In this document: positions 1 to 64,000 of the stretch, one piece after another
Numbering within the stretch: position 1 is the first letter of the stretch
How the letters are laid out: each line of letters starts with the position of its first letter
Source of the DNA: a virus
Strand: one strand, 5' to 3'
IMG/VR virus record: IMGVR_UViG_3300047471_000162
Location: 1 to 64,000 of that record
Length of the DNA: 64,000 bases
Program-made: the position numbers and the translations under genes
The notes under the pieces: model-generated
The model's input: the letters and a program-made list of their open reading frames with translations, nothing else
Databases searched by the model: none
What the model was told of the DNA's origin: nothing

Positions 1-294
1 GCCGTAGTAGGCAAGATCCTTCAACTCTTCCAGCCACTCAGGACTACCCCACGGGCCGTAGTCCGAAGCGGTATCACCCCAGTACTGTTCGGCGTAGTCG
101 CGCATGCTGGTAATCACCATGTCCTGCGGCTCGCCCGCCCAAATACCGTGACGCGTCTGAGAGCGCTTGATATCCGCGCAACCGATACGGTGGATATTCT
201 CATCGCCGTGAATTCGCAGGACGGTAATGAGGAATTTCTTAGGCTTATTGGTGTTTGCCTGCGTGTCACTGAGCTGGACCTTACGGGTGGTCAT
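1..294 (-). CDS. Hypothetical early protein (partial, runs off window start)
   Basis: Minus-strand frame read manually (MTTRKVQLSDTQ...), open to position 1; start context AGGGGCCGTTATG matches the neighbouring genes. Confidence 0.7.
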   Translation of the reverse strand, partial: MTTRKVQLSDTQANTNKPKKFLITVLRIHGDENIHRIGCADIKRSQTRHGIWAGEPQDMVITSMRDYAEQYWGDTASDYGPWGSPEWLEELKDLAYYG

Positions 295-327
295 AACGGC
301 CCCTCTAACAAGATCGTTGAGCATGGA

Positions 328-398
328 TGGACTGTCTGTCCAACGCACCGCTAGGAGACGCTTACAGCGCCGCCTAGAAGCACGCAAGACCACAGTAC
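328..398. repeat. Intergenic repeat module, copy 1
   Basis: TGGAC-N5-GTCCAAC palindrome followed 57 nt later by CAAGACC-N2-AGTAC. Confidence 0.8.
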
Positions 399-399
399 G

Positions 400-705
400 T
401 CAGATCAGCTCTGCCACGCGCTTACCGATCTCATCGAGCCACGCGATTTCCAGCAGCGACCAATTAGCGGGCGTGGCGTCCGAGGAATACAGATCGAATC
501 CGAATTCGGCGCTGGAGATGTCAATGCCCAACTGGATACATCCCTCTCCCCAACTACCGTAAAGCTGCCCCAACAGGCAGTCAGTCAGACAAGACATGCG
601 CAGAGTCTCGGTGTTGACATCCCTCACCCAGCCAATGCCGCCACGATGGGTGTCCAACATGCTGGCACCCTTGGCAACCTTGGCAACGATTGTCGTGAAG
701 TCCAT
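400..705 (-). CDS. Hypothetical protein, paralog of 811-1119
   Basis: ORF track; RBS; shares ETL.M...C.LGQ..GS..EG...LG...E.GFD...W.DEI with the neighbour. Confidence 0.85.
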   Translation of the reverse strand: MDFTTIVAKVAKGASMLDTHRGGIGWVRDVNTETLRMSCLTDCLLGQLYGSWGEGCIQLGIDISSAEFGFDLYSSDATPANWSLLEIAWLDEIGKRVAELI

Positions 706-738
706 AACGACCCCTTTCAGCGCCTCACAGAGTGAGGG

Positions 739-809
739 TGGACTAGTTGTCCAACGGAGGTCTACAGAGCCGTTCTAGGCACCCTGTAGGCCCCACAAGA
801 CCCTAGTAC
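739..809. repeat. Intergenic repeat module, copy 2
   Basis: TGGACTAGTTGTCCAACGG ... CAAGACCCTAGTAC at the same 57-nt offset. Confidence 0.85.
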
Positions 810-810
810 G

Positions 811-1119
811 TTATGCAGCGTCAGTGGTAAGGCCACGGCGTGCGTTGATCTCGTCAATCCACGCAATGTCCATCAATGCATAGGTGTTCTCCTCAACATC
901 ATCCCCCCAAACGTCGAATCCGTGCTCCACAATATCGTGCGTGGAAAATCCCAACTCTCCCATTCCCTCCCAGAAAGAACCAAACTTCTGGCCAAGCATG
1001 CAGTCCAGACCGGAAGCCATGTTGAGAGTCTCGGTGTCGATGCTGTTCCACCATCCCCAGCCAAACAGGTTGTCGAACAGCTGAGCGCCGAGCTTGATGT
1101 TAGCAGCGTAGCGGTACAT
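811..1119 (-). CDS. Hypothetical protein, paralog of 400-705
   Basis: ORF track; AGGGGCTGTTATG start context; shared motifs. Confidence 0.85.
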   Translation of the reverse strand: MYRYAANIKLGAQLFDNLFGWGWWNSIDTETLNMASGLDCMLGQKFGSFWEGMGELGFSTHDIVEHGFDVWGDDVEENTYALMDIAWIDEINARRGLTTDAA

Positions 1120-1152
1120 AACAGCCCCTTAGAAGCTCGCACAGAGTGCAGA

Positions 1153-1223
1153 TGGACTAGTTGTCCAACGGGTGGCCTAGAGTGGCTTAGACGCCCATCT
1201 AGACCCCCGCAAGACCCTAGTAC
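1153..1223. repeat. Intergenic repeat module, copy 3
   Basis: TGGACTAGTTGTCCAACGG ... CAAGACCCTAGTAC at the same 57-nt offset. Confidence 0.85.
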
Positions 1224-1456
1224 TCCCCGTACGCCTCATACAGATCGGACTCGGCACCGTAGTAGTCGGACGTGTCGTAGTCCGAGTTTTCATCCTCGGT
1301 GGAGTAGTCACACTCACACTCATAGTCTCCGTACCCGCAGTCTTTACAGCGGGGACAGTCGCAGTCACTAAAAGCGAAACGGCACCAATCGCACGTCTCG
1401 ATAGCTCCGATGGGCATAAGGACACTCCTAGCAAGATCGAATGACATGGTTGGCAC
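1217..1456 (-). CDS. Small Cys-rich, acidic hypothetical protein
   Basis: CxxC-type clusters and a D/E/Y-rich tail; true start may be the internal MPIGAIET. Confidence 0.7.
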   Translation of the reverse strand: MPTMSFDLARSVLMPIGAIETCDWCRFAFSDCDCPRCKDCGYGDYECECDYSTEDENSDYDTSDYYGAESDLYEAYGEY

Positions 1457-1506
1457 TGGGAGACTACCGAAGCGTTTGGAGCCGTTCTAGGGGCCTTTAC
1501 AGGCTA

Positions 1507-2109
1507 CTAGAACTCCGCCACGCGCTCATCCAAGCAAAGGTTGCCGCGCATCGTACGAATCCACACCTGATTGGTGTCACCCGAGACGCCCAGCGCCGAA
1601 GCGTCATCCTCGTTGTAGATTCGACGCATTTCCTTCCACGCGTCGTTCTCCGTGCTAAAGGGGAGCTCACGAGAGAAGGTGATTTCCCCCGACGCGTTCA
1701 GGTGCACGATCTTGACGGAGTAATCCATGTCCGCGTGGTCATCGCAGTGCTTGTCATCCGCAGGTGCCACATACAGGCGCCGGATCACCACAACGTCACT
1801 GGTGACGCGCTGCGACCAGTCCGACGCCCCCACGGTAACCCGCGTCTCGTCCCTGAAGTCCTCGGGGTCGGCAGGGGACATGATGCCGTAGCCAGCCCGG
1901 AAGTTCTGGAACTGCTTCGGCTGGGTGAATACCTTCGTCACGTGGCACCACATGCCGTAGAGGAAGACCAAGTCACCCTTGCGCACGTCGCCGTACGTGA
2001 CCGTCATTTCCTCGAACTGGAGATCTCCAGTAGTGCGGTAGGTGTAAAACCAGTTGTTGCCCCGGTGGTTGGTGTCTTTCGCGCCCATCGTGACGAGCTT
2101 CATGATCAT
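1507..2109 (-). CDS. Hypothetical protein
   Basis: 200-aa ORF with GGAGGG RBS and high third-position GC. Confidence 0.8.
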   Translation of the reverse strand: MIMKLVTMGAKDTNHRGNNWFYTYRTTGDLQFEEMTVTYGDVRKGDLVFLYGMWCHVTKVFTQPKQFQNFRAGYGIMSPADPEDFRDETRVTVGASDWSQRVTSDVVVIRRLYVAPADDKHCDDHADMDYSVKIVHLNASGEITFSRELPFSTENDAWKEMRRIYNEDDASALGVSGDTNQVWIRTMRGNLCLDERVAEF

Positions 2110-2215
2110 GCCCTCCGTCGTGTTTTGCTTGCCGTGCTATGAAGCTCCCGTAAGGTGGCGACCCTGTCAAGACCCCTTTCGGGAAGCTTGACAGGATCGT
2201 TACCCGGCGAAGAGA

Positions 2216-2395
2216 TCAGTCAAAGTCCGAGTGCATGCCCATGGCACAAGCACCGCACAGCGAACGCTTCTTACCCATGATCCGGATGGGGACGATCGTG
2301 TGTCGACCCGCACGCTTGTGCTCGTGCATCTCACGCACACAGTCGACCAGCCACTCAGTACCGTCACTCCACACGATCTTCCAGCCCTTGCGCAT
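2216..2395 (-). CDS. Small hypothetical protein (59 aa, CxxC)
   Basis: Manual translation MRKGWKIVWSDG...CGACAMGMHSDFD; GGAG RBS. Confidence 0.65.
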   Translation of the reverse strand: MRKGWKIVWSDGTEWLVDCVREMHEHKRAGRHTIVPIRIMGKKRSLCGACAMGMHSDFD

Positions 2396-2431
2396 GATCT
2401 ACTCCGTTTCGGTGGTTACACCTGGGTGAGG

Positions 2432-2593
2432 CTACGCCTGCCAAGCGTGGAAGTGCTTGGACCACACGTCGTCCATGGCGCTGTGATCGTAGTTCTCCCA
2501 CGGGTCCACAGCGGGGACGCTGACACCAGTGAACAGCTTGTCCAGCGCGTCTCGGCAGAGCTTATAAGCAATAAGCCGGAGCGTACTAGCCAC
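2432..2593 (-). CDS. Small hypothetical protein (53 aa)
   Basis: GTG start after GGGAGGGA; manual translation. Confidence 0.55.
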   Translation of the reverse strand: MASTLRLIAYKLCRDALDKLFTGVSVPAVDPWENYDHSAMDDVWSKHFHAWQA

Positions 2594-3676
2594 CGTGTGT
2601 CCCTCCCTCGTGTTCGTTCGCTGCTGACAGGGAGAACACTCCTCTTCTCTCGTCCATCTGTCAACTCCGCAGGTCAGAGGGCATTTGATCTAGGTATCTC
2701 CACCCAAGCCAAGGGTCGCAGACCCTCCCCCAACGGGTTTTTCGGCCCGCCGGAGGCATTCCTTACTACTTCTATACCCTAAGAGTCAATACATACTACA
2801 TAGATGGATAGATATTCATTACCTATGGATAGACATACATACAGTCATCTATGGATCTACTACAAACCCATAGCGACCTACCCAGAGCCCTATAGGGACC
2901 TAAAAACGCGCGATACCACATGCCATGCCACTACGTCAAAAAGCCCAAAAACGGCCCTCTAAGGCTCTGCTACACCCTCCTAGGTCCAACCACCCCAGGA
3001 CACTCCTGATAGCCCCGTAGAGACGATCTCACTCTCTGGTGATAGACCACATGAGGACTAGACCACTACTGGTATACCTGTTGACCTGGGGTTATCTGAT
3101 ACATGCACATACATACAAGACCATATGTCCGATATGCCCTAGAACCACCACACATACACCCCAGCACAGAGAGTCAATCAACCCACAGACCTCTTGACGT
3201 CCCTCTAGGCCGTAGGCTAGGGCACATGACCAACTAGGCTGAAAGCCTATATACCCCATTACCAACTAGGCTTTTAGCACATATACCCCATTACCAGGAC
3301 ATGAATACACTCATTCACCAGCCAATTCACCACAGTATCCCATTCAATGCTTCCTAGAATGCCAGAGATGTCTATGCCCGAATGCCCCTATTCATACGGA
3401 GAGTAACCATCATGCCCCTTTTTCCCTAGGGAAAGCATAACGCAGAGTAATAATAGCCCCGAATAGCCCTATTTAGCCTATTGTTTATGTCAATTCGAGA
3501 CCCCCCACCTTTAATAAAGCCATTCAGGGTGATGGCCTGCCTGGTAATTTGAATATGGTTTCAAGAAATACCTGAGGGCAGTACCCTTACTCTGCGGGAG
3601 AGTATTGTAATTTGAATACGATTCTGACTTCTCTCGTAGTACAGTATCCGAGAAAAGAAGATGGTATCCTATACCC

Positions 3677-3973
3677 ATGACTAATACATATGCTGATTCA
3701 AGAGATGACAACTACAACTGGCTGTTCGGAGATATGGATATACCCTCTGGTATGTGGCTAGAATTACACAGAGATCTTGACTATCCCCGATACCGTTTAC
3801 TCCTTATGGATGCTTCTGGTCCTCTGGAGGCTATGCTTATATATCCTAGTGAGGAGCGTATGACTGCTAAAGAGATGATAGGTAATCCTATGCCGACTTT
3901 TCTCCTATGGATAGAACAGAAGAAGAAGCTTGAAAAGAGTAGAAGACAGATAGTTGCACAGTTAGGTTTCTAA
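3677..3973 (+). CDS. Hypothetical protein
   Basis: ORF track; followed by a terminator hairpin. Confidence 0.7.
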   Translation: MTNTYADSRDDNYNWLFGDMDIPSGMWLELHRDLDYPRYRLLLMDASGPLEAMLIYPSEERMTAKEMIGNPMPTFLLWIEQKKKLEKSRRQIVAQLGF

Positions 3974-3977
3974 AACA

Positions 3978-4015
3978 AAATCTCCTTAGACCATATTCGC
4001 GGTCTAAGGAGATTT
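3978..4015. terminator. Bidirectional terminator between convergent genes
   Basis: AAATCTCCTTAGACC...GGTCTAAGGAGATTT inverted repeat. Confidence 0.8.
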
Positions 4016-4023
4016 CTTCTTAT

Positions 4024-4578
4024 CTATCCTCCCAGGAGTTGGGATGCAGTATACCCACTACCTTGGATGGGAGTCTTTCTCTTCTTTCCGCTATACCAAG
4101 GGAGAGCCAGTCCATCGTTCTCTCTTCTTGGTACTAGGTGTATATGTAGATGGAATACTGATTGGGTCGCCGAAATTCCCTTACTTGTGATGAGATTGAA
4201 ATCTCCACCGATTTCTGCGGCTAGTTCAGAAGCTAGTTCTACTACGTCTCCCGATATAGTTGGATTTTCGGTGAAGTCGGTTATATGTCTCTTTGGAATA
4301 ACGAGTAAATGTCCCTCTACGACAGGATCAAGGGGAACGATTGCTATAGCATTCCACCAGTCTTTTACTACCGTGGCTGGTGAGTTCCCTACCACGATTC
4401 CACAGAATATACAAGGTGGCGCGATTTTTCTCTCCAATTCTTCTAGTAGCTCTTTCTTTGCTTCCAGACGGGATCTGATTACTTCTTTCCCTACGGTATA
4501 GCCCGTAGGGAGATGAGTTATCTTTATATAGACAGATCCGCTGGTATATACATCTATTCGTAGATCTTCTATCTCCAT
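4024..4578 (-). CDS. HIT-family nucleotide hydrolase with an N-terminal release-factor-like domain lacking GGQ
   Basis: CIFC...GHLLVIPKRH...HLHIHLVPR histidine triad; N-terminal DLRIDVY..SG...ITHLPTG resembles RF1/RF2 domain 3. Confidence 0.85.
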   Translation of the reverse strand: MEIEDLRIDVYTSGSVYIKITHLPTGYTVGKEVIRSRLEAKKELLEELERKIAPPCIFCGIVVGNSPATVVKDWWNAIAIVPLDPVVEGHLLVIPKRHITDFTENPTISGDVVELASELAAEIGGDFNLITSKGISATQSVFHLHIHLVPRRENDGLALPWYSGKKRKTPIQGSGYTASQLLGG

Positions 4579-4952
4579 TTGTTATAGCGCTCCAGTTCTT
4601 CTGGTAGTAGTTCGTTCTTAAATCGTTCTATCCAGCGGCGCCGGGTATTAGTACCAAAGTAGCTATAAAATTCTTCTGGTATCTTTCCCTTGATTGGTGG
4701 ATAGAGTGGATCGTAGTCCAGATTCTCTAAAAGGGTATTTTCGTCGTTACAACAACAGTAGTAACCTCCCCCAGAATATCCATCTTCTTTCTCATTGATA
4801 CAGCCACTACAACAGGGTCCATCGTGAACTTCACTCCACCAGTACTCTTTTGGATCTTTTACTACTGGTATAGATTTTGGGGTTAGCTCTCCCCAATCTC
4901 TACTTTTTAACTTAGCGATAGCATCGAAAGACTCGAAACTAATTTCTCTCAT
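4569..4952 (-). CDS. Hypothetical Cys-rich protein
   Basis: ORF track; overlaps the next gene as in an operon. Confidence 0.7.
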   Translation of the reverse strand: MREISFESFDAIAKLKSRDWGELTPKSIPVVKDPKEYWWSEVHDGPCCSGCINEKEDGYSGGGYYCCCNDENTLLENLDYDPLYPPIKGKIPEEFYSYFGTNTRRRWIERFKNELLPEELERYNKWR

Positions 4953-5391
4953 TGAGTTTATCCTCCAATTCTTTCTGAGTACTACCCTCTCCTACTACTT
5001 TTGCGTACATATCTACTGCGAAGAAGCGTACTTTGTTCTTCTTTCCTACTTCTTTAACGATTGCGCATTTTCCGAAATTTGAGAAAACCTTGAATTCTAC
5101 AGTAGTTCTTTCCACTAGGTACTCCTTATAAGTAAAAACTCCCCCACCTTAGAGATGGAGGAGTTTTAGATTTTTAGGACTCAGGAGAATGCTTGGTAGC
5201 GTATTGCTTTACGACAGACTCTTCTACGTTACGAGCTCCTACATGACCCTTGCTATTGACACATTGCCAAGTACCATCTGTAAAGGAAATTCGCCAACCG
5301 TTATAGTCATAGGGCTTAAGAGGAAAGTTTTCGTGTCCCATTTATACTCCTTCTCTCGTTGGTTGATACGTAGAGTCTAGCAATTGTGGTA

Positions 5392-5931
5392 CTACCTGTC
5401 AAGACCCGCTAGATAGGTTCTCATGATGTAATTCCAGCGAGCATCGTGAAGAGCGTTGTGATCACCCTCTAGTTGTGCTGGATAAGCAGGGTTTCCTAGT
5501 CTATGGAGTTCCTGACGTAGATCGTTGGTCCACATTGGCATATCTTCTGGTAGATCCAACATTCTTCCAAAGAGCTGACTCAGAACTACGTGATCGTATG
5601 CCGCATACCATGCCCATAGTTCTGGAATACCTTTTTCAGTACAGAATTCTCTTACTTCCTTGGCAATCTGCTCTCTGGGCTTTACATGCTTCCAGTCAGG
5701 ATGGAAGGTATCCCAGGATACTAATCCATCTGTTATCTTTACTGGGAGATAACGAAGAACATTCTTACGTAGCCAATCATTTTTAGCTGCTCTTACCATT
5801 ACTCCCATGTCATGAACTACTGCATAATACTCTTTACCGTCTTCTCGAACCATACCAATGGAGATTAACTCGATAGTTTCTCCATCATCGATAAATTCGG
5901 TATCGTAATCAATTTTCATCTGTTCTCCCAA
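5392..5931 (-). CDS. DEDDh 3'-5' exoribonuclease, RNase AS (Rv2179c)-like
   Basis: YDTEF..DG.TIELISIG, LWAWYAAYDHV, HNALHDARWN motifs. Confidence 0.85.
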   Translation of the reverse strand: MGEQMKIDYDTEFIDDGETIELISIGMVREDGKEYYAVVHDMGVMVRAAKNDWLRKNVLRYLPVKITDGLVSWDTFHPDWKHVKPREQIAKEVREFCTEKGIPELWAWYAAYDHVVLSQLFGRMLDLPEDMPMWTNDLRQELHRLGNPAYPAQLEGDHNALHDARWNYIMRTYLAGLDR

Positions 5932-6246
5932 CCCACGGGAATCTTACTGTGATCCTGTACCCAAGTGGAGTATTCCTGCTTGGTCATCTTTATATAGGTA
6001 TACAGGCGATCATTACTGCTCCCGGCATGCCAGGCGTCTATCTTGTCGTCAATAACTTCATTGAGTTCAGCTATACGATTATCGGATCTACTCACTTCTT
6101 CTCCTTATTCTCCCTTGCGATCATATATGCGTTATGAATTTCTGCCAGTTCCCAGAAGGTCAGACCGAAATAGTCTACAAAATCCCTATCCGAACCGCTG
6201 GCATGCCATTCGGCGTACATTTTATCTGCTTCTTCTACTGTATAGC

Positions 6247-6822
6247 TCACAATTTATCCCTCAAAAAGATTAGATACTCGAAATCGGGCTCGTCTAGTCC
6301 GATTCTGGGGCTTATTGGCATGATTCTAGCTGTGCCTGAGCTATTTTTAGTCAAATAGTCCAAGTCTTTCTTCATAACTTCATCATCAACCCAGATATAT
6401 GGAGTATTGGGTCGATTCTCGTTCATCCATGAAGCGATTCTCTTGGTTTTCCAGTGAAGTTTCTCTGGATTATAGGTATCTTTGTCTATCCAGTCAATGA
6501 CTGGTAACTCTGGGAGACCAATATGTGGACCGATCCACACGTTGGCATCCTCCTCCCATGTGGTAGCCCAGATGACCTCATACCCCAGAGACATGATTCT
6601 CGGCCCGTGAAGGGGGTTTAGCCAGACTTTCAGAGGCTTGGTGGCTACCCAGCCCGTTGGGGTCATCCGATGCGTCTCATAGCCCTCTGGGCGCTTCGTA
6701 GGTTTGGCCGCGTAGGGATTAAGTGGACCGTCTACATCCAATAAAATCACTGGTTTATTAGAAGCTTCCATACTTAACTCTCTCCTCGTTACACCAAGTA
6801 TGGATGGCCACCAACTTCCCAT
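6247..6822 (-). CDS. HAD-family phosphatase of the Swiss-Army-Knife RNA-repair type
   Basis: LLDVDGPLN, WATTW and WVDD motifs; start probably at MEASNK. Confidence 0.8.
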   Translation of the reverse strand: MGSWWPSILGVTRRELSMEASNKPVILLDVDGPLNPYAAKPTKRPEGYETHRMTPTGWVATKPLKVWLNPLHGPRIMSLGYEVIWATTWEEDANVWIGPHIGLPELPVIDWIDKDTYNPEKLHWKTKRIASWMNENRPNTPYIWVDDEVMKKDLDYLTKNSSGTARIMPISPRIGLDEPDFEYLIFLRDKL

Positions 6823-7210
6823 TTCTTATGGCTTGTGTGACCATCTTCTTGTCTTTTTGCCACTTTTCGATCGACATTGAACAATAAGAGCAGTTATATC
6901 CCTTGGGGATAGTCATTGTGCGCTTTAGTTGCTCTTGCCAGTCGATCGGGTAGAGTGTATCTCCCTTCATGTTATTACAGCGTTTATGTGTCAACTGAAT
7001 ATTTTCCCGGCCGTTTCCCCCACCTTGAGAGCGGGGGATAATATGGTCCCGGGAGGCTTCTTTGAGTTCTACGTATCCTCCGCACAAGGCACAGATACCT
7101 TTGAAGTCTGCGTGTATCCGTGCCAGTGGTTTAGAGTAGTAAGAACTTTGATTTCTACTCATCCGGTTACTTTCCCTTGCATTGATCCCGATATTGTGAT
7201 TCTGTACCAT
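6758..7210 (-). CDS. HNH endonuclease
   Basis: CALCG...DHIIPRSQGGGN...NIQLTHKRCNNMKG. Confidence 0.9.
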   Translation of the reverse strand: MVQNHNIGINARESNRMSRNQSSYYSKPLARIHADFKGICALCGGYVELKEASRDHIIPRSQGGGNGRENIQLTHKRCNNMKGDTLYPIDWQEQLKRTMTIPKGYNCSYCSMSIEKWQKDKKMVTQAIRNGKLVAIHTWCNEERVKYGSF

Positions 7211-7412
7211 TAGGGTTGAAATACAACCAGTTTCTCAGTTTTCCCCAGCATTCTACAGTCAATTCATGCTGCACAGGATGTCCGGGTACCAGACAGTAAC
7301 CCTTCTTACCGATTTCCATTGATCTCTCAAAACTCATGTACTTTATCCTTAGTTACTAGTTCCATACCCCTTGAAGACTACTGTACCAGGGAAGCTCTGG
7401 GATTACCAGGGG

Positions 7413-7441
7413 TTGACAGGCTGTACCCCGATCTGTATACT
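7413..7441 (+). promoter_or_regulatory. Sigma70/HrdB-type promoter
   Basis: TTGACA-17-TATACT. Confidence 0.75.
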
Positions 7442-7530
7442 TGTCTTTTATATACATAACTAATAATTCTATCTACTCTTAACTAATAATTATTTCTTTT
7501 ACTATTAACTTTATTTATCGGAGGTATATT

Positions 7531-7728
7531 ATGACTAATCCTAGTAAGGCTATGTTATCCAGAAGTGTAAGACTACCTAAGAGTCTTATTGAAGAACTAC
7601 AGAAGCAAGCAGAACTTAAGGATATTGGCATTACCGTACATATTCGAGAGGTACTAGAAGCATATGTGAGTACTTCTAGATTGATTGAAGAAATTTGGAC
7701 TTCTGAGGCACTTTCAGAGAATGTATGA
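7531..7728 (+). CDS. Ribbon-helix-helix (CopG-like) DNA-binding protein
   Basis: SRSVRLPKSLIEELQKQAE...ITVHIREVLEAYV pattern; GGAGG RBS. Confidence 0.65.
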   Translation: MTNPSKAMLSRSVRLPKSLIEELQKQAELKDIGITVHIREVLEAYVSTSRLIEEIWTSEALSENV

Positions 7729-7779
7729 TCTTATTCATACAAGGGTATATCAGTGATTTATTAGAAACTTTGAGGAATA

Positions 7780-7989
7780 ATGTCAGAACTTAGAGATACC
7801 TACCACACCCTCTGGAACCAATTACCTGGTACAGTTCCTACTGCTGGTTTTGCTACAGAGAAGGATGCCAAGTTCTATATAGAAAGAGATCTTGATAGAA
7901 AGATCTCTTTATTGCAGATAGCTGCACTTATTGAAATTGTGGAGAGACTAGGGGAAAAGCATGTTGACACAGGAACAGGAAGTAATTAG
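7780..7989 (+). CDS. Hypothetical protein
   Basis: ORF with RBS. Confidence 0.65.
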   Translation: MSELRDTYHTLWNQLPGTVPTAGFATEKDAKFYIERDLDRKISLLQIAALIEIVERLGEKHVDTGTGSN

Positions 7990-8179
7990 ACTACTCGTAG
8001 TTGCTCTGCACAAACTAGGTGGATCCATGGATGTGGATCAGACACTGCTTGACAATCTGGGCTTCCAACAGATAGTGTGGAACCACCACGCAGATATGGC
8101 ATACACTACAGTATCGGTCAAGTCTGGTGAAGTGCTTATAGCATCTATTGACAATGACGTGGTGGAGGTAGTACTGTAG
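7961..8179 (+). CDS. Hypothetical protein
   Basis: ORF with RBS. Confidence 0.65.
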   Translation: MLTQEQEVIRLLVVALHKLGGSMDVDQTLLDNLGFQQIVWNHHADMAYTTVSVKSGEVLIASIDNDVVEVVL

Positions 8180-8418
8180 TGGGAACAAATAACGTTTCGG
8201 GGGAAAAGCAATGCTTCTTTAAGACTTGCCGTATTCCGTATACTACTAGTATCGAGTTTCGTGATCAATTTATTCAGGTATGTCCTGAGCACGCACTACG
8301 CTACGGTACATCTTACGAGAAGAAACTTGCATCTAAGAAGTAGATATGCAATAATGATTAAGCCTCCTTTCAAAACTCTAGAGACACCGAATCGTGAGAT
8401 TGTCGATCTCTAGAGCCC

Positions 8419-8490
8419 CGGGCACGGGGAAGATGGTAATCCGCCTGCTTTGGGAGCAGGATGAACTCGGTTCGATTCCGGGGTGCCCGA
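8419..8490 (+). tRNA. tRNA-Pro(TGG)
   Basis: CCTGC-TTTGGGA-GCAGG anticodon arm; GGTTCGATTCC T arm. Confidence 0.9.
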
Positions 8491-8496
8491 CGTGTT

Positions 8497-8580
8497 AATA
8501 TGTGCCGTTGCATGTGGCAACGCAACTCCCTCGCAAGGGGACTGGGGTCATGTCCGGATGGGTTCGAATCCCTGCATATT
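8497..8580 (+). ncRNA. Atypical tRNA-like RNA with long variable arm, anticodon ambiguous (CGC or GCA)
   Basis: AATATGT/GCATATT acceptor-like stem; GGGTTCGAATCCC T arm. Confidence 0.5.
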
Positions 8581-8641
8581 AGCTTTAACTTGAGTTATAA
8601 ATCACGTATAGACATCACTAAACACACAGTAAGTAGGTTCA

Positions 8642-8827
8642 ATGTTTACCTGCAAGAATTGTGGTGAAGATATCAGAAACGGCAGTTCTACTGTTTATAT
8701 GAATGGAAATCATCCAATACTCTGGGTACATGACCTTGGTGGCTCTTCCATATGCGATCCGCAATGGAAGTATAGTCCTAGAGCAGAACCTCAAAACACA
8801 ACAGATACGATGCTAAATACAAATTAA
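8642..8827 (+). CDS. Small Zn-ribbon-like protein
   Basis: CKNCG...WVH....C. Confidence 0.6.
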   Translation: MFTCKNCGEDIRNGSSTVYMNGNHPILWVHDLGGSSICDPQWKYSPRAEPQNTTDTMLNTN

Positions 8828-8838
8828 TAACTCTATAT

Positions 8839-8910
8839 GGGCATGTAGCTTAGTTGGTAAAGCGGTGGGTTGAAGCCCCGCAGTCGTCGGTTCAATTCCG
8901 AACTTGCCCA
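8839..8910 (+). tRNA. tRNA-Phe(GAA)
   Basis: Cloverleaf; GTGGG-TTGAAGC-CCCGC. Confidence 0.9.
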
Positions 8911-8930
8911 CATTAAACTTTGGAGAGATT

Positions 8931-9095
8931 ATGGCAAAGAAGAATGATACACCCAAGGATCTTCCGGTCCTTATGCCTACTGGCAAGCGTCCTTCTTTGA
9001 AGGAACTGGCAGATACCGCTAAGATTGATCCAGTAGTAGATCGTCTTATCACCGATAAGAATATTTCAGTATCCGCGTTTAACTCCTCAATTTAA
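8931..9095 (+). CDS. FxSxx-COOH family RiPP precursor-like peptide (54 aa)
   Basis: C-terminus VSAFNSSI-stop; GGAGAG RBS before ATG at 8931. Confidence 0.75.
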   Translation: MAKKNDTPKDLPVLMPTGKRPSLKELADTAKIDPVVDRLITDKNISVSAFNSSI

Positions 9096-9102
9096 TAGTT
9101 TT

Positions 9103-9175
9103 GCCTGATTAGCTCAGCGGTCAGAGCGCGGGACTCATAAGCCCGTGGTCATCGGTTCGAATCCGATATCAGGTA
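9103..9175 (+). tRNA. tRNA-Met or Ile2 (CAT)
   Basis: Cloverleaf; CTCATAA loop. Confidence 0.9.
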
Positions 9176-9176
9176 C

Positions 9177-9255
9177 TGCGCGGATAGAGAAACGGTGTCT
9201 CGCGAGCCTCATAAGCTCGAAAGTAGTGTGGGTTCGACTCCCCCCTGCGCCACCA
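9177..9255 (+). tRNA. tRNA-Met(CAT), initiator-like
   Basis: CTCATAA loop; 1:72 mismatch; encoded CCA. Confidence 0.85.
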
Positions 9256-9435
9256 CTTATCCTTAGGGATTAGTAGATATATCGAAAGATAGAAGGTTAC
9301 TGTACACCCTTATACGAGTACAGTACTCTGGGGACTAAGCAGATTACTAAGATCTGGCTGACTAGGAGTATAAACTAGGAGGCCCACTAAAACTTTATCG
9401 TCCTCCGGAGGCACGACGTTAAACTACCTCCACCT

Positions 9436-9509
9436 GCGGATATTGCATAATGGTAGTGCCCAACTCTTCCAAAGTTGAGGCGCGGGTCCGATTCCCGCTA
9501 TCCGCTCCA
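9436..9509 (+). tRNA. tRNA-Gly(TCC)
   Basis: CAACT-CTTCCAA-AGTTG; encoded CCA. Confidence 0.9.
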
Positions 9510-9510
9510 A

Positions 9511-9581
9511 TCCCGATTCGTATAAAGGCATTACGCTGCTCTCTGGAAGCAGTCATCGAAGTTCGAATCTTTGATCGGGAG
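9511..9581 (+). tRNA. tRNA-Gln(CTG)
   Basis: CTGCT-CTCTGGA-AGCAG. Confidence 0.9.
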
Positions 9582-9585
9582 CTTT

Positions 9586-9710
9586 AGTACGTGGAGCAAC
9601 TGCATTCCGTCTGGTTCACAGCTTTGGCAGACAGGTAGATGCATAGCGTTGACACAATACCTTAGCGGGTATAGGCTATCAAGGACATAAGCTGAGAGAT
9701 AGCGCGTACT
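9586..9710 (+). ncRNA. Unassigned multi-branched structured RNA
   Basis: AGTACGT/GCGTACT closing stem with internal TGCAT/ATGCA, GTCTG/CAGAC and ATACC/GGTAT helices. Confidence 0.45.
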
Positions 9711-9802
9711 ATTTAGTTTTAGTAGGTCTGGGTAGTCTGCTAGCGACTGTAATCGGAGCCACCCTTTAATATGCGAGGAACGAGCTTTCCCTACTAATTT
9801 AA

Positions 9803-9873
9803 TCCCCTGTGGTGTAAAGGTAGCACCGGAGCCTTTGGATCTCCTAGTCTTGGTTCGAATCCCGGCAGGGGAG
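9803..9873 (+). tRNA. tRNA-Gln(TTG)
   Basis: CTTTGGA loop; cloverleaf. Confidence 0.9.
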
Positions 9874-9876
9874 CTT

Positions 9877-9970
9877 TTCGTATGTATGAGCAATTGGAAG
9901 ACGCGACCATCTAGAATGGTGCACCCGCCTGGGTATTAACGGATGTGGGTTCAAATCCCACCTTACGAAA
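9877..9970 (+). ncRNA. Atypical tRNA-like RNA (Leu TAG-like, C33, long variable region)
   Basis: TTCGTA/TACGAA stem; ACCA-TCTAGAA-TGGT; GTGGGTTCAAATCCCAC T arm. Confidence 0.5.
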
Positions 9971-10002
9971 ACTTTACTAACTTAATCTTATGAGGTACTA
10001 TC

Positions 10003-10176
10003 ATGGCAGAAAAGAAGAAAGCCGTTAAACATGTAGGTTTTAAGAATGCTGAGAAGAAAGTAGAATCTGAGGGCTATTCAAAGAAATCCGCAGGTGCTAT
10101 TATCGCATCAGCTTCTCGTAATGCTTCTTCTGCTGAAAAGAAAAAGAACCATAAGCTTAATAAAGTAAAAGGCTAA
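10003..10176 (+). CDS. Small Lys-rich basic protein (57 aa)
   Basis: GAGG RBS; MAEKKKAVKHVGFKNAEKK...KVKG. Confidence 0.7.
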   Translation: MAEKKKAVKHVGFKNAEKKVESEGYSKKSAGAIIASASRNASSAEKKKNHKLNKVKG

Positions 10177-10193
10177 ACTATAGGAGGCAAACT

Positions 10194-10502
10194 ATGGGGT
10201 ATTACTCAACATTTGAAGTTATTGATACTGATATTCAGGATATTGTCGATATTCTAAATGATGTATTAGAGGACACTGCGCACCCCGGATGGGTTACTTA
10301 TAGTAACGAGGAAGTTCACGGTTGCGGCTCCACTAAATGGTACGACTGGATAGAGGATTTGGCACTCTTCGCTACCAAATATCCTGACAACTTTCTTGTC
10401 ATCGAGCGTTGTGGTGAAGAGTCTCCAGATATGTCTAGAGCAATTGTCCGTCATGGTACTGTGCGGGAAGTTGAGCCCGAGATAGTATGGCCTGAATATT
10501 GA
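10194..10502 (+). CDS. Hypothetical protein
   Basis: AGGAGG RBS. Confidence 0.8.
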   Translation: MGYYSTFEVIDTDIQDIVDILNDVLEDTAHPGWVTYSNEEVHGCGSTKWYDWIEDLALFATKYPDNFLVIERCGEESPDMSRAIVRHGTVREVEPEIVWPEY

Positions 10503-10550
10503 TGGTATTCTCCTATTAAGATATGTGACACTTAATAGGAGAATATTTTT

Positions 10551-10982
10551 ATGCCAAAGCAAACAAAGTCTGAGCAGATTGATATGCTTCAAACAGAGTT
10601 AAAAGAAGCTCAAGCTATCATTCGTACTAAGACTAATAGAATAGACGAACTTCATAGTCAAGCTGACGATTTCATGGGTATAATTAGCGATCTAAATGCT
10701 GAGATTGCTAAACTTATTCATACTCCTGAGTTCGCTGCTGATACAGAGTCTGCATTTGACAGAGGACGTCAGGATGGAGTACGCTCTCTCGTATACTCGG
10801 CACAAGGCAAGCTAGTAGATATGCAGAAGGAGATTGAGGTACTTGTGCAATCCCTGGTTCGCAAGTATAGTAGAGACATGAGTTGGGATCTGTTCCATGG
10901 CGGTTATCCTTCTAGCGAGGAAGTAAAGCTACCAGATACAGACTTCACCAGAAAGCTACTAGACAACGCTGAGAAGTTGTAG
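10551..10982 (+). CDS. Coiled-coil hypothetical protein
   Basis: AGGAG RBS. Confidence 0.8.
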   Translation: MPKQTKSEQIDMLQTELKEAQAIIRTKTNRIDELHSQADDFMGIISDLNAEIAKLIHTPEFAADTESAFDRGRQDGVRSLVYSAQGKLVDMQKEIEVLVQSLVRKYSRDMSWDLFHGGYPSSEEVKLPDTDFTRKLLDNAEKL

Positions 10983-11015
10983 TACAGTAGTTAATACGAG
11001 CCCGCAAGGGCTTAT

Positions 11016-11088
11016 CCTCTCGTAGTGTATTGGTGTAGCACGGCACCCTGTCACGGTGTAAGGGCCGGTTCAATTCCGGTCGGGAGGA
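11016..11088 (+). tRNA. tRNA-Asp(GTC)
   Basis: GCACC-CTGTCAC-GGTGT. Confidence 0.9.
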
Positions 11089-11244
11089 CGTATCCGGTTA
11101 GTGGAATAGTCATCCGGACACATGCGAAAAGCTATGAATTGCATGTCGGCATAGAAGTGGCGCAGACAAGGGAAGGGCCACCAGCGAGGAGAACCAGTCG
11201 AAAGGCTGGGCACAAGGGATGAGACTCGCACTAAACTTAATAAT

Positions 11245-11317
11245 GCTCGATTGGACTAGCGGTTATGTCGCTTCCCTCTCAAGGAAGAGATCACGGGTTC
11301 AAATCCCGTATCGAGTA
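11245..11317 (+). tRNA. tRNA-Glu(CTC)
   Basis: CTTCC-CTCTCAA-GGAAG. Confidence 0.9.
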
Positions 11318-11381
11318 CAAGGCTATAGGTTCAGAACCTTAATTGGTGCCGGAATTCTGAATAGGCATCCTATGGCTTCAT

Positions 11382-11459
11382 GCCGCTGTTACTCTGTTGG
11401 TAGGGGTGCCCTGGTTTTCACCCAGGATGTCAGCGCCGGTTCGATTCCGGTCAGCGGTA
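11382..11459 (+). tRNA. tRNA-Glu(TTC)
   Basis: CCTGG-TTTTCAC-CCAGG. Confidence 0.88.
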
Positions 11460-11539
11460 CTTCATTAATTTAATAACTTTCCTATACAATAGACTTATGC
11501 TATAGCGAGCATTTCTATTTTCCTAGGAAAGGTATTCCC

Positions 11540-11839
11540 ATGGCTTTTACTTATACTATTGTTAAGGCTGATGCACTAGCCGTTAACGATCAGGTTCGTG
11601 CGGCAGTTATGCAGGACGGTCACTGCTACGTATTTCCAGTCCCTACAACTTCTGGGGCAACATTTCCCACCACTGTACGTTCTATCACTAATCTAGCTGC
11701 CGGTACTCCTGGTGCTGGTGGAACTGATGGACTATACAGTGTGCAGCTAAATAACGCTTCTGTATTTGCTCTACCAGTTGATTTCGTTATTAACGATAAT
11801 AACGACTTCATCGTTAAGGCAACAGGTACTGCTCCGTAA
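11540..11839 (+). CDS. Hypothetical protein (composition like a virion protein)
   Basis: ORF with RBS; T/A/G-rich. Confidence 0.75.
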   Translation: MAFTYTIVKADALAVNDQVRAAVMQDGHCYVFPVPTTSGATFPTTVRSITNLAAGTPGAGGTDGLYSVQLNNASVFALPVDFVINDNNDFIVKATGTAP

Positions 11840-11878
11840 GTCTTGAAGGTTGGCCACTAACCTGATATAGTGGCACTT

Positions 11879-11952
11879 GCCCCTATAGCTCATGTAGGCA
11901 GAGCAGGACTCTTGTAAAGTTCAGGCGGAGGGTGCAAGTCCTTCTGGGGGCT
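11879..11952 (+). tRNA. tRNA-Thr(TGT)
   Basis: GGACT-CTTGTAA-AGTTC; variant T loop TGCAAGT. Confidence 0.85.
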
Positions 11953-11990
11953 CTTGATTTAAAATCAACTGGTCTGCTACACTAATATCT

Positions 11991-12395
11991 ATGAACACTT
12001 GTAAATACTGTAATTTAGATATAGATAGCAGATCAGTTAAAATCTACTGTAATAATATTTGTCAGCAGAAATTTCAACAGGCTGAGAAAATAAAACTATG
12101 GTTAGAAACTGGTAAAGCTTACGCAGGTTCACATAAGAATCATTATGTTCGTAATTATGTAGCAGATGAGCAACAGCATCTTTGTGATATTTGTAGTTTT
12201 CCAGATTCATGGAATAATATGGACCTAGTTTTTGTATTAGATCATATTGACGGGGACTCTAGTAATAACTGGAGAACTAATCTTAGATTAGTTTGTCCTA
12301 ACTGCGATAGTCAGTTGTCAACGTATAAAGCTAAAAATAAAGGAAATGGACGACATTCTAGGCGGGAACGTTACGCAGAGGGTAAGTCCTATTAG
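11991..12395 (+). CDS. HNH homing endonuclease
   Basis: CDIC...LDHIDGDSSNNWRTNLRLVCPNCD. Confidence 0.9.
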   Translation: MNTCKYCNLDIDSRSVKIYCNNICQQKFQQAEKIKLWLETGKAYAGSHKNHYVRNYVADEQQHLCDICSFPDSWNNMDLVFVLDHIDGDSSNNWRTNLRLVCPNCDSQLSTYKAKNKGNGRHSRRERYAEGKSY

Positions 12396-12541
12396 ATTTA
12401 GGTTATGCACAGTAACACCTGGCACGGTGGTCTTGAAACCAAAGGTACTTCCGGGGTATCGTTGAAGGGTCAAGAGATAATCCGATTAAACGCTGAAGAC
12501 CTGTGTATCGAGACCGGTGTATGAACCGTCATCTCGATTAT

Positions 12542-12615
12542 GCTCCAATATCCCAGCGGCTAGAGGACGCAAGCTCAAACCTTGTGTGTCGTGGGTTCGA
12601 ATCCCACTTGGAGTA
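12542..12615 (+). tRNA. tRNA-Leu(CAA) with short variable loop
   Basis: GCAAG-CTCAAAC-CTTGT. Confidence 0.85.
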
Positions 12616-12628
12616 CGTAATATTTAAT

Positions 12629-12711
12629 GCCCGCATGGTGAAATCAGGCAGCCACGATTGACTTAAAATCAATTGTCTTCGGACGTGTCGGTTCGAGTCC
12701 GACTGTGGGCA
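12629..12711 (+). tRNA. tRNA-Leu(TAA), bldA-type anticodon
   Basis: ATTGA-CTTAAAA-TCAAT; variable arm present. Confidence 0.92.
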
Positions 12712-12755
12712 CGAGCTTTAAGGAAACCGTTGGGCATGACAACGGAACCAATTTT

Positions 12756-12836
12756 GCCCGTGTGGCGGAACTAGGCAGACGCGCCTGACTTAGGATCAGG
12801 TTCTTCGGAGTGCAGGTTCGATTCCTGTCACGGGTA
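12756..12836 (+). tRNA. tRNA-Leu(TAG)
   Basis: CCTGA-CTTAGGA-TCAGG. Confidence 0.92.
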
Positions 12837-12866
12837 CGTTAATAAATCCTACAAGGAGGCAACCTT

Positions 12867-13079
12867 ATGGATATCTTGGGGACTCTTGGTCCTTGGCTTC
12901 TTCTTATTATCATTGGTGGTTTTACTATCTTTATGACTCAGAAGAAGGGTTGGAAGTGGCAGCAGATTATCGCTGGAGTTTTACTTCTAGCAGCACTCTA
13001 CGGTAACTTTCCTTCATTACCTCAAAGTATCAATACTGGACTGAACAGTATCGTTACATCCTTTGAGAAAGGTAAGTAA
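12867..13079 (+). CDS. Two-TM membrane protein (possible holin)
   Basis: Two hydrophobic segments; near the endolysin; AAGGAGG RBS. Confidence 0.6.
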   Translation: MDILGTLGPWLLLIIIGGFTIFMTQKKGWKWQQIIAGVLLLAALYGNFPSLPQSINTGLNSIVTSFEKGK

Positions 13080-13093
13080 AGCCTTCGGGCTAT

Positions 13094-13161
13094 AGGGAGC
13101 GCACTGGGTGCGGGACACTCTCCAAAAGTATCCTTGCGGGGTTCGATCCCCCGGCTCCCTG
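13094..13161 (+). tRNA. tRNA-Trp(CCA), compact form with mini D arm
   Basis: AGGGAGC/GCTCCCT; GCAC-TGG-GTGC; CTCCAAA loop. Confidence 0.8.
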
Positions 13162-13213
13162 CTTTTCCTGTAGAATAGCTAAAGAATTAGTTATTCTACT
13201 ATAAGGAGCACAA

Positions 13214-13990
13214 ATGGCACTTATGCCAAATGCAACTTGGATCGGCCCAACTCCTAACCGTTACATTGGTGGGATGACAGCCTATCACGTTGTAGTACTA
13301 CACATTGAAGAAGGAACTGACGCGGGTTCCCGCGCATGGTTCACAAATCCAGAATCTCAGGCTTCCGCCCATTTCTTAAATCCCAAGAGTGGTCCTCTTG
13401 AGCAGTTAATCGACTCAGATGACGCATCTTGGGCTCAGATGGCTGGAAATCATATTGCTATCTCTGTTGAGCATGCAGGAAATGCAGGAGATGACCTAAC
13501 ACCTTCTCAGCTTGAGAACGACGCACAGCTTCTAGCTTGGGCTCATTTCACTCATGGTATTCCACTTCAGTCCACTGATGATCCTAACGGATTTGGGTTG
13601 GGTTGGCATGGAATGGGTGGAGACGCTTGGGGTGGACATTTCGGATGCCCTGGAGAGCCTATAAAGGCTCGTAGAGACGCTATCGTAGCCAGAGCGGCAC
13701 AGATCCTAGGACAGGCTCCAACAGGCGCTCCCAGCCCCTCTCCAGCCCCTCAGGGACCCGGTTTCCCGGGTGAGTACCTATCTGTACAGTCTCCTATGCT
13801 TCACGACAACAATGTTAGAGTGTGGCAGCAGAAGATGCACGACAGAGGCTGGACAATCAGCGTTGATGGATGGTATGGTAATGCTTCAGCAAGTGTTTGC
13901 CGTCAGTTCCAGTCTGAAAAGGGATTGACAGCGGATGGTATTGTTGGACCTAAGACATGGTTCACGACCTGGAATTCTCCAGTAACGTAA
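13214..13990 (+). CDS. Endolysin: N-acetylmuramoyl-L-alanine amidase plus peptidoglycan-binding domain
   Basis: VVLH...SAHF...SVEH...H..CPG; C-terminal VDG.YG...FQ...GLTADGIVGPKTW. Confidence 0.9.
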   Translation: MALMPNATWIGPTPNRYIGGMTAYHVVVLHIEEGTDAGSRAWFTNPESQASAHFLNPKSGPLEQLIDSDDASWAQMAGNHIAISVEHAGNAGDDLTPSQLENDAQLLAWAHFTHGIPLQSTDDPNGFGLGWHGMGGDAWGGHFGCPGEPIKARRDAIVARAAQILGQAPTGAPSPSPAPQGPGFPGEYLSVQSPMLHDNNVRVWQQKMHDRGWTISVDGWYGNASASVCRQFQSEKGLTADGIVGPKTWFTTWNSPVT

Positions 13991-13993
13991 GAC

Positions 13994-14022
13994 TTGACAC
14001 TACTCCCGCCTAGTGCTACAGT
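13994..14022 (+). promoter_or_regulatory. Sigma70/HrdB-type promoter
   Basis: TTGACA-17-TACAGT. Confidence 0.7.
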
Positions 14023-14081
14023 AGTGAATACGCCGAACGGAAGTATAAACAAAGATTTAGAACACTCCTAGTAGGCTTTAA

Positions 14082-14118
14082 TCCCGCATAGCTCAATGGC
14101 AGAGCACGTTATGTTAAA
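14082..14118 (+). pseudogene. 5' half of a tRNA (Asn-like), truncated just before an HNH gene
   Basis: TCCCGCATAGCTCAATGGCAGAGCA...TGTTAA with no T arm or 3' strand. Confidence 0.65.
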
Positions 14119-14126
14119 CTATAGTT

Positions 14127-14543
14127 ATGAATAATGACTATATGAAAGTTTATATGCAACAGCGTAGGAATAATCGACGTGCTACACTAACAGAGCTTGC
14201 AGGAGCTATGTGTCAACTCTGCCCTTCAGTTGAAGGGTTAGAGTTTGACCATATAGACAAAGCTACTAAGCTATTCACTCTAAGTGGAGCTGGGCTGGAT
14301 AAGGCTTGGCAAAAAATACTTGACGAACTTGCCAAGTGTCAGCTACTATGTAGTGAGTGCCACAAAATTAAAACTAGTATTATGGTAGATCACATAGGTG
14401 GTCATAATAAAATTCTAGAACAAGATCTACTGCATGGTACTGCACGAATGTATACCCTTAAAGGGTGTAGATGTAGTATGTGCAGATTGGCTAAGAAACG
14501 CTATCGTAATAAGGAAATTCTTATTAATGAATTAGCATCTTAG
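14127..14543 (+). CDS. HNH homing endonuclease
   Basis: CQLC...LEFDHID...KCQLLCSECHKIKT; C-terminal HGT...GCRC..C. Confidence 0.9.
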   Translation: MNNDYMKVYMQQRRNNRRATLTELAGAMCQLCPSVEGLEFDHIDKATKLFTLSGAGLDKAWQKILDELAKCQLLCSECHKIKTSIMVDHIGGHNKILEQDLLHGTARMYTLKGCRCSMCRLAKKRYRNKEILINELAS

Positions 14544-14549
14544 CGGTAT

Positions 14550-14625
14550 TCTCACGGGGCAGCTATTGGCAGCTGCAACGGTCTGTTAAACCGTCACCCT
14601 ACTGGTTCGATTCCAGTCGTGAGAG
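14550..14625 (+). tRNA. tRNA-Asn(GTT)
   Basis: ACGGT-CTGTTAA-ACCGT. Confidence 0.88.
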
Positions 14626-14630
14626 CTTGT

Positions 14631-14727
14631 AGGAAGTCTTAGACATGGGCTACGGTTCAATTCCGTAACAATGCTGGTGGGTGGTTGATCGCCACATGCC
14701 TTCTAGGTGCGAAACCTAGAGCTTCCT
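14631..14727 (+). ncRNA. Structured RNA containing a T-arm-like hairpin
   Basis: AGGAAG/CTTCCT closing stem; TACGG-TTCAATT-CCGTA; TCTAGGT/ACCTAGA hairpin. Confidence 0.5.
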
Positions 14728-14736
14728 CATTGACTT

Positions 14737-14877
14737 GACAGCGATGCGTAGATAAGAGATACTTCAAGGGAACCCTTAGTCGTAGGTTCGAATCCTACCC
14801 GGCCGAACACTTCGGTTGGTAGCTCAGCGGTAGAGCAGGGGTAAGTAAAATTCTTTTATCGCTTCTTTCTAGCTGTC
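14737..14877 (+). ncRNA. Y RNA, YrlA-like, with a circularly permuted tRNA-like domain (unit 1)
   Basis: GACAGC/GCTGTC terminal stem; CGATGCG...TACTTC...TTTCTAG scaffold; order T arm, looped acceptor-like stem, D arm; upstream of a Ro60 gene. Confidence 0.85.
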
Positions 14878-14886
14878 TTATAACTT

Positions 14887-14980
14887 AAGAGCCGATGCGT
14901 AGATCAGGGGTTACTTCCTCACTAATTCAAATGGTTGGGCCATAGCGCCCGTCTCCTCAGATCGCTTTTTCTAGGCCCTT
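14887..14980 (+). ncRNA. Y-RNA-like unit 2
   Basis: AAGAGCC/GGCCCTT stem; CGATGCG...TTACTTC...TTTCTAG. Confidence 0.75.
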
Positions 14981-14996
14981 ACGCTAACTTAATTTT

Positions 14997-15069
14997 TCTA
15001 CCCGATGCGCAGTTAACAGTTACTTCCTTCCAAAATATAAGCACTGTTAACGACTTTTTCTAGGGTGGA
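14997..15069 (+). ncRNA. Y-RNA-like unit 3 (minimal)
   Basis: TCTACCC/GGGTGGA and GTTAACAGT/ACTGTTAAC stems; same three motifs. Confidence 0.75.
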
Positions 15070-15080
15070 TCTCAAATTTC

Positions 15081-15208
15081 AGTTCCGATGCGAAGGTATA
15101 CTGGTTACTTCCCACTTGAAATGAGAACGGGAGGGTTTGAATCCCTCAAGGTCCACTCAGGGCCTGCATGACGCCAGTTAACACCAGAAGCCGCTATTTC
15201 TAGGAACT
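15081..15208 (+). ncRNA. Y-RNA-like unit 4 with T-arm hairpin
   Basis: AGTTCC/GGAACT stem; same motifs; GAGGG-TTTGAAT-CCCTC. Confidence 0.75.
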
Positions 15209-15221
15209 TATTTTTAATCCT

Positions 15222-15263
15222 CCCCATTGTCCGAGTTTTCTCGCACTAATGGGGTTTATTTTT
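15222..15263 (+). terminator. Intrinsic terminator-like hairpin after the Y-RNA array
   Basis: CCCCATT...AATGGGG followed by TTTATTTTT. Confidence 0.6.
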
Positions 15264-15298
15264 CTCTAACCATGTACCACGATAAAGGAGGCAATACA

Positions 15299-16876
15299 AT
15301 GGCTAAGTTCAATCAGGTAGTTAAGACAGGTGTACAGTCCCCTATTAAGACTACAGTTAAGACTGTAAACGCTGATGGTTTCGCAGCATTTCAGAGGGAT
15401 ACCAAGTCAGAGCTGTTCCTCCTGGCAGTATCCAACTTTGTTGGGCAGGATATGTTCTATGAGAATGCAAAGAACCGTGATGACCGTTTTGCCAAGCTCT
15501 GCCAGGCAGTAGCTGTGCAGGATTCCGACTGGTTCCGCAAGTTCGTGGGTTGGCTCCGTAATGGTGCTCAGATGCGTTCTGCGTCCATCGTAGCGGCTGC
15601 TGAGGGTGCTAAGGCACTTCTAGACGCTGGCGCGGTGAATGGCTCTCCTAGGGCCCTTGTAGCGGCTTCTATGGCACGTGCTGATGAGCCTGGTGAGTTC
15701 CTGGCATACTGGACTTCTAAGTATGGTAAGAATCTGCCTCAGTCGATTAAGAAGGGTGTTGCTGATGCGGCTAACCGTCTCTACAACGAGTACTCTCTTC
15801 TTAAGTACGATACGGATTCCAAGGGGTTCCGTTTTGCTGATGTTCTTCAGCTTAGCCACGCTAAGGCAAAGGATGCAAAGCAGAACGACCTTTTCCACTA
15901 TGCACTGAACCGTCGTTATGGTAAGGAGCACGTTATTTGGCATCACAATGCGCAAATTCCATTGAATCTTCCTATGATTGACATTCGACGTTTTATTATG
16001 GATCTTCCAGTTAATAAGCGCCGTGACTACCTGTCAAAGGCTCCTGAAGCCTTTAAGAGTGCGGGTATGACTTGGGAGGCTCTTGCAGGATGGCTTCAGG
16101 GTCCTATGGATGCTCAGGCTTGGCAGTCAGTTATTCCCAACATGGGTTATATGGCACTGCTTCGTAACCTTCGTAACTTCCAGGAAGCGGGCGTGGATAC
16201 TAAGGTATTCAAGTCTGTGCTGACTAAGCTATCCAATAAGGATGAGGTTGCAAAGTCTCGTCAGTTCCCTTTCCGATTCCTGTCTGCCTACCAGGCAAAT
16301 CTGGGTAACCTCAAGATTGCTGCGGCTCTCGAAGAGGCACTAGAGTCTTCTCTTATTAACGTTCCGGCGCTATCTGGTAAGACTTTGATCCTGGTTGACC
16401 GCTCTGGTAGCATGTTCTGGAGCAATGATGACAAGATGAACCTGACGCTTGCCGATCAGGCAGCGATCTTCGGATCCTCTTTGGCACTGCGTGCTGAGAG
16501 TGCTACACTGGTCCAGTTCGGCTCTAGCTCCTCTGAGATCAACTTCCGCAAGGGAGATTCTGTTCTCAAGTTGGTCAAGGACAGTTTCATTGGGATGGGT
16601 GGCACAGCTACAGATCGTGCTATCAAGGCGCACTTCAAGGATCATGATCGTGTTATTCTCATCACTGATGAGCAGTACAACTCTGGTCATGCTCCTTCTG
16701 TACCTAAGGGCACTCCGATGTACACGTGGAACCTTGGTGGATACCCGGCTGCTCAGGCAGAGTCCGGTAGCAACAAGAAGCACACATTCGGTGGCTTGAC
16801 TGACAAGGCATTCAGTATGATCCCTATGCTTGAGTCTGGTCAGTCTGGCGTTTGGCCTTGGGATCTGGTAGAGTAG
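15299..16876 (+). CDS. Ro60/Rsr-like TROVE-domain RNA-binding protein with C-terminal VWA domain
   Basis: FYE...RF, RADEPGE, MTWE, MGYMALLRNLRN, SRQFPFRFLSAY, LVDRSGSM (MIDAS), ITDEQ; AAGGAGG RBS places the start at 15299. Confidence 0.93.
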   Translation: MAKFNQVVKTGVQSPIKTTVKTVNADGFAAFQRDTKSELFLLAVSNFVGQDMFYENAKNRDDRFAKLCQAVAVQDSDWFRKFVGWLRNGAQMRSASIVAAAEGAKALLDAGAVNGSPRALVAASMARADEPGEFLAYWTSKYGKNLPQSIKKGVADAANRLYNEYSLLKYDTDSKGFRFADVLQLSHAKAKDAKQNDLFHYALNRRYGKEHVIWHHNAQIPLNLPMIDIRRFIMDLPVNKRRDYLSKAPEAFKSAGMTWEALAGWLQGPMDAQAWQSVIPNMGYMALLRNLRNFQEAGVDTKVFKSVLTKLSNKDEVAKSRQFPFRFLSAYQANLGNLKIAAALEEALESSLINVPALSGKTLILVDRSGSMFWSNDDKMNLTLADQAAIFGSSLALRAESATLVQFGSSSSEINFRKGDSVLKLVKDSFIGMGGTATDRAIKAHFKDHDRVILITDEQYNSGHAPSVPKGTPMYTWNLGGYPAAQAESGSNKKHTFGGLTDKAFSMIPMLESGQSGVWPWDLVE

Positions 16877-17005
16877 TTTTTACAAGATAAGGGTAAGTCT
16901 TTTCTAGAGGGAACCCTTGGGTACAAGATATGCTGAGTACAGATAGGCAAATGCTTGTAAACTGATCCTCCACCATCTGATTTGGGGGATGCCTCTAGGA
17001 GTCTT

Positions 17006-17079
17006 GGGCTTGTAGCTCCAATTGGAAGAGCAACTGATTTGCACTCAGTAGGTTGTCGGTTCGAGTCCGACCTGGTCCA
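17006..17079 (+). tRNA. tRNA-Ala(TGC)
   Basis: ACTGA-TTTGCAC-TCAGT; G3:U70. Confidence 0.9.
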
Positions 17080-17112
17080 CTCCTGTACAGAAAACTACAA
17101 GGAGGCAAAATA

Positions 17113-17343
17113 ATGGCTAAGAACTACGTTAAGATTAATGGTATTAAGATTGGTCCTCCAGCACCCGGTGGCTGGACTGCTGAGGATGTTGCTTCTTGGA
17201 ATTTTGATGAGAACGGTACTCCGCGCAACCATAATCCTACGCGTTGTCAGTATGTAGGTGGACTTCTCACCAAGAGTCGTTGTACTCGCGATGCTGAATC
17301 TGGAAATGCCTACTGTTCTCGGCACATTGGCAAGGGTGCCTAA
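17113..17343 (+). CDS. Small C3H Zn-finger-like protein
   Basis: AGGAGG RBS before MAKNY; RCQY...RC......YCSRH. Confidence 0.7.
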   Translation: MAKNYVKINGIKIGPPAPGGWTAEDVASWNFDENGTPRNHNPTRCQYVGGLLTKSRCTRDAESGNAYCSRHIGKGA

Positions 17344-17369
17344 GTTAAACAGGCGCGAAAGCGCCTTAT

Positions 17370-17440
17370 GCTCCGCAAGCATTAAGGTGATGTAACTGGC
17401 TCTTACCCAGTGGAACACGGTTCGATACCGTGGCGGAGTA
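17370..17440 (+). tRNA. tRNA-Lys(CTT)
   Basis: ACTGG-CTCTTAC-CCAGT. Confidence 0.88.
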
Positions 17441-17510
17441 CAACACGTAGTTGCAACTACGTATAGGTGTGTTGGGGTTCAACTCCCAGTGGTAAACAAC
17501 ACACTGATTT

Positions 17511-17583
17511 GCCCCCTTAGCTCAATGGTAGAGTACCGGACTTTTAATCCGTGGAGTTGTCGGTTCGAGTCCGACAGGGGGCA
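17511..17583 (+). tRNA. tRNA-Lys(TTT)
   Basis: CGGA-CTTTTAA-TCCG. Confidence 0.9.
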
Positions 17584-17718
17584 CATGGATGAAATATATG
17601 AATTTGGCAGTAAGGTCGCCTTTAGGTGTTCTGGTTGTGGTAAGACTGAAGGTGGCTTTATGGATAGAGTAGCAGCCCAGGTAGCTCTACGCTTACATAA
17701 GATTGGATGTAAGAAAAG

Positions 17719-18210
17719 TTGACAGTACCCATTGCTGGTGATTTTGGATTAGTACCAATTAAGGGAACTACAGGTTTTCTTATACGAGTTGGTCAATGGC
17801 TCAATGGTGATGGCTTTAAGAACTATGAGCATGCTTTTGTATATATTGGTGACGATAAGATAGTAGAAGCTGAACCAGGCGGAGCTAGAGTAGCAGACCT
17901 TAGTGAGTACGATGGTCGTAGTGTCCTCTGGAGTACTGACAAGGTACAGTTGACCGATGAGCAGAGAACGGCCGTCGTAGGAGCGGCACAGGGCTTTGTA
18001 GGGGTACCCTACAGCTTCCTTGACTACCTACTCCTGGCTCTTAAGCGACTGCACATCTCAGTACCGATTTTGAACAAGCGTGTGCTAGAGTCCAAGCATC
18101 TTATCTGTAGTCAGCTAGTAGCTGAAGCTGAGGCAGTGGGAGGTATATTGCTAACGAGCAAGCCAGCGTATACAGTAACCCCAGCAGATCTAGCCAATAT
18201 AATCGCGTAA
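17719..18210 (+). CDS. Permuted papain-like NlpC/P60 (YaeF/YiiX-type) protein
   Basis: GD...H(AFVYIG)...VEA...PY...ICSQLV, with His before Cys. Confidence 0.8.
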   Translation: MTVPIAGDFGLVPIKGTTGFLIRVGQWLNGDGFKNYEHAFVYIGDDKIVEAEPGGARVADLSEYDGRSVLWSTDKVQLTDEQRTAVVGAAQGFVGVPYSFLDYLLLALKRLHISVPILNKRVLESKHLICSQLVAEAEAVGGILLTSKPAYTVTPADLANIIA

Positions 18211-18227
18211 TAAACAAGGAGGCAACC

Positions 18228-19136
18228 ATGTTTAATAAGCTTTTCAAGTCCAATACAATCCGAACCACTACCACAACTGTTATTGCATCTGGCAATGGTG
18301 CAGTAGCTGCTGGTGGGAGTATCACTGTTATTGGCAGCGGTAATCAGGTTGTAGGATCCGGCGCATATGGTAATGTGTTTACTACAGCTTTTAGTAACAA
18401 GGCTCTTCGTAGTGTGACTCTTCGATTTGGAGATACTACTAAGGCAGCTGTGAGTCTCAATAAGTCTGCTAGTGTGTCTCTGACTAAGAAGGTTGCCGAT
18501 TCTGTGGCATCCCTCAGTCGTGGAAAGATTATGGGTATCCGTATGGATGTTCTTGCTTTTATTGATGCATCAGGTTCTATGAACTATCTTTACAATAACA
18601 ACACTGTAGATGATGTCACTGAGCAGGGTTTGGCGCTAGCTATGACTATTGATGAGGACGGTGTTATTCCTACTGGTACCTTTGGCTCTAACTTCTCTTG
18701 GCGAGCTGATGTTACTCAGAATAACTACCAGGGTGTAGTTACCCGGGAGAATTTCTTTACAGGAGGTTCTACTAATCTTTCCGCTGCTCTCGCCTCTTTG
18801 GAGGAGGCAGCCAAGAAGGCTACTAATCCTATTTATGCCATGATCGTTACTGATGGCGCTCCGAATGATCGTGTGGATGTTGTAAAGCGCATTCGCCGCC
18901 TGTCTCAGTATCCTGTCTTTATCAAGTTCCTTGTTGTGGGCAATGATGCTCGTGCTTGGAAGTTTGTTGAGGATGACTTGAATAATATGGATAGTAGTCT
19001 GCGACTGGTGGATAATGTAAACTCCCGTAGGATCCTTAATCTTAACGAGTTGACTTCTGAGAAGTTTGCAGATCTTCTTACCGAAGAGTTGCCCGAGTGG
19101 GTTGATGCAGCTAAGGCTGCTGGTCTGCTTGTATAG
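18228..19136 (+). CDS. VWA domain protein (TerF-associated vWA-like)
   Basis: IDASGSM, GGSTN and IVTDGAP MIDAS motifs; FIKFLVVG. Confidence 0.85.
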   Translation: MFNKLFKSNTIRTTTTTVIASGNGAVAAGGSITVIGSGNQVVGSGAYGNVFTTAFSNKALRSVTLRFGDTTKAAVSLNKSASVSLTKKVADSVASLSRGKIMGIRMDVLAFIDASGSMNYLYNNNTVDDVTEQGLALAMTIDEDGVIPTGTFGSNFSWRADVTQNNYQGVVTRENFFTGGSTNLSAALASLEEAAKKATNPIYAMIVTDGAPNDRVDVVKRIRRLSQYPVFIKFLVVGNDARAWKFVEDDLNNMDSSLRLVDNVNSRRILNLNELTSEKFADLLTEELPEWVDAAKAAGLLV

Positions 19137-19162
19137 TATTAAGTAGCCCTTTGGGGCTATAT

Positions 19163-19235
19163 GTCACCGTAGCTCAGGGGATAGAGCACTTCGCTACGAA
19201 CGAAGGGGTCGGGGGTTCAAATCCCTCCGGTGACA
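19163..19235 (+). tRNA. tRNA-Arg(ACG)
   Basis: CTTCG-CTACGAA-CGAAG. Confidence 0.92.
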
Positions 19236-19283
19236 CAGGGATACCTAAACCATGTTGAGACGCACCCTAGAAAGCCTTAATAT

Positions 19284-19844
19284 ATGGTGGCTCCGCCAGA
19301 GGCCATAATGATCTGGTTTTATACTTCAAGCACGGAGGTTTACTTGTCTCGTACTTATAGCCATCGTCCTCATTGGGTTAAGCTAAACGATCCTAAAACA
19401 CCTACTAAAGAACGTCATCAGCACTACGTAGTAAAGAAGGAAAAAGTAGGAGAAGAATTAGTAGAGACGTATGCATGGCGCCGAGATTTGGATATGCCAA
19501 AGCATACATATACAAGAGCTATCTACTATCGATGGACTGAGCAAGTTCCCTGTACTATTGACATTCCAGAGCATAGCTGGCAAGATCGCAGTAAGTATCC
19601 TGATAAGCTGTGCGATAAACGACTACTATTTACTGTAGGCTGTCCTTGCTGCTCTCGCCGCTACACGAAGCGCTTGACCAACGGAGCTAGACGTAGTAAG
19701 GTTAACCAAGCAATGAATAGTGCAGTACGGGATCTGGGCAAGTGGATACTTCTACCAGATGATGTTATTGCGTATGATGAAGCTTGGGATGATGTTGACA
19801 TCAATCCTGTTAGCAAGTACGATAGTCCTTATTGGTGGGACTAG
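19284..19844 (+). CDS. Hypothetical protein
   Basis: ORF; start probably TTG near 19344 after GGAGG. Confidence 0.7.
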   Translation: MVAPPEAIMIWFYTSSTEVYLSRTYSHRPHWVKLNDPKTPTKERHQHYVVKKEKVGEELVETYAWRRDLDMPKHTYTRAIYYRWTEQVPCTIDIPEHSWQDRSKYPDKLCDKRLLFTVGCPCCSRRYTKRLTNGARRSKVNQAMNSAVRDLGKWILLPDDVIAYDEAWDDVDINPVSKYDSPYWWD

Positions 19845-19858
19845 CCCGAAAGGGTATC

Positions 19859-19931
19859 GCCTCTGTAGCTCAAGGGATAGAGCAAGCGGTTTCTACCCGC
19901 TAGGTTGGGAGTTCGAATCTCTCCAGGGGCA
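19859..19931 (+). tRNA. tRNA-Arg(TCT)
   Basis: AGCGG-TTTCTAC-CCGCT. Confidence 0.92.
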
Positions 19932-19970
19932 CGTAAGAACCATATCGATATAATAATCTGGAGGCTATAA

Positions 19971-20183
19971 ATGGGTATCTTCAATCGTGGTGGTGGACCT
20001 TCGGGTACTCCTGCGGAAGAGGATGACACAGTTATCGGTGTTCGTGGTTCGGCCGCTAATAAGGGTCGTGGTAAGGTAACAGCAGAGCGTACTAGATTTG
20101 GTGACTCTACTGTGGATGTAACTTGGGAGAATGGTACTAAGGGAACTTATGCCCAGTGGGAAGTTGCTGGTACTAACATCTAA
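19971..20183 (+). CDS. Small SH3-like hypothetical protein
   Basis: GGAGG RBS; G.GKV...VDVTWENG. Confidence 0.7.
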   Translation: MGIFNRGGGPSGTPAEEDDTVIGVRGSAANKGRGKVTAERTRFGDSTVDVTWENGTKGTYAQWEVAGTNI

Positions 20184-20207
20184 GTAAAACGGGGCGAAAG
20201 CCCTTAT

Positions 20208-20278
20208 GCCCGCTTAGTTCAATGGGAGAACAACGGTTTTACACACCGTTTACGGGGGTTCGATTCCCTCAGTGGGTA
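20208..20278 (+). tRNA. tRNA-Val(TAC)
   Basis: ACGGT-TTTACAC-ACCGT. Confidence 0.9.
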
Positions 20279-20287
20279 CGCTTTAAT

Positions 20288-20366
20288 GGGGATCATCTGG
20301 ATTCGACTAGCTTTAAAGCCGCATGTCGGACAGGCTAGGAAGGGGGTTCAAATCCCCCGATCTCCA
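20288..20366 (+). ncRNA. Minimal tmRNA-like RNA (tRNA-like domain only)
   Basis: GGGGATC-ATCTGGATTCGAC 5' end like ssrA; G3:U70; CTAGCTT/AGGCTAG helix; T arm; GATCTCCA 3' end; no tag ORF. Confidence 0.8.
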
Positions 20367-20370
20367 CTTT

Positions 20371-20447
20371 GCTACCAGACCTAAATCACAAGGCGTGGTA
20401 ACGCTCTGCAAAAGCGTTGGTTCGGAGTTCGACTCTCCCTGGTAGCT
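20371..20447 (+). tRNA. tRNA-Cys(GCA)
   Basis: ACGCT-CTGCAAA-AGCGT; U73. Confidence 0.85.
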
Positions 20448-20451
20448 CTTT

Positions 20452-20540
20452 GGAGATGTGGCTGAGTCTGGTCTAAGGCGCTTCACTGCTAATGAAGAGA
20501 CTCCGAAAGGGGTCCGCAGGTTCAAATCCTGTCATCTCCG
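20452..20540 (+). tRNA. tRNA-Ser(GCT)
   Basis: CTTCA-CTGCTAA-TGAAG; long variable arm. Confidence 0.92.
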
Positions 20541-20725
20541 CATTAAGGAGGAAATATGATGCAAGTAACAAGAGACGTAGAAATTATGTGTCTATGTGGT
20601 AGAAAGAAGACAGTAACTCTCACTTATAGAGATACTACTGATTCTTACTACAGAGAATTAGAGCATGCAAAGCAAACGTTTGCTAGAGCACATAATTGTC
20701 GAGCATAATAACTAGAAGGGCTATA

Positions 20726-20890
20726 ATGGCTAAGCAGTTCAAGCAGGATCAGGAAGTCAAGGTTGCCAGTGCCTATAGGGGTAAGATCCTGGGTAAGGAT
20801 TGGAATAATGACAGTCTGTATCGTGTAGAGCTTTTGGAAGGTCCACAAAAGGGTAAGGTCATTAGCTATACGGTAGATATGCTAAAGTAA
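20726..20890 (+). CDS. Small SH3-like hypothetical protein
   Basis: MAKQFKQDQEVKV... Confidence 0.6.
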   Translation: MAKQFKQDQEVKVASAYRGKILGKDWNNDSLYRVELLEGPQKGKVISYTVDMLK

Positions 20891-20914
20891 GTAGTAAGGG
20901 GCTTCGGCCCACCT

Positions 20915-21001
20915 GGAAGCGTCGCATAGTGGTCTAGTGCAGCGTCTTGGAAAGGCGCCAGGGTATCCACTCCCTCATGGGTTCGACTCCCATCGTTTCC
21001 G
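20915..21001 (+). tRNA. tRNA-Ser(GGA)
   Basis: GCGTC-TTGGAAA-GGCGC. Confidence 0.9.
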
Positions 21002-21010
21002 CTTTACAAT

Positions 21011-21094
21011 GGAGGATCTAACACCGGTGGCGTGGCAGGGTCTTGAAAACCCTACGGTGTAAAAGCCGTGAGCGTTCGAATCGCTCATCCTCCG
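21011..21094 (+). tRNA. tRNA-Ser(TGA)
   Basis: AGGGT-CTTGAAA-ACCCT. Confidence 0.88.
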
Positions 21095-21100
21095 CTTTAT

Positions 21101-21187
21101 GGATAGGGTCGTACTAAGGCCAAGTACAGGGGTGCGGTAAGCATCTTGTCCGACGGGACAATGGAGGTTCGAATCCTTCTCTATCCA
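21101..21187 (+). tRNA. Atypical tRNA (Tyr GTA-like, G33, long variable arm)
   Basis: GGATAGG/TCTATCC; loop CGGTAAG; TTGTCC/GGACAA arm. Confidence 0.55.
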
Positions 21188-21191
21188 CTTT

Positions 21192-21267
21192 CCTCCTATG
21201 GCCAAGTTTGGTAACGGCGCCCGTCTTATAAGCGGGAGATGCGCAGGTTCAAATCCTGCTGGGAGGA
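21192..21267 (+). tRNA. tRNA-Ile(TAT)
   Basis: CCCGT-CTTATAA-GCGGG. Confidence 0.9.
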
Positions 21268-21283
21268 CTTTATAACTAAATAC

Positions 21284-21355
21284 CCGGAGATCATATAACG
21301 GTTATTATGGCGCTCTGATAAAGCGCTCACGGGAGTTCGACTCTCCCTCCCCGGA
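21284..21355 (+). tRNA. tRNA-Ile(GAT)
   Basis: GCGCT-CTGATAA-AGCGC. Confidence 0.88.
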
Positions 21356-21357
21356 CT

Positions 21358-21428
21358 GTGACTATAGCTCAATGGTAGAGCGCCGCGTTGTGGTCGCGGT
21401 CATGAGGGTTCGATTCCCTCTAGTCACC
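21358..21428 (+). tRNA. tRNA-His(GTG)
   Basis: CCGCG-TTGTGGT-CGCGG; C73. Confidence 0.9.
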
Positions 21429-21430
21429 CC

Positions 21431-21499
21431 TGCCGTAAGCACAGGGTGCAGGCGGGCCTGTAAAGCCCTTCCATGTGGGTTCGATTCCTACTACGGCAA
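21431..21499 (+). tRNA. tRNA-Tyr(GTA), compact form with mini D arm
   Basis: TGCCGTA/TACGGCA; GCAC-AGG-GTGC; CTGTAAA loop. Confidence 0.8.
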
Positions 21500-22109
21500 C
21501 TTTAAGCTCTATCTATTGATAGAGCTTTTCTTTTACCCTAAACTCGTACCACGAAGGAGTATGCATGATAGATCGAAAGTGCGACGCTGGAGGATATTGT
21601 AAGTGGAAGATTATAAGAGCTATAGATCCTTTTAGTAAGGAAGAGTTTATAGAGGTTGTCTGTAGTAAGTGCGGAGTCACTGGAGAGAAGTGAGGATAGT
21701 ATGACGGAAGACAGAGAACCTAACACTACTCGGTGCACTCCATACTTCTAGCGGCTGCACACGGGCCGCTAAGGCTGTGTCAGAGGGGCAGGGACCTAAG
21801 ACCATCACCCACCCCGTTACAACGCTCTCAGGGGCCCTTGCAGCCCCTCCTAGGGATAACGCTGAAGGTTACGTAGTCTACTTCCCCGACCTGGACTACC
21901 GTGTCAAGATCAAGTAGGGTGGGCCCCGATGATGTAACTACCATGGGTAACTAACACTAATGGCGGTCTAGCTGCTATTATCTAATCAGAAATAGCACTA
22001 GACCACTATTCTAAACTTATCTGTGACACTCACTTGGAAAACTTATGGGCCTTTTGGTTATAGGCTATTTTTCCATTTATACATAATCTAGACCATAAGT
22101 GAGTCGCAG

Positions 22110-22466
22110 ATGACTATGCAGCCAGACCAGACCACATCTGAGAGATGGTCATGGGCTGTCCAGAGAGAGCTGGATGGCTTTCAGCGCACTGTGGATAATA
22201 AGTTCGCAGAATTGGCCAATCGAGTAGATAAGAGTGTAAGCACTGTTGAATATGTCGCTGATAAGCGAGCAGTAGATATTCAACGTGATAATATACTTCA
22301 ACATATAGCCGATATAAAAAAAGATTTAGAAGACGAAATAAGAGAGCGTAAGCACGCTCATGAAGAGTATGTGAAATCCAGACAGTCTCAATTCCGCTGG
22401 TTTGTGTCGATGATCATAATCCCGGTAGTGCTAGGTGTCGTACAGCTGGTGATGTCCTCTAAGTAA
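22110..22466 (+). CDS. Coiled-coil protein with C-terminal TM segment
   Basis: ORF; hydrophobic C-terminus. Confidence 0.75.
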   Translation: MTMQPDQTTSERWSWAVQRELDGFQRTVDNKFAELANRVDKSVSTVEYVADKRAVDIQRDNILQHIADIKKDLEDEIRERKHAHEEYVKSRQSQFRWFVSMIIIPVVLGVVQLVMSSK

Positions 22467-22469
22467 GTC

Positions 22470-22498
22470 TTGACACAAAGATCTCCGTGGTATATTAT
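22470..22498 (+). promoter_or_regulatory. Sigma70-type promoter embedded in an inverted repeat
   Basis: TTGACA-17-TATTAT; AAGATCTCCGTGG...CCACGGAGATCTT. Confidence 0.7.
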
Positions 22499-22540
22499 CT
22501 TAAATGTGCCACGGAGATCTTATTTATAGAGAGAGGTAAT

Positions 22541-23611
22541 ATGCATATCCAGAGTTACGAGATGTTGGTTGATCTCGCAGATGGCTTTCCATATATCGCG
22601 GCGTATTTGGAAGACACAACCAAGGGTCGTAGAGCTGTAGTTACCCAACTCGATAACTGGGGATATACAGTATCGGAGAAGCTAGTAAGAAAGTATCGAG
22701 ATAATCGTCTCAATGAAAACAATGTCATTCATATGACCGATTATGTAATTGAGCCGCTTACTACAGAGAAGCTTGAAACTTATAAGCCTTTGTTCTCTGA
22801 TGGTACTGAGATGAAGATTACACAAGGCTCAGCTCGTGGATCTAGAACTATTGTGATCATGCCAGATGTACAAGCTCCATTGCACGATCAGAGTCTGGTG
22901 AATAAGTTTGTAGATTTCATCTATGACTTCCAGCCTAACGAAATTGCACAGGTTGGTGATTTCACCGACTCTACAGAGATCAGTCGTTGGGTTCGTGGAA
23001 AGAGGCCAGAGTTTGCAGGAGATCTGCGTAAGGGTTTCCTTGCCGGTCAGGATATTATTGATGATATCCGTGAGGTATTTGATGGTCGATTCCGTATTGT
23101 CAGATCTAACCACGATGACCGCCTAGAGCTGTATATCCAGAACTGTGCTCCTGGCCTTGCTTCTTTCGGAGATTATGAGCTAAGTTTCGAATCCTTGATG
23201 CGATTCAACGATTACGATGTAGAATTTATTCGCGACGGAATGGTTGAACTAATTAAGGATGAATGGATTATGGGACATGGCGATGAGGGATCCCTTTCTC
23301 CTCAGGCTGGTAAGACTGCATTCGGATTGGCAAAGAATAAGTTTGGTGTCAATGTTGTCTGTGGTCACACTCATCGCGCTGGTATGACTAGTGAGTCTTA
23401 TGGCTATAATGGAGAGATTCGTCGTACTTTGACAGGTCTTGAGGTTGGTCACTTCATGGATATACGTCAGGCCAACTATCTGGATAAGAAGGGTGGAACT
23501 GCTAACTGGCAGCAAGCCTTTGGGATCCTGGAGACAATCAACGGAAAGACCTTCCCACATCTGATCACAGTTAATGATGGTAACTTCTCTTTTGAAAGCG
23601 TAATGTACTAA
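22541..23611 (+). CDS. Calcineurin-like metallophosphoesterase
   Basis: PDVQ, GD..D, SNHD, HGD and GHTH motifs; GAGG RBS before 22541. Confidence 0.85.
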   Translation: MHIQSYEMLVDLADGFPYIAAYLEDTTKGRRAVVTQLDNWGYTVSEKLVRKYRDNRLNENNVIHMTDYVIEPLTTEKLETYKPLFSDGTEMKITQGSARGSRTIVIMPDVQAPLHDQSLVNKFVDFIYDFQPNEIAQVGDFTDSTEISRWVRGKRPEFAGDLRKGFLAGQDIIDDIREVFDGRFRIVRSNHDDRLELYIQNCAPGLASFGDYELSFESLMRFNDYDVEFIRDGMVELIKDEWIMGHGDEGSLSPQAGKTAFGLAKNKFGVNVVCGHTHRAGMTSESYGYNGEIRRTLTGLEVGHFMDIRQANYLDKKGGTANWQQAFGILETINGKTFPHLITVNDGNFSFESVMY

Positions 23612-23782
23612 ATGATTGCTCTCGGCTGCGCGTTTATAGTATTGATCGTCTTGGCCGTGAGTGCTGGGATGGCAGGTCTGACTATGGTAGCTCTAGGAGC
23701 TGTTGGTGTTCACGTATCTTTTTGGGTAGCTTGGGCTATCTATATCGTTCTTAGTGCAATATTTAGAGGAGCTACAAAGTAA

Positions 23783-24226
23783 ATGAACTATACCCCGATG
23801 AACAATGTCACTGAGTTTCATGACAAGTTTCATAGGGACGGAAAGGGCCGCCATGAGCGGCCTATTTCTGTTTCTATACTCACATCCCGTCTACGTCTTA
23901 TCGTAGAAGAATTTGAAGAAGTGGTTGACGCTATGGAAGGCTATACATTAGTTCTTAAGGAAAAGAATATAGAATCTAAAACTTCTCTACTAATGCATAG
24001 AGCCACTAAGGCACATCTAGCAAAAGAACTGGCAGATCTTCTTTATGTGGTTTACGGAACTGCCGAGGAACTGGGAATCCCCTTGGAGGAGATATTTATA
24101 AAGGTACACCAAAATAATATGGATAAAGTGTGGGATGATGGTACCGTGCACTACAATGACTTTGGTAAAATTATTAAACCACCTACCTACTCACCACCAG
24201 ATATAGAAAGTATCCTCTATGCCTAA
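23783..24226 (+). CDS. MazG-like nucleoside triphosphate pyrophosphohydrolase
   Basis: EEFEE...KELADLLYVVYG...VH..NM.K...GKIIKP. Confidence 0.85.
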   Translation: MNYTPMNNVTEFHDKFHRDGKGRHERPISVSILTSRLRLIVEEFEEVVDAMEGYTLVLKEKNIESKTSLLMHRATKAHLAKELADLLYVVYGTAEELGIPLEEIFIKVHQNNMDKVWDDGTVHYNDFGKIIKPPTYSPPDIESILYA

Positions 24227-24443
24227 AGAAGAAATTCCGCCACATCTTCAAGCATGGCAAGAGGAGAGTTGGACATATCATGGAGGAACTTACCATGAGG
24301 ATGCCCTTCCAATCTATACTGATTACTGTGTATTTCATGAGGGTAATCATTATCCAGGAGAAGATTGTCCTCATTTTGATCTAGAAGATGAACTGGGTAT
24401 TATTCACGCACCAGGATGGACTGTCCTGGATAATAGAAACTAA
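24219..24443 (+). CDS. Hypothetical protein
   Basis: ORF overlapping the upstream stop. Confidence 0.6.
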   Translation: MPKEEIPPHLQAWQEESWTYHGGTYHEDALPIYTDYCVFHEGNHYPGEDCPHFDLEDELGIIHAPGWTVLDNRN

Positions 24444-24451
24444 GGACTAAC

Positions 24452-24826
24452 ATGACAGATCTATCCACTAATATTGGCTGGACAGCTCAGCATCCTACAT
24501 TATTCGTTCATGATGAGGGTGAGCCGGGTCAAACATTCACAGAGGACCAGTTGCCTCACCCCGATGTACAGCGCGCATCAGGAATCGATCCTGTGCTTTA
24601 TCGCTCTGCTCATGGTCTTATAGTGACTCCTGCTGAAGGACCAATGCCAACCTTCGTAGGTACTGAGACAGGCGTAGCGCCCCATGAGGCCATCCGTGTG
24701 AACGGTAACGTGGAATCCTTCATCAGTGTGCCAGCAGAGTCTGTAGCAGCCTCTGTAGAGCCCTCTGTGGACCTTACTGAGGTACCTGTAGAAGAGGTAG
24801 TTACTCAGTCTGTACCTGCTGAATAA
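24452..24826 (+). CDS. Hypothetical protein
   Basis: ORF with RBS; followed by a terminator-like hairpin. Confidence 0.7.
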   Translation: MTDLSTNIGWTAQHPTLFVHDEGEPGQTFTEDQLPHPDVQRASGIDPVLYRSAHGLIVTPAEGPMPTFVGTETGVAPHEAIRVNGNVESFISVPAESVAASVEPSVDLTEVPVEEVVTQSVPAE

Positions 24827-24893
24827 TTGCTCCACATATCCCGGCCGGTATCATAATAGGTACTGGTCGGGATATTTTTATTGAGGAGAGAGA

Positions 24894-25373
24894 ATGGCGA
24901 GACAAAAAGTAACTAATAGAGTTCCACCAATCACATCTACTAGAAGAGCAGGCTCTGCGTGGGATAGAGAATTCTTAGGGCAGACAACTTATGGTAGACA
25001 AGAACAAACGCCTGTCAACTCCATAATCCCTAATAGAGGATCGTTTGGAGATGCACAGGCGCTACAAAATAATGTAAGACAGAGTCAGGATATTCTTACT
25101 GCTCAAGAAATACAAATGGCGCTGATAGGAAATGACAGACCACTTCTTCCCTATCAACCCACACCAACTATTAATCCAGGAAGACCTAGAACTCTGGCAG
25201 CTGGGTATGATGAAAGAACTCAGACTCTACGAATTAAGTTTCGTGATGGAGAGATCTATGAGTATTACCAAGTACCTCCTTCCGTTTGGTGGAAGTTTCA
25301 AAGAGCACAATCTCCCGGAAGATATATTAATACAGCACTCAATCGATATCCATACTCTCGTGGTCTACTATAA
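24894..25373 (+). CDS. KTSC domain protein
   Basis: GYD...TLRIKFRDG..YEYYQVP..VW..F..A.SPGRYIN. Confidence 0.85.
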   Translation: MARQKVTNRVPPITSTRRAGSAWDREFLGQTTYGRQEQTPVNSIIPNRGSFGDAQALQNNVRQSQDILTAQEIQMALIGNDRPLLPYQPTPTINPGRPRTLAAGYDERTQTLRIKFRDGEIYEYYQVPPSVWWKFQRAQSPGRYINTALNRYPYSRGLL

Positions 25374-25382
25374 GGAATACTC

Positions 25383-25694
25383 TTGTCGCTAACTAGCACT
25401 ACCCACGATCTAGGAAATTTCTTTTGGCACAGTATCCGGCTAAAGAAAGATTCTCCACTTATCCATAGATTTCCATCCCATGAACCAGAATCTCCTTTTC
25501 GTTGGTCCAAGTCTTGGATATTCAAACTACCCTTTAGTAATCGAGGAATAGTTATGGGTAGGTGGAGAAGTATTAAACGAACAGAAGAAGAAGCTCTCCT
25601 GGCAGCTCTAGCGGGTCGTGATATGGACCTACAAGAATTACCAGAAGAGCAACAGAATAATATTCGACATAACTCACTTTTGGAAACTAAATGA
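25383..25694 (+). CDS. Hypothetical protein
   Basis: ORF in operon. Confidence 0.65.
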   Translation: MSLTSTTHDLGNFFWHSIRLKKDSPLIHRFPSHEPESPFRWSKSWIFKLPFSNRGIVMGRWRSIKRTEEEALLAALAGRDMDLQELPEEQQNNIRHNSLLETK

Positions 25695-25948
25695 AACTAT
25701 TGAGGCGTAAGGATTCTACTAGTAGTATCCAAAGTGACGCTACTAGAAAACTTCGAAGAGTAGCAGATATTGAGATACTAAGATGGGTTGATAATATCCA
25801 CAGTGGTTTGGGAATGAACGTTCAAGAGCTACGAAAGTCTCTTGGTAATGCTGACCAATCCTTGATCTACTTAGAAGATATTCGTAGAGGAGCTTACTCC
25901 TTATTAGCCGCTATAGAGGTCATGGAAGAAAGAAGACAGATCAATTAG
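25691..25948 (+). CDS. Hypothetical protein
   Basis: ORF in operon. Confidence 0.65.
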   Translation: MKLLRRKDSTSSIQSDATRKLRRVADIEILRWVDNIHSGLGMNVQELRKSLGNADQSLIYLEDIRRGAYSLLAAIEVMEERRQIN

Positions 25949-26147
25949 ATAGTTGGGCTATTACTAATACAATAAAATACCCCAGTAGACCTATACCTGT
26001 AAGCAGTATCCCTATTATGAGACTACGCCAGATACGGTCGATAGTACGATTATTATTGAACCAGATCCCAAACCGGGTCTGGTCAATTTTTTGTCCTAGC
26101 CAATAACCTACAAAGGTGGCTAGTGCACTTTTCTCAAAGTCGTTCAT
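25941..26147 (-). CDS. Small membrane protein on the opposite strand
   Basis: C-terminal TM segment. Confidence 0.6.
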   Translation of the reverse strand: MNDFEKSALATFVGYWLGQKIDQTRFGIWFNNNRTIDRIWRSLIIGILLTGIGLLGYFIVLVIAQLSN

Positions 26148-26199
26148 GATATATCCCTATAGTAGAATGGCAGTATGTGAAATTATTTAGGAGAATAAT

Positions 26200-27789
26200 A
26201 TGGTTGATCAACTGGAAGACTATGAAGACCCATACGCTGAATTAGATGAAGAAGAAAAGGAAGCTTATAGAACTACTCAGGTAGAACTCGATCCCACCTC
26301 TCAGGCTTTTGTTGATGCACTTGTAGAACGTTTACTAAGATTCGCCGATGAACTATCTGGCCACCCTCTCTACGGGTACCAGAGACCTTTCGCAGCCAGG
26401 TTTATGGAATCTGTCATAATTAATGACGGGGCAACTATTACTGCACTATTTGCCAGACAGAGCGGTAAGACTGAGACAGTAGCAACGTCTATCGCTACTA
26501 TGATGATTATGCTCCCCCGGCTGGCTAAGGTAGAGCCCTTTAACGAGTGGCTAGATCCTTTTAAAGAAGGAGTATGGGTAGGTGCCTTTGCTCCAGTAGA
26601 TGACATGGCTAAGACACTATTTTCTCGTATCGTATCCATGCTTACTTCTGAGAAGGCTCAGGCCATTATGCTTGACCCAGCCATTGACGAAAGAATAAGG
26701 GGTCGCGGTTCAGAAATCAAGTTAGAGAGATGTGGATCTATAGTCCGTCGACAGACTGCACACCCTCGCGCTAGTATCGAAGGTAAGACTTACCATATCG
26801 CCCTTATTGATGAGTCTCAGGTTGCTGATCAGAAGGTAGTGGACAAGTCAATCAGCCCCATGCTTGCTTCTACTAATGGCACCTTGGTAATGACCGGTAC
26901 CCCATCATACGAGAAGGGTGTCTTCTATAGAAATATCCAGCAGAATAAAAGAGAGTCATTAAGACGAGGTAAGAGAGTTAATCATTTTGAGGCTGACTGG
27001 AGAGAAGTAAGTAAGTGGAACACTAAGTATGAGAAGGCTGTAAAGCGTGACATGCTTAAGATGGGGTATGATTCTGATGAGTTCAAACTTTCTTATAGAC
27101 TAATGTGGCTTCTAGAACAAGGAATGTTCACAACCTCCGAGCGTCTAGAGGAGCTAGGAGATAAGTCTATGGAAACAGTAAAGGCTTATTACAAGACACC
27201 TATTATTATAGGTATCGATCCTGGACGAAAAATTGACAGTACCATTGTTACTGCACTATTTGTTGACTGGACTAGACCAGATGAATTTGGCTATTATAAT
27301 TGCCGAGTTATAAATTGGCTTGACCTTCAAGGGCAGGATTGGGAAACTCAATATCACAGAATTGTAGAATTCGTTTCGAAGTATAATGTATGGGCAATAG
27401 GTGTAGACGTTGGTGGAATGGGAGATCTCTTTATTTCCAGGCTACGAGTGCTTCTACCCCATGTGTCTGTTATCGATGTGTCTTCACAGAGACCTGCTCA
27501 ATCCGAGCGTTGGAAGTATTTGAGAGATATGCTGGACCGAGGAAAGATCGGTTGGCCAGCCCACGCTAGAACTAAGCAACTAAAGACATATAAGAATTTT
27601 ATTCAACAGATGGGCGATCTACAGGTAAAGTTTGAAGGACCTTATATGCTCGCTGAAGCTCCAAAGGAAGTCAATGCTCATGACGATTACTGTGATTCCC
27701 TTGCTATAGCATTGAGTGTTATTCCTGAAGGAGTTATGGAGTCAGTAGAGGTCAGTAATAATCCCTTCTACGATCGTAGAAGAAGCTAA
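26200..27789 (+). CDS. Terminase large subunit
   Basis: Walker A ARQSGKT, Walker B IALIDE, TGTP; nuclease GIDPG...HDDYCDS. Confidence 0.93.
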   Translation: MVDQLEDYEDPYAELDEEEKEAYRTTQVELDPTSQAFVDALVERLLRFADELSGHPLYGYQRPFAARFMESVIINDGATITALFARQSGKTETVATSIATMMIMLPRLAKVEPFNEWLDPFKEGVWVGAFAPVDDMAKTLFSRIVSMLTSEKAQAIMLDPAIDERIRGRGSEIKLERCGSIVRRQTAHPRASIEGKTYHIALIDESQVADQKVVDKSISPMLASTNGTLVMTGTPSYEKGVFYRNIQQNKRESLRRGKRVNHFEADWREVSKWNTKYEKAVKRDMLKMGYDSDEFKLSYRLMWLLEQGMFTTSERLEELGDKSMETVKAYYKTPIIIGIDPGRKIDSTIVTALFVDWTRPDEFGYYNCRVINWLDLQGQDWETQYHRIVEFVSKYNVWAIGVDVGGMGDLFISRLRVLLPHVSVIDVSSQRPAQSERWKYLRDMLDRGKIGWPAHARTKQLKTYKNFIQQMGDLQVKFEGPYMLAEAPKEVNAHDDYCDSLAIALSVIPEGVMESVEVSNNPFYDRRRS

Positions 27790-27836
27790 ATGGGATATCA
27801 TAATATAAAGACCGGTCTTTAATTTAAGGAATTAAT

Positions 27837-28277
27837 ATGGCAGATTACGGATACAGTGAGGCAGGCAGCTCAGTTAATCTTGCTCCTACCCCTCGCTTCC
27901 CAGAAAGAGATCGTGGAGCGGTCAACTACGAAGACAAGATGGCTTCCAACCCATCCCGTCGTGGTCCCCTGCGCTTTGAGGAAGGTCTGGCAACTGATAC
28001 CGATGTTCCAGATGACTTTACTCTTGGAGTAATGCAGGGTTATAGAACTGCTCCAGGTCGTCCAAATCACAATGCTAATGTATTTGAGAAGCCAGCAGCT
28101 GAGACAATGAAGGAAAGAGCCCATGTTGGTTCTGCTGCATGGATTGATTCTGCTGACATGCTTGGTGATTTCATGCACGGTATGAATGTAAACGCTAATG
28201 CTTCTCGTAGATTCGAGCAAGTAAATAGGGGTGAAGGTCGTAAGGAGCGTCTACATGGCGCTATTGTTAGTGACTAA
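27837..28277 (+). CDS. Hypothetical protein (virion-module associated)
   Basis: ORF with RBS. Confidence 0.75.
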   Translation: MADYGYSEAGSSVNLAPTPRFPERDRGAVNYEDKMASNPSRRGPLRFEEGLATDTDVPDDFTLGVMQGYRTAPGRPNHNANVFEKPAAETMKERAHVGSAAWIDSADMLGDFMHGMNVNANASRRFEQVNRGEGRKERLHGAIVSD

Positions 28278-28299
28278 CTAAACTACTAAGGAATACTAA

Positions 28300-28512
28300 A
28301 TGGCTAATTCTGATTTAACTAATCGTTTCACTTTTCATCCAGTCTCAGGACCAGCTCAGGCAGCTCTGTACGAAGAGGTTCGTGCCAAGGCATTAGAGCT
28401 AGCCCTGTGGCTGGATAGTATTGCTCCAGATAGCCGCGAGCTTTCTACAGCTATTACGAAGCTTGATGAAGTTGTCTTCCACACTAACGCAGCTATTGCT
28501 CGACACACCTAA
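28300..28512 (+). CDS. Acb2/Tad1-like helical hairpin protein (candidate immune-signal sponge)
   Basis: RFTFH...Y..VR...P.SRELSTAITKLDEVVF..NAAIAR pattern. Confidence 0.55.
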   Translation: MANSDLTNRFTFHPVSGPAQAALYEEVRAKALELALWLDSIAPDSRELSTAITKLDEVVFHTNAAIARHT

Positions 28513-28533
28513 GAGGAAGAATAGAAAAATACT

Positions 28534-29922
28534 ATGACAGTCGTATTACCCATTACGGGATCCCCTAACTGGGATGTGCCGCTCGATAGTGCGTTGTTGG
28601 ACTTACAGTCTCAGGCACAGGCAGCACAGACCACAGCCAATAGCGGTATAACATCCTTGTCTACTAAGGTGACCAAGGATGCGTTGGTTTACAATGTAAA
28701 AGATCATGGTGCTGTAGGAAATGGGGCTACTGATGATACAACGGCTATTCAGACTACTATCAATCTGGCAAGCGCTAGCGGCGGTATAGTATTTTTCCCC
28801 GTAGGTACCTACAACCTTTCAGCTTCTTTGACCCTCGCTAATAACATAATTTTGGCCGGATCAGGGCATACCACAACTATTCTTAAGCAGAATTCTACTT
28901 CTTCTGATGGATTTGTATTAGCAGACGCTGTAGGTATTCGTATTGAGAATATACGTCTTACTGGACCAGGATCGGGTACAGGTAGAGGAGTTCACTTTAC
29001 AACGTCCATCTCTACCTCTACATCTTTTATATCTATGCAGGATGTAGTAGTGACGGCATTTGGTGGAGATGGTATCAATATCTCCCTACCGGTGTCTAGC
29101 CAGTTCAATAAGGTAATAACTACAAACTGTGGCGGCTATGGTTTTAATCTATTTGGTACATCCGTACCTACTAGCTATGGAAATACTCTAGACTCTTGTT
29201 ATTCCTTTGGATGTACAACAGGTGGCTTTAGATTATTTAATGTGGCGTATACAACTCTTAATAGCTGTCTAAGTCTTTCCACTCTTACAGGCTATACAGT
29301 AGATACCTGTAAGGGTGTAGTTCTTAATGGTTGTGGGGCTCAGTCCTGCACAACTGGTATTAAGGTAAATGCGGGTACAGGTAATTCAATTATTAGTCAT
29401 TTAAACTATGACAATAAAGGAATTGGTATCCAGGTTACTAGCAATGCAGTCACCATTGGAATATTCCAAGCTGTAGAAATTACTCCGCATGCTGGCGCTA
29501 CTCACTTTATTCAGGTAGATGCTGGAAGCTTTGCCACTATTATTGGTATGAACTTTGTTACCGCGAATCTATTTACTGGAACTACTCAGATATTGGATGA
29601 TGGTACTACTGGCGCTGCTACTATAAATGGCACTGCTCTTATCAATAACAACTTAAAGATAAATACTGTGGGTAATGGTCTTTTCGTAAAGGAAGGGACT
29701 AATGCAAAAATGGGAGTGGCCACATTAGTGGCTGGCACTGTAGTAGTATCTACGACAGCAGTTACAGCTAATAGTAGAATCATGTTAACTGGACAAAATA
29801 CCAGCGGTACACCCGGATCTCTCGGAGTATCCGCCAGAACAGCTGGAACTTCTTTTACAGTGCTTTCTACGTCAGGTACAGACACACGTCAGGTAGCTTG
29901 GTTTATAATTGAACCAGCTTAA
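28534..29922 (+). CDS. Right-handed beta-helix (pectate lyase-like) virion protein or depolymerase
   Basis: YNVKDHGAVGNGATDDTTAIQ...VFFPVGTY. Confidence 0.85.
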   Translation: MTVVLPITGSPNWDVPLDSALLDLQSQAQAAQTTANSGITSLSTKVTKDALVYNVKDHGAVGNGATDDTTAIQTTINLASASGGIVFFPVGTYNLSASLTLANNIILAGSGHTTTILKQNSTSSDGFVLADAVGIRIENIRLTGPGSGTGRGVHFTTSISTSTSFISMQDVVVTAFGGDGINISLPVSSQFNKVITTNCGGYGFNLFGTSVPTSYGNTLDSCYSFGCTTGGFRLFNVAYTTLNSCLSLSTLTGYTVDTCKGVVLNGCGAQSCTTGIKVNAGTGNSIISHLNYDNKGIGIQVTSNAVTIGIFQAVEITPHAGATHFIQVDAGSFATIIGMNFVTANLFTGTTQILDDGTTGAATINGTALINNNLKINTVGNGLFVKEGTNAKMGVATLVAGTVVVSTTAVTANSRIMLTGQNTSGTPGSLGVSARTAGTSFTVLSTSGTDTRQVAWFIIEPA

Positions 29923-29956
29923 GGAATAAATAATCAAGTCTAATAAGGAGAACTAA

Positions 29957-30235
29957 ATGAGTGTTGTAGCCAATTTTGAAGCAAAGCTTAAGGCTGTAAA
30001 GGGTAAGGTAGAAGGAGATATGAAGGATCTAGTTCTTTATATCGAATCTGTATTTCATCATATCCAAGCTTCTCATGTAGAAGATGTAGTAAAGAATGCA
30101 GTAGTATCTGATCTACATGCTGCTACTGTAAAGATTGACAATGTAGCCAACACTATCCGTATTGAATCGGATTTGGCAGATAAGGCCGTTGATGCTGCTG
30201 ACGCCGCAGTTACAAAGGCTGTAAAGAAGAAGTAA
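29957..30235 (+). CDS. Hypothetical helical protein
   Basis: AAGGAG RBS. Confidence 0.7.
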   Translation: MSVVANFEAKLKAVKGKVEGDMKDLVLYIESVFHHIQASHVEDVVKNAVVSDLHAATVKIDNVANTIRIESDLADKAVDAADAAVTKAVKKK

Positions 30236-30261
30236 TTAATCCTATTAATTGGAAGTGAATA

Positions 30262-30639
30262 ATGGCCGTACACTCATTCAACGGTACTCTAGTTGTTAGC
30301 ACTGTTTCTGCAACAACTCTTACATCTTGGCAACCATTTGTTGCTGTCACTGTAGCTGCTTCTCCAGCCGGTACAGTTTGGGTAACAACTGATGGTTCTA
30401 CCCCTACTGTTGGTGGAGCTGACTGTGAGGCAGTAGCTTCTGGTACAACAGTCGTTCTTAAGAACCTTCTACCTCGTCCAGAGCTTACAACTCTTGCGGA
30501 CACCACTGGTGGAACCCAGCCAGGGAACACAGTGACATTCCCAGCTGCCGCTACTAAGGTCAATATGATCTCTTCAGTAGCTGCTGTATTCTCTGTATCC
30601 CTTTCTCAGAACGCCGGTTCTGCTACAGTTCTTTCCTAA
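30262..30639 (+). CDS. Putative virion protein (W.xxDG paralog family)
   Basis: VWVTTDGSTPTVGGADC. Confidence 0.75.
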   Translation: MAVHSFNGTLVVSTVSATTLTSWQPFVAVTVAASPAGTVWVTTDGSTPTVGGADCEAVASGTTVVLKNLLPRPELTTLADTTGGTQPGNTVTFPAAATKVNMISSVAAVFSVSLSQNAGSATVLS

Positions 30640-30826
30640 TCGGGGTAGCAGTGACTCTTTTCAATGACAGACGTGTCGCTGCACTTAAAGAATTATCAGA
30701 TACGGCCAACGGCATCAGACAAGACAGTGTTAAGTCTGTTGTCGTTGGTCTTCCTGATGAACCTCTAGTTACAGGCGAACCCGCAACACAGACTACTTCT
30801 GTGGTTAATATGAGATAGGACTTTTT

Positions 30827-31492
30827 ATGTCACGAACAACAAATGGAAGTACTGGTGTAAATACGGCTACTGCTGCTGGGCAGGCTCAGTGGTATGGCTC
30901 TGTTGCTATTAGTAATAGAAGTAATGTAACTACTCAAACAGTTTCATATCTATCTCCTCCATCCGGTTTAACTGCAACACCTACAGGTACTGGAGCTACA
31001 GTATACGGATACAGAGTATCCGCGCTTAATGCTAATGGTGAAACTTTAGCCTCTGCCGAAGTCACCTGTACTAACGCTGCGGTACTAGTTACTTCTACGG
31101 TATATAACACTATCGCTTGGAGTGCTGTATCCGGTGCAACGGGTTATAATTTATATGGGAGAACGCCTAGTGGTGAGTTAAGAATACTTACTAACTTTAC
31201 ATTCCTTAGCTATCAGGATGATGGTTCTGTTACTCCTTCTGGGGCATTACCTACATCTAATACTGCTGAAGTTGTTACAAATACCACAGCTGCACCCGTG
31301 GAACTTTGGACACGTCTAGATGGCCAGACAGCCATAGTAGCTACAACAGATAATTATCTAATAGCCCCTGGCCAGACTCGTACATTTTCTAATCCCACAC
31401 AGCCAACAGAAGCTGCTATAGGGTTTATAGGCTCTACCTCTATAAGTCTTATTTCGGCAACTGCTTGCCCCTACGAGATTGAGTTCAGATAA
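30827..31492 (+). CDS. Putative virion protein with FN3-like insert (W.xxDG family)
   Basis: YGYRVSALNANGET...WSAVSGATGYNLY; LWTRLDG. Confidence 0.75.
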   Translation: MSRTTNGSTGVNTATAAGQAQWYGSVAISNRSNVTTQTVSYLSPPSGLTATPTGTGATVYGYRVSALNANGETLASAEVTCTNAAVLVTSTVYNTIAWSAVSGATGYNLYGRTPSGELRILTNFTFLSYQDDGSVTPSGALPTSNTAEVVTNTTAAPVELWTRLDGQTAIVATTDNYLIAPGQTRTFSNPTQPTEAAIGFIGSTSISLISATACPYEIEFR

Positions 31493-31794
31493 TGGCTGCA
31501 CAGAGAGCTTCCTCTACTACGTTAGTTATTAATACCCCTGCCACTATTATTTTTCCTCAGTACTTTGCGACTATTACAGTAATAAATAGAAGCTCTACTG
31601 GAACTCTATGGGTTCGTACTGATGGACAAACACCAGCTGTCGCTGGAGATGATAATTATCCAGTGCTTCCTCTGCAAGCTCAATCTTTTCCAAATGGAAT
31701 ACTAACTCAAGAACCTATAACTCGGACAATATCTGGAACATCTGTTTCTATAATTTCCGATACTGCCTGCCCGTTAACGGTGTATGGCACTTAA
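31492..31794 (+). CDS. Putative virion protein (W.xxDG family)
   Basis: LWVRTDGQTPAVAGDDNY. Confidence 0.75.
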   Translation: MAAQRASSTTLVINTPATIIFPQYFATITVINRSSTGTLWVRTDGQTPAVAGDDNYPVLPLQAQSFPNGILTQEPITRTISGTSVSIISDTACPLTVYGT

Positions 31795-31797
31795 TGA

Positions 31798-32097
31798 TTG
31801 GTGTTCGCTATGGCCCAGCGAATAAAGAGTGGCGTCACTGTAGCTAGTACAGTGACTACCGTAACGTTTTCTACTTGGTACAACGCTATTGAGGTATTAA
31901 ATTCTGGGGGATTCGATATATGGATGCGTACAGATGGTATAGATCCCACCATCTCTGGAGATGATTGTATTCTTATTCCGTCACAAACTTGGAAGGATAC
32001 AATACCTAATGATCAAATACCTGCATCCAACACTATTGTAAAAATGATTTCTGCTACAGCTACCAACTACACTGTGGAAGGTAGAACACATGTCTAA
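31798..32097 (+). CDS. Putative virion protein (W.xxDG family)
   Basis: IWMRTDGIDPTISGDDC. Confidence 0.75.
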   Translation: MVFAMAQRIKSGVTVASTVTTVTFSTWYNAIEVLNSGGFDIWMRTDGIDPTISGDDCILIPSQTWKDTIPNDQIPASNTIVKMISATATNYTVEGRTHV

Positions 32098-34993
32098 TCG
32101 CGGTGGTTTAAAGCAACTCGGTGCGGGAGTTCCACCCAACGGAACTGCTAGTGGAGACCTATCCGGAACCTATCCTGCACCTTCAGTAACTACCACACAC
32201 TTAACAGCACCACTACCTGTTCTTCAAGGAGGGACAGGAAGTACTGTTACAAACTTTGTGGATCTTACAACTGATCAAACTATAGCTGGTACAAAAACTT
32301 TTACTACAAGAGTTATAGTTCCAATTCCTTCTAATACAACTGATGCTGCAACTAAGGGATATGCTGATGGTATCTCCGCAGGTATTTCTGTAAAGGCATC
32401 AGTAGCTGCGGGAACTACTACAGTACTACCAACTAATACCTACAATAATGGAACTATTGGGGTAGGTGCCACACTTACCGCCACTACTGCGGGTGTTCTA
32501 GTTATAGACGGCTATACAGTATTACTAAACGACAGAGTAATAGTAAAGAACGAAGTAGCACCTGTTAATAATGGAATCTACACAGTAACCACTTTAGGTA
32601 CTGTAAGCGTTCCTTACATATTAACTAGATCCACAGATATGAATACTCCAGCAAGTATCAATGGGGCAGCCACCTTTATAAATAATGGTTCAGTTAATAG
32701 AGGCTCTGGTTGGGTGGTCATAGCGGGTGGAACTTATGTTATTGGTACCACCGATATTAATTGGACTCAATTTACATCTCCAGGATTAATAAATGTAGGG
32801 ACAGGACTTACGCAAACGGGTAATACTATTAGCTTGGTCACTCCAGTTAATATTGGAAATCTACCAAACGCTACTACTTCTACCTCAGGGATAATAGAAC
32901 TAGCCGGGGATCTTTCTGGTATTAGTACTTTACCAACAGTAGTGAGTACTCATCTAGCTTCACCACTACCCTTGGCCCAAGGGGGGTTAGGTGCTATTAC
33001 CTCAGCTGGAGGTAGAACTACTCTTGGCTTAGGTTCATCAGCTATAGAGGACGTAAATACTACTAATATAAATATCGCAGCATTAGGTACACAATCCGCT
33101 GGAGCTGTAGGTCAAGTAGCCGACGCAGGTCATATTCATGCAATGCCTTCACTCGATCAGGTAAATGTACCAACTACAAATGTGTCAATGAATAGCCATA
33201 AGCTAACAAATTTGGCTAATGGTACAGCTTCTACAGATGCCGTAGCCTTCGGTCAACTTCCTACAACACTTCCACCGAATGGTGCCGCTGGCGGTGATTT
33301 AACAGGAACTTATCCAAATCCCACGCTAAGTGGAACTGCTAATGTTGAATCCATAATTCGAGCCAATAGATTAGACCAGTTAGCAGTACCTACTGTATCT
33401 GTCAGTATGAATAGTCAGAAACTTACTAATGTGGCTAACGGTACTTTAAGTACTGACGTCGCCACCTTTGGTCAGGTACCTACAACCCTCCCACCATCCG
33501 GTAGTGCTGGTGGGGATCTAGCAGGCACTTATCCTAACCCCACGCTGGCCAATACCTCTAACGTTCAAACAGTGGTGAGAACTAACCGTCTTGACCAAAT
33601 GGCAACACCTACAGCCGCTGTAAGTATGGGAAGTCAGAAACTTACTAGTTTAGCTAATGGGACAATAGCTACTGATGCTGCAACCTTTGGCCAAGTTCCT
33701 ACCACTCTTCCACCGAATGGCACAGCTGGTGGAGATCTCTCTGGAACTTACCCAGGGCCTACATTAGCTAATACAGCTAATGTGCAGACTATAGTAAGAA
33801 CTAATAGACTAGACCAAATGGCTATACCAACAGCATCAGTGAATCTAAATAGTCAAAAAATTACTTCATTAGCTAATGGTTCAGCGAACACTGATGCTGC
33901 CGCGTTTGGGCAGATTCCTACTACATTACCGCCCAACGGCTCAGCGGGCGGGGACCTTTCTGGAACGTACCCTAATCCCACCGTATCCAAGGTAACTGGT
34001 GTTGCTGTAACGGGTACTCCTGCTTATGGTGGAACTATACGAGCCACTAGTAGTTCAGCCGCTTCATGGATGGTTCTTCCATTATTTGCTAGCACTGGAA
34101 CGTTAACTGGTGGAGTGATGACCGTTAATGGTGGTAATCCTGCTGCCTTTGATATCACAGCAACCACCGCATTTATAGTGGACTACGTAACTACTCCAGC
34201 CACTCCAACTATTACCCCAGTAACTATAAATGCTCAAACAGTAACTCTGGGGGGATCACAAACTACGCAGATAGTTAACTGGTGGGTAGCCAATAGCTCT
34301 GGAGTAATTAGCTCTCTTACTGCACCACCTACACCAGTACAGCAGAGAACAATGGTTCGCCTTGGTGTAACTTTCTCAGCTACAGGAACTGGAAATATAT
34401 TCAGTATTATGACCGCTCCAGTAGTTCTTAATCAACCAACAGATTCTGTACATGGGCTAGCTTATGCCATAGGGACTCTAACTCTGGCTGGGAATCTAGT
34501 AACAGCTAATGGTGCTAATCTTAATATTAATAAGAGTTCGGGAACACTTCATGCATTTGGCTTTGGCTATGCGGCTAACGGAGCAAATAACCCTAATCTA
34601 GTTACTTCCCCAGCAGAAACTGCTGCAACTTTCCGACAGCTTACCCAAATAACTAATTCAGAATCATCAGCTACAACAACTTTTGATGCAAGCCATTGGG
34701 ATAATGCTGGAGTACTTACAACGATCTCAGGAGGGACTGCTTCTATCCATAGAGTATTTCTTATGCCTTCGGGTATAGCAGGATCCCAGATCTATATTCA
34801 ATATGGTCAGGCAACTTATGGAAACTTGGCAAATGCACTATCTGGAATACAAACTGAGGTCTTTACAGTTAATCCAGATCTTGGAGTCTATGGATGTTTA
34901 ATTGGCTATATAATTTCCACAGCTAATGCCACCACATTAAATAATGCTGGGCAGGCTACATTCGTACCTGCTGGTAAGTTTGCATTCCCATAA
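32090..34993 (+). CDS. Fibre or appendage protein with roughly 70-aa tandem repeats
   Basis: Repeated LPPNG.AGGDL.GTYPNPT...NRLDQ...QKLT.LANG...DAA.FGQ. Confidence 0.8.
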   Translation: MSNRGGLKQLGAGVPPNGTASGDLSGTYPAPSVTTTHLTAPLPVLQGGTGSTVTNFVDLTTDQTIAGTKTFTTRVIVPIPSNTTDAATKGYADGISAGISVKASVAAGTTTVLPTNTYNNGTIGVGATLTATTAGVLVIDGYTVLLNDRVIVKNEVAPVNNGIYTVTTLGTVSVPYILTRSTDMNTPASINGAATFINNGSVNRGSGWVVIAGGTYVIGTTDINWTQFTSPGLINVGTGLTQTGNTISLVTPVNIGNLPNATTSTSGIIELAGDLSGISTLPTVVSTHLASPLPLAQGGLGAITSAGGRTTLGLGSSAIEDVNTTNINIAALGTQSAGAVGQVADAGHIHAMPSLDQVNVPTTNVSMNSHKLTNLANGTASTDAVAFGQLPTTLPPNGAAGGDLTGTYPNPTLSGTANVESIIRANRLDQLAVPTVSVSMNSQKLTNVANGTLSTDVATFGQVPTTLPPSGSAGGDLAGTYPNPTLANTSNVQTVVRTNRLDQMATPTAAVSMGSQKLTSLANGTIATDAATFGQVPTTLPPNGTAGGDLSGTYPGPTLANTANVQTIVRTNRLDQMAIPTASVNLNSQKITSLANGSANTDAAAFGQIPTTLPPNGSAGGDLSGTYPNPTVSKVTGVAVTGTPAYGGTIRATSSSAASWMVLPLFASTGTLTGGVMTVNGGNPAAFDITATTAFIVDYVTTPATPTITPVTINAQTVTLGGSQTTQIVNWWVANSSGVISSLTAPPTPVQQRTMVRLGVTFSATGTGNIFSIMTAPVVLNQPTDSVHGLAYAIGTLTLAGNLVTANGANLNINKSSGTLHAFGFGYAANGANNPNLVTSPAETAATFRQLTQITNSESSATTTFDASHWDNAGVLTTISGGTASIHRVFLMPSGIAGSQIYIQYGQATYGNLANALSGIQTEVFTVNPDLGVYGCLIGYIISTANATTLNNAGQATFVPAGKFAFP

Positions 34994-35007
34994 AAAGGAG
35001 ACACATC

Positions 35008-35340
35008 ATGGCTTTTGATTTTTTTGTAGAAGATGAATCTGGTAATCTAACAACCAATCCGATGTTAGTGCACACCACAGCCACTACAAACTCTAGTGGT
35101 ATTTTTAATGTGGATATTACTGGTGCCGGATTGACACATGTTTATAGTGTCCACGCTACGGTAGTAGCCTCTAATAGCTCTCTATCTAATGCAGTAGGTA
35201 CTTCGATCTATACCTTTAACACAACTACTATTACTGGAATTGCTTATTCACCTACAGCGGCAGTCCTGGGTCTACTTGGAATTACTGCTGTAGGTTCTGG
35301 TCATATTGTCTATATAACTATTATCGGAGACCAGGTTTAA
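35008..35340 (+). CDS. Putative virion protein
   Basis: AAGGAG RBS. Confidence 0.7.
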   Translation: MAFDFFVEDESGNLTTNPMLVHTTATTNSSGIFNVDITGAGLTHVYSVHATVVASNSSLSNAVGTSIYTFNTTTITGIAYSPTAAVLGLLGITAVGSGHIVYITIIGDQV

Positions 35341-35400
35341 CTTATAATGTGGTAATCTTTATCCAGTGATATTAATTCGGCGAAATAGAAATGGACCAAT

Positions 35401-37122
35401 ATGTCAGCAATGACTTTCTACTCTCCATCAATGAGAGCCGCAGCATCAGACCTAGCAATTGCTATTAGCCCGCTAGGTCTAGTTGAGCTATCCGATGAAG
35501 AGTTTGAAATGCACGGTCCAAGATTAAATCGTTATGCCGAATACTGGGCTTGGTACTTAGGCCATCACTGGGGAACTCGTAGAGAGTTCGGAGACCCACA
35601 ACTTACCTTCAATTACATAAAGGCTTTTGCCGATTACATTAATAACTTCTGCTTCTCCAGAGGCATCGCTTTCGATACTGTCAAAGAATTCGACCACATC
35701 ATCCCTGCTCTCCTGAAGCGTATTTGGCAACAGGATAATAATATGAAGGCAGTAACGTGGGAGATGGGACAGCAAGGCGGTGTCTCTGGAGATTGTTTTA
35801 TTAAGGTTGCTTATGAACCCGCCTATCAAGATGAAGCAGAGAATTGGCACGCGGGAAGAGTAAGAATTCTTCCCCTTAATTCAGCCTTCTGTTTTCCTAC
35901 TTGGCATCCACACGACCGTGACAGACTATTAGAGTTCAAACTAAAGTATAGATTTTGGGGAACTAATACAGAAGGAACTAGATCTGTATATACCTATACA
36001 GAACTTATTCGATCTGATAGTATCCGCGAGTTTGTCAATGATGAACTAATTGATGAGCGACCTAATGTGTTAGGTGAAATTCCTATAGTACATATCGCTA
36101 ATCACCCAGCTTCTGGTTCCCCTTGGGGAATGTCAGATGTACAAGATCTTATTTCCCTGAATAGACAGTACAATGAAACTGCAACAGATATTGCAGATAT
36201 TGTTAATTACCACGCAGCTCCTATTACAGTTATTACTGGTGCCAAGCCAAGTCAGCTTGAAAAGGGAACCAACCGTGTATGGTCTATTGGAAATAAGGAT
36301 GTAGAAGTAAAGAACCTTGAGAACGGGGTGGATCTAGAAGGTCCACTCGAAGTTCTTAATACTCTCAAGGTCGCTATGCACGAGATGACTGGAGTTCCCG
36401 AGTCTGCACTTGGGCAGTCCCAGCCTATTTCTAATACCTCGGGTGTGGCCCTTTCTATTCAATTCTTCCCGCTTATGCAAAAGTTTGAGTTAAAGAAGAT
36501 ACAATATGGTAAGGGACTACAAAAAGTAAATGAGTTGGCTTTACGCACACTATTTATCTTTGAACCAGATGCAACACTTTATAATCCAGACACTGAAGGT
36601 ATTATCCAACCAGGTCAACCTTTCGCAATTAATGCAACAGATCCATTAGTTTACTTCAGCGATATAGACTGGCCTTCTCCACTACCCGTGGATAGACTAG
36701 TAAAGCTGAATGAAATTGCAGCAATGATGAATATGAATATGGAAAGTCGTAGAGGCGCGCTCAAGGACTTGGGAGAACAGTTCCCAGATGAGAAGCTTCA
36801 GGAAATCTATGATGAGCTACATGATGACGCCGTACGTGATGGTGCTCTACGTCTAACCAGAACTCAGATTGATTCAGTAATTCTCGCACTAACAGGTATG
36901 GTTCCAACTCCAGACGGTTCAGAACCTAATCCTAATGAGGTTCCACAGAGCGACGCAGAAGGTAATCCAAAGCCTACGCAAGCTGGTCCAGGAAATATGA
37001 GCATGGGTGATTTTAACCCTGAGCAGATGGATGGAGCAGGATCTATGCAGGCCCTACAGAACGCAGTCGTTCAGGCATACGGAACTAAGTTAGGTTCTCG
37101 CCAACTTCCTACGGATGACTAG
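35401..37122 (+). CDS. Portal protein
   Basis: Size and position; IPIVHIAN...G.SD...LI.L..QYN; SNTSGVAL (SPP1 gp6-like). Confidence 0.88.
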   Translation: MSAMTFYSPSMRAAASDLAIAISPLGLVELSDEEFEMHGPRLNRYAEYWAWYLGHHWGTRREFGDPQLTFNYIKAFADYINNFCFSRGIAFDTVKEFDHIIPALLKRIWQQDNNMKAVTWEMGQQGGVSGDCFIKVAYEPAYQDEAENWHAGRVRILPLNSAFCFPTWHPHDRDRLLEFKLKYRFWGTNTEGTRSVYTYTELIRSDSIREFVNDELIDERPNVLGEIPIVHIANHPASGSPWGMSDVQDLISLNRQYNETATDIADIVNYHAAPITVITGAKPSQLEKGTNRVWSIGNKDVEVKNLENGVDLEGPLEVLNTLKVAMHEMTGVPESALGQSQPISNTSGVALSIQFFPLMQKFELKKIQYGKGLQKVNELALRTLFIFEPDATLYNPDTEGIIQPGQPFAINATDPLVYFSDIDWPSPLPVDRLVKLNEIAAMMNMNMESRRGALKDLGEQFPDEKLQEIYDELHDDAVRDGALRLTRTQIDSVILALTGMVPTPDGSEPNPNEVPQSDAEGNPKPTQAGPGNMSMGDFNPEQMDGAGSMQALQNAVVQAYGTKLGSRQLPTDD

Positions 37123-37199
37123 TAAAATAGTAAACACTTAAGTAAATCGTATTCGGGACATATTCGGAAAACAACGAGCGAAATTTCTAGGAGATATAA

Positions 37200-38009
37200 A
37201 TGTCAGTTCCAGCGCAGCCGGGTATTATGCATACAGCAGATACTAATGGCGCACAGAGTTCGGCTCCCTCTCCAGCATCTTTTACACATGGTGCTAACGG
37301 CGAGAGAACTTTCACAGAAGCAGATATTGCTAATGCCAGAAAGCAGGAGAAGGACAAACTGTACTCTGAGATCGACGGTCTGAAGACTCAATGGGCACAG
37401 GCTCAGAAGTCCTTGGACTTAATCCAGGAGCAGCGTGATCAGGAAGCAGCTGAAAAGGTACGTATTCAGCAGGAGAAGGATGAAGCTCTTCAGGCCAAGA
37501 AGGATGATGAGATGTCTGCAAAGCAATTGCTTGAGACAAAGTTACGCGAGACTAATGACACATGGGAAGAGCGTTTTAGTAAGTTACAGGCAGAGCGCGA
37601 TCAAGAGAGAGCATTGGCTGATAAGGAGCGCGCTTACAATGAACTTGTTGACTATCGCAATGGGCGACTAGCCGAGAGTTTTGAACTGAAGGAAATTGCT
37701 CCACAATTCCAGAACTTCATTACGGGCGATAGTAAGGAACAGATTGATGCGGCAATTGAGCAGGCAAAGATTGCTACAGCATCTATCGAAGCAGAACTTG
37801 CACAGGCAGCTCAGAATAGAGCCCAGCAGGTTCGTGGTGTATCTCCTACAGGTTACGCTGCACTTGGTCCATTAGAGGGTGCCATGGGGCAGAAGTCCTA
37901 TACACCTGAAGAGATCAATAACATGTCCATGAAGGAATATGCAGAATTCCGCCAGAAGACTGGACTGGCCTCTTCAGAGGCTCGTAGAAGTCAAGGGTTA
38001 TTTGGTTAA
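37200..38009 (+). CDS. Capsid scaffolding protein
   Basis: Coiled coil; FTEADI..ARKQEKDKLY; upstream of the capsid gene. Confidence 0.8.
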   Translation: MSVPAQPGIMHTADTNGAQSSAPSPASFTHGANGERTFTEADIANARKQEKDKLYSEIDGLKTQWAQAQKSLDLIQEQRDQEAAEKVRIQQEKDEALQAKKDDEMSAKQLLETKLRETNDTWEERFSKLQAERDQERALADKERAYNELVDYRNGRLAESFELKEIAPQFQNFITGDSKEQIDAAIEQAKIATASIEAELAQAAQNRAQQVRGVSPTGYAALGPLEGAMGQKSYTPEEINNMSMKEYAEFRQKTGLASSEARRSQGLFG

Positions 38010-38443
38010 TGGATACTTTACAATGTAGTAGTTGTAAAGAATATAAAGATCTAAAAGGCTTTCATAGTAGTTCTAATAACAGGGGCTATGACTATCGCTG
38101 TAAGGACTGCAAAGAGTCTAAAAGAAAACAAAGATTACTAGACGACCCCGAAAATATTCGAGAACGTCTAAAATTAAATACTAGAAGATGGCGCCTTGCC
38201 AATGAGTACGGTATTTCAGAGGTAGAGTGGTTCGCCATATTTACTCAGCAAGATGGTCAGTGTGCTATATGTTTTAAACAGTTTGATCATCCCGAACAAA
38301 TGCGAGTGGACCACAATCACGCCACAGGCGCTATACGTGAGCTACTTTGTAACAACTGTAATGCAGGTATCGGAATGCTTGCAGAGGATACGGATAGGCT
38401 ACTAAGCGCCGTACAATATCTTATAAAACACTCTATACATTGA
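38009..38443 (+). CDS. Endonuclease VII-type homing endonuclease
   Basis: YGI.....Q.G.CAIC...VDHNHATG.IR.LLC..CN.GIG. Confidence 0.9.
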   Translation: MDTLQCSSCKEYKDLKGFHSSSNNRGYDYRCKDCKESKRKQRLLDDPENIRERLKLNTRRWRLANEYGISEVEWFAIFTQQDGQCAICFKQFDHPEQMRVDHNHATGAIRELLCNNCNAGIGMLAEDTDRLLSAVQYLIKHSIH

Positions 38444-38452
38444 GAGGTTCAC

Positions 38453-39490
38453 ATGGCAGGTTCAGCCATTACTGGGACACCGAATATCACCGGTTCCCCA
38501 ACATCTTATCCAGGTGGAGCAACAGCTCTTTCCCCAGCAATTCAAACAATCTGGTCAAAAGAAATTTTGTTTCAGGCAATGCCGATTTTGCGTTTTGAAC
38601 AATTCGCTGTAAAGAAGACAGAGCTCGGAGTTACACCCGGTCTTACAATTAACTTCATGCGTTACAACAACTTGGGTCGCGCAACTCAGCTTGTTGAAGG
38701 TATCCGCATGCAGACTAACTCCCTAACAGCTTCTCAGTTCTCTATTACTGTAGCTGAGCAGGGATATGCTGTAGCTGTTTCTGAGCTACTTCTAAACGCA
38801 GCCTTCGATGATGTTATGGCCTCTGCTTCTCGTCTACTTGGACGTAACATGGCCACCTACCTGGACGAGTCTGCACGAAACACTCTACTTCAGGCATCTT
38901 CACAGATCTATGGTTACCAGAAGGATTCCGGTCCTCTTAATAACCAGATGTACTACAACATTGGTACACCAGGTACAAGCAATGCATCTATGACAGGTGA
39001 CTTCAATCTTACAAGTCAGACCGTATACGATGCCGTAGAAACTTTGGCCACCAAGAATGTACCCCGTTTGGGAGAGACATATGTATGTTTCGTACACCCA
39101 CACCAGTCAAGATGGTTGAGAAATGATCCTCAATTTATTGAGATGACAAAGTATGCTTCGCCTGGTAACTTTATGTTAGGTGAAATTGGCCGACTAAACG
39201 ATGTAGTATTTATAGAAACTACTCAAGTTAGAAATGTCCAGAATGGTGCTGGAGCTGGTTGGACAACAGATACTACAACCGGTGGAGTAACAACTGGTAA
39301 TGGTTCTGCTAGCCGTTATGATTCTATTTTCATTGGTGACAATGCATTCGGTCATGCTATTTCTCTACCCGTTGAATTACGCGATGGCGGAATCCTAGAC
39401 TTCGGACGCGAACATGCTTTGGCGTGGTACGCAATTTGGGGATTTGGTCTAATTACTGATATCTCTGTAGTAATTGCATCTACTAACTAA
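38453..39490 (+). CDS. Major capsid protein (N4-gp56-like family)
   Basis: Position after scaffold; YVCFVHPHQ...GEIG...VVFIET; followed by a terminator. Confidence 0.9.
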   Translation: MAGSAITGTPNITGSPTSYPGGATALSPAIQTIWSKEILFQAMPILRFEQFAVKKTELGVTPGLTINFMRYNNLGRATQLVEGIRMQTNSLTASQFSITVAEQGYAVAVSELLLNAAFDDVMASASRLLGRNMATYLDESARNTLLQASSQIYGYQKDSGPLNNQMYYNIGTPGTSNASMTGDFNLTSQTVYDAVETLATKNVPRLGETYVCFVHPHQSRWLRNDPQFIEMTKYASPGNFMLGEIGRLNDVVFIETTQVRNVQNGAGAGWTTDTTTGGVTTGNGSASRYDSIFIGDNAFGHAISLPVELRDGGILDFGREHALAWYAIWGFGLITDISVVIASTN

Positions 39491-39504
39491 TTAGCTTTAT
39501 TAAT

Positions 39505-39545
39505 ACTCCCTCCTTGGTGCTCCCCTCACCGGGAGGGAGTTTTTA
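39505..39545 (+). terminator. Intrinsic terminator after the capsid gene
   Basis: ACTCCCTCC...GGAGGGAGT followed by TTTTT. Confidence 0.85.
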
Positions 39546-39569
39546 TTAATACATATACGAGACATAATT

Positions 39570-39956
39570 TTGGAGAATAGAATGCCACCAGCACGTAAGA
39601 GAGCAGGAGACCTAACGGGTATTGAGCAGCAGCGTTTGCTCAAGGAGAATGCTGAAGAGCTTAAGAAGCGTCAGCATGAGATTGCCCTGATGGCTGAGCT
39701 TGAAGAGGAAATGAATGAAGTTCCGATTGACTATACTGAGGGTCCAACTCCAGTAGTTCAGAATGATGTAGAGGATACAGAGATTCTTCTTGAGTCTCCT
39801 ACTCGTGTAATCATTCCAAATACAACACTAGAGCAAATGACTTTCGGCGCGGGTAAGCACTACACCTTTGAAGAAGGAAAGAAGTACACTGTTCCTGTAG
39901 AACTTGCACGTCATCTATCATCGAAGGGCCTTCTTTGGGAAGGCGGATACCGCTAA
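39570..39956 (+). CDS. Hypothetical head-module protein
   Basis: ORF; start probably MPPARK. Confidence 0.75.
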   Translation: MENRMPPARKRAGDLTGIEQQRLLKENAEELKKRQHEIALMAELEEEMNEVPIDYTEGPTPVVQNDVEDTEILLESPTRVIIPNTTLEQMTFGAGKHYTFEEGKKYTVPVELARHLSSKGLLWEGGYR

Positions 39957-39970
39957 GAAAGGCTTTATAA

Positions 39971-40423
39971 ATGTCTAGTAGCTTTACAGATACTACGGAT
40001 AGAGCCCTGTTGAACTACTTGACAGGAACTTCTCTAGGTGGTTGGACTCCACCAACGACTACATACGTTATGCTGCTGACTGCCAATCCAGCGCTTACTG
40101 CATCTATTCCTACTGATCCAACACTAGCTGAACTACCAGAGTTAAGCGCTGCGGGATACAGCAGACAGATTGCAACATGGTCTTCCTCCACTACACCTAC
40201 TGGTGGGATTAGCCAGATTAAGAATAATAACTTATTGACCTTCGGACCCTTTACAGCTCCTTCGGGTTCTGGTACCGCTACAACATATGGTGCTTTAGTA
40301 AATGTAGCCTCAGGAACTTCTGGTGAAGTATTTTCAATATGGTCTTGGGACAATCCAGTGCTAGCTCCACAGAACCAATCTATTACTATCCCGATTGGTA
40401 ATCTAGTCTTCACACAACAATAG
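39971..40423 (+). CDS. Virion structural protein
   Basis: Y..L.T..P...GYSRQ...W...N...TF pattern. Confidence 0.7.
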   Translation: MSSSFTDTTDRALLNYLTGTSLGGWTPPTTTYVMLLTANPALTASIPTDPTLAELPELSAAGYSRQIATWSSSTTPTGGISQIKNNNLLTFGPFTAPSGSGTATTYGALVNVASGTSGEVFSIWSWDNPVLAPQNQSITIPIGNLVFTQQ

Positions 40424-40425
40424 GA

Positions 40426-41256
40426 ATGCCAATGACACTAACTACTCAAGATGTTATTTCTCGTGTGCGAGTAGAGCTAGGAGATACTGGAGCACCTTTC
40501 TCTGATATGTTCTTGGGAACTGGGTTAGTGTCTCAGTACGACTTAACTGATTTCAATATCTGGAATGTGACAGTGACTTGGATTAAGAACCAAGTCCCTG
40601 TCCTTCTAGTAGAACACACAGATTATAATCTTAATAGACAGGAAGGTAGAATCTTCCTACAAGGAGCACCAGCGCCTCTTCCACAAGGAGATACCTTAAT
40701 AATCTCCGGTCAAGCTGGTGGAATGTTCTCTGATGATGAACTAACTATGTTTATTAATGACGCAGTTACTCAGCACACTTTGGGAAGAACAGCAAAGACT
40801 CGCTTCAAAGATTCATATGGTTTCGTTCGCTATATAGACGTTCCAATGGATCTAGCTAATCTTCCTCAAGTAGAGGGAGTACTTATAGCTATGCGTGCGT
40901 CAATAGAAGCGTTGTGGGCATTGGCTACAGATGCTAGCACTGATATCGATATCTCCAGCGCAGACGGAACTACCGTTCCTCGCTCTGAAAGATATAGACA
41001 GTTACGCCAACAGATCGATGGTATGACTGATAGATATAATCAGCTTTGTAATATGCTTAATGTGGGACTTAACCGCATTGAGATGTCTAAGATTCGTAGA
41101 GTATCTAGAACTACTAATCGTCTTGTTCCTATCTTCAAGGATAGAGAGTACGACGACTACGCACTACCGCAGCGTCAACTACCTCCAATTGACGCACAGA
41201 ATCCAGACACTTCCAATATTCCTTCACCGATTTTTGGTGGTATGTGGGGTCTATAA
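40426..41256 (+). CDS. Head-tail adaptor-like protein
   Basis: VRVELGD...FSDDEL..F motif; position. Confidence 0.65.
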   Translation: MPMTLTTQDVISRVRVELGDTGAPFSDMFLGTGLVSQYDLTDFNIWNVTVTWIKNQVPVLLVEHTDYNLNRQEGRIFLQGAPAPLPQGDTLIISGQAGGMFSDDELTMFINDAVTQHTLGRTAKTRFKDSYGFVRYIDVPMDLANLPQVEGVLIAMRASIEALWALATDASTDIDISSADGTTVPRSERYRQLRQQIDGMTDRYNQLCNMLNVGLNRIEMSKIRRVSRTTNRLVPIFKDREYDDYALPQRQLPPIDAQNPDTSNIPSPIFGGMWGL

Positions 41257-41271
41257 ACCAAGGAGATTTAC

Positions 41272-41946
41272 ATGGGACGTATCGGTTGGAAGGGTGGCCG
41301 CTTCAATGTGGACTACGAAACCTCCGAAATCTACAGAGGACTACGCGATTGGCAGCGATGGACTGGCGACAAAGTCAACTACTATCGCTTTGCTTACGAG
41401 CAGTCCTCTGTAGATCCCACGTATAAAGAACCAATGGCTCCTAGTGGAAGAGTTTACTTCGGACCAAACTTGGTTCCAGCCTTACACGTTATTCATGTGG
41501 AAGGTGATAATCAGAATGGCACTCAGGGTTTCTATTACAATGATGAAGCCCATATCACAATGTCATTCGATCAGATTAATCGCCTAGGTATTGGTGCTCC
41601 CAATATAACTACACAGACTCAGAATTATCTTAAGGATAGATTTGAGTATCGTGGAAAAATTTATAGAGTCACCAATATTCAGATACTTGGGCAGATACAA
41701 AGAAAGCCCATCATCATTACGATTGACGGGTCTCAGGTGAAGCCAGAAGAAATGGTTAATGATATTCAGTTTGCGCAGTATGCTCAGGATGCGGTATTCC
41801 CACTGGGTTACGTGCCCAATAACACATTACCTGCCCCTATGTCTAAGGAAATTAAGCAGGTATTCCCGGTACTCCACGGACCACAGCCAAATATCCAGGA
41901 GCCTTATGGAGATGGTCCTTACAGTTCTGGTCCTTACGGTGGATAA
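41272..41946 (+). CDS. Head-closure or neck protein
   Basis: DRFEYRGKIYRV; position. Confidence 0.6.
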   Translation: MGRIGWKGGRFNVDYETSEIYRGLRDWQRWTGDKVNYYRFAYEQSSVDPTYKEPMAPSGRVYFGPNLVPALHVIHVEGDNQNGTQGFYYNDEAHITMSFDQINRLGIGAPNITTQTQNYLKDRFEYRGKIYRVTNIQILGQIQRKPIIITIDGSQVKPEEMVNDIQFAQYAQDAVFPLGYVPNNTLPAPMSKEIKQVFPVLHGPQPNIQEPYGDGPYSSGPYGG

Positions 41947-41976
41947 CTACATCAAAGAATACGGTGGTGCTAAGTA

Positions 41977-44900
41977 ATGCCAATTACTCCTCCAACAATT
42001 GGACAGCTAAATTGGGGCCCTCCCCTTAATGCAGCTCTAGAAACTTTAGATACTGAAGCCACAGGGGCTGTAACAATTGCAAATGCCTATACAGATAGTT
42101 CTATTCTCACTGAGATAACCAGAGCTAACACAGCGTACTTGGCCAAGACATCTAATTTGTCAGATCTTAGTAACGTTGCTAGTGCTCGAAGTAACTTGGG
42201 GTTGGGAAATTCGGCCACTAGAAATGTAGGAACTACTGCGGGCACTGTAGCTGCTGGAGATGACTCACGTCTTACTGGAACTCTTCTAGCTGCTAATAAT
42301 TTAAGTGATTTAAATAACGCTACAACTGCCAGAACTAACTTGGGCTTAGGTAATGCTTCCACGCAAAATGTAGGCACTACATCTGGAACTGTTGCAGCCG
42401 GAGATGATTCCAGAATCACAGGAGCTGAGCAGGCAGCAAATAAGGGAGCGGCCAGTGGCTACGCTCCCTTGGACTCTGGATCTCTACTACCTACTGCTAA
42501 TCTTCCTTCAGTACCCTATGCGAAGCTTCCTGTCGGTACTGCGGTAAACACTGTGGCCGCTGGCAATGATTCTCGTATTACTGGCGCGCTACAATCAGGT
42601 GCAGCAGCAGGCGGAGACTTAACAGGAACTCTCCCTAATCCAACCTTGACTGCTTCTTCAAATGTAGAATCAATTATCAGAGCTAATCGACTTGATCAGT
42701 TTGCAGCACCCACTGCTAACATCTCTATGAATAGCAATAAGATTACTAGCCTAACTAACGGTAGTTCCTCTAGCGATGCTGCGGCGTTCGGTCAAATACC
42801 TACTACTCTACCACCCAACGGTTCTGCTGGCGGTGACCTTTCAGGTACTTACCCCAACCCCACCGTAGCGAAGCTTAACGGGGTCTCTGCGGCTGGAACT
42901 CCGACCAGTGGTCAGGTTCTTACTGCTACCTCCGGATCGGCCGCTACGTGGCAATCTCCGGCTTCTACGCTACCTCCTAGCGGAGCTGCAGGTGGAGATT
43001 TGACAGGTACTTACCCTAACCCAACATTATCCGCTACAACGAATGTAAATAATATCGTCAGAGCCAATAGGCTAGATCAAATGGCTGCCCCAACTGCTGC
43101 GGTATCTCTTAACAGTCAGAAGATTACAGGACTAGCCAACGGGACTGTATCTACAGACGCGGCAGCATTCGGCCAGATACCTACTACTCTTCCACCATCG
43201 GGTTCAGCAGGAGGGGACTTAATAGGTACGTATCCAAATCCTACATTAAGTGCTACATCTAATGTTGAAACAATAATTCGCGCTAATAGTCTAGATCAAT
43301 TTGCTGTACCAGCTGCGGATATCTCTTTGAACTCCCATAAGATAACTAATCTAACAGCGGGAGTTGCAGGAACTGATGCAGCTAATGTAGGTCAATTACC
43401 AACTACCCTGCCACCGAATGGTTCGGCAGGTGGAGATCTTACAGGAACTTATCCTAACCCTACACTTGCTGCCACCTCCAATGTTGAAACTATTATTCGC
43501 GCCAATAGATTAGATCAGTTTGCGGCACCTAATGTTGATGTACCATTTAATGCTAAGAAGATAACTAATCTAGCTAATGGTATTGCCGGAACTGATGCGG
43601 CAACAGTAGGACAGCTTCCTACTACTCTTCCACCGAATGGCACAGCTGGTGGAGATTTAATAGGTACATACCCAAATCCAACACTGAATGCTACGTCTAA
43701 CGTCAACACAATTATTCGTGCTAATAGACTTGATCAAATGGCAGTACCCACTGCGTCAGTTAGTGTGAATAGCCAGAAGATAACTAGCTTGGCCAATGGC
43801 ACAGTAAGTACAGACGCTGCTGCCTTTGGACAAATTCCAACCACACTTCCTCCTACAGGAACCGCTGGAGGAGATCTATCTGGGACATATCCTAATCCTA
43901 CTGTGGCAAAGATCAATGGTATTACCCCTTCTGGAACCCCTGCTGTAGGTCAGGTTCTTACTGCCACTGGTCCTGCTACCGCTTCCTGGCAAACACCACC
44001 TACAGCACAGTTCTATACGCCACACAAGTTAGCTATTTTCTATGGTGTTCCTCAGGGTGTTAACAGCATCTTTGATGATAATCAAGCGGCGCAGATATTC
44101 AGCAAGTATGACTATGTAGTATTTGGGGCTGGACTAGAAGACCCTGGTAATGCGTATCATGCCTCAACAATTAACATCATAAATATTATGAAGGGTCTCA
44201 ACCCTATTGTTAAGGTATTCGGTTATATAGATATTGGAGTAACCACAGGAAACTACACTATTCCACAAATGGAAACCTTTGTGGATCAATGGGTAGCTAC
44301 GGGTATCGATGGAATCTTCTTTGACGTTGCTGGCTATGACTTTCAAGTTCCACGTTCTCGTCTGAATACTATGGTTGACTATGTGCATACTAAGAATATG
44401 GGTGCCTTTGTTAATGCATTCAATCCCGATGATGTAATGAGTTCTGCTGTAGATCCAACCTATAATCCCTCAGGTACTCCCACAAAGATGGACTTTAGAG
44501 ATTTCTATCTTCTAGAATCCTGGGTATGTAATACTGACGCGTATACTGGTAATAATGGCTTCGCCATTATGTTTGATATCAAGACTAGAGCAGATAAGGC
44601 TAGAGCCTATAGAAATACTCTAGGTGTTCGTATTATGTCTACGAATATTGTTAATGTAACTTCTACATCCCGAGTTGATACTGAGCGATTCTTTAAGATG
44701 GTTGAAGGTATGGCTATTATATTCGGGATAGACGGATATGGAATAGCCCCTTCTAGCTATGGTTCTTTTGGGCCTGATGCACAGAAGTGGAATCTAACTC
44801 CACAGTACTCTACTAACTTTCCTAGACTATTCTCACCTTATGCACCCTATACAATAAATGGTTCATTCACTGAAGTAACTAGATGGGATACAGGAGTCAC

Positions 44901-45135
44901 TGTCCACCTGGATTATCTAACCTCAACATACTTCTATCTATTCCCGGAGAATGTGCACGGAGATATTTCGATAGATGGTCAGTTGGCGCATACTGGAAAT
45001 ACTGTAGGATTCTATAATGCAGCACCTGTAGTCAAGCCAACAATTACAGGGGCTAAGGGTGGTAATGCTGCTCTTGCTTCATTGCTTACTCAATTAGTAA
45101 CTCTTGGTCTAATCGTAGACACTACTACTGCCTAA
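41977..45135 (+). CDS. Fibre protein with roughly 70-aa repeats and a C-terminal glycoside-hydrolase-like TIM barrel
   Basis: Same repeats as 32090-34993; KVFGYID.G...W...GIDGIFFD..GYD. Confidence 0.8.
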   Translation: MPITPPTIGQLNWGPPLNAALETLDTEATGAVTIANAYTDSSILTEITRANTAYLAKTSNLSDLSNVASARSNLGLGNSATRNVGTTAGTVAAGDDSRLTGTLLAANNLSDLNNATTARTNLGLGNASTQNVGTTSGTVAAGDDSRITGAEQAANKGAASGYAPLDSGSLLPTANLPSVPYAKLPVGTAVNTVAAGNDSRITGALQSGAAAGGDLTGTLPNPTLTASSNVESIIRANRLDQFAAPTANISMNSNKITSLTNGSSSSDAAAFGQIPTTLPPNGSAGGDLSGTYPNPTVAKLNGVSAAGTPTSGQVLTATSGSAATWQSPASTLPPSGAAGGDLTGTYPNPTLSATTNVNNIVRANRLDQMAAPTAAVSLNSQKITGLANGTVSTDAAAFGQIPTTLPPSGSAGGDLIGTYPNPTLSATSNVETIIRANSLDQFAVPAADISLNSHKITNLTAGVAGTDAANVGQLPTTLPPNGSAGGDLTGTYPNPTLAATSNVETIIRANRLDQFAAPNVDVPFNAKKITNLANGIAGTDAATVGQLPTTLPPNGTAGGDLIGTYPNPTLNATSNVNTIIRANRLDQMAVPTASVSVNSQKITSLANGTVSTDAAAFGQIPTTLPPTGTAGGDLSGTYPNPTVAKINGITPSGTPAVGQVLTATGPATASWQTPPTAQFYTPHKLAIFYGVPQGVNSIFDDNQAAQIFSKYDYVVFGAGLEDPGNAYHASTINIINIMKGLNPIVKVFGYIDIGVTTGNYTIPQMETFVDQWVATGIDGIFFDVAGYDFQVPRSRLNTMVDYVHTKNMGAFVNAFNPDDVMSSAVDPTYNPSGTPTKMDFRDFYLLESWVCNTDAYTGNNGFAIMFDIKTRADKARAYRNTLGVRIMSTNIVNVTSTSRVDTERFFKMVEGMAIIFGIDGYGIAPSSYGSFGPDAQKWNLTPQYSTNFPRLFSPYAPYTINGSFTEVTRWDTGVTVHLDYLTSTYFYLFPENVHGDISIDGQLAHTGNTVGFYNAAPVVKPTITGAKGGNAALASLLTQLVTLGLIVDTTTA

Positions 45136-45153
45136 TTTGAAAGGAGGCACCAT

Positions 45154-45771
45154 ATGTTTATCTTCAACGAAGATAGAGCCATGATGGATAAATTTCAGAA
45201 CCTGGTAGTACAAGATGTTAATGCACCTGATACTGGTAGACCAGTAGAAGTTTTATGGTTGGATGCAGATGTTGAATTGGCTAACCTTACTTTCCCCAGC
45301 ATAGTAATTTCTAATACTGGAATTACCTATGCCGGGGAAAGAGCACACGCAGGCTGGTTCCAATTACAGTATGCTCCTGAAGGATTTAATAGATGGGGTA
45401 CTGACATGACTGATGTTACACAGTCCCCATACTACGCACAAACACCTATCCCATATAATATTAATTATCAGATAGAAGTTTTAGCAAGAAATAATAAGCA
45501 CGCAACATTTCTCACTTCAGTATTATCAGGTCCAGATTTTCTACATGCACGTTATGGATATCTATCTATTCCAGAAGACGGAACTGTTAGACGAATGGAT
45601 CTAACGTCTGGTCCGGAACGCCAGAGTATTCATGATGGTGATGGTAAGAGATTGTTCCATTCGGTGTATTCTATAAACGTATCCACTGAGCTTCTACCTC
45701 CTGAGATAGAGTCTTACAGTAAGGTTCACACTGTTGTTAAAGATATATCTCTACTTCCTCCAACCATCTAA
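45154..45771 (+). CDS. Tail completion or terminator-like protein
   Basis: Immediately upstream of sheath; P.PYNINYQIEV. Confidence 0.6.
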   Translation: MFIFNEDRAMMDKFQNLVVQDVNAPDTGRPVEVLWLDADVELANLTFPSIVISNTGITYAGERAHAGWFQLQYAPEGFNRWGTDMTDVTQSPYYAQTPIPYNINYQIEVLARNNKHATFLTSVLSGPDFLHARYGYLSIPEDGTVRRMDLTSGPERQSIHDGDGKRLFHSVYSINVSTELLPPEIESYSKVHTVVKDISLLPPTI

Positions 45772-45793
45772 CTATTCATCCAGGAGATAATAA

Positions 45794-47698
45794 ATGGTTT
45801 ACCAGAGACCTGGCGTATATGTTAATACGTCATTGACTCCGCTGACTACTGGGACAACAAGTCCTGGTCAGTCCACAGCGGCATTTGTAGGTGTGCACAC
45901 ACAGGGACCTACTATTCCTACGCTAATCACTAGCTGGAATCAATTTAATACTTTATATGGTGGCTTCGGTAACGGCCAGAATCTATTACCGTTTGCTGTA
46001 TGGCAGTACTTTGCCAATAATGGTAATCAATGTTATGTAGTAAGAGCCACAGGCTCTGACGCTGTAGCCGCTGTAGAGACTGTCAACGACAGAGAAGTTG
46101 GTGCTGGAGGTATTCTTCCACCTACTAACGTAGCTGCCACTCCTGGTGGATCTACAACCCCTTCCCAGCTATATGGGTATACCGTTACAGCAGTTAACGT
46201 CAATGGTGAGACTAATGGTGGAATCGAAGCTACAGTTACTGCTAACTCCACACTTACTTCTGTAAATAACGTAGTAATTACATGGACTCCAGTAACGGGT
46301 GCAACTGGCTATCGCATCTACCGTAGAAATCTAACCCTCTCCGGTCCTCAGCCTACTCCTTTACTATTAACTTCTGTAGTGGGGCAGTCCACAGCTACAT
46401 TCACTGACACTGGTGCATTCACTCCTGTTGGCCCTATTCCTCTTTACAACAGCACAGGTGCTCCTGTTCCTATCCTTAAGCTGACAGCTTCTGCTGTAGG
46501 AGTTTGGGGTAATCAAATCTATGTGGACATCACTGATAGCACTCTAGGCGCCGGACGCGTATCACTAACCGTTCGTTACGGTGGTACCTCAGATTCAAAT
46601 ATCGTAGAACGCTTTGTCGATGTAACTATGAATAGAACAGATCCACGCTACTTAGTAGCTATGATTAACTCTTCTATACTAGGTTCGAAGTACATTCGTG
46701 CTACTGATCTAGGAACATATGTAACATGGACTACTGCGCAGACTCCACAGACCCAATCCGGCGTAGCACTAACCGGTGGTTCTGATGGTGTTGCAACTCC
46801 TAACCTTGTTAGTGCAGTGCAGACACTATCTACGGTCCAGGGAAATATAGACCTGAACCTTCCAGGTATTACTAGCTCTACAACTCTGAATCAAATAATT
46901 ACATTTGTTACAGCTAATCCAAGTCTATTCTTAGTAGTCGACACACCGCCTGCCATCATAGGTTCTGATGGTGTAACACCTAATGAATCCGCAACCGTTA
47001 ATAGTTACCTATCCATGGTTATCGGAAATACTCAGTTGACACCGAATGCTCAGACTGCAATCTATGGCCCATGGCTACAGGTGGCTGATCCTATTTCGAC
47101 AGTGCCAGGAGCTACTAGAACTCTTCCCCCTGGTGGAGCAGTACTAGGTCTTTACTCTCAGACAGACGCTAGAGTTGGAGTACAGAAGGCCCCTGCTGGG
47201 GTTAATATTCCTCTACAGCGTGTAGTTAATGTTGAGCTTCCATTCCAGAATAGTAACTTGGATGTACTAAACACTAACTCTATTAATGTCAATAGATCTG
47301 TTCCAGGTTATGGTTTCTGTGTTATGGGGACTAGAACTCTTCTAACAAGCCTGCCAAGTCGTTATGTAAATATTCAGAGAACACTGAGAAGCATTCAGTT
47401 CAATCTAACAGGACTTACTCAGTTCGCAGTATTCGAGAACAACAATGAGAATCTTTGGTCCCGCTTGACCGCAGTAGTTAAGCAGTATCTACAAGGTATC
47501 TGGCAGCAGGGTGTTCTACAGGGCGACACAGCAGATCAGGCTTTCTTTGTGCAGTGTGACGGTCAGAATAATACCGCTACAACTATTGCTGCTGGTGAAG
47601 TACATGTCAAGGTTGGTCTTGCCTTAAATACTCCTGCCGAATTTGTTGTTATCGACATTAATCAAATGTCCAGCAACTCTACAACAGTAACCGCGTAA
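45794..47698 (+). CDS. Tail sheath protein
   Basis: YQRPGVYV, F.NGG..CYVVR, KAPAG, G.RTL, YVN..R, FE.N, PAEFV. Confidence 0.95.
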   Translation: MVYQRPGVYVNTSLTPLTTGTTSPGQSTAAFVGVHTQGPTIPTLITSWNQFNTLYGGFGNGQNLLPFAVWQYFANNGNQCYVVRATGSDAVAAVETVNDREVGAGGILPPTNVAATPGGSTTPSQLYGYTVTAVNVNGETNGGIEATVTANSTLTSVNNVVITWTPVTGATGYRIYRRNLTLSGPQPTPLLLTSVVGQSTATFTDTGAFTPVGPIPLYNSTGAPVPILKLTASAVGVWGNQIYVDITDSTLGAGRVSLTVRYGGTSDSNIVERFVDVTMNRTDPRYLVAMINSSILGSKYIRATDLGTYVTWTTAQTPQTQSGVALTGGSDGVATPNLVSAVQTLSTVQGNIDLNLPGITSSTTLNQIITFVTANPSLFLVVDTPPAIIGSDGVTPNESATVNSYLSMVIGNTQLTPNAQTAIYGPWLQVADPISTVPGATRTLPPGGAVLGLYSQTDARVGVQKAPAGVNIPLQRVVNVELPFQNSNLDVLNTNSINVNRSVPGYGFCVMGTRTLLTSLPSRYVNIQRTLRSIQFNLTGLTQFAVFENNNENLWSRLTAVVKQYLQGIWQQGVLQGDTADQAFFVQCDGQNNTATTIAAGEVHVKVGLALNTPAEFVVIDINQMSSNSTTVTA

Positions 47699-47711
47699 GG
47701 GGTAAGAAAAC

Positions 47712-48290
47712 ATGGCGACTACTATTGCAGCTCCAATCGCTAAGGCGAGTCCATCTATTGCCCACTTGGCAACAGATCCTCTACGAAATTTTAAATTCAA
47801 TGTAAATATTGTTCATCCACATATCCAGGGCTTTGCTACTATGGGCTTTATGACAGTCTCTGGATTAAACATCACTACGGAAGTTATTCCATACCGTGAA
47901 GGTGGAATGAACACGACAACTCAGAAGATGCCTGGGCAGAGTGACTTCGCACCCATCACCCTATCACAAGGAGTGGCTGTAGGAGAAGGACCAATGTGGG
48001 CATGGGTACAGGAACTCTTCACCGTTCAGCAGGGAACAGGAACAGGAAGTCCTGGTCAGGACTTCCGAGCAACTGTTGACATCATGGTTTTGGATCACCC
48101 AGTCACTACTTCACAGGTTCCAGTCAAGGCTATCTACCGTGTGTACAACGCATGGATTACTTCCATGGCTTTCTCTGACCTAGATGCCGGAGCTAATGCA
48201 GTTCTTATGCAGCAGATTTCTCTAGCTCATGAGGGCTTTGATTATAAGCTAGCAACGTCTACAGGTCTTAGTGGTGTAAACTTTAGCTAA
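47712..48290 (+). CDS. Tail tube protein (T4 gp19-like)
   Basis: DPLRNFKF...SGL...YREGG...PG...ITL..G...NAW...DLDA. Confidence 0.92.
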   Translation: MATTIAAPIAKASPSIAHLATDPLRNFKFNVNIVHPHIQGFATMGFMTVSGLNITTEVIPYREGGMNTTTQKMPGQSDFAPITLSQGVAVGEGPMWAWVQELFTVQQGTGTGSPGQDFRATVDIMVLDHPVTTSQVPVKAIYRVYNAWITSMAFSDLDAGANAVLMQQISLAHEGFDYKLATSTGLSGVNFS

Positions 48291-48321
48291 TAGTCCGCAA
48301 TAATAAACTGGAGAATTAATC

Positions 48322-49188
48322 GTGCAATATGAGAAGCCTCAATACACCATGAGCTTTGACGATGACGAAACGGGTAATGTAGTAAAGGGCACGGAGGATC
48401 AGCTTAATGAACTGACTAAGCAAGTCCTCCGTGCTATGAACCCTGCCCCAGTCATTGATGAAATGCCGGATACATATATAAAGCTACCTGCTGGATTAAT
48501 TGTAAATGGTGAAGTCGTACAAGAAGCTGAGGTACAGGAATTAACCGGTGAACATGAAGAGCGCTTGGCTAAGGCCAAGGCTTCTAATAACGCAGCCAAG
48601 TATGTCAATACCCTTCTCCAGTGTGGAGTAGTTTCTATCGGTGAGACAAAGGTTACCCAAAAGATTCTTGACTCCCTTATCCAAGGGGATCTAGATACTC
48701 TTCTCATGGGAATTCGTAGAGCCACCTTTGGTGAAGACTTTCAGGTTGATGGAGTTCCCTGCCCACAGTGTGGGGAATTCAATGACCTTGTTCTGAATCT
48801 ATCTGATATTCCTATAAAGGAACTAGAAGATCCGGAAGAGAGAGAATTCTTTGTTCCCCTGCGTAGAAACCGTAAGGCTAAGGTTCAATTCCCTACCGGT
48901 GATGTGCAGAATGAAATCTTTAAGAAGCAGTTAAGTGTTCCAGAGATGAACTCTGTTACTCTAGCCTATTGTGTTATCTCCTTCATTGACTCCAATGGTA
49001 AGGAGAAGATGAGCTCAGGATTAGCAGATGTAAAGAAGTTAGGTCTCGCGGATAGAAAAACTATCCAAGATTTTATATATGAGAACCAACCTGGACCAAG
49101 ATATGACCAGGTAACCGCAGGATGTTATTCCTGCGAAGGTGAGGTTCCTGTCCCATTAAGCGTGGGCATCCTGTTTCGAGAACTGTAA
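48322..49188 (+). CDS. Tail assembly chaperone or baseplate hub assembly protein
   Basis: GD...LLMGIRRATFG, CPQCG; between tube and tape measure. Confidence 0.75.
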   Translation: MQYEKPQYTMSFDDDETGNVVKGTEDQLNELTKQVLRAMNPAPVIDEMPDTYIKLPAGLIVNGEVVQEAEVQELTGEHEERLAKAKASNNAAKYVNTLLQCGVVSIGETKVTQKILDSLIQGDLDTLLMGIRRATFGEDFQVDGVPCPQCGEFNDLVLNLSDIPIKELEDPEEREFFVPLRRNRKAKVQFPTGDVQNEIFKKQLSVPEMNSVTLAYCVISFIDSNGKEKMSSGLADVKKLGLADRKTIQDFIYENQPGPRYDQVTAGCYSCEGEVPVPLSVGILFREL

Positions 49189-49414
49189 TTACTATAATCT
49201 TTATAATGAGTATGAACAGCTAGTAGATTCATTCGGTTGGAGTCTTAATGAATGTCGTAAGTTATCCCATAGAGAACGTAAACACTGGATAAAGCGAATT
49301 CTATTTAAGCTCGAACTAGAATATGAAAGAATGCATATAGCTAATAATTCAAATCAAGTCATCAATAGATCTGTCGGTCAGGGTGTTACTTTCAACGGAG
49401 TTCCGTATAGGTAA
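49175..49414 (+). CDS. Frameshift extension of the tail chaperone (no start codon of its own)
   Basis: +1 frame open from 49160 to 49414; encodes FGWSLNECRKLSHRERKHW. Confidence 0.7.
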   Translation, partial: FENCNYYNLYNEYEQLVDSFGWSLNECRKLSHRERKHWIKRILFKLELEYERMHIANNSNQVINRSVGQGVTFNGVPYR

Positions 49415-49450
49415 TATAATGAAGAGTAACGATCTAATCTAGGAGAGCTG

Positions 49451-52432
49451 ATGGCTGAGGAAAGCAATATCGGAGCCAGCCGCTTGCTAGGGACCAACGG
49501 TCTACAGCAGGCGGTTGATTCTTTAAGTACGCAAGTTACTAAACTCACAGAAACTGTTGGTAAAGCTGCCAACAGTTTTTCAAACATGTCCGGAGCTTCT
49601 GGTAGATCTTCCGGTGGAAGCACTACAGGTAATAATTGGAATACTACTTCCAATAGAAATAACTATTCTTCCAACGGTGGTGGGGGTTCTTTCAGCAGTA
49701 AGGTTATGAGTCTTGCTAGTACCAACGGCGGAGGAGGTAATGGTGGTGGTGGACGTTTCTCTATGTCAGGTGGTAGTGCTGCTGGGGGATCTAAGTTTGC
49801 TGGGGCTGTAGCTGTTGGTGCTGGTGTAGCTGCTGGCTTGACTAATTATGGTAATCAGAATATGTCTACCAATATGCAGATGGATATGTTTAATGCATAC
49901 TCCAATGTGGCTGGTGGTGGTAATAGTATGACCGCCAGACATATGGTATTCGATAACAATAATCTAGCCCTTGATGTCAATGATGCGGCACAGGCGGCAT
50001 ATACAAATGCCTTCACTTTTGGTAATGCGCAATTCGGTGGACAAGCTAATCCTGCTTTTCAAAGAGGTATGGCACAGACACAAGGATTTGGATACGCTAG
50101 TCCTACCTTAGGTGCCAATGCTGCTGCTCAAGCTGCACAGCAAACTTATTCCCCGCGCTCTCAGGTGATGTCTCAGGTTCTAGGACTTCGTGCACCTATC
50201 GGTCCTGGAGGAGTAAAGAACTCTATGAGCAGTATTGCTCAGTCTATTTATACTCAGACGTTTGGAAATAAGGCAGTAAGTCAAAAGGGCTTTAATGCTT
50301 CTATTTCTCAGGGTGGCTCCCTAGCTGTAAATCTACAGTATATGGGACAGCAGATGGGATGGAATCAGACAACCATTCAGGAGTATCAAAACTACCTCCA
50401 AGGGATGAACGCTGCTCAGAATAATGGTATGTCAGTTAGTCAGTATGACACTCTTAGTCAGCAGGCTTCTCAAGGAAATAAGAATGCTATCAATAAGCTA
50501 TCTCAGACTACTAGTCTTGGATCTTCTATGTTTGAGAATCAAAGAAATCTTAGTGCCTCTCGTGTAACTAGACAGAGCGATATCTTGGATACCTTAGCTC
50601 CAGCATTTGATAATGCTACGCAGAAAGTTAATGACTTCAGTAATGCACTTACCAACTTTCTAAAGACTACACATTTGGATAGCGCCGTAGGATCCGGGGG
50701 TGGTTGGGGTAGTGCCCTCTCTGGGGGCATGGGAGGGCTCTCTAGCGGCTTCGGAATGGGCTCAGGTCTCCTAACTGCTGCGCGCTTATTTAAGGGTGGT
50801 GGGGGTGGCGTTATGGGTCTTCTAGGCCGTGGCGGTGGCGGGGGTGCACTGAGTGCCGCACGCGGTATATCAGGTTTAGGCGCTGCTGGTGGGGGTGGCT
50901 TATTAGGTGGCAGCGCTATTGGTTTAGGTGCCGTGGGTACAGCCTTAGCTGGATACTTTGGATGGCAAAGCGCTACACAAAGCGGTGGAGTTGCTGATTT
51001 TATGGCCAAGCATGCTTCTGCCTTTGGAGTTTTTGGGCAAGCAGCTGGTCTAGGTCAAGGTGCACACAGATGGTATGACAAGCTAATAACTGGTAAGGAT
51101 AAGGAAAGTTTCTGGGATCTATTTGCTCCTGGCCAAGAAAAAAGAACTACAACCACTGATGGTAGAAATGGTGGAGGATCTAATGCCACCCCTGGTGGCG
51201 GAGGAGTAGGAACTTCTTCAAGTGGTGGTTCAGCTAATACAGGTACCAATGCCGCACAGATTATTAAATTTGCTGAGTCACAATTAGGTGTTCCCTATCT
51301 ATGGGGTGGAGAATCCCCCGGCAAGGGAATGGACTGTTCTGGATTAGTGCAGTGGGCTTTCGGTAAGGCTGGAGTAAAGTTACCTAGAACTTCTGAAGAG
51401 CAGCAAAAGGTAGGATCATCTGTAGCGATTAATAATACTCAGCCAGGAGATCTACTATTCGCGGGTAATCCTGCTCACCACGTAGCTATTGCTCTTGGTA
51501 ATGGGCAGCTTATTGAGGCTCCGCATTCTGGTGCTAATGTTCGTATTAGATCTTATGGTGCTTCTGAGTTTACTTCTGCATCTCGTGTGGTAAACACTAT
51601 AGGTAACACTGGTGATCTACTCAATAACAATAGCTCAGGTAATACAAATACTTTGAATAATCAGCAGAGAACATCTGGCGGTAATATTGGTGCCTATGCT
51701 GGAACTAGTGAAGCCGCTGCTATTGCTTCTGCTCTTGCGGGATCTATTGCAAGTATGCCTATCTCTTCAGGATCTAAGTCAGCTGGTGGAACTAGTGGAA
51801 CAACTCCAGTAGGCTCTAATCCACAGGGTAATGGTCAGAATGATCAAGCATCATTGCAAGCATATGCCAAGCAGTTACTATCACAGTATGGCTGGGGAGA
51901 TCAGTGGAATTCTTTTAATGCTCTTGTTATGTCTGAGTCCAGCTGGGATGTTCATGCAAAGAATTCTTCGTCTGGAGCTTATGGTTTAGCTCAAGCACTT
52001 CCTGCAAGTAAGTATGGTTCTGCTGGCAGTGACTGGCAGTCCAATGGAGATACACAGCTTCAATGGATGATGGGATATATCAAGGAACGTTATACCAATC
52101 CTAATAACGCCTGGTCATTCCACCAGAAGAATAACTGGTATGACACAGGCGCTTGGAGTATTGATAAGGATCAGAAGGCTGTAGTCCACCAGGGAGAAAT
52201 GATTATTCCGGCGCAGCAGGCAGAGACTATCCGTCAAGTGCTTTTGAATAATTCATTCAACCCAAATAATAATAAGAGTAATTCTGGGCATGGACTTGTT
52301 ATTAGTAATATATCTGTACAGATGCCTAATGGATATTCTGGCTCCGCACAAGAAGCGAAGATGACTGGTAAGATGGTCGTTGACGCTATTGTTAGTGATA
52401 CTCGAATCAAGAATTTGCAGAAGGGACAGTAA
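49451..52432 (+). CDS. Tape measure protein with NlpC/P60 and lytic transglycosylase domains
   Basis: GVPYLWGG...DCSGL...HHV; ESSW...AKN.SSGAYGLAQAL. Confidence 0.9.
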   Translation: MAEESNIGASRLLGTNGLQQAVDSLSTQVTKLTETVGKAANSFSNMSGASGRSSGGSTTGNNWNTTSNRNNYSSNGGGGSFSSKVMSLASTNGGGGNGGGGRFSMSGGSAAGGSKFAGAVAVGAGVAAGLTNYGNQNMSTNMQMDMFNAYSNVAGGGNSMTARHMVFDNNNLALDVNDAAQAAYTNAFTFGNAQFGGQANPAFQRGMAQTQGFGYASPTLGANAAAQAAQQTYSPRSQVMSQVLGLRAPIGPGGVKNSMSSIAQSIYTQTFGNKAVSQKGFNASISQGGSLAVNLQYMGQQMGWNQTTIQEYQNYLQGMNAAQNNGMSVSQYDTLSQQASQGNKNAINKLSQTTSLGSSMFENQRNLSASRVTRQSDILDTLAPAFDNATQKVNDFSNALTNFLKTTHLDSAVGSGGGWGSALSGGMGGLSSGFGMGSGLLTAARLFKGGGGGVMGLLGRGGGGGALSAARGISGLGAAGGGGLLGGSAIGLGAVGTALAGYFGWQSATQSGGVADFMAKHASAFGVFGQAAGLGQGAHRWYDKLITGKDKESFWDLFAPGQEKRTTTTDGRNGGGSNATPGGGGVGTSSSGGSANTGTNAAQIIKFAESQLGVPYLWGGESPGKGMDCSGLVQWAFGKAGVKLPRTSEEQQKVGSSVAINNTQPGDLLFAGNPAHHVAIALGNGQLIEAPHSGANVRIRSYGASEFTSASRVVNTIGNTGDLLNNNSSGNTNTLNNQQRTSGGNIGAYAGTSEAAAIASALAGSIASMPISSGSKSAGGTSGTTPVGSNPQGNGQNDQASLQAYAKQLLSQYGWGDQWNSFNALVMSESSWDVHAKNSSSGAYGLAQALPASKYGSAGSDWQSNGDTQLQWMMGYIKERYTNPNNAWSFHQKNNWYDTGAWSIDKDQKAVVHQGEMIIPAQQAETIRQVLLNNSFNPNNNKSNSGHGLVISNISVQMPNGYSGSAQEAKMTGKMVVDAIVSDTRIKNLQKGQ

Positions 52433-53172
52433 TGGGAACTACCGAACCAATCTCTGGTACATACCAGACAATCTCTGGACAGCCAGGATATGGTATTGTG
52501 CAGAACCCCCCGTTCCATCCTAATATTCTTAATATTCCACTACGACAGTTATCTACGAATTCCCCAGGTAGTTATGACTATTCCCTGTACAGAGGCTTAA
52601 TGTCCACAAGAGCTATACAGGGACCGGGTCTTCCAGCTAATCAGTACAAGGTTAATTTTCTCTATAATCCTTCTACTATTGCAGAGTCTAGATCTTTAGA
52701 TCTTAATAATCAGATCTATCCTTCCTACGCTAGAAATCCAGATGATCCTGGTCAACACAAGACAGGACTAAATGCAACAGTTTCATTTAGTCTACTGTTC
52801 GATAGAACGTATGAGCTTTGGGATAGTTCTTATGTAGGAACTGATGCAGGAACATATGGAGTCATGGTAGATGTTAATGCTTTCTATAATCTATTAAATA
52901 TTAATCAGGTTAATGTAAATTCTCCAGTCTCTTTGGCAACTAGTGAGTTTGCTGCGCAGAATAAATTCGCCTTAATAGTACAAGGAACTATGTCCGCCAT
53001 TCCTATAGATCTTTATTTTGGTTATCAGTCTGCTGGTGCTCTTAAGTACTTTGGCTACGTAACTGAATTCGATATCACATATACTCACTTCACTCAGAAG
53101 ATGGTGCCACAGAGATGTGCTATTAACGTAGGCTTCCAGGTAATGTCTGAGACATTTAACAACGTAAGTTAA
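52432..53172 (+). CDS. Tail tube initiator-like baseplate protein
   Basis: FLYNP.TI...L.FDRT...G.V....ITYTHF...MVP.R. Confidence 0.65.
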   Translation: MGTTEPISGTYQTISGQPGYGIVQNPPFHPNILNIPLRQLSTNSPGSYDYSLYRGLMSTRAIQGPGLPANQYKVNFLYNPSTIAESRSLDLNNQIYPSYARNPDDPGQHKTGLNATVSFSLLFDRTYELWDSSYVGTDAGTYGVMVDVNAFYNLLNINQVNVNSPVSLATSEFAAQNKFALIVQGTMSAIPIDLYFGYQSAGALKYFGYVTEFDITYTHFTQKMVPQRCAINVGFQVMSETFNNVS

Positions 53173-53181
53173 GGAGGAATA

Positions 53182-53460
53182 ATGCCAATAAGTCCATACA
53201 GTAGATATGCTGATAACACTGTGGTCTCTCTTGTAGACCACAACGGAATAACTCGTCCAACTATTATTATCGAAACCCCTAACGAACGTAAGGTAAGTTT
53301 TAGTACCTACACTTGGAAGCTGGGGGATCAGATAGAATACTTGGCCTTCTCCGCTTATGGTGATGAATTAGCCTGGTGGATTATAGCGAATGCTAATCCA
53401 GAGATTCTATTTTGGGATAGCTTAACTCCCGGAGTTACCGTGAGGGTGCCTAATGCTTAG
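53182..53460 (+). CDS. LysM-like baseplate protein
   Basis: GD....LA..AYGD...WW.IA.ANP...L.PG...RVP. Confidence 0.8.
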   Translation: MPISPYSRYADNTVVSLVDHNGITRPTIIIETPNERKVSFSTYTWKLGDQIEYLAFSAYGDELAWWIIANANPEILFWDSLTPGVTVRVPNA

Positions 53461-54700
53461 TACTATTCCTGCCTTACCGTATTTTGAGGTGATAGTGGAT
53501 GGAATATATCTAAAGCAATACGCTTCCAAGGTACAGATTATTCAGGAGACTAACTCTCACCCCGTAGCCTTACTAGACGTACAGTATATTGGAAAGAAGT
53601 CTGTACAGGGTGCACCCGGAGTTAGAGGATCTTGGGCATATATAAAGGAACAGACTCCAATAACAATTAACTATGGTTTTAAGCCAGGACGTATTGCTCA
53701 GTTCCTTGGCTATGTGGCATCGTACACGTTGATCAAGTCTGGTTCAGATCTGGCGCAGAATGGACTAATCACTACCACTGTTCAGTACACATTGGTAGGT
53801 GCCTCTCAAATTATGCAGACTACAAAGAATAGAGCATGGAAGCACATCAGTCCTTCTGCTATTGCTGCTTCCATAGCTACTGAGAATGGTTTTAGATCTG
53901 TTATTCATCCATACCAAGCGGCTGTAGACTATCGCTTACAAAATGTAAGTGACTTCCAGTTTCTAAACCAGTTGGCTAATGAAATAGGTTATCGCTTCTA
54001 TGTGGATAATACTGATCTATACTTTATTAATCCTAAGTTAATTCTGGATAGATCTAATATAAGAAATATTCCACAGTTCTGGTTCTACAATAATCCTGGA
54101 CTCTACGACACTCTTAGAAATTTTCAACCTATCGTAGGAACTATTACTCCTGATGGTGGTATTGTTGCCAATAGAACTATCACAGGTATTAATCCTCAGA
54201 CTAAGAATTTAGTTAATGCTTCGGATCAACTGAAGCTTACTACTTCTGCTACCTCATTAATGTCTCCACCGGCTACGCCAACTATTACTAAATATTACAA
54301 TGCATTTCCTGCTGATTCTTTCTTTGAAGCTCAGCAAAAAATTGTGGCTGATACTAATAGAAATCTTTACTGGATTACAGCAGATTGTGAACTGCGTGGA
54401 GACTTCAGAGTTAAGCCAAATGTTCTAGTAGAGCTTGTAGGTTCGGCACTTCCATTATCCGAAGCGGGTTTTTGGTTAGTACAGTGTTCAACACATTGTC
54501 TAACGATGCCAGCACCCACGGGTAATAAGGTAGATGCTACATACAATATCTATTCTCAGTTGGTAAGAGATCAAGTCTATGCGGCTACAACTGTAGTTTC
54601 TCCTTCGGATACTTCTTCAGTTGTACAGAAAGTACCAGCGGCTTTAGTCGGTGGCGTATGGAGATCATCTAATATAGGGGCGCAGATTCATGCAAGCTAG
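53453..54700 (+). CDS. Baseplate hub protein (gpD/gp27-like)
   Basis: Q..SDFQFL..LA..IGY.FYV; position. Confidence 0.75.
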   Translation: MLSTIPALPYFEVIVDGIYLKQYASKVQIIQETNSHPVALLDVQYIGKKSVQGAPGVRGSWAYIKEQTPITINYGFKPGRIAQFLGYVASYTLIKSGSDLAQNGLITTTVQYTLVGASQIMQTTKNRAWKHISPSAIAASIATENGFRSVIHPYQAAVDYRLQNVSDFQFLNQLANEIGYRFYVDNTDLYFINPKLILDRSNIRNIPQFWFYNNPGLYDTLRNFQPIVGTITPDGGIVANRTITGINPQTKNLVNASDQLKLTTSATSLMSPPATPTITKYYNAFPADSFFEAQQKIVADTNRNLYWITADCELRGDFRVKPNVLVELVGSALPLSEAGFWLVQCSTHCLTMPAPTGNKVDATYNIYSQLVRDQVYAATTVVSPSDTSSVVQKVPAALVGGVWRSSNIGAQIHAS

Positions 54701-55265
54701 TTTCTTAGGAACGTATAGAGCTATCGTCACTGCTATCTCTGATCCGCTAGGTACTAGAAGAGTACGTGTTCAGTGCCCACAGATATCTGGTTTGGCTGAA
54801 CTAAACTGGGCAGAACCTGCTAGAGTCTATGATCCTATTCCTAATATAGGAGATATCGTATGGATCTACTTCAATGGCGGAGAAACTAATAAGCCTATCT
54901 ATGCCATCTCTTCTAATCCATATTTTTGGCACACGCCTTCTCTTTCCTCTGGTTGGGCTTTAGGGCCTGGCGGTGGATCAGCTCAACCCCTGGAGTTTAG
55001 AAAAGATACACAAGATAATATTTTTATTACTGGGGTAATTCATACCACTTCGATTACTCCGTCTAATCCTATCTTTACTTTGCCCCCTGGTTTTACTCCG
55101 AAGATAGAGCAGAGATTCCCAGCGATATATAATAATGGTGGCTCTATATCTGCGCTGCTGATGTCAGTAACTATTGGCGGGGCTGTAACAGTATCTCCTT
55201 TTCCATCAGCTTCTGGGGCAGATGTACAGACCAGCATATTCTTTCCTCTAGGCAATATAGCCTAA
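54690..55265 (+). CDS. Baseplate spike (gp5/gpV OB-fold)
   Basis: G.YRAIV....DP....RVRV..P...P.IGD.VW..F.GG..NKP. Confidence 0.85.
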   Translation: MQASFLGTYRAIVTAISDPLGTRRVRVQCPQISGLAELNWAEPARVYDPIPNIGDIVWIYFNGGETNKPIYAISSNPYFWHTPSLSSGWALGPGGGSAQPLEFRKDTQDNIFITGVIHTTSITPSNPIFTLPPGFTPKIEQRFPAIYNNGGSISALLMSVTIGGAVTVSPFPSASGADVQTSIFFPLGNIA

Positions 55266-55289
55266 CTACTATTATGGGATAATGACTTT

Positions 55290-55709
55290 ATGGGTATTCA
55301 AATGACTATCCCATTTACAGTTCTCTCCAATGGAGCTGTATCTGTGGAAACAAATAATGATATACAGGTAGGCCAAAGAGTCCACGCATTAGTCTCTACT
55401 GAAATAGGTCAGAGACCAATGCGCGCTGCCTTAGGACTGCCGCTATCCAGATTACTATTTGGTGTCGCAGATAATTTAGTAACAGCAGAACTAAGAGATC
55501 AAGTCACACAGCAGTTAAATAGTTATGAACCTGGTATTAATGTACTATCAGTTGTTCCTATTACAAAGCATTCAAAGGATGGTCAAGCAGAAATCAAGGT
55601 TAACTATCAGCCTGTTCTTCAAGGTTCTTCTGCTAAGGCAATTTCAGACACTGTAGTTATCGAAGTTGGCGGAACAGTAAAGGAAGTAACACTTAATGGC
55701 AACGGTTAA
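55290..55709 (+). CDS. Baseplate wedge protein (gp25/GPW-like)
   Basis: T..GQRPMR...G...LLF...YEP. Confidence 0.85.
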   Translation: MGIQMTIPFTVLSNGAVSVETNNDIQVGQRVHALVSTEIGQRPMRAALGLPLSRLLFGVADNLVTAELRDQVTQQLNSYEPGINVLSVVPITKHSKDGQAEIKVNYQPVLQGSSAKAISDTVVIEVGGTVKEVTLNGNG

Positions 55710-57231
55710 TGCTGGAGTACCAGCGATTGATTATACTTCTAAGGATTATGCGGGATTCATATCCTCCATGTTTGCGTACGCTACTACAGCGTTCCCTGAA
55801 TGGACTAATCAGAATCCGGGCAGTTTGGAAGTTATGCTCTTGGAGTCTTTTGCCAGAGAGCTAGATGTTCTTTCCTACTATGGAGATCGTATTGTTGCTG
55901 AGTCGTATATCGGTACAGCCACGCAACTATCCTCTGTTATTCAATTGGCTGCGCTACTTGGGTATACTCCTGGGCAGTCTGTAGCAGCGGTTGGTAACGT
56001 TACTTTTCAAACACCACCAAGCGGTGGAGCTGTAGTTATTCCGACAGGAACTCAGGTAACAACTAACTATGTAGCATCTCTTAATGCGCCAATTATCTTT
56101 GAGACACAAGCTGCTACAACTGTTCCGGCTAATGGTGGAAACTCTACAGTTAATATTGCTCAGGGTCGAACACAAGGCACAGCAGTATTTACTATAGGTA
56201 ATAACACAGTTGCACCTTTTAATGTCACCGTAGAATTACTAGGTACTTCAGATGGTAGTATTCTTCAGCAATTCAACTTGGCTAATAACCCAGTTATCAG
56301 TCAATCAGTAACTGTATATCTTCAGAACCCGTTGTATAACCCCAGTGCTCCAAGTGGTATAGATCCTATAGTTCCTTGGACTCAGGTAGCTTCTCTACAG
56401 CTAGCCAACTCAGCTAATACTGCTTGGTCAGAAACTGTAGCCGCTAATGGTGTGGTGACCGTTAATTTTGGAGACAATGTTAATGGGGCAGTTCCAGCAG
56501 CTGGTTTGAATATCTATGCCAACTATCGTGTTGGTGGAGGAATAGTTGGTAATCTTTCAGCTAACCAAGTAGTAGATATTGCTGCACCCATTACCGGAGT
56601 ATCCATTGTAGGCTCGTCAGCTACCACTGGAGGCATGGACGCAGAGACTATAGACCAGATACGTGTCAACGCTCCTAGAGCCTTTACAACGCAGCAGAGA
56701 GCCGTGACGCTGGCTGACTACGGAAGTTTGGCCATGACGCTACCAGCAGTATCCCAAGCATCAGCAGTAGCTAATAGCTATAACAACGTGACAGTCTATA
56801 TTGCCGCTTCTGGTAATACTGTCCCAACACAGGCAGTACTTGATCAGGTTATTACTTATCTTCAGCCATTGGTAATGGCGGGCACAACTGTTAGTGCTTT
56901 ACCTGCAAATTTTATTCCAGTCAATATCGGAGCTATTAGCACTCCTGTAATTGTAGGGGTTAGTGCTAGATATAGCCCCACTTCTGTGCAGATAATTGCA
57001 ATTCAGACTGTACAGAATCTATTCGCCCCGGCCAATGCAGCGTTGGGACAGAGAGTAACAGTCAGCTCAGTGTATTCTGCTTTAGCTGCTATTCCAGGTG
57101 TTACCTATGTAAGCATTCCCCTTATGGCTAGAAACGATGCGACACAATCTGGTGCCAATGATATTTTATTGCGCCCATTTGAACTCCCAGTTGCTGGTAA
57201 CATAACTATTATCGCTAACCCATCAAGCTAA
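55696..57231 (+). CDS. Baseplate J-like wedge protein
   Basis: DYTSKDY, FGD..NG..P, YRVGGG..GN, GG.DAET, RAVT..DY. Confidence 0.9.
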   Translation: MATVNAGVPAIDYTSKDYAGFISSMFAYATTAFPEWTNQNPGSLEVMLLESFARELDVLSYYGDRIVAESYIGTATQLSSVIQLAALLGYTPGQSVAAVGNVTFQTPPSGGAVVIPTGTQVTTNYVASLNAPIIFETQAATTVPANGGNSTVNIAQGRTQGTAVFTIGNNTVAPFNVTVELLGTSDGSILQQFNLANNPVISQSVTVYLQNPLYNPSAPSGIDPIVPWTQVASLQLANSANTAWSETVAANGVVTVNFGDNVNGAVPAAGLNIYANYRVGGGIVGNLSANQVVDIAAPITGVSIVGSSATTGGMDAETIDQIRVNAPRAFTTQQRAVTLADYGSLAMTLPAVSQASAVANSYNNVTVYIAASGNTVPTQAVLDQVITYLQPLVMAGTTVSALPANFIPVNIGAISTPVIVGVSARYSPTSVQIIAIQTVQNLFAPANAALGQRVTVSSVYSALAAIPGVTYVSIPLMARNDATQSGANDILLRPFELPVAGNITIIANPSS

Positions 57232-57240
57232 GGAGAACAC

Positions 57241-57933
57241 ATGGTTGCGATTTATCCCACTGCATTAAAGTCTTTTGCATACCGTCAAGACTTTACCGAA
57301 TTAGTAGAAGCGGCAGATATTAATGTCGCGTATGATGAAATAGGTGCGGTAGAAAGTACACTTGGTGTTCTTCCTAATTCAGATACATTAGATGGTTCAA
57401 CAGTTACTTGGCCAACAGTTAAGGCTAATATATCTGCTGCCAGAAACGGTGTTACAAAGCCTATATGTAAGCTACGTACTGTAGACACACTAGTTCCTTA
57501 TGGTGGACCTAGTGGAACAGGTATCTATGCAGCTTTTAATAGTGCAATATGGGATACTCATGGTATGTGGCAGGGAGGTTCTACTATTATCTGCCCACGC
57601 ACAGGATGGTATAACTTCCAATTCTATGCAGAGTGGCAGTATGCCGCTTTTCCATTTGATAATAGCGTTCCACAGTATGAGCATTCTGGGTACGCTTCAG
57701 TAGGTTTACAGCAACTACCTAATAGCTTGTATATTACTGGCTCTAATCACTTTGTTTCCCAGGGGGCTCAGTTTGCTATTAGAAGCTCAGGATCTATATC
57801 TGCTCCGTGGTTCAAGGGCACTTCCCTATCTGCTCAACTGGCACAAACAGTAAGAAGCAGTAGCTCTCAACCATGCAATCTATATCTATCGATAACTTAT
57901 GAACGTGATGCTCCAACAACGAATAATATGTAA
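57241..57933 (+). CDS. Baseplate or fibre-associated protein
   Basis: ORF in the tail operon. Confidence 0.65.
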   Translation: MVAIYPTALKSFAYRQDFTELVEAADINVAYDEIGAVESTLGVLPNSDTLDGSTVTWPTVKANISAARNGVTKPICKLRTVDTLVPYGGPSGTGIYAAFNSAIWDTHGMWQGGSTIICPRTGWYNFQFYAEWQYAAFPFDNSVPQYEHSGYASVGLQQLPNSLYITGSNHFVSQGAQFAIRSSGSISAPWFKGTSLSAQLAQTVRSSSSQPCNLYLSITYERDAPTTNNM

Positions 57934-57945
57934 GAGAGGCTAAGT

Positions 57946-60336
57946 ATGAGTAACGGCTACGGTGTTGATTTCTTTGGAGTAGCTACCTATGGCTATTCCC
58001 AGCCATCTGATTACAGCGTAGCTCCATTCAATGCATATCAAACAGACTATTTAAAAATTACACTGAAGTGGCTATCTCCTAATAAGACATTATGGAAGTC
58101 TCTTCAATTAGTACGAAGTGTATATGGCTATCCTTCTTCACCTGCTGATGGTGTGCAGCTACTAACAGTAGTACCATCTGCTATGACAAATACATATGAT
58201 GATACTAATCTAACCGCTGGAAAAATTTACTATTACACCATGTTCTTGAGCCTGGAAGCCCCTACATGGTCCAATGCAAATACCTATGGTGTTGGTCAAG
58301 TAGTTCTTTACAATAATCAGTATTGGTCCAGTCTTACTGTTGGAAATATTAATAACACTCCAGTAGTCGGATCCTCATTTTGGCAGAGCACTGTATACCA
58401 GCCTATTTGGTATCCCGCTGGCTATACTGCTAGCTTAGCCCTGAAGAACTATGGATATACCTCTCTTCTATACAACAGAACTCCTCAGCCCTATAAGGTT
58501 TCTAATTCTGATCTATTTGCTAACACTGTTGTAGATAATCCAGCGCTGTTCCACTACCTATCTTTGTTCGGTTTCCACCTGGATATGACCAAGACGGAAT
58601 ATGATCTCTATCTTCAGGGAAATAATCCAGATATTATCTCGGCAGTATCCTTGGATGTATTAGGACAGCAACTTGGTTTTACTACTGACTATATTTCTTC
58701 TCCCCAGTTACGTCGTCAACGAGTTAAGAATACGACTGTCAACTATCGTTTAAAGGGAACTGCTCAGAGTATTCATAACGCTATAGCTGCTATAACTGGT
58801 TGGGATAGCGTTGTTACCGATAGCATTAATATGCTACAAGACGGAGATCAAGCAGCTTTTGCACACCCTAGATACGATTTATGGAATCCGGCTACTACTT
58901 ATTTTGTTAATCAACTAGTGCAATTCAACGGGTTTAATTACAAGAATCTACTTCAGTCATATGGCCAAGCTCAGGCTCCTTCAGGTACCAGCTCAGCCAA
59001 TACTTGGTGGCAAGCTCAGATCTCAGGAACTTCTTCTCAGCTGACGGATACAACAGTTCTAAAGAACCCCACCAACTATGTCTCTGGCGGACCAGACGGT
59101 ACTGGTGGATTCTCTACATGGTATCCAACTCCTACAGGTGGGTACTCCGGAACTATTCAACAGAATGGTATTGTCACTGGGCTACCACATCCTACAGATA
59201 ACACTATTAATAACTGGAATGCTCTAGCTTATGTAGATACACAGACTGCTTTATCTGTATCTCTTGCCAATTCTAGTGCTGGTATTCCTGTAGCACCTAA
59301 CTGGAGTAATTCTACTAACTATGTAATTAATAACTGGGTCACTTCTAACTCGGTTACCTATATAGCTAAAAGACCCTCCGGCCCTGGAACTCCCTATGGT
59401 TTCATAACACCTGGAACTAACGATACTTTTTGGTACGCTACATTCATTCCTATTTCTCCATCTCCAAATAGAGTGCAGTATCTGACGGATGGTGTTCCCC
59501 TAATTCAGTACCGTCAGTGGGATTCATCTATTACCTATCAAATAGGGACACAGATTCTATACTTCGGTATTGTGTACCAGGCGATTAATATTAATAAGAA
59601 TAGTAAGCCTTCTGGGTACTACTATTCAAATAAGGACTGGATTTATATACAACCTGCCGAGAATATTTATACAGCCTCCGCTTATCAGACTCGATTGACA
59701 ACGAATACAACTGCTAAGCCATCTTTTATGGATGTAGAAATTTATGACAGTCTAAATAATTCTCAAGACTTCTTTAATAATGCTACTAACTCTTTCTTAG
59801 CCAGATTCGACGGAGACTATTCAGATCTCAATGGAATTAATGACAATACTTTGGCTAGTCTAGGTCGTCCATGGACAGCCACACCGTCTACAGCCAAGCT
59901 ATGGAGATCCAATTATGGAATGGCTACTGTAGACCAGTCACTATTCGGGACTACTACATATGTATATCTAACAATCGCTTCAGGTATCTCTGATATTCTT
60001 TCTGGAATAACCTTTGTTACCGACTATACTGACGCTGCTCATATTGGTCATGGAATAATCTTTAGATTCCAAGATGCCAATAATTTCTGGTACACAACTA
60101 GAAAGACTTTGTATAAGGTTGTTGGTGGAGTAGAAACATCTATGGCTACATGGACTCGTCTATTGGATGGGGATAGAATGCTAGTGGTGACCAACGGATC
60201 AGCTATTTTGGTATACAAATATGTTCGCGATGGTACTAATACCAATGTATCGCTAGCAAATATCACTGATGCAGCGCTACAGACTGCCACCGTTCACGGA
60301 TTAATACAGAAATACTCACCATCAGGAGCTGTGTAA
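57946..60336 (+). CDS. Baseplate wedge (gpI-like) protein with short carbohydrate-binding-like repeats
   Basis: YRLKGT...I..ITGW; W.....Y..G..V.Y.. repeats (CBM5/12-like). Confidence 0.7.
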   Translation: MSNGYGVDFFGVATYGYSQPSDYSVAPFNAYQTDYLKITLKWLSPNKTLWKSLQLVRSVYGYPSSPADGVQLLTVVPSAMTNTYDDTNLTAGKIYYYTMFLSLEAPTWSNANTYGVGQVVLYNNQYWSSLTVGNINNTPVVGSSFWQSTVYQPIWYPAGYTASLALKNYGYTSLLYNRTPQPYKVSNSDLFANTVVDNPALFHYLSLFGFHLDMTKTEYDLYLQGNNPDIISAVSLDVLGQQLGFTTDYISSPQLRRQRVKNTTVNYRLKGTAQSIHNAIAAITGWDSVVTDSINMLQDGDQAAFAHPRYDLWNPATTYFVNQLVQFNGFNYKNLLQSYGQAQAPSGTSSANTWWQAQISGTSSQLTDTTVLKNPTNYVSGGPDGTGGFSTWYPTPTGGYSGTIQQNGIVTGLPHPTDNTINNWNALAYVDTQTALSVSLANSSAGIPVAPNWSNSTNYVINNWVTSNSVTYIAKRPSGPGTPYGFITPGTNDTFWYATFIPISPSPNRVQYLTDGVPLIQYRQWDSSITYQIGTQILYFGIVYQAININKNSKPSGYYYSNKDWIYIQPAENIYTASAYQTRLTTNTTAKPSFMDVEIYDSLNNSQDFFNNATNSFLARFDGDYSDLNGINDNTLASLGRPWTATPSTAKLWRSNYGMATVDQSLFGTTTYVYLTIASGISDILSGITFVTDYTDAAHIGHGIIFRFQDANNFWYTTRKTLYKVVGGVETSMATWTRLLDGDRMLVVTNGSAILVYKYVRDGTNTNVSLANITDAALQTATVHGLIQKYSPSGAV

Positions 60337-62756
60337 TGCCATTGCCAAAAATAAGCACACTTAATAATGTCTACATCAATGGTGTACTTAATAAACAATG
60401 GAACGCCAATGGTGGAACTTTTGGGTTAGTAAATCCTGTCGACTTTATCACCTCAACATATGGTGCTAATGGCTATGGGCAGAATTACTATGGTGGAGTT
60501 ATTCCTAACTCTGCTACACCGTATGTTCAAGCTACATCTGTACCTAGCTTTTTCGGTGCGTCACTATATGACGCATCTAATAGTAGTTTCTCAGCACAGA
60601 TCACAGCAGCGCCTAATGGTAGTGGCTCGGTACAAACTTCTATTGTAATGAAGCAGGATGAGCATAACTATGTAGAAATGTATGTAGGTCCTGATGGTAA
60701 GTTTGGTGGGTATTCTTCTAATGGGGGAATACCTGCTATCCCTACTCAGCTATTTCCTGCGTATAACCCTATAGCTCACGCTTACTGGAGAATAAGAAAT
60801 GATACTTTCTTATTCTTCTTCGAAGCTTCTCCTGATGGAGCCACTTGGACTACTCTAGCTAGTATTAATTACAGTTGGGATATTACTTCTGTAACTCTCA
60901 TGTTCTTTGCCGGATATTCTGGTAAAGAGGATCAAGGTTTACGCGCGTTTATAAACCATGTAAATCAAAACACTGTTTCTACAGTCCTATCTGCTAAAGT
61001 ACAGAATTCTTCGTTTATTCATGGTGCTGTAGTAGTAACAAATCCCAACGCACTATCCGGAACGGCTTCGGGCTTCAGTGGAAGAAATTCCACCTTCCAT
61101 GCGGTCAGTGGAATAGGTCAGGGTGGTCTTACCGACTTTGGTGTTGTACAAATTGGTCATGATGATCCGGCTACCGCCAGAATAATCTCTTATATACCAG
61201 TAAATATCAGTGGTGGAGCCTCTGTTGCTTGGGCTCGCAGCTATAACACTATGGTTCCTGCGGCACCTTATCGTGATGGAAGTTATTGGCAACCAGGAAA
61301 GACAGCTATTCTTAACGTTGGTGCACAGTCAGTAAACGATACATTCCAGCAAGCTATGACTAGCGTTCAATTCGAGAAGACTCCAGGATCATTCAATAGA
61401 CTGAATCCTAATGTAGCTTTTTACACCGACACCTGCGAATTCGCGGCTCAAAAGTCTCTATCAGGTAATGGTGTAGGTTCTCAGAATGTCACCCGCAGCA
61501 AAGACATAGCCTATGCTGGAAACTTCTCCGGGAAGATGGTGTTTGGTGGCTCTCCAGCTACTGATGGATCCGGACATACAGCTTACTGGCCTTATCCAAC
61601 GCGCAAAGCGTTAACACCAATCATTAACAATACTTTAGGGCAGGAAACAGTAAGAGGATCAGTAGCCTTAAATACAACAAGAGCTGGAACCCAATGGTAT
61701 CCAGCCCTGGCTATCTATGATGCTAACTTCAACCTGCTTTCGCAAAGCACATTCCTTTCTGCATCAGTACCCACGTTAGTTACACACCCTGGTGGAGGAA
61801 ACTGGCAAGTGGCTTCTGTTCTTCTACCAACAGGTATAACTGCGGCTCGATGGATAAGTGTAGTACCTGTAGTTATCGTCCCTGGAACTACACCAGAGAC
61901 TGTCTATATGAGTGATCATACGATTGTGGGTATTACTCCTACAATCTCGTCATATCCGTCTACTTATGTAGATCCTCAGCAATATACTATTTCACTGAAA
62001 CCAGATCGTCTGAACTATGCAGCTAATTCTGGATTCCCCGCCAATATAGACGGATGGAACATAGCATCTGATGGAACCTCTGGTAGCCCCGATTCTTTGT
62101 CTCTGAGTTGGGACAGCACTATTGGATTTAATTCATTAGGATCTTTGAAAGCGCACTTAGCAGCACCTTCTGGTACCTACACAGGTACTGCTAATGCAAG
62201 AACTGGACCAGCTAGTTATCTAGTAAGTACTACATCTTCTATGTTCCCAATAATCCAAGGTTTGAAGGTAGGTCACACATATACCTTCTCTGCTTGGATC
62301 AAGCAAGGTGTTGGTTGTCCAGATATCCAGATGCATATTCTTGATCCTAACTACACTGGTCTTTATAACACTAGTTTGAGTCATATTCAGAATACTGATC
62401 CCAGTGCTAGCCAAGGAGGATGGCATAGAATGTATGCCACCTTTACTATTCCACCCGACGGGGGTTCTGATTACCGACTATGGTTTACCGTGCAGTATAC
62501 CGACATAGTAGCTTTGGCTCCCTTCGATTTCTGGATTGATTCTATTCTGGTAGAAGAGACTTCACTGGTAGGTACTTATTTTGATGGTGGTTTTGCTTCT
62601 CCTGAATACCAGTATGAAATGCAAGGTGGACCTGACAATAGATCTTATTACTACAAGGACTACACCAATAAGCTGGCTAGAATTAATGCAATAATTCCTC
62701 AGTATGCTCCTATAGCCTCTTCATATAAGTTATTAACTGCACAACCTCCTACATAA
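60336..62756 (+). CDS. Tail fibre or receptor-binding protein with CBM-like domains
   Basis: G.TYTFSAWIK...W.R...TF...ID.I.VEE...YFDG. Confidence 0.7.
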   Translation: MPLPKISTLNNVYINGVLNKQWNANGGTFGLVNPVDFITSTYGANGYGQNYYGGVIPNSATPYVQATSVPSFFGASLYDASNSSFSAQITAAPNGSGSVQTSIVMKQDEHNYVEMYVGPDGKFGGYSSNGGIPAIPTQLFPAYNPIAHAYWRIRNDTFLFFFEASPDGATWTTLASINYSWDITSVTLMFFAGYSGKEDQGLRAFINHVNQNTVSTVLSAKVQNSSFIHGAVVVTNPNALSGTASGFSGRNSTFHAVSGIGQGGLTDFGVVQIGHDDPATARIISYIPVNISGGASVAWARSYNTMVPAAPYRDGSYWQPGKTAILNVGAQSVNDTFQQAMTSVQFEKTPGSFNRLNPNVAFYTDTCEFAAQKSLSGNGVGSQNVTRSKDIAYAGNFSGKMVFGGSPATDGSGHTAYWPYPTRKALTPIINNTLGQETVRGSVALNTTRAGTQWYPALAIYDANFNLLSQSTFLSASVPTLVTHPGGGNWQVASVLLPTGITAARWISVVPVVIVPGTTPETVYMSDHTIVGITPTISSYPSTYVDPQQYTISLKPDRLNYAANSGFPANIDGWNIASDGTSGSPDSLSLSWDSTIGFNSLGSLKAHLAAPSGTYTGTANARTGPASYLVSTTSSMFPIIQGLKVGHTYTFSAWIKQGVGCPDIQMHILDPNYTGLYNTSLSHIQNTDPSASQGGWHRMYATFTIPPDGGSDYRLWFTVQYTDIVALAPFDFWIDSILVEETSLVGTYFDGGFASPEYQYEMQGGPDNRSYYYKDYTNKLARINAIIPQYAPIASSYKLLTAQPPT

Positions 62757-62777
62757 TTAAATAGTAAATACATATTT

Positions 62778-62822
62778 AAAGGGTATATCTAGTAGTAATT
62801 ATTACTATTAGATATACCCTTT
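62778..62822. terminator. Long palindrome or terminator ending the virion operon
   Basis: AAAGGGTATATCTA...TAGATATACCCTTT. Confidence 0.7.
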
Positions 62823-62913
62823 AGTTGTGTATAAAGACAAGTGTAGTACCGTCTGGGGTGTCTGTCAAGGTGTGCTAGGCTGTAGCCATCACACACTTCA
62901 AGAGGAGATATAC

Positions 62914-63180
62914 ATGATCATCGCAGCAGTAGCTCTAGCAACCTTCTGGGCATGGCAATTTATCTTTGCCTATGTCCCTTGGTTACCTGATTATGTTGCG
63001 CATTTCTTAGTACCTCTTATGGCATTCGGATTCTTCTTTTTACCTCAGATATTCTTATTACCCTTAGCAGTAGCTGCCATTGTTGGGTTGCTTCATAGAC
63101 TAGCTAACTCTATGCTGAGAACAAATACTCAGGTGACTCTGCCTAAGCGTAGATCAAATATTCCGCCTCCACCACGTTGA
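62914..63180 (+). CDS. Membrane protein
   Basis: GAGGAG RBS before MIIAAV; hydrophobic. Confidence 0.7.
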   Translation: MIIAAVALATFWAWQFIFAYVPWLPDYVAHFLVPLMAFGFFFLPQIFLLPLAVAAIVGLLHRLANSMLRTNTQVTLPKRRSNIPPPPR

Positions 63181-63205
63181 CATCCCCGCCCTTCTGGACT
63201 AGAGT
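63177..63205 (+). promoter_or_regulatory. Sigma70/HrdB-type promoter
   Basis: TTGACA-17-TAGAGT. Confidence 0.7.
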
Positions 63206-63247
63206 TCTTCTCATCAGCCCAGCAGGGCAAACTTTTTGAGAGGAGCT

Positions 63248-64000
63248 ATGATGCAGGACTACACCAAGGATCTGACTATTCTTGTGGCGGGTACTGGCAG
63301 GACCAGTGTCAAGAATCTTGAAGCGAACATGCTTGATTTTATCTTTGGTCCTGCACCCTCTGAGGGTGAGGAGGAGCTTGAGCGTGATGTTGTAATTATT
63401 GTGCCTGAGTCATCTGATATTCCTGCTGGTATTTCTACACTCCTTCAGTGGGGTGAGGAGCATGGTATGGAGTTCTCCCTTATTCAGGGAGAGGACGATC
63501 GAGAAGCTATGGAAAAGGCATTCGAAGAGATTGCCATTGCTCATGGTTCTGGTCGTGAGACTGCTATGGTTATGCTCTATGATCCCAGTAGCAAGTATGA
63601 GAAGGGTAGCAATGATCTTTCTGACCGAGAGATCATTGGGGATGCTAAAAACCATGCTTGGCTCAAGACGTATAATCTCTGCGAAGGACTCATTGATTCC
63701 TTTGATGGTTTCGAGACCACTGATGAGCGGCTGAAGCGTGAGCGCCTTCAGAAAGAGTACGATGCTGAGTTGAAGCGCAAGGAAGCAGAGGACAAGCCTG
63801 TCAAGAAGGCAGTAGCTAAGAAGGCTACAGTGCCCCGTAAGCAGGCTGCCAGCAAGGCAGTGGCAGCAGTAGACAAGCCTCTCACGGAAGAGGCTCAGAA
63901 GCCCCTTGTAGCCCCTCTAGAGACTGCTTGTGTTCATTACTTCTTGCGGGGAGATGAGCAGAAGGATACTGATCCGCTAATCTGTAAGAACTGTGGAGAA
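63248..64000 (+). CDS. Hypothetical protein (partial, runs off window end)
   Basis: AGGAG RBS; MMQDYTKDLTILVAGTG... open to the end of the window. Confidence 0.75.
   Translation, partial: MMQDYTKDLTILVAGTGRTSVKNLEANMLDFIFGPAPSEGEEELERDVVIIVPESSDIPAGISTLLQWGEEHGMEFSLIQGEDDREAMEKAFEEIAIAHGSGRETAMVMLYDPSSKYEKGSNDLSDREIIGDAKNHAWLKTYNLCEGLIDSFDGFETTDERLKRERLQKEYDAELKRKEAEDKPVKKAVAKKATVPRKQAASKAVAAVDKPLTEEAQKPLVAPLETACVHYFLRGDEQKDTDPLICKNCGE

Follow-up and report, generated by a model that had tools for sequence, protein, structure and literature searches.

Genomic locus and reading frame of the fusion gene

The window analysed here comprises the first 64 kb of an IMG/VR phage record of 112.9 kb (GC 44.6%), which CheckV rates as complete. 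On its minus strand we found a gene whose product joins a short release factor (RF)-like module, lacking the GGQ motif and hereafter called mini-RF, to a HIT hydrolase domain. An ESM Atlas entry is identical to this protein over all 184 aa. The features of the locus are as follows.

4024-4578, minus strand: mini-RF::HIT fusion ORF (P0001), 184 aa plus stop, a single open frame with no internal stops
4423-4578, minus strand: GGQ-less mini-RF module, residues 1-52 (strands 6-11, 17-22 and 28-32; helix 37-52)
4537-4545, minus strand: hairpin turn S12-G13-S14 replacing the GGQ catalytic loop, from loop comparison and the model
4435-4437, minus strand: possible internal start, the TTG codon of L48, aligned with Met1 of HIT-only homologues (alignment A3)
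4096-4422, minus strand: Hint-type HIT hydrolase domain, residues 53-161, with an N-terminal C56-x-x-C59, from Pfam, PDB and Foldseek
4138-4152, minus strand: histidine triad H143-L-H145-I-H147, from the translation, aligned with the triads of 3o0m and 3imi
4027-4095, minus strand: basic C-terminal tail, residues 162-184 (KKRK, Gly/Ser-rich end), pLDDT 42-58
4590-4593, minus strand: GGAG, Shine-Dalgarno-like, 11 nt 5' of ATG-1, from the sequence
3978-4015, unstranded: terminator-like 15-bp hairpin between the convergent genes 3677-3973 (plus) and 4024-4578 (minus)
4569-4952, minus strand: Cys-rich 127-aa gene directly upstream of the fusion, translationally coupled to it and syntenic with the HIT gene in the relative L005

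The last 10 nt of the upstream gene overlap the start of the fusion gene at ATG-1, and the Cys-rich product of that upstream gene had no match in Pfam or among the PHROGs. Residues 1-62 of the fusion ORF contain just three canonical start codons, ATG-1, TTG-48 and GTG-62, the last of which would cost the protein its conserved CxxC motif. Since no start codon follows TTG-48 before the CxFC motif, the HIT domain and the last part of the mini-RF helix are always read in one frame, and since no stop separates the two parts, each ribosome initiating at ATG-1 produces the fusion.

We considered whether a fusion protein is made in vivo at all, or whether TTG-48 is the main start of an ordinary 137-aa HIT protein, with the 47 upstream codons being left over from a mini-RF gene or an assembly artefact. 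The exact alignment of TTG-48 with Met1 of HIT-only homologues would fit such a start, as would the automatic gene call in the protein database, which gives only a 123-aa product (P0002). That call is not credible, however, as the conserved CxxC would be lost, and the N-terminal module is intact, significantly homologous to RFs and confidently folded, carries its own ATG and GGAG, with coupling to the gene upstream of it. The lack of a stop codon before the HIT domain further means that initiation at ATG-1 yields the fusion, and a single-base error cannot have made the junction, because the two parts share a frame and overlap by about 5 residues. We therefore consider the absence of a fusion protein very improbable; given its alignment, TTG-48 may possibly give rise to a HIT-only isoform.

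The N-terminal module derives from domain 3 of class-I release factors

The original prediction assigned the N-terminal ~52 aa to the RF1/RF2 domain-3 pattern, and proposed a Pfam RF-1 match and structure prediction as ways of checking this. Searched alone, residues 1-52 did match Pfam RF-1 (E 0.022), over about positions 12-69 of its 116, but at 15.1 bits they fell below the cut-off of 35. Matches to TIGR00019 prfA (E 0.0078), phrog_20323 'RF-1 domain' (E 1.4e-4) and phrog_32571 (E 7.5e-5) were likewise weak, but they consistently pointed to RFs. When a profile of the mini-RF family (A1) was run against 5.8 billion proteins, it matched true RF1/RF2 at E 1e-13. The resemblance of residues 1-52 to RF domain 3 is thus far beyond chance. 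Judged by these profiles, membership in RF-1 (PF00472) holds only at the superfamily or profile level, the single sequence lying under the Pfam cut-off.

AlphaFold modelled residues 1-52 with high confidence (pLDDT 96-97 in the full-length model, 85.7 when modelled alone), predicting the strand-strand-strand-helix core of the class-I RF GGQ domain. Foldseek with the module alone returned RF1/RF2 domain 3 in all of the top ~40 rows (TMq 0.75-0.81, rmsd about 2.1 Å). An all-against-all VIA search ranked RF1 1zbt first (Z 7.5, rmsd 2.4 Å, 56 residues aligned), followed by mtRF-R (7.1), E. coli RF1 6osk (7.0, 38% identity), and then mtRF1 and PrfH (6.4), so that RF1, RF2, mtRF-R and PrfH form the top structural matches, in line with the predicted derivation. 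The module is also matched by dsRBD and HPF-type folds (VIA Z 5-6). All of its Z values lie below 8, which is only middling; the main weight for RF homology is carried by the sequence profile. The absence of the inserted helix found in ArfB/ICT1-type proteins places the module with RF1, RF2 and PrfH. A complex prediction of the N-terminal module with the HIT domain scored 0.00 and was counted neither for nor against any reading.

The catalytic loop is deleted in a recurrent phage family

We compared the interval between the D-x-R-x-D and x-R-x-T-H-x-P-T-G motifs, which holds the catalytic loop. Of 120 true RFs, each of which has GGQ, 115 show an interval of 18 residues, as against 8 residues in the fusion protein and 6-12 across the mini-RF family. 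The GGQ motif is absent from the fusion protein's module, and in its predicted model strands 6-13 and 15-22 are directly joined. The GGQ loop is therefore truly deleted, as originally proposed. RF domains 2 and 4 and an ArfB-type basic tail are also absent; the module stops at residue 52, where the HIT domain begins. Because the catalytic loop is missing, peptide-release activity is expected to be absent, and the sequence predicts a protein that cannot release peptides or act as a peptidyl-tRNA hydrolase, which agrees with the description of the module as catalytically dead.

A phmmer search with the module against 1.8 billion representatives recovered 12 short relatives (E 6e-9 to 7e-4), none of which has GGQ: five stand-alone proteins of 55-67 aa, four with N-terminal extensions and three tandem arrays (P0128, P0134 and P0136). 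The family is marked by D-x-R-x-D, a short turn, x-R-x-T-H-x-P-T-G and an amphipathic helix ending in L-x-x-L-E-x-K, and its invariant residues (D5, H22, P24, T25, G26 and L48) are all kept in the fusion. A tblastn search led to gp2 of mycobacteriophage Myrna, which is 45% identical to the module over 55 aa (pairwise E 3e-11), and to gp2 of mycobacteriophage Phabba. Databases label the Myrna protein a 'putative RF-2 protein' and its Phabba counterpart an 'RF-1 peptide chain release factor'; both lack GGQ, and the active release factor that these names imply is not supported by the sequences. On this evidence we assign the module to a recurrent phage-borne family of loop-pruned mini-RF domains (Myrna gp2-like; phrog_32571). 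In the literature we found no description of loop-deleted or GGQ-less phage RF domains, of Myrna gp2 or of an RF-HIT fusion.

Three long phmmer matches (P0126, P0127 and P0144) were rejected as relatives, being Gram-positive surface-protein (adhesin) repeats, and four further long multi-stretch matches are probably repeats of the same kind. When family members were searched by tblastn, matches in records labelled 'phage' were mostly ordinary GGQ-bearing RF genes. RF-domain variants on other phage contigs comprised GGQ-bearing PrfH-like and full-length RFs, one GGS variant and several GGQ-less forms.

The HIT domain is intact and of the Hint type

Residues 65-153 match Pfam HIT with an E of 2.6e-18 (66.9 bits; cut-off 21.5). 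The closest PDB sequence is 3o0m from M. smegmatis (E 3.3e-18), followed by 3imi, 1y23 and HINT1, and Foldseek with the AlphaFold model matched the domain to 5uvm (E 9e-7, TMt 0.70) as well as to HINT1 and ecHinT. The HIT domain is thus intact, belongs to the Hint branch (PF01230) and has a complete triad; with H143, H145 and H147 present in one frame with the mini-RF, the proposed in-frame fusion to an intact HIT domain is borne out. Hint and Fhit proteins account for all of the top matches in sequence and in structure, and among the matches listed there is no aprataxin. We did not see a zinc-finger pattern in the C-terminal tail; P0003, P0004 and P0007, the nearest HIT-only homologues, have this tail in conserved form.

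HIT proteins of Streptomyces phages are 55-57% identical to the HIT part of the fusion, and actinophages and Streptomyces genomes encode many HIT-only homologues (280 phage records; 885 proteins at E <= 0.001). Separately, the ESM Atlas holds entries, taken here as leads only, in which the same HIT type is joined to further RNA-related domains, RapZ-C-like or RNase H.

The fusion is found in a single genome

It had been suggested that the same fusion be sought in other phages. A whole-protein tblastn search of 50,697 phage records gave the 280 matches mentioned above, every one confined to the HIT part, and none of the best 120 homologues listed, out of the 885, covered more than 75% of the query. 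IMG/VR yielded no second fusion and one HIT-only relative, L005; a further match there, L006, was false, being a tail-fibre-like protein that shares a common 8-mer. A metagenome scan likewise gave no fusion, just one partial relative at a contig end, and a word-index search with residues 1-56 found no match among proteins of 101-322 aa. The profile search among longer proteins covered 257-2000 aa and was dominated by true RFs. Within the databases searched, the fusion is therefore found in one genome only.

The two modules are operon partners in Myrna and Phabba

In Myrna, three mutually overlapping genes encode gp1, gp2 and gp3. The first is annotated as hypothetical but is a HIT protein with 49% identity to the HIT domain of the fusion; the second is the GGQ-less mini-RF, of 129 aa; and the third is an RlaP nucleotidyltransferase (PF10127, E 2.7e-22). 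Phabba has the order HIT, 54-aa ORF, RF-like gene, nucleotidyltransferase. The modules fused in our phage are thus separate operon partners, in the opposite order, in an unrelated phage lineage. Myrna gp2 and Phabba gp2 share with the fusion the RF domain-3 core, the motifs D-x-R-x-D, T-H-x-P-T-G and R-S-x-L-E-A-K, and the link to HIT. They differ from it in that Myrna gp2 is a separate protein with a helical N-terminal extension, and in that Myrna's HIT gene is separate and upstream with RlaP immediately downstream, whereas here the parts form one gene in reversed order, with RlaP some 62 kb distant.

RlaP is reported to add 1-2 NMPs to the 3' ends of damaged RNA and to help restore tRNA function (bioRxiv 10.64898/2025.12.29.696909). 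Fusion combined with gene neighbourhood is a classic signal for joint function, and since the Myrna genes for the two parts are neighbours beside an RNA-repair enzyme, such joint function is probable. The closest syntenic relative of the fusion locus, L005, has the HIT gene and lacks the mini-RF, which indicates that a HIT protein of this type works without a mini-RF. At five other GGQ-less loci, no HIT gene was found within 4 kb. As Myrna and Phabba are close relatives, the link between HIT and mini-RF comes from two independent lineages only.

These comparisons bear on another possibility, in which the HIT domain would hydrolyse small nucleotides (Ap4A, aminoacyl-AMP, nucleoside phosphoramidates or a nucleotide of host immunity). 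The mini-RF would then be a structural or oligomerising appendage acquired by chance, and the RNA-repair neighbours a coincidence in a phage that has many genes of this kind. Closest matches in the Hint branch rather than among aprataxins would suit this role, and so would the very large number of HIT-only homologues, the lack of a mini-RF in L005 and the restriction of the fusion to one genome. Against it, the two modules occur as overlapping neighbour genes beside RlaP in an unrelated lineage. Nor is the N-terminal module decaying, since it keeps all family-invariant residues and its fold confidence is very high; the Atlas leads to RapZ-C-like and RNase H partners, taken as leads only, also speak against it. 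We consider this possibility doubtful.

Gene context points to RNA-end repair

Two further genes on the same strand lie 0.8-2.2 kb from the fusion.

5392-5931, minus strand: Rv2179c-like 3'-5' exoribonuclease (Pfam PF16473 E 1.3e-13; phrog_2259 E 2.6e-53)
6247-6822, minus strand: HAD phosphatase of the 'Swiss Army Knife' RNA-repair type (Pfam PF18143 HAD_SAK_2, E 9.1e-10)

Elsewhere the genome encodes RlaP, Ro60/TROVE, a PF09414 RNA ligase and 30 tRNAs, and near one GGQ-less relative, L011, a PNKP-type phosphatase lies 1.3 kb away. Pfam RF-1, RtcB and CCA-adding enzyme had no match in the 112.9-kb genome. We also posited that the HIT domain could clean up abortive RNA-ligase adenylates. This idea is weakened and cannot be general, because Myrna and Phabba had no match to PF09414 (Rnl2), RtcB or PF09511 (Rnl1), the PF09511 search having been run without a working positive control.

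The original prediction had counted the fusion and the mini-tmRNA as two disarmed ribosome-rescue components, an interpretation that is supported in part. The mini-tmRNA is real, with an Rfam tmRNA score of 59.2 bits against a cut-off of 47 over 82 nt that comprise a tRNA-like domain only, and so is the dead RF module; the neighbouring genes, however, point more to RNA-end repair than to disarmed ribosome rescue.

A proposed adaptor role for the mini-RF

Taken together, these data suggest that the mini-RF, itself without catalytic function, serves as a recognition or adaptor module for the HIT domain, which would act as a nucleotidyl hydrolase in repairing RNA ends or maintaining the translation apparatus, a reading to which we give a probability of about 50%. 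In this proposal, one polypeptide would combine a 52-residue dead remnant of the GGQ domain with an intact Hint-type hydrolase, and the two parts would jointly help the phage to maintain translation RNAs, at the ends of tRNA or rRNA. A dimer of the HIT domain would take off a nucleotidyl adduct of the AMP or GMP type, and the mini-RF would bring it to its target, be this RNA, the ribosome or a protein. The data establish the frame, the RF homology and fold, the loss of the loop, the intact HIT motif, the correspondence between the fusion and the Myrna and Phabba gene order, and the setting among RNA-repair genes; what we infer is that the parts cooperate physically, which substrate they act on and whether RNA or ribosomes are bound. 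Ribosome binding is not known for an isolated GGQ domain, which weighs against a ribosomal target.

A bolder form of the adaptor proposal, which we regard as speculative and unlikely, is that loop-deleted phage RF domains dock at the A site of the large subunit or mimic the tRNA acceptor arm, thereby delivering repair enzymes. Docking would set the domain in the A site beside the CCA end of the P-site tRNA, with HIT as cargo here and RlaP as cargo in Myrna; the targets would be ribosome-bound or toxin-modified tRNA 3' ends, and RNA would be repaired without release of the peptide.

The module might instead be a decoy that modulates termination or rescue, either by filling the A site of the large subunit or by titrating a host protein that binds RF domain 3, such as the GGQ methyltransferase PrmC or a toxin, with the HIT domain as a passenger or dimerising scaffold. 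It does superpose, at TMq about 0.76-0.80, on domain 3 of ribosome-bound RF1/RF2 and on RF1 complexed with PrmC (2b3t), and its helix partly retains the basic start (R/K-S-x-L-x-A-K/R, compared with RSQxxNK in true RFs). The tandem module arrays would fit an avidity binder, and the phage also has the tmRNA made of a tRNA-like domain only. Yet the elements that hold RFs on the ribosome, domains 2 and 4 and an ArfB-type tail, are absent; ArfB is reported not to bind ribosomes without its basic C-terminal tail (PMC3950681). Also missing is the loop that extends to the peptidyl-transferase centre, and a decoy would leave the conserved coupling to HIT and RlaP unexplained. On balance we find a decoy distinctly unlikely.

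Comparison with known systems

To our knowledge, peptidyl-tRNA hydrolysis is almost the only role known for RF GGQ domains, and the few inactive versions described are all cellular or mitochondrial. The mini-RF shares with RF1, RF2 and PrfH (PF00472) a homologous domain-3 core, with the 38% structural-alignment identity to E. coli RF1 given above; unlike them, it lacks GGQ and domains 1, 2 and 4, and its loop is 10 residues shorter. Inactive RF domains have been re-used in non-hydrolytic roles in MRPS35, a mitochondrial bRF-PH without the glutamine, and in Dom34/baeRF-1 (PMC6514570), a survey in which the word 'phage' does not occur. Like the mini-RF, these are RF peptidyl-hydrolase domains that have lost the catalytic glutamine, with a non-hydrolytic role, but they are cellular or organellar, have other flanking domains, and none is viral, hairpin-pruned or joined to HIT.

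The HIT part has the full HIT fold and triad of Hint proteins (3o0m, B. anthracis 3imi, E. coli HinT and human HINT1), whereas neither these nor the actinophage proteins annotated as 'histidine triad nucleotide binding protein' have an RF-like N-terminal domain. PrfH-RtcB operons, which recruit a Pol-beta nucleotidyltransferase (PMC6514570 section 2.4; PMC9304027), resemble the present locus in coupling an RF-family protein genetically with RNA-repair enzymes. They differ in that PrfH is an active hydrolase, retaining GGQ as well as a remnant of the codon domain, and in that RtcB is absent both here and in Myrna.

The mini-RFs thus represent a recurrent phage family from which the catalytic loop has been cleanly removed, mislabelled 'RF-1/RF-2' in public phage records and tied to a HIT hydrolase and RlaP by fusion in one lineage and by an overlapping operon in another. 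If the module binds ribosomes or tRNA ends, it would represent a new coupling of RNA repair to the translation machinery. A joint function would also provide the first biological context for the actinophage proteins of the 'histidine triad nucleotide binding protein' type, which are very common but functionally blank. The hypothesis is concrete and can be tested cheaply in Myrna, a culturable phage of M. smegmatis.

Sequence context of the fusion gene

The fusion gene is translationally coupled to a small cysteine-rich gene, and its HIT part ends in a C-terminal tail:

Window 4569-4952, minus strand: gene for a Cys-rich protein of 127 aa
Window 4027-4095, minus strand: tail of the HIT protein, in which a KKRK patch gives way to a Gly/Ser-rich end

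The Cys-rich product carries the cysteine patches CCSGC and YYCCC, and matched neither Pfam nor PHROG. Its gene has a counterpart in a related phage (L005, 3097-3549), where synteny with the HIT gene is preserved. The KKRK and Gly/Ser-rich tail, which is modelled with low confidence, is conserved in P0003, P0004 and P0007, the HIT-only homologues closest to this protein, and may serve as a docking peptide.

Among ESM Atlas clusters, HIT proteins of the same type have other fusion partners as well: a RapZ-C-like domain in a cluster of 206 members from Actinomycetota, and RNase H in one of 51 members from Bacillota. Both are leads that hint at RNA-linked roles.

GGQ-less release-factor domains in other proteins

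Loss of the GGQ motif was also observed in RF-1-domain proteins encoded by three other phage contigs:

L015 3866-4594: GGS in place of GGQ
L018 1426-2046: GVAGN in place of GGQ
L019 3980-4609: GGQ lost, with no replacement motif

These proteins are 200-243 aa long and score above the Pfam cut-off; their loop is near full length, yet GGQ is lost. An SPFH/Band-7 gene lies near the RF-1-domain gene of L019. Metagenomic members of the mini-RF family (P0128, P0134 and P0136) contain two to four tandem GGQ-less modules per protein, which in P0136 stand alongside a CxxC zinc-ribbon-like motif.

Some database labels do not match these features: Myrna gp2 and Phabba gp2 bear release-factor names despite both lacking GGQ, and Myrna gp1 (L002 1-540), a clear HIT protein with the H-x-H-x-H triad, is entered as 'hypothetical protein'.

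RlaP homologues

RlaP genes were also noted at these places:

L010 858-1907 and 4672-5538: full-length release factor with GGQ, and RlaP homologue
G000:C1 about 66737-67429, beyond the window: nucleotidyltransferase of the RlaP family (PF10127, E 8.5e-22)

On L010, an 86-kb phage contig, 2.7 kb separates the two genes, and this is a further RF/RlaP pairing. The RlaP gene of G000:C1 belongs to the same phage genome as the fusion gene, at a distance of about 62 kb.

A tmRNA-like element within a tRNA array

Window 8419-21500, plus strand: array of 30 tRNA genes
Window about 16.1 kb: TROVE/Ro60 gene
Window 20288-20369, plus strand: tmRNA match (Rfam, 59.2 bits against a cut-off of 47)

The tmRNA match, for which ARAGORN made no call, spans 82 nt and covers Rfam model positions 1-374; it consists of the tRNA-like domain without the mRNA-like part. 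Most amino acids are represented in the tRNA array, within which the TROVE/Ro60 gene lies.

Follow-up and report, generated by a model that had tools for sequence, protein, structure and literature searches.

Background

The closest described system to the locus reported here is that of the bacterial FxSxx-COOH (FxsA) precursor peptides and FxsB, the family and the enzyme both being known already. MscB, a member of the FxsB family, cross-links C4 of phenylalanine to the beta carbon of serine within aromatic-X-X triads (PMC11002830). Genes for the processing of FxSxx peptides lie within predicted conflict systems with TIR-AP-ATPase-TPR effectors (PMC7159879), and the FxSxx peptide has been proposed to be a toxin or a signal (Kaur, Burroughs, Iyer, Aravind 2020, PMC7159879). 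No description of a phage-encoded FxSxx precursor was found in the open-access literature. To our knowledge, an action of Fxs loci against phages is a prediction that no experiment shows, and the only proposal for these loci of which we know is a computational one, in which the locus is a conflict system and the peptide a toxin or signal.

The DNA analysed here (hereafter the window) covers the first 64 kb of an IMG/VR virus record that is 112,903 bp long and rated 100% complete by CheckV. An ORF at positions 8931-9095 (+) of this window encodes a 54-aa peptide, P0001, that ends in VSAFNSSI-stop. The gene is an orphan in the phage, set in a tRNA array, and a preliminary description of the window had taken the peptide for an FxSxx-COOH precursor.

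The peptide gene and its position in the tRNA array

The features of the locus are as follows.

8839-8911 (+): tRNA-Phe(GAA), upstream boundary of the slot (ARAGORN; Rfam tRNA, 58.4 bits)
8922-8927 (+): RBS GGAGAG, 3 nt 5' of the P0001 ATG, read from the sequence
8931-9095 (+): P0001 coding sequence, stop included; 54-aa FxsA-like precursor, kept in the phage loci L001, L061 and L063
8937-8978 (+): N-terminal motif K-x-x-D-x-P-K-D-x-P-x-L-x-P (residues 3-16; alignment A1)
8985-9011 (+): leader motif KRPSLKELA (residues 19-27; alignment A2), common to bacterial FxsA leaders
9069-9092 (+): core VSAFNSSI-COOH, in which F50-N51-S52 is the triad expected to form the cyclophane and two more residues lead to the free carboxyl
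9103-9176 (+): tRNA-Met(CAT), downstream boundary, 7 nt past the P0001 stop (ARAGORN; Rfam, 66.3 bits)

The reading frame opens with the ATG at 8931 and closes with the TAA at 9093-9095, and a second stop codon (TAG) follows immediately. The preliminary description had reported a 54-aa peptide with a good RBS between two tRNA genes, which is confirmed by the ATG at 8931, the GGAGAG and the tRNAs predicted by ARAGORN and Rfam. A longer version with a TTG start would overlap tRNA-Phe, and all homologues begin at the ATG; the longer version was thus rejected and the start placed at 8931. The gap between tRNA-Phe and tRNA-Met measures 191 nt and is filled by the P0001 ORF, over which no Rfam family was found.

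The array around P0001 comprises 30 tRNAs on one strand (8419-21500). Neither a promoter-like nor a terminator-like site belonging to the ORF itself was found nearby, so that P0001 is probably expressed by read-through from the transcript of the array, from which cuts by RNase P and RNase Z would leave a short P0001 mRNA of ~190 nt.

Small ORFs and a further tRNA surround the gene. A 79-aa ORF lies antisense at the P0001 locus, where chance ORFs thus do arise. Between tRNA-Pro and tRNA-Phe, a gap of 347 nt is taken up by an ORF of 61 aa (8642-8827 (+)) that contains a C-x-x-C pair and has no Pfam match; since the Pro-Phe gap of the related viral contig L001 is only 77 nt, this ORF is not common to L001. 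A second tRNA-Met(CAT), 79 nt in length (9177-9255 (+)), abuts the first and scores 35.9 bits with Rfam, compared with 66.3 bits for its neighbour. The cultured phage GiJojo also carries this abutting pair, which may represent an initiator/elongator pair or an atypical tRNA.

The phage genome

Among the products of the phage genome, which has a GC content of 44.6%, are a terminase, a portal protein, a major capsid protein, a tail fibre, a Ro-like RNA-binding protein and an endolysin. In the major capsid protein, identity to the Streptomyces phages BRock, pSt2308, GiJojo, Alone3 and LuckySocke is 85-87%, and the tRNA order of the window (Pro-Phe-Met-Met-Gly-Gln-Gln-Asp-Glu-Glu) is that of GiJojo, the only one of these phages in which it was confirmed. 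Judged by this capsid identity and tRNA order, the phage is an uncultured BRock-like phage of Streptomycetaceae; its host family, placed through the same kinship, is a likely one only.

The Ro-like protein (15227-16876 (+); phrog_850, E 1e-54) is encoded inside the tRNA array, as it is in GiJojo. Also inside the array is the gene for a 302-aa protein with a vWA-TerF-like domain (18228-19136 (+); PF10138, E 1e-29). The literature connects bacterial FxSxx systems with vWA-MoxR conflict systems. A link between the vWA-TerF-like protein and the peptide is nevertheless doubtful, since GiJojo has no peptide gene but does have, at a comparable position in its tRNA array, a gene annotated as 'CobT-like'. 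The left end of the window is richer in GC (0.57 at 1-2000 and 0.50 at 2001-4000, versus ~0.44), and none of the three ORFs located there (922-1371, 1441-2142 and 2231-2782) has a Pfam match.

Membership of the FxSxx-COOH family

P0001 carries F-x-S-x-x at its extreme C terminus (F50-N51-S52-S53-I54, then stop), and its ending is identical to that of P0038, an NCBI-named member from Kitasatospora indigofera. The HMM of the FxSxx-COOH family, TIGR04268, had been put forward in the preliminary description as a check on the assignment. It gave no match for P0001 at E<=10, and a six-frame search of the genome was likewise negative, an outcome that formally counts against the assignment. P0001 also found no match in NCBIfam or in Pfam, the Pfam set searched being one without PF27839 and thus silent on that family. 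The curated cut-off of TIGR04268 is 28 bits; the bona fide member P0038 scores 37.4 bits and intermediate peptides score 27.7, 27.1, 25.8 and 25.3 bits, while the peptide of the phage locus L063 (24.7 bits) and the nearest relatives of P0001 (12.6-17.7 bits) all lie below the cut-off.

A phmmer search of 1.84 billion representatives returned three short relatives, which end in AFNSS[IV]. The long hits of the same search (P0002-P0004, P0007-P0009 and P0011-P0013) are Kelch/HEAT repeat proteins (7 of the 9 checked against Pfam), in which a repeated Y-D-P-V-R-D-R piles up score against I-D-P-V-V-D-R, and they were therefore discarded as spurious. Searching with A1, a profile built from the phage peptides, brought up 31 peptides in an unbroken continuum. 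This continuum runs from peptides with the N-terminal motif, through carriers of PF27839 (named 'FXSXX-COOH protein' by JGI), to a Kitasatospora indigofera member that NCBI names 'FxSxx-COOH cyclophane-containing RiPP peptide'. P0001 itself matches the family profile A2 at 79.9 bits.

Alignment A4 consists of 13 bacterial precursors sampled independently with TIGR04268, for which 18 of 301 class genomes were above the cut-off. Their tails vary (GFQSAI, GFDSSI, TFNSAL, AFNSSI and others), and hhalign aligned A1 with A4 from R20 to I54 at 94.6% probability (E 7e-8). Two FxSxx-COOH clusters also ranked first, at 0.77, in a protein-atlas feature search, a result of use as a lead only.

The contribution of the leader was assessed by shuffling it 2000 times with the last eight residues fixed. 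For P0010, P0017, P0026 and the L063 peptide, no shuffle reached the score of the native leader (0/2000). By comparison, the score of the P0001 leader was reached by 228 of 2000 shuffles against a Kitasatospora-type HMM and by 58 of 2000 against an independently retrieved bacterial set; it was reached by none (0/2000) only when the comparison set was query-biased, its members having been collected with the phage profile. The P0001 leader alone is thus, by this test, only marginally like bacterial leaders, and recognition by FxsB may consequently have been lost. With a weak signal in P0001 and strong ones in its relatives, membership rests on the full-length phage relatives and the intermediates, and by this chained homology P0001 is a diverged member of the FxSxx-COOH (FxsA) family. 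The identity proposed in the preliminary description therefore stands by way of the intermediates (12.6-27.7 bits; hhalign, 94.6%) but not through P0001 itself, which has no TIGR04268 match.

Alignment A1 shows no variation at D6, P8, K9, D10 and P12 of the N-terminal motif. This motif (K-N-D-V-P-K-D-L-P-type) occurs only in phage-type peptides or in metagenomic peptides of untraceable origin, and was found in 0 of 57 bacterial genome loci although it was one of the patterns scanned for. At the position of the leader motif of P0001, bacterial peptides show RPSLAELA. In alignment A2, A49, F50, N51, S52 and S53 are invariant across the 26 sequences; the mid-leader of P0001 has drifted, while KRPSLKELA, one downstream Arg and the core are retained.

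Conservation of the gene among phages

The same Phe-to-Met slot holds such a peptide in three other phage-type lineages, taken here as uncultured and BRock-like. In the viral contig L001/L002, a 56-aa homologue with 52% identity lies between tRNA-Phe and tRNA-Met. The other two are low-GC, tRNA-dense metagenome lineages: in L061, the peptide gene ends 3 nt 5' of tRNA-Met, and in L063/L064 it begins 21 nt past tRNA-Phe, with an HNH-like ORF between it and tRNA-Met. The tRNA-Phe neighbour is thus common to L001 and L063/L064, and the tRNA-Met neighbour to L001 and L061. The Phe-Met slot appears to be an insertion hot spot. The ORF between the FxsA-like gene and tRNA-Met of L063 (6211-6681 (+)) encodes 156 aa, is rich in Cys and His and was judged HNH endonuclease-like by eye.

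Between P0001 and L001, 0.31 of the non-synonymous and 0.81 of the synonymous sites differ; in the last eight codons, third positions differ in 7 of 8 while the residues are identical. The P0001 ORF has a GC content of 0.42 and a GC3 of 0.40, compared with a GC of 0.45 for the window and with GC 0.69-0.72 and GC3 ~0.8 for the bacterial homologues. Judged by these substitutions, the P0001 ORF is a real gene under selection. Saturated synonymous sites with kept residues, together with a phage-like composition, indicate that it is an old resident of the lineage, and neither recent host DNA nor an assembly chimera.

The A2 profile finds a single copy of the peptide gene in the phage genome. None of five cultured BRock-like phages matches this profile (0/5), which, as a positive control, finds the gene in the window genome, in the L001 contig and in Kitasatospora. 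In GiJojo, the Phe-Met spacer is 90 nt long and contains no ORF and no visible gene remnant. The peptide gene is therefore accessory: at least four uncultured lineages retain it and the isolates lack it. The survey of phages for orphan precursors that the preliminary description had suggested was positive in part: such a peptide occurs in L001/L002, L061 and L063/L064, but tblastn searches with P0001 and P0017 as queries revealed no relative among 50,697 phage records. Scans of viral contigs with the profiles A2 and A3 returned only L001/L002 and L127, the last of which was rejected as a phage carrier because its contig has 70% GC and looks bacterial.

Bacterial Fxs loci and the orphan state of the phage gene

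A scan of one genome per species identified 57 bacterial loci with related peptides, all in genomes named Kitasatospora or Streptomyces and with 71-77% GC. The match to these loci starts only at about residue 8-22, mostly at residue 20. In all 61 bacterial loci with enough flanking sequence to be counted (61/61), an ORF of ~800 aa with a radical-SAM cysteine motif begins 14-116 nt past the stop of the precursor. The adjacent radical-SAM protein exceeded the TIGR04269 (FxsB) cut-off in both genomes tested (584 and 579 bits), so that bacterial AFNSSI peptides do lie directly upstream of FxsB, in agreement with the background on FxsB given in the preliminary description.

A Kitasatospora locus (L029), the only one to be annotated, shows the gene order FxsC (TIR), FxSxx_TPR, precursor, FxsB, AAC(3)-like acetyltransferase, FxsC, FxSxx_TPR, and agrees with the earlier statement that FxsC and TPR/NTPase genes accompany the precursor. 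Its FxSxx_TPR protein combines ParA-like, TIR, NB-ARC and TPR domains, and its FxsB bears an HExxH-type extension. PADLOC returned only a candidate model for this locus, on the ParA-like domain. The AAC(3)-like N-acetyltransferase between FxsB and FxsC (L029, 12685-13530 (+)) scores 166.7 bits, with an NCBIfam cut-off of 270, and could be a further peptide-tailoring enzyme.

None of the Fxs partner genes accompanies the peptide in the phage. The complete 112,903-bp genome has no match to TIGR04269 (FxsB) and no PF04055 radical-SAM domain. It also lacks FxSxx_TPR and FxsC: NF040586 and NF040588, two families that are both present in L029, were unmatched in the phage, the NF040588 search having been run without a positive control of its own. 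The absence of Fxs enzymes noted earlier for the window thus holds, and the search for fxsB extends it to the complete phage genome.

FxsB is nevertheless common in the likely host family. Of 201 genomes sampled within the family to which the Kitasatospora reference genome G001 belongs, 172 have FxsB above the cut-off, so that a host enzyme would usually be available. These genomes often contain two to five copies of FxsB, in long (~800 aa) and short (~420 aa) forms. In contrast, TIGR04268 precursors exceeded their cut-off in only 18 of the 301 class genomes sampled. Five cultured phages do without the peptide gene although the host family commonly has FxsB, so that the gene is dispensable on those hosts.

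Proposed function

The phage has no maturase of its own, and the peptide therefore most likely works through the Fxs locus of the host, which P0001 most likely uses or interferes with. The reading that best fits the locus, and that we hold with moderate confidence, is that of a selected phage gene of the FxsA family that acts through the host Fxs locus and whose product is probably cyclised by host FxsB. The host machinery would recognise the leader (KRPSLKELA and the downstream Arg) and the core (F50-N51-S52-S53-I54-COOH), and FxsB would form a Phe-Ser cyclophane on the phage peptide. The cyclised product, or the precursor itself, would then engage the TIR, NB-ARC and TPR Fxs proteins of the host and shift their state to the advantage of the phage. 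Modification by FxsB, binding to the TPR protein and the direction of the effect, whether silencing or steering, are inferred here, as are the borrowed host maturase and the mimic or decoy roles suggested in the preliminary description. A single complex prediction for residues 1-400 of a Kitasatospora FxsB (12-row alignment) with the peptide (A2) gave scores of 0.38, 0.29 and 0.17 relative to a mark of 0.32, with no controls, and was weighed neither for nor against these steps.

A tentative proposal, possible though doubtful, is that the peptide is an anti-defence mimic, a host-matured look-alike that holds the TIR/NB-ARC/TPR sensor in its resting state during infection. Fxs sensors would, in that case, monitor how much of their own cyclophane peptide FxsB has made.

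It is also conceivable, but unlikely, that P0001 acts as a decoy in its unmodified form, with a leader and C-terminal tail that would bind and titrate either FxsB or the TPR sensor and so block the maturation or perception of host FxsA. Such a role would be consistent with the mid-leader of the window subclade, which has drifted from bacterial leaders while the termini are fixed, and with the added phage-type N-terminal motif. However, the F-N-S triad and the two residues that follow it are invariant in 26 of 26 aligned peptides, and such invariance fits a need for modification or an exact mimicry of the modified end.

We consider it less probable still that P0001 descends from FxsA but functions outside Fxs, for example as a small regulator or adaptor whose tail docks on another host or phage protein. 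What stays strictly invariant in the peptide is precisely the FxSxx-COOH core together with the RPSL-x-EL motif of the leaders in the bacterial family, and sister phage peptides in the same slot retain fully FxsA-like leaders. These features weigh against such a role, in spite of an N-terminal motif that has no bacterial counterpart, the location of the gene among tRNA and RNA-handling genes, including that of the Ro-like protein, and the lack of a direct TIGR04268 match for P0001. A last reading, already disfavoured and very improbable, takes the ORF for captured host DNA that persists without function, or for a frame that arose by chance between tRNA genes. The absence of the ORF from five cultured relatives, the 90-nt spacer of GiJojo and the 79-aa antisense ORF might suggest as much. 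However, the frame has stayed open in all four diverged lineages, residues are conserved in spite of saturated synonymous sites, the composition is phage-like and an RBS is present.

That a phage lineage keeps the precursor by itself under purifying selection, with no enzyme, is an argument for a role of the peptide during infection. If host FxsB does mature the phage peptide, the virus would, unusually, depend on a RiPP enzyme of its host; if the peptide is in addition an anti-defence mimic, the phage would be the first virus known to borrow a host RiPP maturase and would provide the first functional handle on Fxs. The phage peptide also enables a simple genetic test, in which phages with and without the peptide are compared on fxs+ and fxs- hosts.

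Comparison with known systems

In the open-access literature searched, a conserved clade of enzyme-less phage peptides with an N-terminal motif of its own and a fixed slot in a tRNA array has not been described. The cultured BRock-like phages (Borockvirus brock, GiJojo, pSt2308, Alone3 and LuckySocke) resemble the window phage in their capsid and in their genomes of about 113-116 kb, but differ in that 0 of 5 match the peptide profile. The bacterial relatives of P0001 sit in Fxs or VMAP-ternary-associated loci (PMC7159879), whereas the phage has the peptide only. With the triceptide substrates of FxsB and MscB, P0001 shares the F-N-S aromatic-X-X triad, on which a cross-link is predicted by analogy. 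P0001 is encoded without an enzyme; thus, any modification must come in trans from the host.

The closest likeness is to the FxsA/FxSxx-COOH precursors of Actinomycetota (TIGR04268, PF27839; SjiA subfamily NF040585). P0001 has the same length of ~55 aa, the A-F-N-S-S-I-COOH end seen in Kitasatospora, a leader of the RPSL-x-EL type and an Arg before the core. It departs from these precursors in its extra N-terminal motif, its GC content of 42% compared with ~70%, the absence of a TIGR04268 hit and its place in a phage tRNA array.

What the first reader, a model, noticed from the sequence alone, without database searches (positions are those of the whole stretch)
14737..16876. Phage Ro60 locus with four tandem Y-RNA-like units sharing a constant scaffold but carrying different cargo
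Seen: four back-to-back units (14737-14877, 14887-14980, 14997-15069, 15081-15208). Each has a terminal stem whose sequence differs between units but still pairs (GACAGC/GCTGTC, AAGAGCC/GGCCCTT, TCTACCC/GGGTGGA, AGTTCC/GGAACT). Each has CGATGCG on the 5' strand, TTTCTAG on the 3' strand and an internal TACTTC. The enclosed cargo differs: unit 1 has a full circularly permuted tRNA mimic (T arm, looped acceptor-like stem, D arm); unit 4 has a T arm plus a hairpin; unit 2 has a small hairpin; unit 3 has only a short loop. A terminator-like hairpin and a Ro60/TROVE gene follow. Established: bacterial Ro60 (Rsr) binds adjacently encoded Y RNAs (YrlA tRNA mimics, Yrn1) that can tether it to effectors such as PNPase, and some phages carry Ro/Yrl loci. 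Inference: this is a modular RNP system in which one Ro60 loads four interchangeable adaptor RNAs. Possible roles are recruiting different RNases or repair enzymes, or decoying host anticodon nucleases, inside a large tRNA island.
Basis: partly seen in the sequence, partly recalled or inferred. Interest (0 to 1): 0.92.

Follow-up and report, generated by a model that had tools for sequence, protein, structure and literature searches.

The report
Phage Ro60 gene with four Y RNAs
A soil Streptomyces-type phage carries, just upstream of its Ro60 RNA-binding protein gene, four back-to-back small RNA genes of the known Y RNA type. This extends a known system to more copies rather than revealing a new one, and similar arrays occur in related phages and in their bacterial hosts.

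Summary
Four co-oriented units (14737-14877, 14887-14980, 14997-15069, 15081-15208) share a terminal stem, an invariant 5' CGAUGCG, a second stem, an invariant UACUUC and a 3' UUUCUAG. A terminator hairpin and a TROVE/Ro60 gene (15299-16876) follow.

Both stems are supported by covariation. In 27 aligned units, all 16 pairs show compensatory changes, and 89% of cells pair versus 59% when shuffled.

Unit 1 is a YrlA-type tRNA mimic: Rfam RF02553 scores 41.7 bits (E 3e-7), below the gathering score of 69.

A covariance model built only from the minimal unit finds such units only next to Ro60 genes:
- in the window's own genome;
- in four other whole phage genomes;
- in 3 of 80 motif-seeded viral loci, the only three of them encoding Ro60;
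- upstream and on the same strand in 62 of 80 actinobacterial Ro60 loci, with up to five units.

So this is a phage copy of the actinobacterial Ro60/Y RNA locus, of the kind described for M. smegmatis YrlA/YrlB and phage phiLo Yrl1/Yrl2. It has four paralogues and a phage-specific loop signature (GAUGCG, where the bacteria have GGUGCG).

Binding by Ro60, processing of the transcript and different partners for each cargo are inferred, not shown. I class it as a new member of a known kind, of moderate interest.

The parts
14737..14877 (+). Y RNA unit 1, YrlA type. Terminal stem GACAGC/GCUGUC, then GAUGCG, stem 2 (GAUAAGAG/CUUUUAUC), UACUUC, stem 3, T arm, 9-bp acceptor-like hairpin, D arm, then UUUCUAG.
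   Evidence: Rfam RF02553 scores 41.7 bits, E 3.3e-7, below the gathering score of 69. RNAalifold on 7 orthologues gives 40 pairs, 16 with compensatory changes.
14887..14980 (+). Y RNA unit 2: scaffold plus a small GGGC/GCCC hairpin cargo.
   Evidence: Model R1 scores 31 bits, E 1e-5. Orthologues exist in 5 related phages, with compensatory changes in both scaffold stems.
14997..15069 (+). Y RNA unit 3: minimal unit of 73 nt, scaffold closed by a loop of about 22 nt.
   Evidence: One of the 7 seed sequences of model R1 (A2). In A2, 86.6% of cells pair versus 77.6% when shuffled, and slid controls give 30-49%. MFE z = -2.4.
15081..15208 (+). Y RNA unit 4: scaffold plus a T arm (UUUGAAU loop) and a GGUCC/GGGCC hairpin. 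There is no D arm here, although the orthologues in BRock, LuckySocke, GiJojo and pSt2308 keep a full T arm, acceptor-like stem and D arm.
   Evidence: R1 scores 31.8 bits, E 6e-6. The T arm shows covariation. The BRock orthologue gives a partial YrlA hit.
15222..15263 (+). Intrinsic-terminator-like hairpin with a U tract, between the array and the Ro60 gene.
   Evidence: dG -16.9 kcal/mol, z = -5.5, none of 200 shuffles as good. An equivalent hairpin with a T run sits at the same place in all five other related loci printed through to the Ro60 start (BRock, LuckySocke, GiJojo, pSt2308, L010, L011). The consensus terminator scan did not list it.
15285..15291 (+). Ribosome-binding site AAGGAGG of the Ro60 gene.
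   Evidence: Read directly from the sequence. It lies 7 nt before the ATG at 15299.
15299..16876 (+). Ro60/TROVE protein gene (525 aa), with a DRSGS (DxSxS) motif aligned in its vWA part.
   Evidence: Pfam TROVE, E 2.4e-16. phmmer against phage phiLo Ro60 (9KOP/9L5Y), E 1.7e-30. It is 62-64% identical to the 'Ro-like RNA binding protein' of BRock-type Streptomyces phages and 45-52% identical to actinobacterial Ro60.
14735..14763 (+). Promoter-like TTGACA-17 nt-GATACT, overlapping the 5' strand of unit 1. Its function is uncertain.
   Evidence: It matches the consensus at 10 of 12 positions. TTGACA is invariant in all 7 unit-1 orthologues. The scan found 8 such sites, with 4.3 +/- 2.6 expected.
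14550..14626 (+). tRNA-Asn(GTT), the upstream neighbour. In BRock and L010, unit 1 starts directly after this tRNA.
   Evidence: ARAGORN and the annotated BRock record.

Best explanation
The region encodes four paralogous Y RNAs, one YrlA-type tRNA mimic and three shorter YrlB-like RNAs. They belong to the Ro60 gene that follows.

Scaffold. Each RNA folds into the canonical Y RNA shape. The 5' and 3' ends pair into a terminal stem. An asymmetric internal loop follows, with invariant bases (5' GAUGCG, 3' UUUCUA). Then come a second stem and a large variable module that begins with UACUUC. I infer that the invariant stem and loop form the docking site for the phage Ro60 ring, and that the variable module is the effector-facing part.

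Expression (inferred). The array is most likely transcribed together with the upstream tRNA cluster, or from a nearby promoter. Transcription would end at the hairpin at 15222-15263. The transcript would then be cut in the short AU-rich spacers (9-16 nt) into RNAs of about 73-141 nt, as shown for M. smegmatis YrlA/YrlB.

Function (inferred). Bound to Ro60, the RNAs would gate the Ro60 cavity and tether it to other RNA enzymes. By precedent these could be PNPase or another 3'-5' exoribonuclease. For the tRNA-like module they could be tRNA-recognising enzymes such as RNase P, the CCA-adding enzyme or TruB. The result would be an RNA surveillance or decay particle working during infection by a phage that brings 30 tRNAs and other RNA-repair-type genes.

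Shown here: the anatomy, the covariation, the homology of unit 1 to YrlA and the exclusive linkage to Ro60 genes. Inferred: Ro60 binding, processing and the partners.
For: 1. The motifs and their spacing are far beyond chance.

2. Thirty units from 7 related phages keep C-[G/A]AUGCG, UACUUC and UU[U/C/A]CUAG invariant while the stems vary. Each unit's own two strands pair far better than strands taken from different unit classes. For stem 2 the means are -10.4 versus -4.85 kcal/mol. For the terminal stem they are -7.95 versus -1.1 kcal/mol. Mann-Whitney p is about 1e-18 and 1e-20.

3. Model R1 was built only from the minimal unit. It recovers units 2 and 4, and nothing else in the 64-kb window or the 112.9-kb genome.

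4. On 27 hits, all 16 pairs show compensatory changes. 89.4% of cells pair, versus 59% when shuffled and about 39% when slid.

5. The units are linked to Ro60 genes.
- In the whole genomes of BRock, Atuin, Satis and Neville, the hits lie only at the Ro60 locus.
- Of 80 motif-seeded viral loci (687 kb), only L046, L075 and L088 have hits, and they are the only three encoding Ro60, directly adjacent.
- In 80 actinobacterial Ro60 loci there are 98 hits, all on the Ro60 strand and all upstream of the start.
- A simple regex there gives 131 plus-strand versus 3 minus-strand matches, with 127 upstream of the start.

6. Unit 1 and its orthologues match Rfam YrlA at E 3e-7 to 9e-3, with a covarying T arm, acceptor-like stem and D arm.

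7. All units within one genome share one loop signature, and the signature differs between Ro60 lineages. BRock-like phages have GAUGCG/UUUCUAG. Satis has GGUGCGA/UGGUUAACC. L075 has mostly GAUGCG (4 of 6 units) with UUCUC(G/A)G. Bacteria have GGUGCG/UCUCGG. This is what several RNAs serving one cognate protein would show.

8. Precedent. M. smegmatis YrlA and YrlB are encoded 5' of the Ro60 gene, are processed from one precursor and are bound by Ro60, and YrlB has a T arm (PMC4201824). Phage phiLo Ro60 binds two upstream Yrl RNAs and forms complexes with host PNPase (PMC12135203).
Against: - There is no expression or binding data. No RNA run holding this sequence could be found.
- The literal published Ro-binding consensus GNCGAA(N0-1)G is not matched. 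The units have NCGAUGCG.
- Only unit 1 matches an Rfam family, and it scores below the gathering threshold (41.7 versus 69 bits).
- Single-sequence folding of units 2 and 4 is no better than that of shuffled sequence (z = +0.7 and -0.5). The support for their structure therefore comes from comparison, and alignment A4 was fitted to the model.
- A promoter-like site lies inside the 5' strand of unit 1. If it is used, transcripts from it would lack that strand of unit 1's scaffold.
- The partners of the cargo modules are unknown.
Confidence: 0.8

Rival explanations
1. The four units act in cis, as a leader for the Ro60 gene, rather than as free adaptor RNAs. Ro60 would bind the nascent repeats and so control read-through of the hairpin at 15222-15263. 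This would autoregulate its own synthesis and titrate the protein.
For: A strong terminator-like hairpin sits between the array and the Ro60 ribosome-binding site, in the window and in the related loci. No convincing separate promoter for the Ro60 gene was found between 15264 and 15298. In the bacteria the units are always upstream and on the same strand.
Against: - In Arthrobacter phage Atuin, four units lie downstream of Ro60 and are interleaved with tRNA genes. This is incompatible with a pure leader role.
- M. smegmatis YrlA and YrlB, and the phiLo Yrl RNAs, are stable or free Ro60 ligands (PMC4201824, PMC12135203).
- A pure titration site would not need conserved, covarying cargo such as the tRNA-like module.
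Confidence: 0.08
2. Only unit 1, the YrlA type, is a working Y RNA. Units 2-4 are decaying duplicates with no role of their own.
For: Unit 4 in the window has lost the D arm that its orthologues in four related phages keep. L010 lacks unit 2 altogether. Cargo content declines from unit 1 to unit 3.
Against: - Units 2 and 3 are kept in register in 6-7 phages whose Ro60 proteins are only 62-74% identical, with compensatory changes in both stems.
- Their invariant motifs are as strictly conserved as those of unit 1.
- Minimal units of 73-75 nt are also standard partners of YrlA-type units in Streptomyces, Micromonospora and Amycolatopsis.
Confidence: 0.07
3. The repeats work at the DNA level, as repeated promoter or operator sites, or are debris of tRNA genes in the tRNA island. 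In this reading they have no link to Ro60.
For: TTGACA-17-GATACT overlaps unit 1 and is conserved. T-arm sequences and ARAGORN false tRNA calls occur within units of related phages.
Against: - Compensatory base changes in two helices are an RNA-level signature.
- The motifs are strand-specific and not palindromic.
- Units occur only beside Ro60 genes, including in bacterial chromosomes with no tRNA island.
Confidence: 0.03

Closest known systems
Mycobacterium smegmatis YrlA and YrlB with Rsr (Chen et al. 2014, PMC4201824)
   Same: - Tandem Y RNAs lie directly 5' of the Ro60 gene on the same strand.
- One is a permuted tRNA mimic (T arm, acceptor-like stem, D arm). The other is shorter and has a T arm.
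- Both are processed from one precursor and bound by Ro60.
- The published northern probes imply an ACUUC element after the stem in both RNAs. This is my reading of the probe sequences.
   Different: - There are four units here rather than two. Two of their cargo types, a small hairpin and a bare loop, are not described for M. smegmatis.
- They are carried by a phage inside a 30-tRNA island.
- The loop signature is GAUGCG/UUUCUAG, where cellular Actinobacteria have GGUGCG/UCUCGG.
Thermus phage phiLo Ro60 with Yrl1 and Yrl2 (NAR 2025, PMC12135203; PDB 9KOP, 9L5Y)
   Same: - A phage-encoded Ro60 with Y-like RNAs encoded just upstream.
- The RNAs have a stem, bulge and stem shape.
- The protein is homologous at E 1.7e-30.
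- Binding to the RNAs and complexes with host PNPase were shown experimentally for phiLo.
   Different: - phiLo has two RNAs, found through a CGAA motif. The four here have CGAU.
- No YrlA-type tRNA mimic is mentioned in the passages of that paper that I read.
- The host phylum differs.
- tblastn protein identity is only about 25%.
Rfam RF02553 YrlA, including mycobacteriophage YrlA (ET08; Chen et al. 2014)
   Same: Unit 1 aligns over the full model with the T arm, acceptor-like hairpin and D arm in the same order. Phage YrlAs next to Ro60 genes have been known since 2014.
   Different: - The score is below the gathering threshold (41.7 versus 69 bits).
- The model placed its outer stem on this unit's stem 2, and its second stem did not pair.
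- Units 2-4 are not detected at all.
- The actinobacterial YrlA-type units I found are also below threshold (54.1 and 36.3 bits).
Deinococcus radiodurans Yrn1 and Yrn2 with Rsr and PNPase (RYPER), as summarised in PMC4201824
   Same: Several small RNAs are encoded upstream of the Ro60 gene. Each Y RNA is modular, with a Ro60-binding stem plus an effector module that tethers an exoribonuclease.
   Different: - Chen et al. 2014 consider the Y RNA lineage separate.
- The order of the T and D arms differs.
- Both strands of the metazoan-type Ro-binding helix are retained there.
Metazoan Y RNAs, two to four paralogues per species (PMC4201824)
   Same: One Ro60 protein serves several paralogous Y RNAs. 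These have a conserved lower stem with an internal loop and divergent large loops.
   Different: No sequence homology was tested here. The metazoan loops are not tRNA-like, and whether their genes lie in tandem was not looked into.

Membership tests
Bacterial/phage Y RNA (YrlA/YrlB class) | Encoded within about 2 kb of a Ro60/TROVE gene | tested here: met
   The units end 91 nt before the Ro60 ATG, on the same strand. The same linkage holds in every related locus examined.
Bacterial/phage Y RNA (YrlA/YrlB class) | The 5' and 3' ends pair into a long stem, interrupted by an internal loop, that closes a large variable loop | tested here: met
   There are two helices, with 16 of 16 pairs showing compensatory changes. 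89.4% of cells pair, versus 59% when shuffled and about 39% when slid. An independent test of own strands against strands of other unit classes agrees.
Bacterial/phage Y RNA (YrlA/YrlB class) | Published 5'-strand Ro-binding consensus GNCGAA(N0-1)G (Chen 2014), or the CGAA motif (phiLo paper) | tested here: inconclusive
   The literal consensus is not matched. All four units have NCGAUGCG, and only unit 2 has the G at -2. An invariant variant occupies the same position in all 30 phage units. In the bacteria, 117 of 131 regex matches, nearly all upstream of Ro60, have GGUGCG. The published motif therefore looks too narrow, rather than the feature being absent.
Bacterial/phage Y RNA (YrlA/YrlB class) | Bound by Ro60 | not testable with these tools
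   No tool here handles RNA-protein interaction. The claim is inferred from linkage and from loop signatures that differ by Ro60 lineage but are shared within a genome.
Bacterial/phage Y RNA (YrlA/YrlB class) | Discrete stable transcripts of about 70-150 nt | not testable with these tools
   No RNA run holding this sequence was listed.
YrlA (Rfam RF02553) | tRNA-like module in the order T arm, acceptor-like stem-loop, D arm | tested here: met
   Met for unit 1 only (cmscan alignment; RNAalifold with covariation in all three arms). Unit 4 has the T arm only. Units 2 and 3 have none.
YrlA (Rfam RF02553) | Score at or above Rfam's gathering threshold of 69 bits | tested here: not met
   Unit 1 scores 41.7 bits, E 3.3e-7. 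Its orthologues score 30.7-43.5 bits, and Micromonospora units score 54.1 and 36.3 bits. I therefore call unit 1 a YrlA-type homologue, not a curated RF02553 member.
Ro60/TROVE protein | TROVE domain followed by a vWA domain with a DxSxS MIDAS motif | tested here: met
   Pfam PF05731 scores 60.4 bits against a cut-off of 23. The protein aligns with phiLo Ro60 over residues 18-205 and 249-518, including LVDRSGSM aligned with LVDVSGSM.

The most novel reading that the evidence does not exclude
The BRock-type phages may run a private Ro60/Y RNA system that is insulated from the host's own. All of their units carry GAUGCG/UUUCUAG, where the host-type units carry GGUGCG/UCUCGG. This replaces a G-C pair next to the conserved loop with a G.A mismatch. 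Phage Ro60 would then load only phage Y RNAs, or phage Y RNAs would instead soak up host Ro60. The four or five cargo classes would each recruit a different host RNA enzyme to protect, process or selectively destroy RNAs during infection by a phage that carries its own 30-tRNA set.

More broadly, arrays of 3-6 modular Y RNAs would be the rule at Ro60 loci of phages and Actinobacteria, with several Y RNA classes not yet described.
Probability: 0.2. Interest if true: 0.7.

Novelty: new member of a known kind. Interest (0 to 1): 0.45.

Why it matters
Y RNAs are thought to be adaptors that decide what the Ro60 ring acts on. Very few bacterial or phage examples have been studied, and at most two per locus.

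This locus and its relatives offer a natural series. One constant Ro60-docking scaffold carries four to six different modules: a full tRNA mimic, a T arm only, a small hairpin and a bare loop. Several of the related phages are cultured Streptomyces, Gordonia and Arthrobacter phages. That makes direct tests possible of which partner each module recruits and what Ro60 does for a phage.

There are practical consequences too:
- The scaffold model finds Y RNAs that Rfam's YrlA model misses at its gathering threshold.
- It exposes misannotations in deposited phage genomes: a false tRNA-Ser and a false tRNA-Arg, small ORFs laid over Y RNA units, and a Ro60 start that was probably called too early.

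Tried and rejected
- Rfam at gathering thresholds reported no Y RNA family in the window. In E-value mode it gave only the sub-threshold YrlA hit on unit 1. It also gave a weak hit at 16944-17062 (19.2 bits, E = 1) that borrows the D arm of tRNA-Ala, which I treat as spurious.
- Megablast of the locus against phage records found only partial Ro60 gene matches. The array was found through protein synteny instead.
- MAFFT on all 30 units put the 3' strand of stem 2 out of register. I replaced it with an energy test of own versus other-class strands, and with a model-based alignment.
- cmsearch with filters off lost the long units, so I used default filters for the alignment.
- The exact-pattern scan of viral contigs (14 specified bases) returned mostly matches that model R1 did not confirm. 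Only 3 of 80 loci were real.
- Model R1 does not detect window unit 1 itself, probably because of the cargo insert of about 110 nt. It does detect the unit-1 orthologues in L002 and L004.
- Window 14627-14736 has a T-arm-like hairpin and a TTCTAG. I examined it as a possible degenerate fifth unit, matching 'unit 0' of LuckySocke, GiJojo and pSt2308. It has no CGAUGCG or UACUUC and no R1 hit, so I do not count it as a unit.
- Sequencing runs: no RNA holder was listed, so I did not use read laying.
- The reviews PMC10870794 and PMC6047535 and the paper PMC5062991 are not held. I therefore could not check whether larger Y RNA arrays have already been noted there.
- I did not use complex prediction, because it does not handle RNA.
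Full report
**Setting.** The window is the first 64 kb of a 112.9-kb virus record that CheckV rates complete. It carries 30 tRNA genes and a mini tmRNA-like element. Its closest annotated relatives are BRock-type Streptomyces phages. The DNA holders listed for the stretch are rhizosphere and soil metagenomes.

- CGATGCG occurs on the + strand at 14742, 14893, 15003 and 15086. That is four of only seven matches in the window on both strands, with 2.55 expected.
- Each is followed by TACTTC and by TTTCTAG.
- The composite pattern CGATGCG-N5-20-TACTTC is found four times forward, never in reverse and never in the control, in the whole genome.
The C of CGATGCG pairs with the G of CTAG.
- A strong hairpin with a U tract lies at 15222-15263 (z = -5.5). 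A ribosome-binding site and a 525-aa TROVE protein gene at 15299-16876 follow.

**The array is conserved.** The Ro60 protein is 62-64% identical to the 'Ro-like RNA binding protein' of phages BRock, LuckySocke, Alone3, GiJojo and pSt2308. It is 65-71% identical to those of two IMG/VR contigs. In all of these the gene order is tRNA-Asn, an unannotated gap of 0.5-0.7 kb, Ro60, then tRNA-Ala/Lys. The gap holds the same kind of units:
- four in BRock and L011;
- three in L010;
- five in LuckySocke, GiJojo and pSt2308, which have an extra 'unit 0' directly after tRNA-Asn.

An alignment of all 30 units shows that C-[G/A]AUGCG, UACUUC and UU[U/C/A]CUAG are invariant while the stems vary.

**The structure is supported by comparison.**
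- Each unit's own 5' and 3' strands pair much better than strands taken from different unit classes. For stem 2 the means are -10.4 versus -4.85 kcal/mol. For the terminal stem they are -7.95 versus -1.1 kcal/mol. Mann-Whitney p is about 1e-18 and 1e-20.
- On the seven minimal units alone, 86.6% of cells pair, versus 77.6% when shuffled and 30-49% when slid.
- A covariance model (R1) built only from those seven units recovers window units 2 and 4, at 31 and 31.8 bits with E about 1e-5. It finds nothing else in the window.
- On 27 hits aligned to the model, all 16 pairs show compensatory changes. 89.4% of cells pair, versus 59% when shuffled and about 39% when slid. This alignment was fitted to the model, so the energy test of own versus other-class strands is the independent check.
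- Folding units 2 and 4 on their own gives nothing special (z = +0.7 and -0.5).

**Cargo.**
- Unit 1 matches Rfam YrlA over the full model (41.7 bits, E 3.3e-7, gathering score 69). RNAalifold on its seven orthologues predicts the terminal stem, stem 2, a third stem, a T arm, a 9-bp acceptor-like hairpin and a D arm. Sixteen of the 40 pairs show compensatory changes.
- Unit 4 has a covarying T arm and a hairpin. In BRock, LuckySocke, GiJojo and pSt2308 the orthologous unit keeps a full T arm, acceptor-like stem and D arm. The window's copy, like those of L010 and L011, has therefore lost the D arm.
- Unit 2 carries a small hairpin.
- Unit 3 carries only a loop.
- None of the units has an anticodon arm.

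**Linkage to Ro60 is exclusive.**
- In the whole genomes of the window's phage, BRock, Atuin, Satis and Neville (about 680 kb), every R1 hit lies at the Ro60 locus.
- An exact-pattern scan of IMG/VR returned mostly matches that R1 did not confirm. Among 80 such loci (687 kb), R1 hit only L046, L075 and L088. A tblastn search shows these are the only three of the 80 that encode a Ro60 homologue, directly next to the hits.
- More distant phages also have arrays. Satis has three units. Neville has four, which overlap annotated small ORFs. Atuin has two upstream and four downstream of Ro60, interleaved with tRNAs. L075 has six and L088 three.

**The array is not phage-specific.** Actinobacterial chromosomes encode Ro60 proteins that are 45-52% identical to the phage protein. 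In 80 such loci R1 gives 98 hits, all on the Ro60 strand and all upstream of the start. They fall in 62 loci, and two Micromonospora loci have five each. The sequences show the same architecture, with GGUGCG, UACUUC and UCUCGG. Minimal units, T-arm units, hairpin units and YrlA-type units are mixed. A simple regex gives 131 plus-strand versus 3 minus-strand matches, 127 of them upstream of Ro60. Forty loci have two or more and 16 have three or more. The phage locus is therefore a copy of the actinobacterial Ro60/Y RNA module.

**Loop signatures follow the Ro60 lineage.** Within any one genome all units share one loop signature, and the signatures differ between Ro60 lineages. This is what several RNAs bound by one cognate protein would show. 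I take it as the best indirect argument that the invariant loop is the Ro60 docking site.

**What is known.**
- Chen et al. 2014 (PMC4201824) reported YrlA-like RNAs beside Ro60 in more than 250 bacteria and phages, including mycobacteriophages. They showed that M. smegmatis Ro60 binds YrlA and a second RNA, YrlB, which has a T arm. Both are encoded 5' of the Ro60 gene and are processed from one precursor.
- A 2025 study showed that Thermus phage phiLo Ro60 binds two upstream Yrl RNAs and forms complexes with host PNPase (PMC12135203). The window's protein matches that structure at E 1.7e-30.
- A Listeria phage study proposed that three abundant ncRNAs near an Rsr-like gene might be Y RNAs (PMC12282133).
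- The modular adaptor idea and the use of several Y RNAs per Ro60 are thus established.
- New here are the number of units, the two extra cargo types, the CGAU variant of the published CGAA motif, and how widespread such arrays are. I could not read the two Wolin-laboratory reviews, so earlier mention of larger arrays cannot be excluded.

**Mechanism.** I consider it most likely (about 0.8) that these are four Ro60-bound Y RNAs. Co-transcription with the tRNA cluster is suggested because unit 1 starts directly after tRNA-Asn in BRock and L010. Termination at the conserved hairpin and cutting in the AU-rich spacers of 9-16 nt are inferred. Tethering to an exoribonuclease or to tRNA enzymes is by precedent only.

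The genome does encode several RNA-repair-type proteins:
- an Rv2179c-like 3'-5' exoribonuclease;
- a HAD_SAK_2 domain protein, from a family linked to RNA repair;
- a HIT protein;
- a vWA-TerF-like protein.

The decoy idea for anticodon nucleases is weak, because the units have no anticodon arm.

One unresolved point is a promoter-like TTGACA-17-GATACT inside the 5' strand of unit 1. It is invariant in all seven orthologues.

**Verdict.** This is a real and well-supported Y RNA array at a phage Ro60 gene. I class it as a new member of a known kind, of moderate interest, mainly as an experimentally tractable natural series of Y RNA modules.

Noticed in passing
L002:2274-2347 (LuckySocke gene 36) and L003:2269-2343 (GiJojo gene 29): The annotated tRNA-Ser(gct) and tRNA-Arg(cct) start exactly at the CGATGCG of Y unit 4 and cover its 5' half. 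ARAGORN reproduces the calls, but the Rfam tRNA model does not report them at E<0.01. They are probably false tRNA annotations.
   Followed up: partly
L006:1463-1976 (Gordonia phage Neville gp88-gp91): Four Y-like units (GAUGCG...UUACUUC) overlap the annotated small ORFs gp88-gp90. One also overlaps the annotated start of the Ro60 CDS at 1923, whereas the protein match starts at 2001. The ORFs and that start codon look doubtful.
   Followed up: partly
window:14627-14736: A 110-nt spacer between tRNA-Asn and unit 1 folds into a structure closed by GGAAG/CUUCC. It holds three hairpins, one of them T-arm-like (ACGG-UUCAAUU-CCGU). z = -2.15. It has no Y scaffold motifs and no R1 hit.
   Followed up: partly
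window:14735-14763: A promoter-like TTGACA-17 nt-GATACT lies inside the 5' strand of unit 1. TTGACA is invariant in all 7 orthologues. If it is active, transcripts from it would lack the 5' scaffold strand of unit 1.
   Followed up: partly
window:15270-15281 and the same place in L001-L004, L010, L011: A conserved (A)CGTACCAC-like motif (TGTACCAC in the window) lies between the terminator hairpin and the Ro60 ribosome-binding site in all BRock-type loci. GTACCAC is not over-represented in the window (6 found, 7.25 expected).
   Followed up: partly
window:16877-17005: The spacer between the Ro60 stop codon and tRNA-Ala forms a long hairpin (CUAGAGG.../...CCUCUAG). It contains another TTTCTAG (16901) and GGCAAAUGCUUG. 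Rfam YrlA aligned the latter weakly (19.2 bits, E = 1). BRock has a small ORF at this position.
   Followed up: no
L011:2332-2443: A tRNA-like cloverleaf (Rfam tRNA 38.2 bits at 2359-2428; not called by ARAGORN) is enclosed, together with an extra hairpin, in a 10-bp outer stem. z = -5.8. It lies between tRNA-Asn and unit 1.
   Followed up: no
L001:4579-4742 and L002:4467-4699: There are hits to Rfam manA RNA just below threshold (49.7 and 47.8 bits, gathering score 55.2). They lie between the two tRNA-Lys genes of BRock and LuckySocke.
   Followed up: no
L183:1755-2461 and L168:1754-2461 (Micromonospora chromosomes): Five tandem Y-like units lie upstream of the bacterial Ro60 gene. They are a T-arm unit, a minimal unit, a YrlA type, a hairpin unit and a second YrlA type. 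This is more than the two Y RNAs described for any bacterium in the papers I could read.
   Followed up: partly
window:4027-6822 (- strand): A HIT-domain protein (4027-4578), an Rv2179c-like 3'-5' exoribonuclease (5395-5931) and a HAD_SAK_2 domain protein (6250-6822) lie about 8-10 kb from the Ro60 locus.
   Followed up: partly
window:20288-20369: Rfam tmRNA scores 59.2 bits (gathering score 47) on only 82 nt. This suggests a tRNA-like-domain-only mini tmRNA. Similar hits occur in L010 and L011.
   Followed up: no
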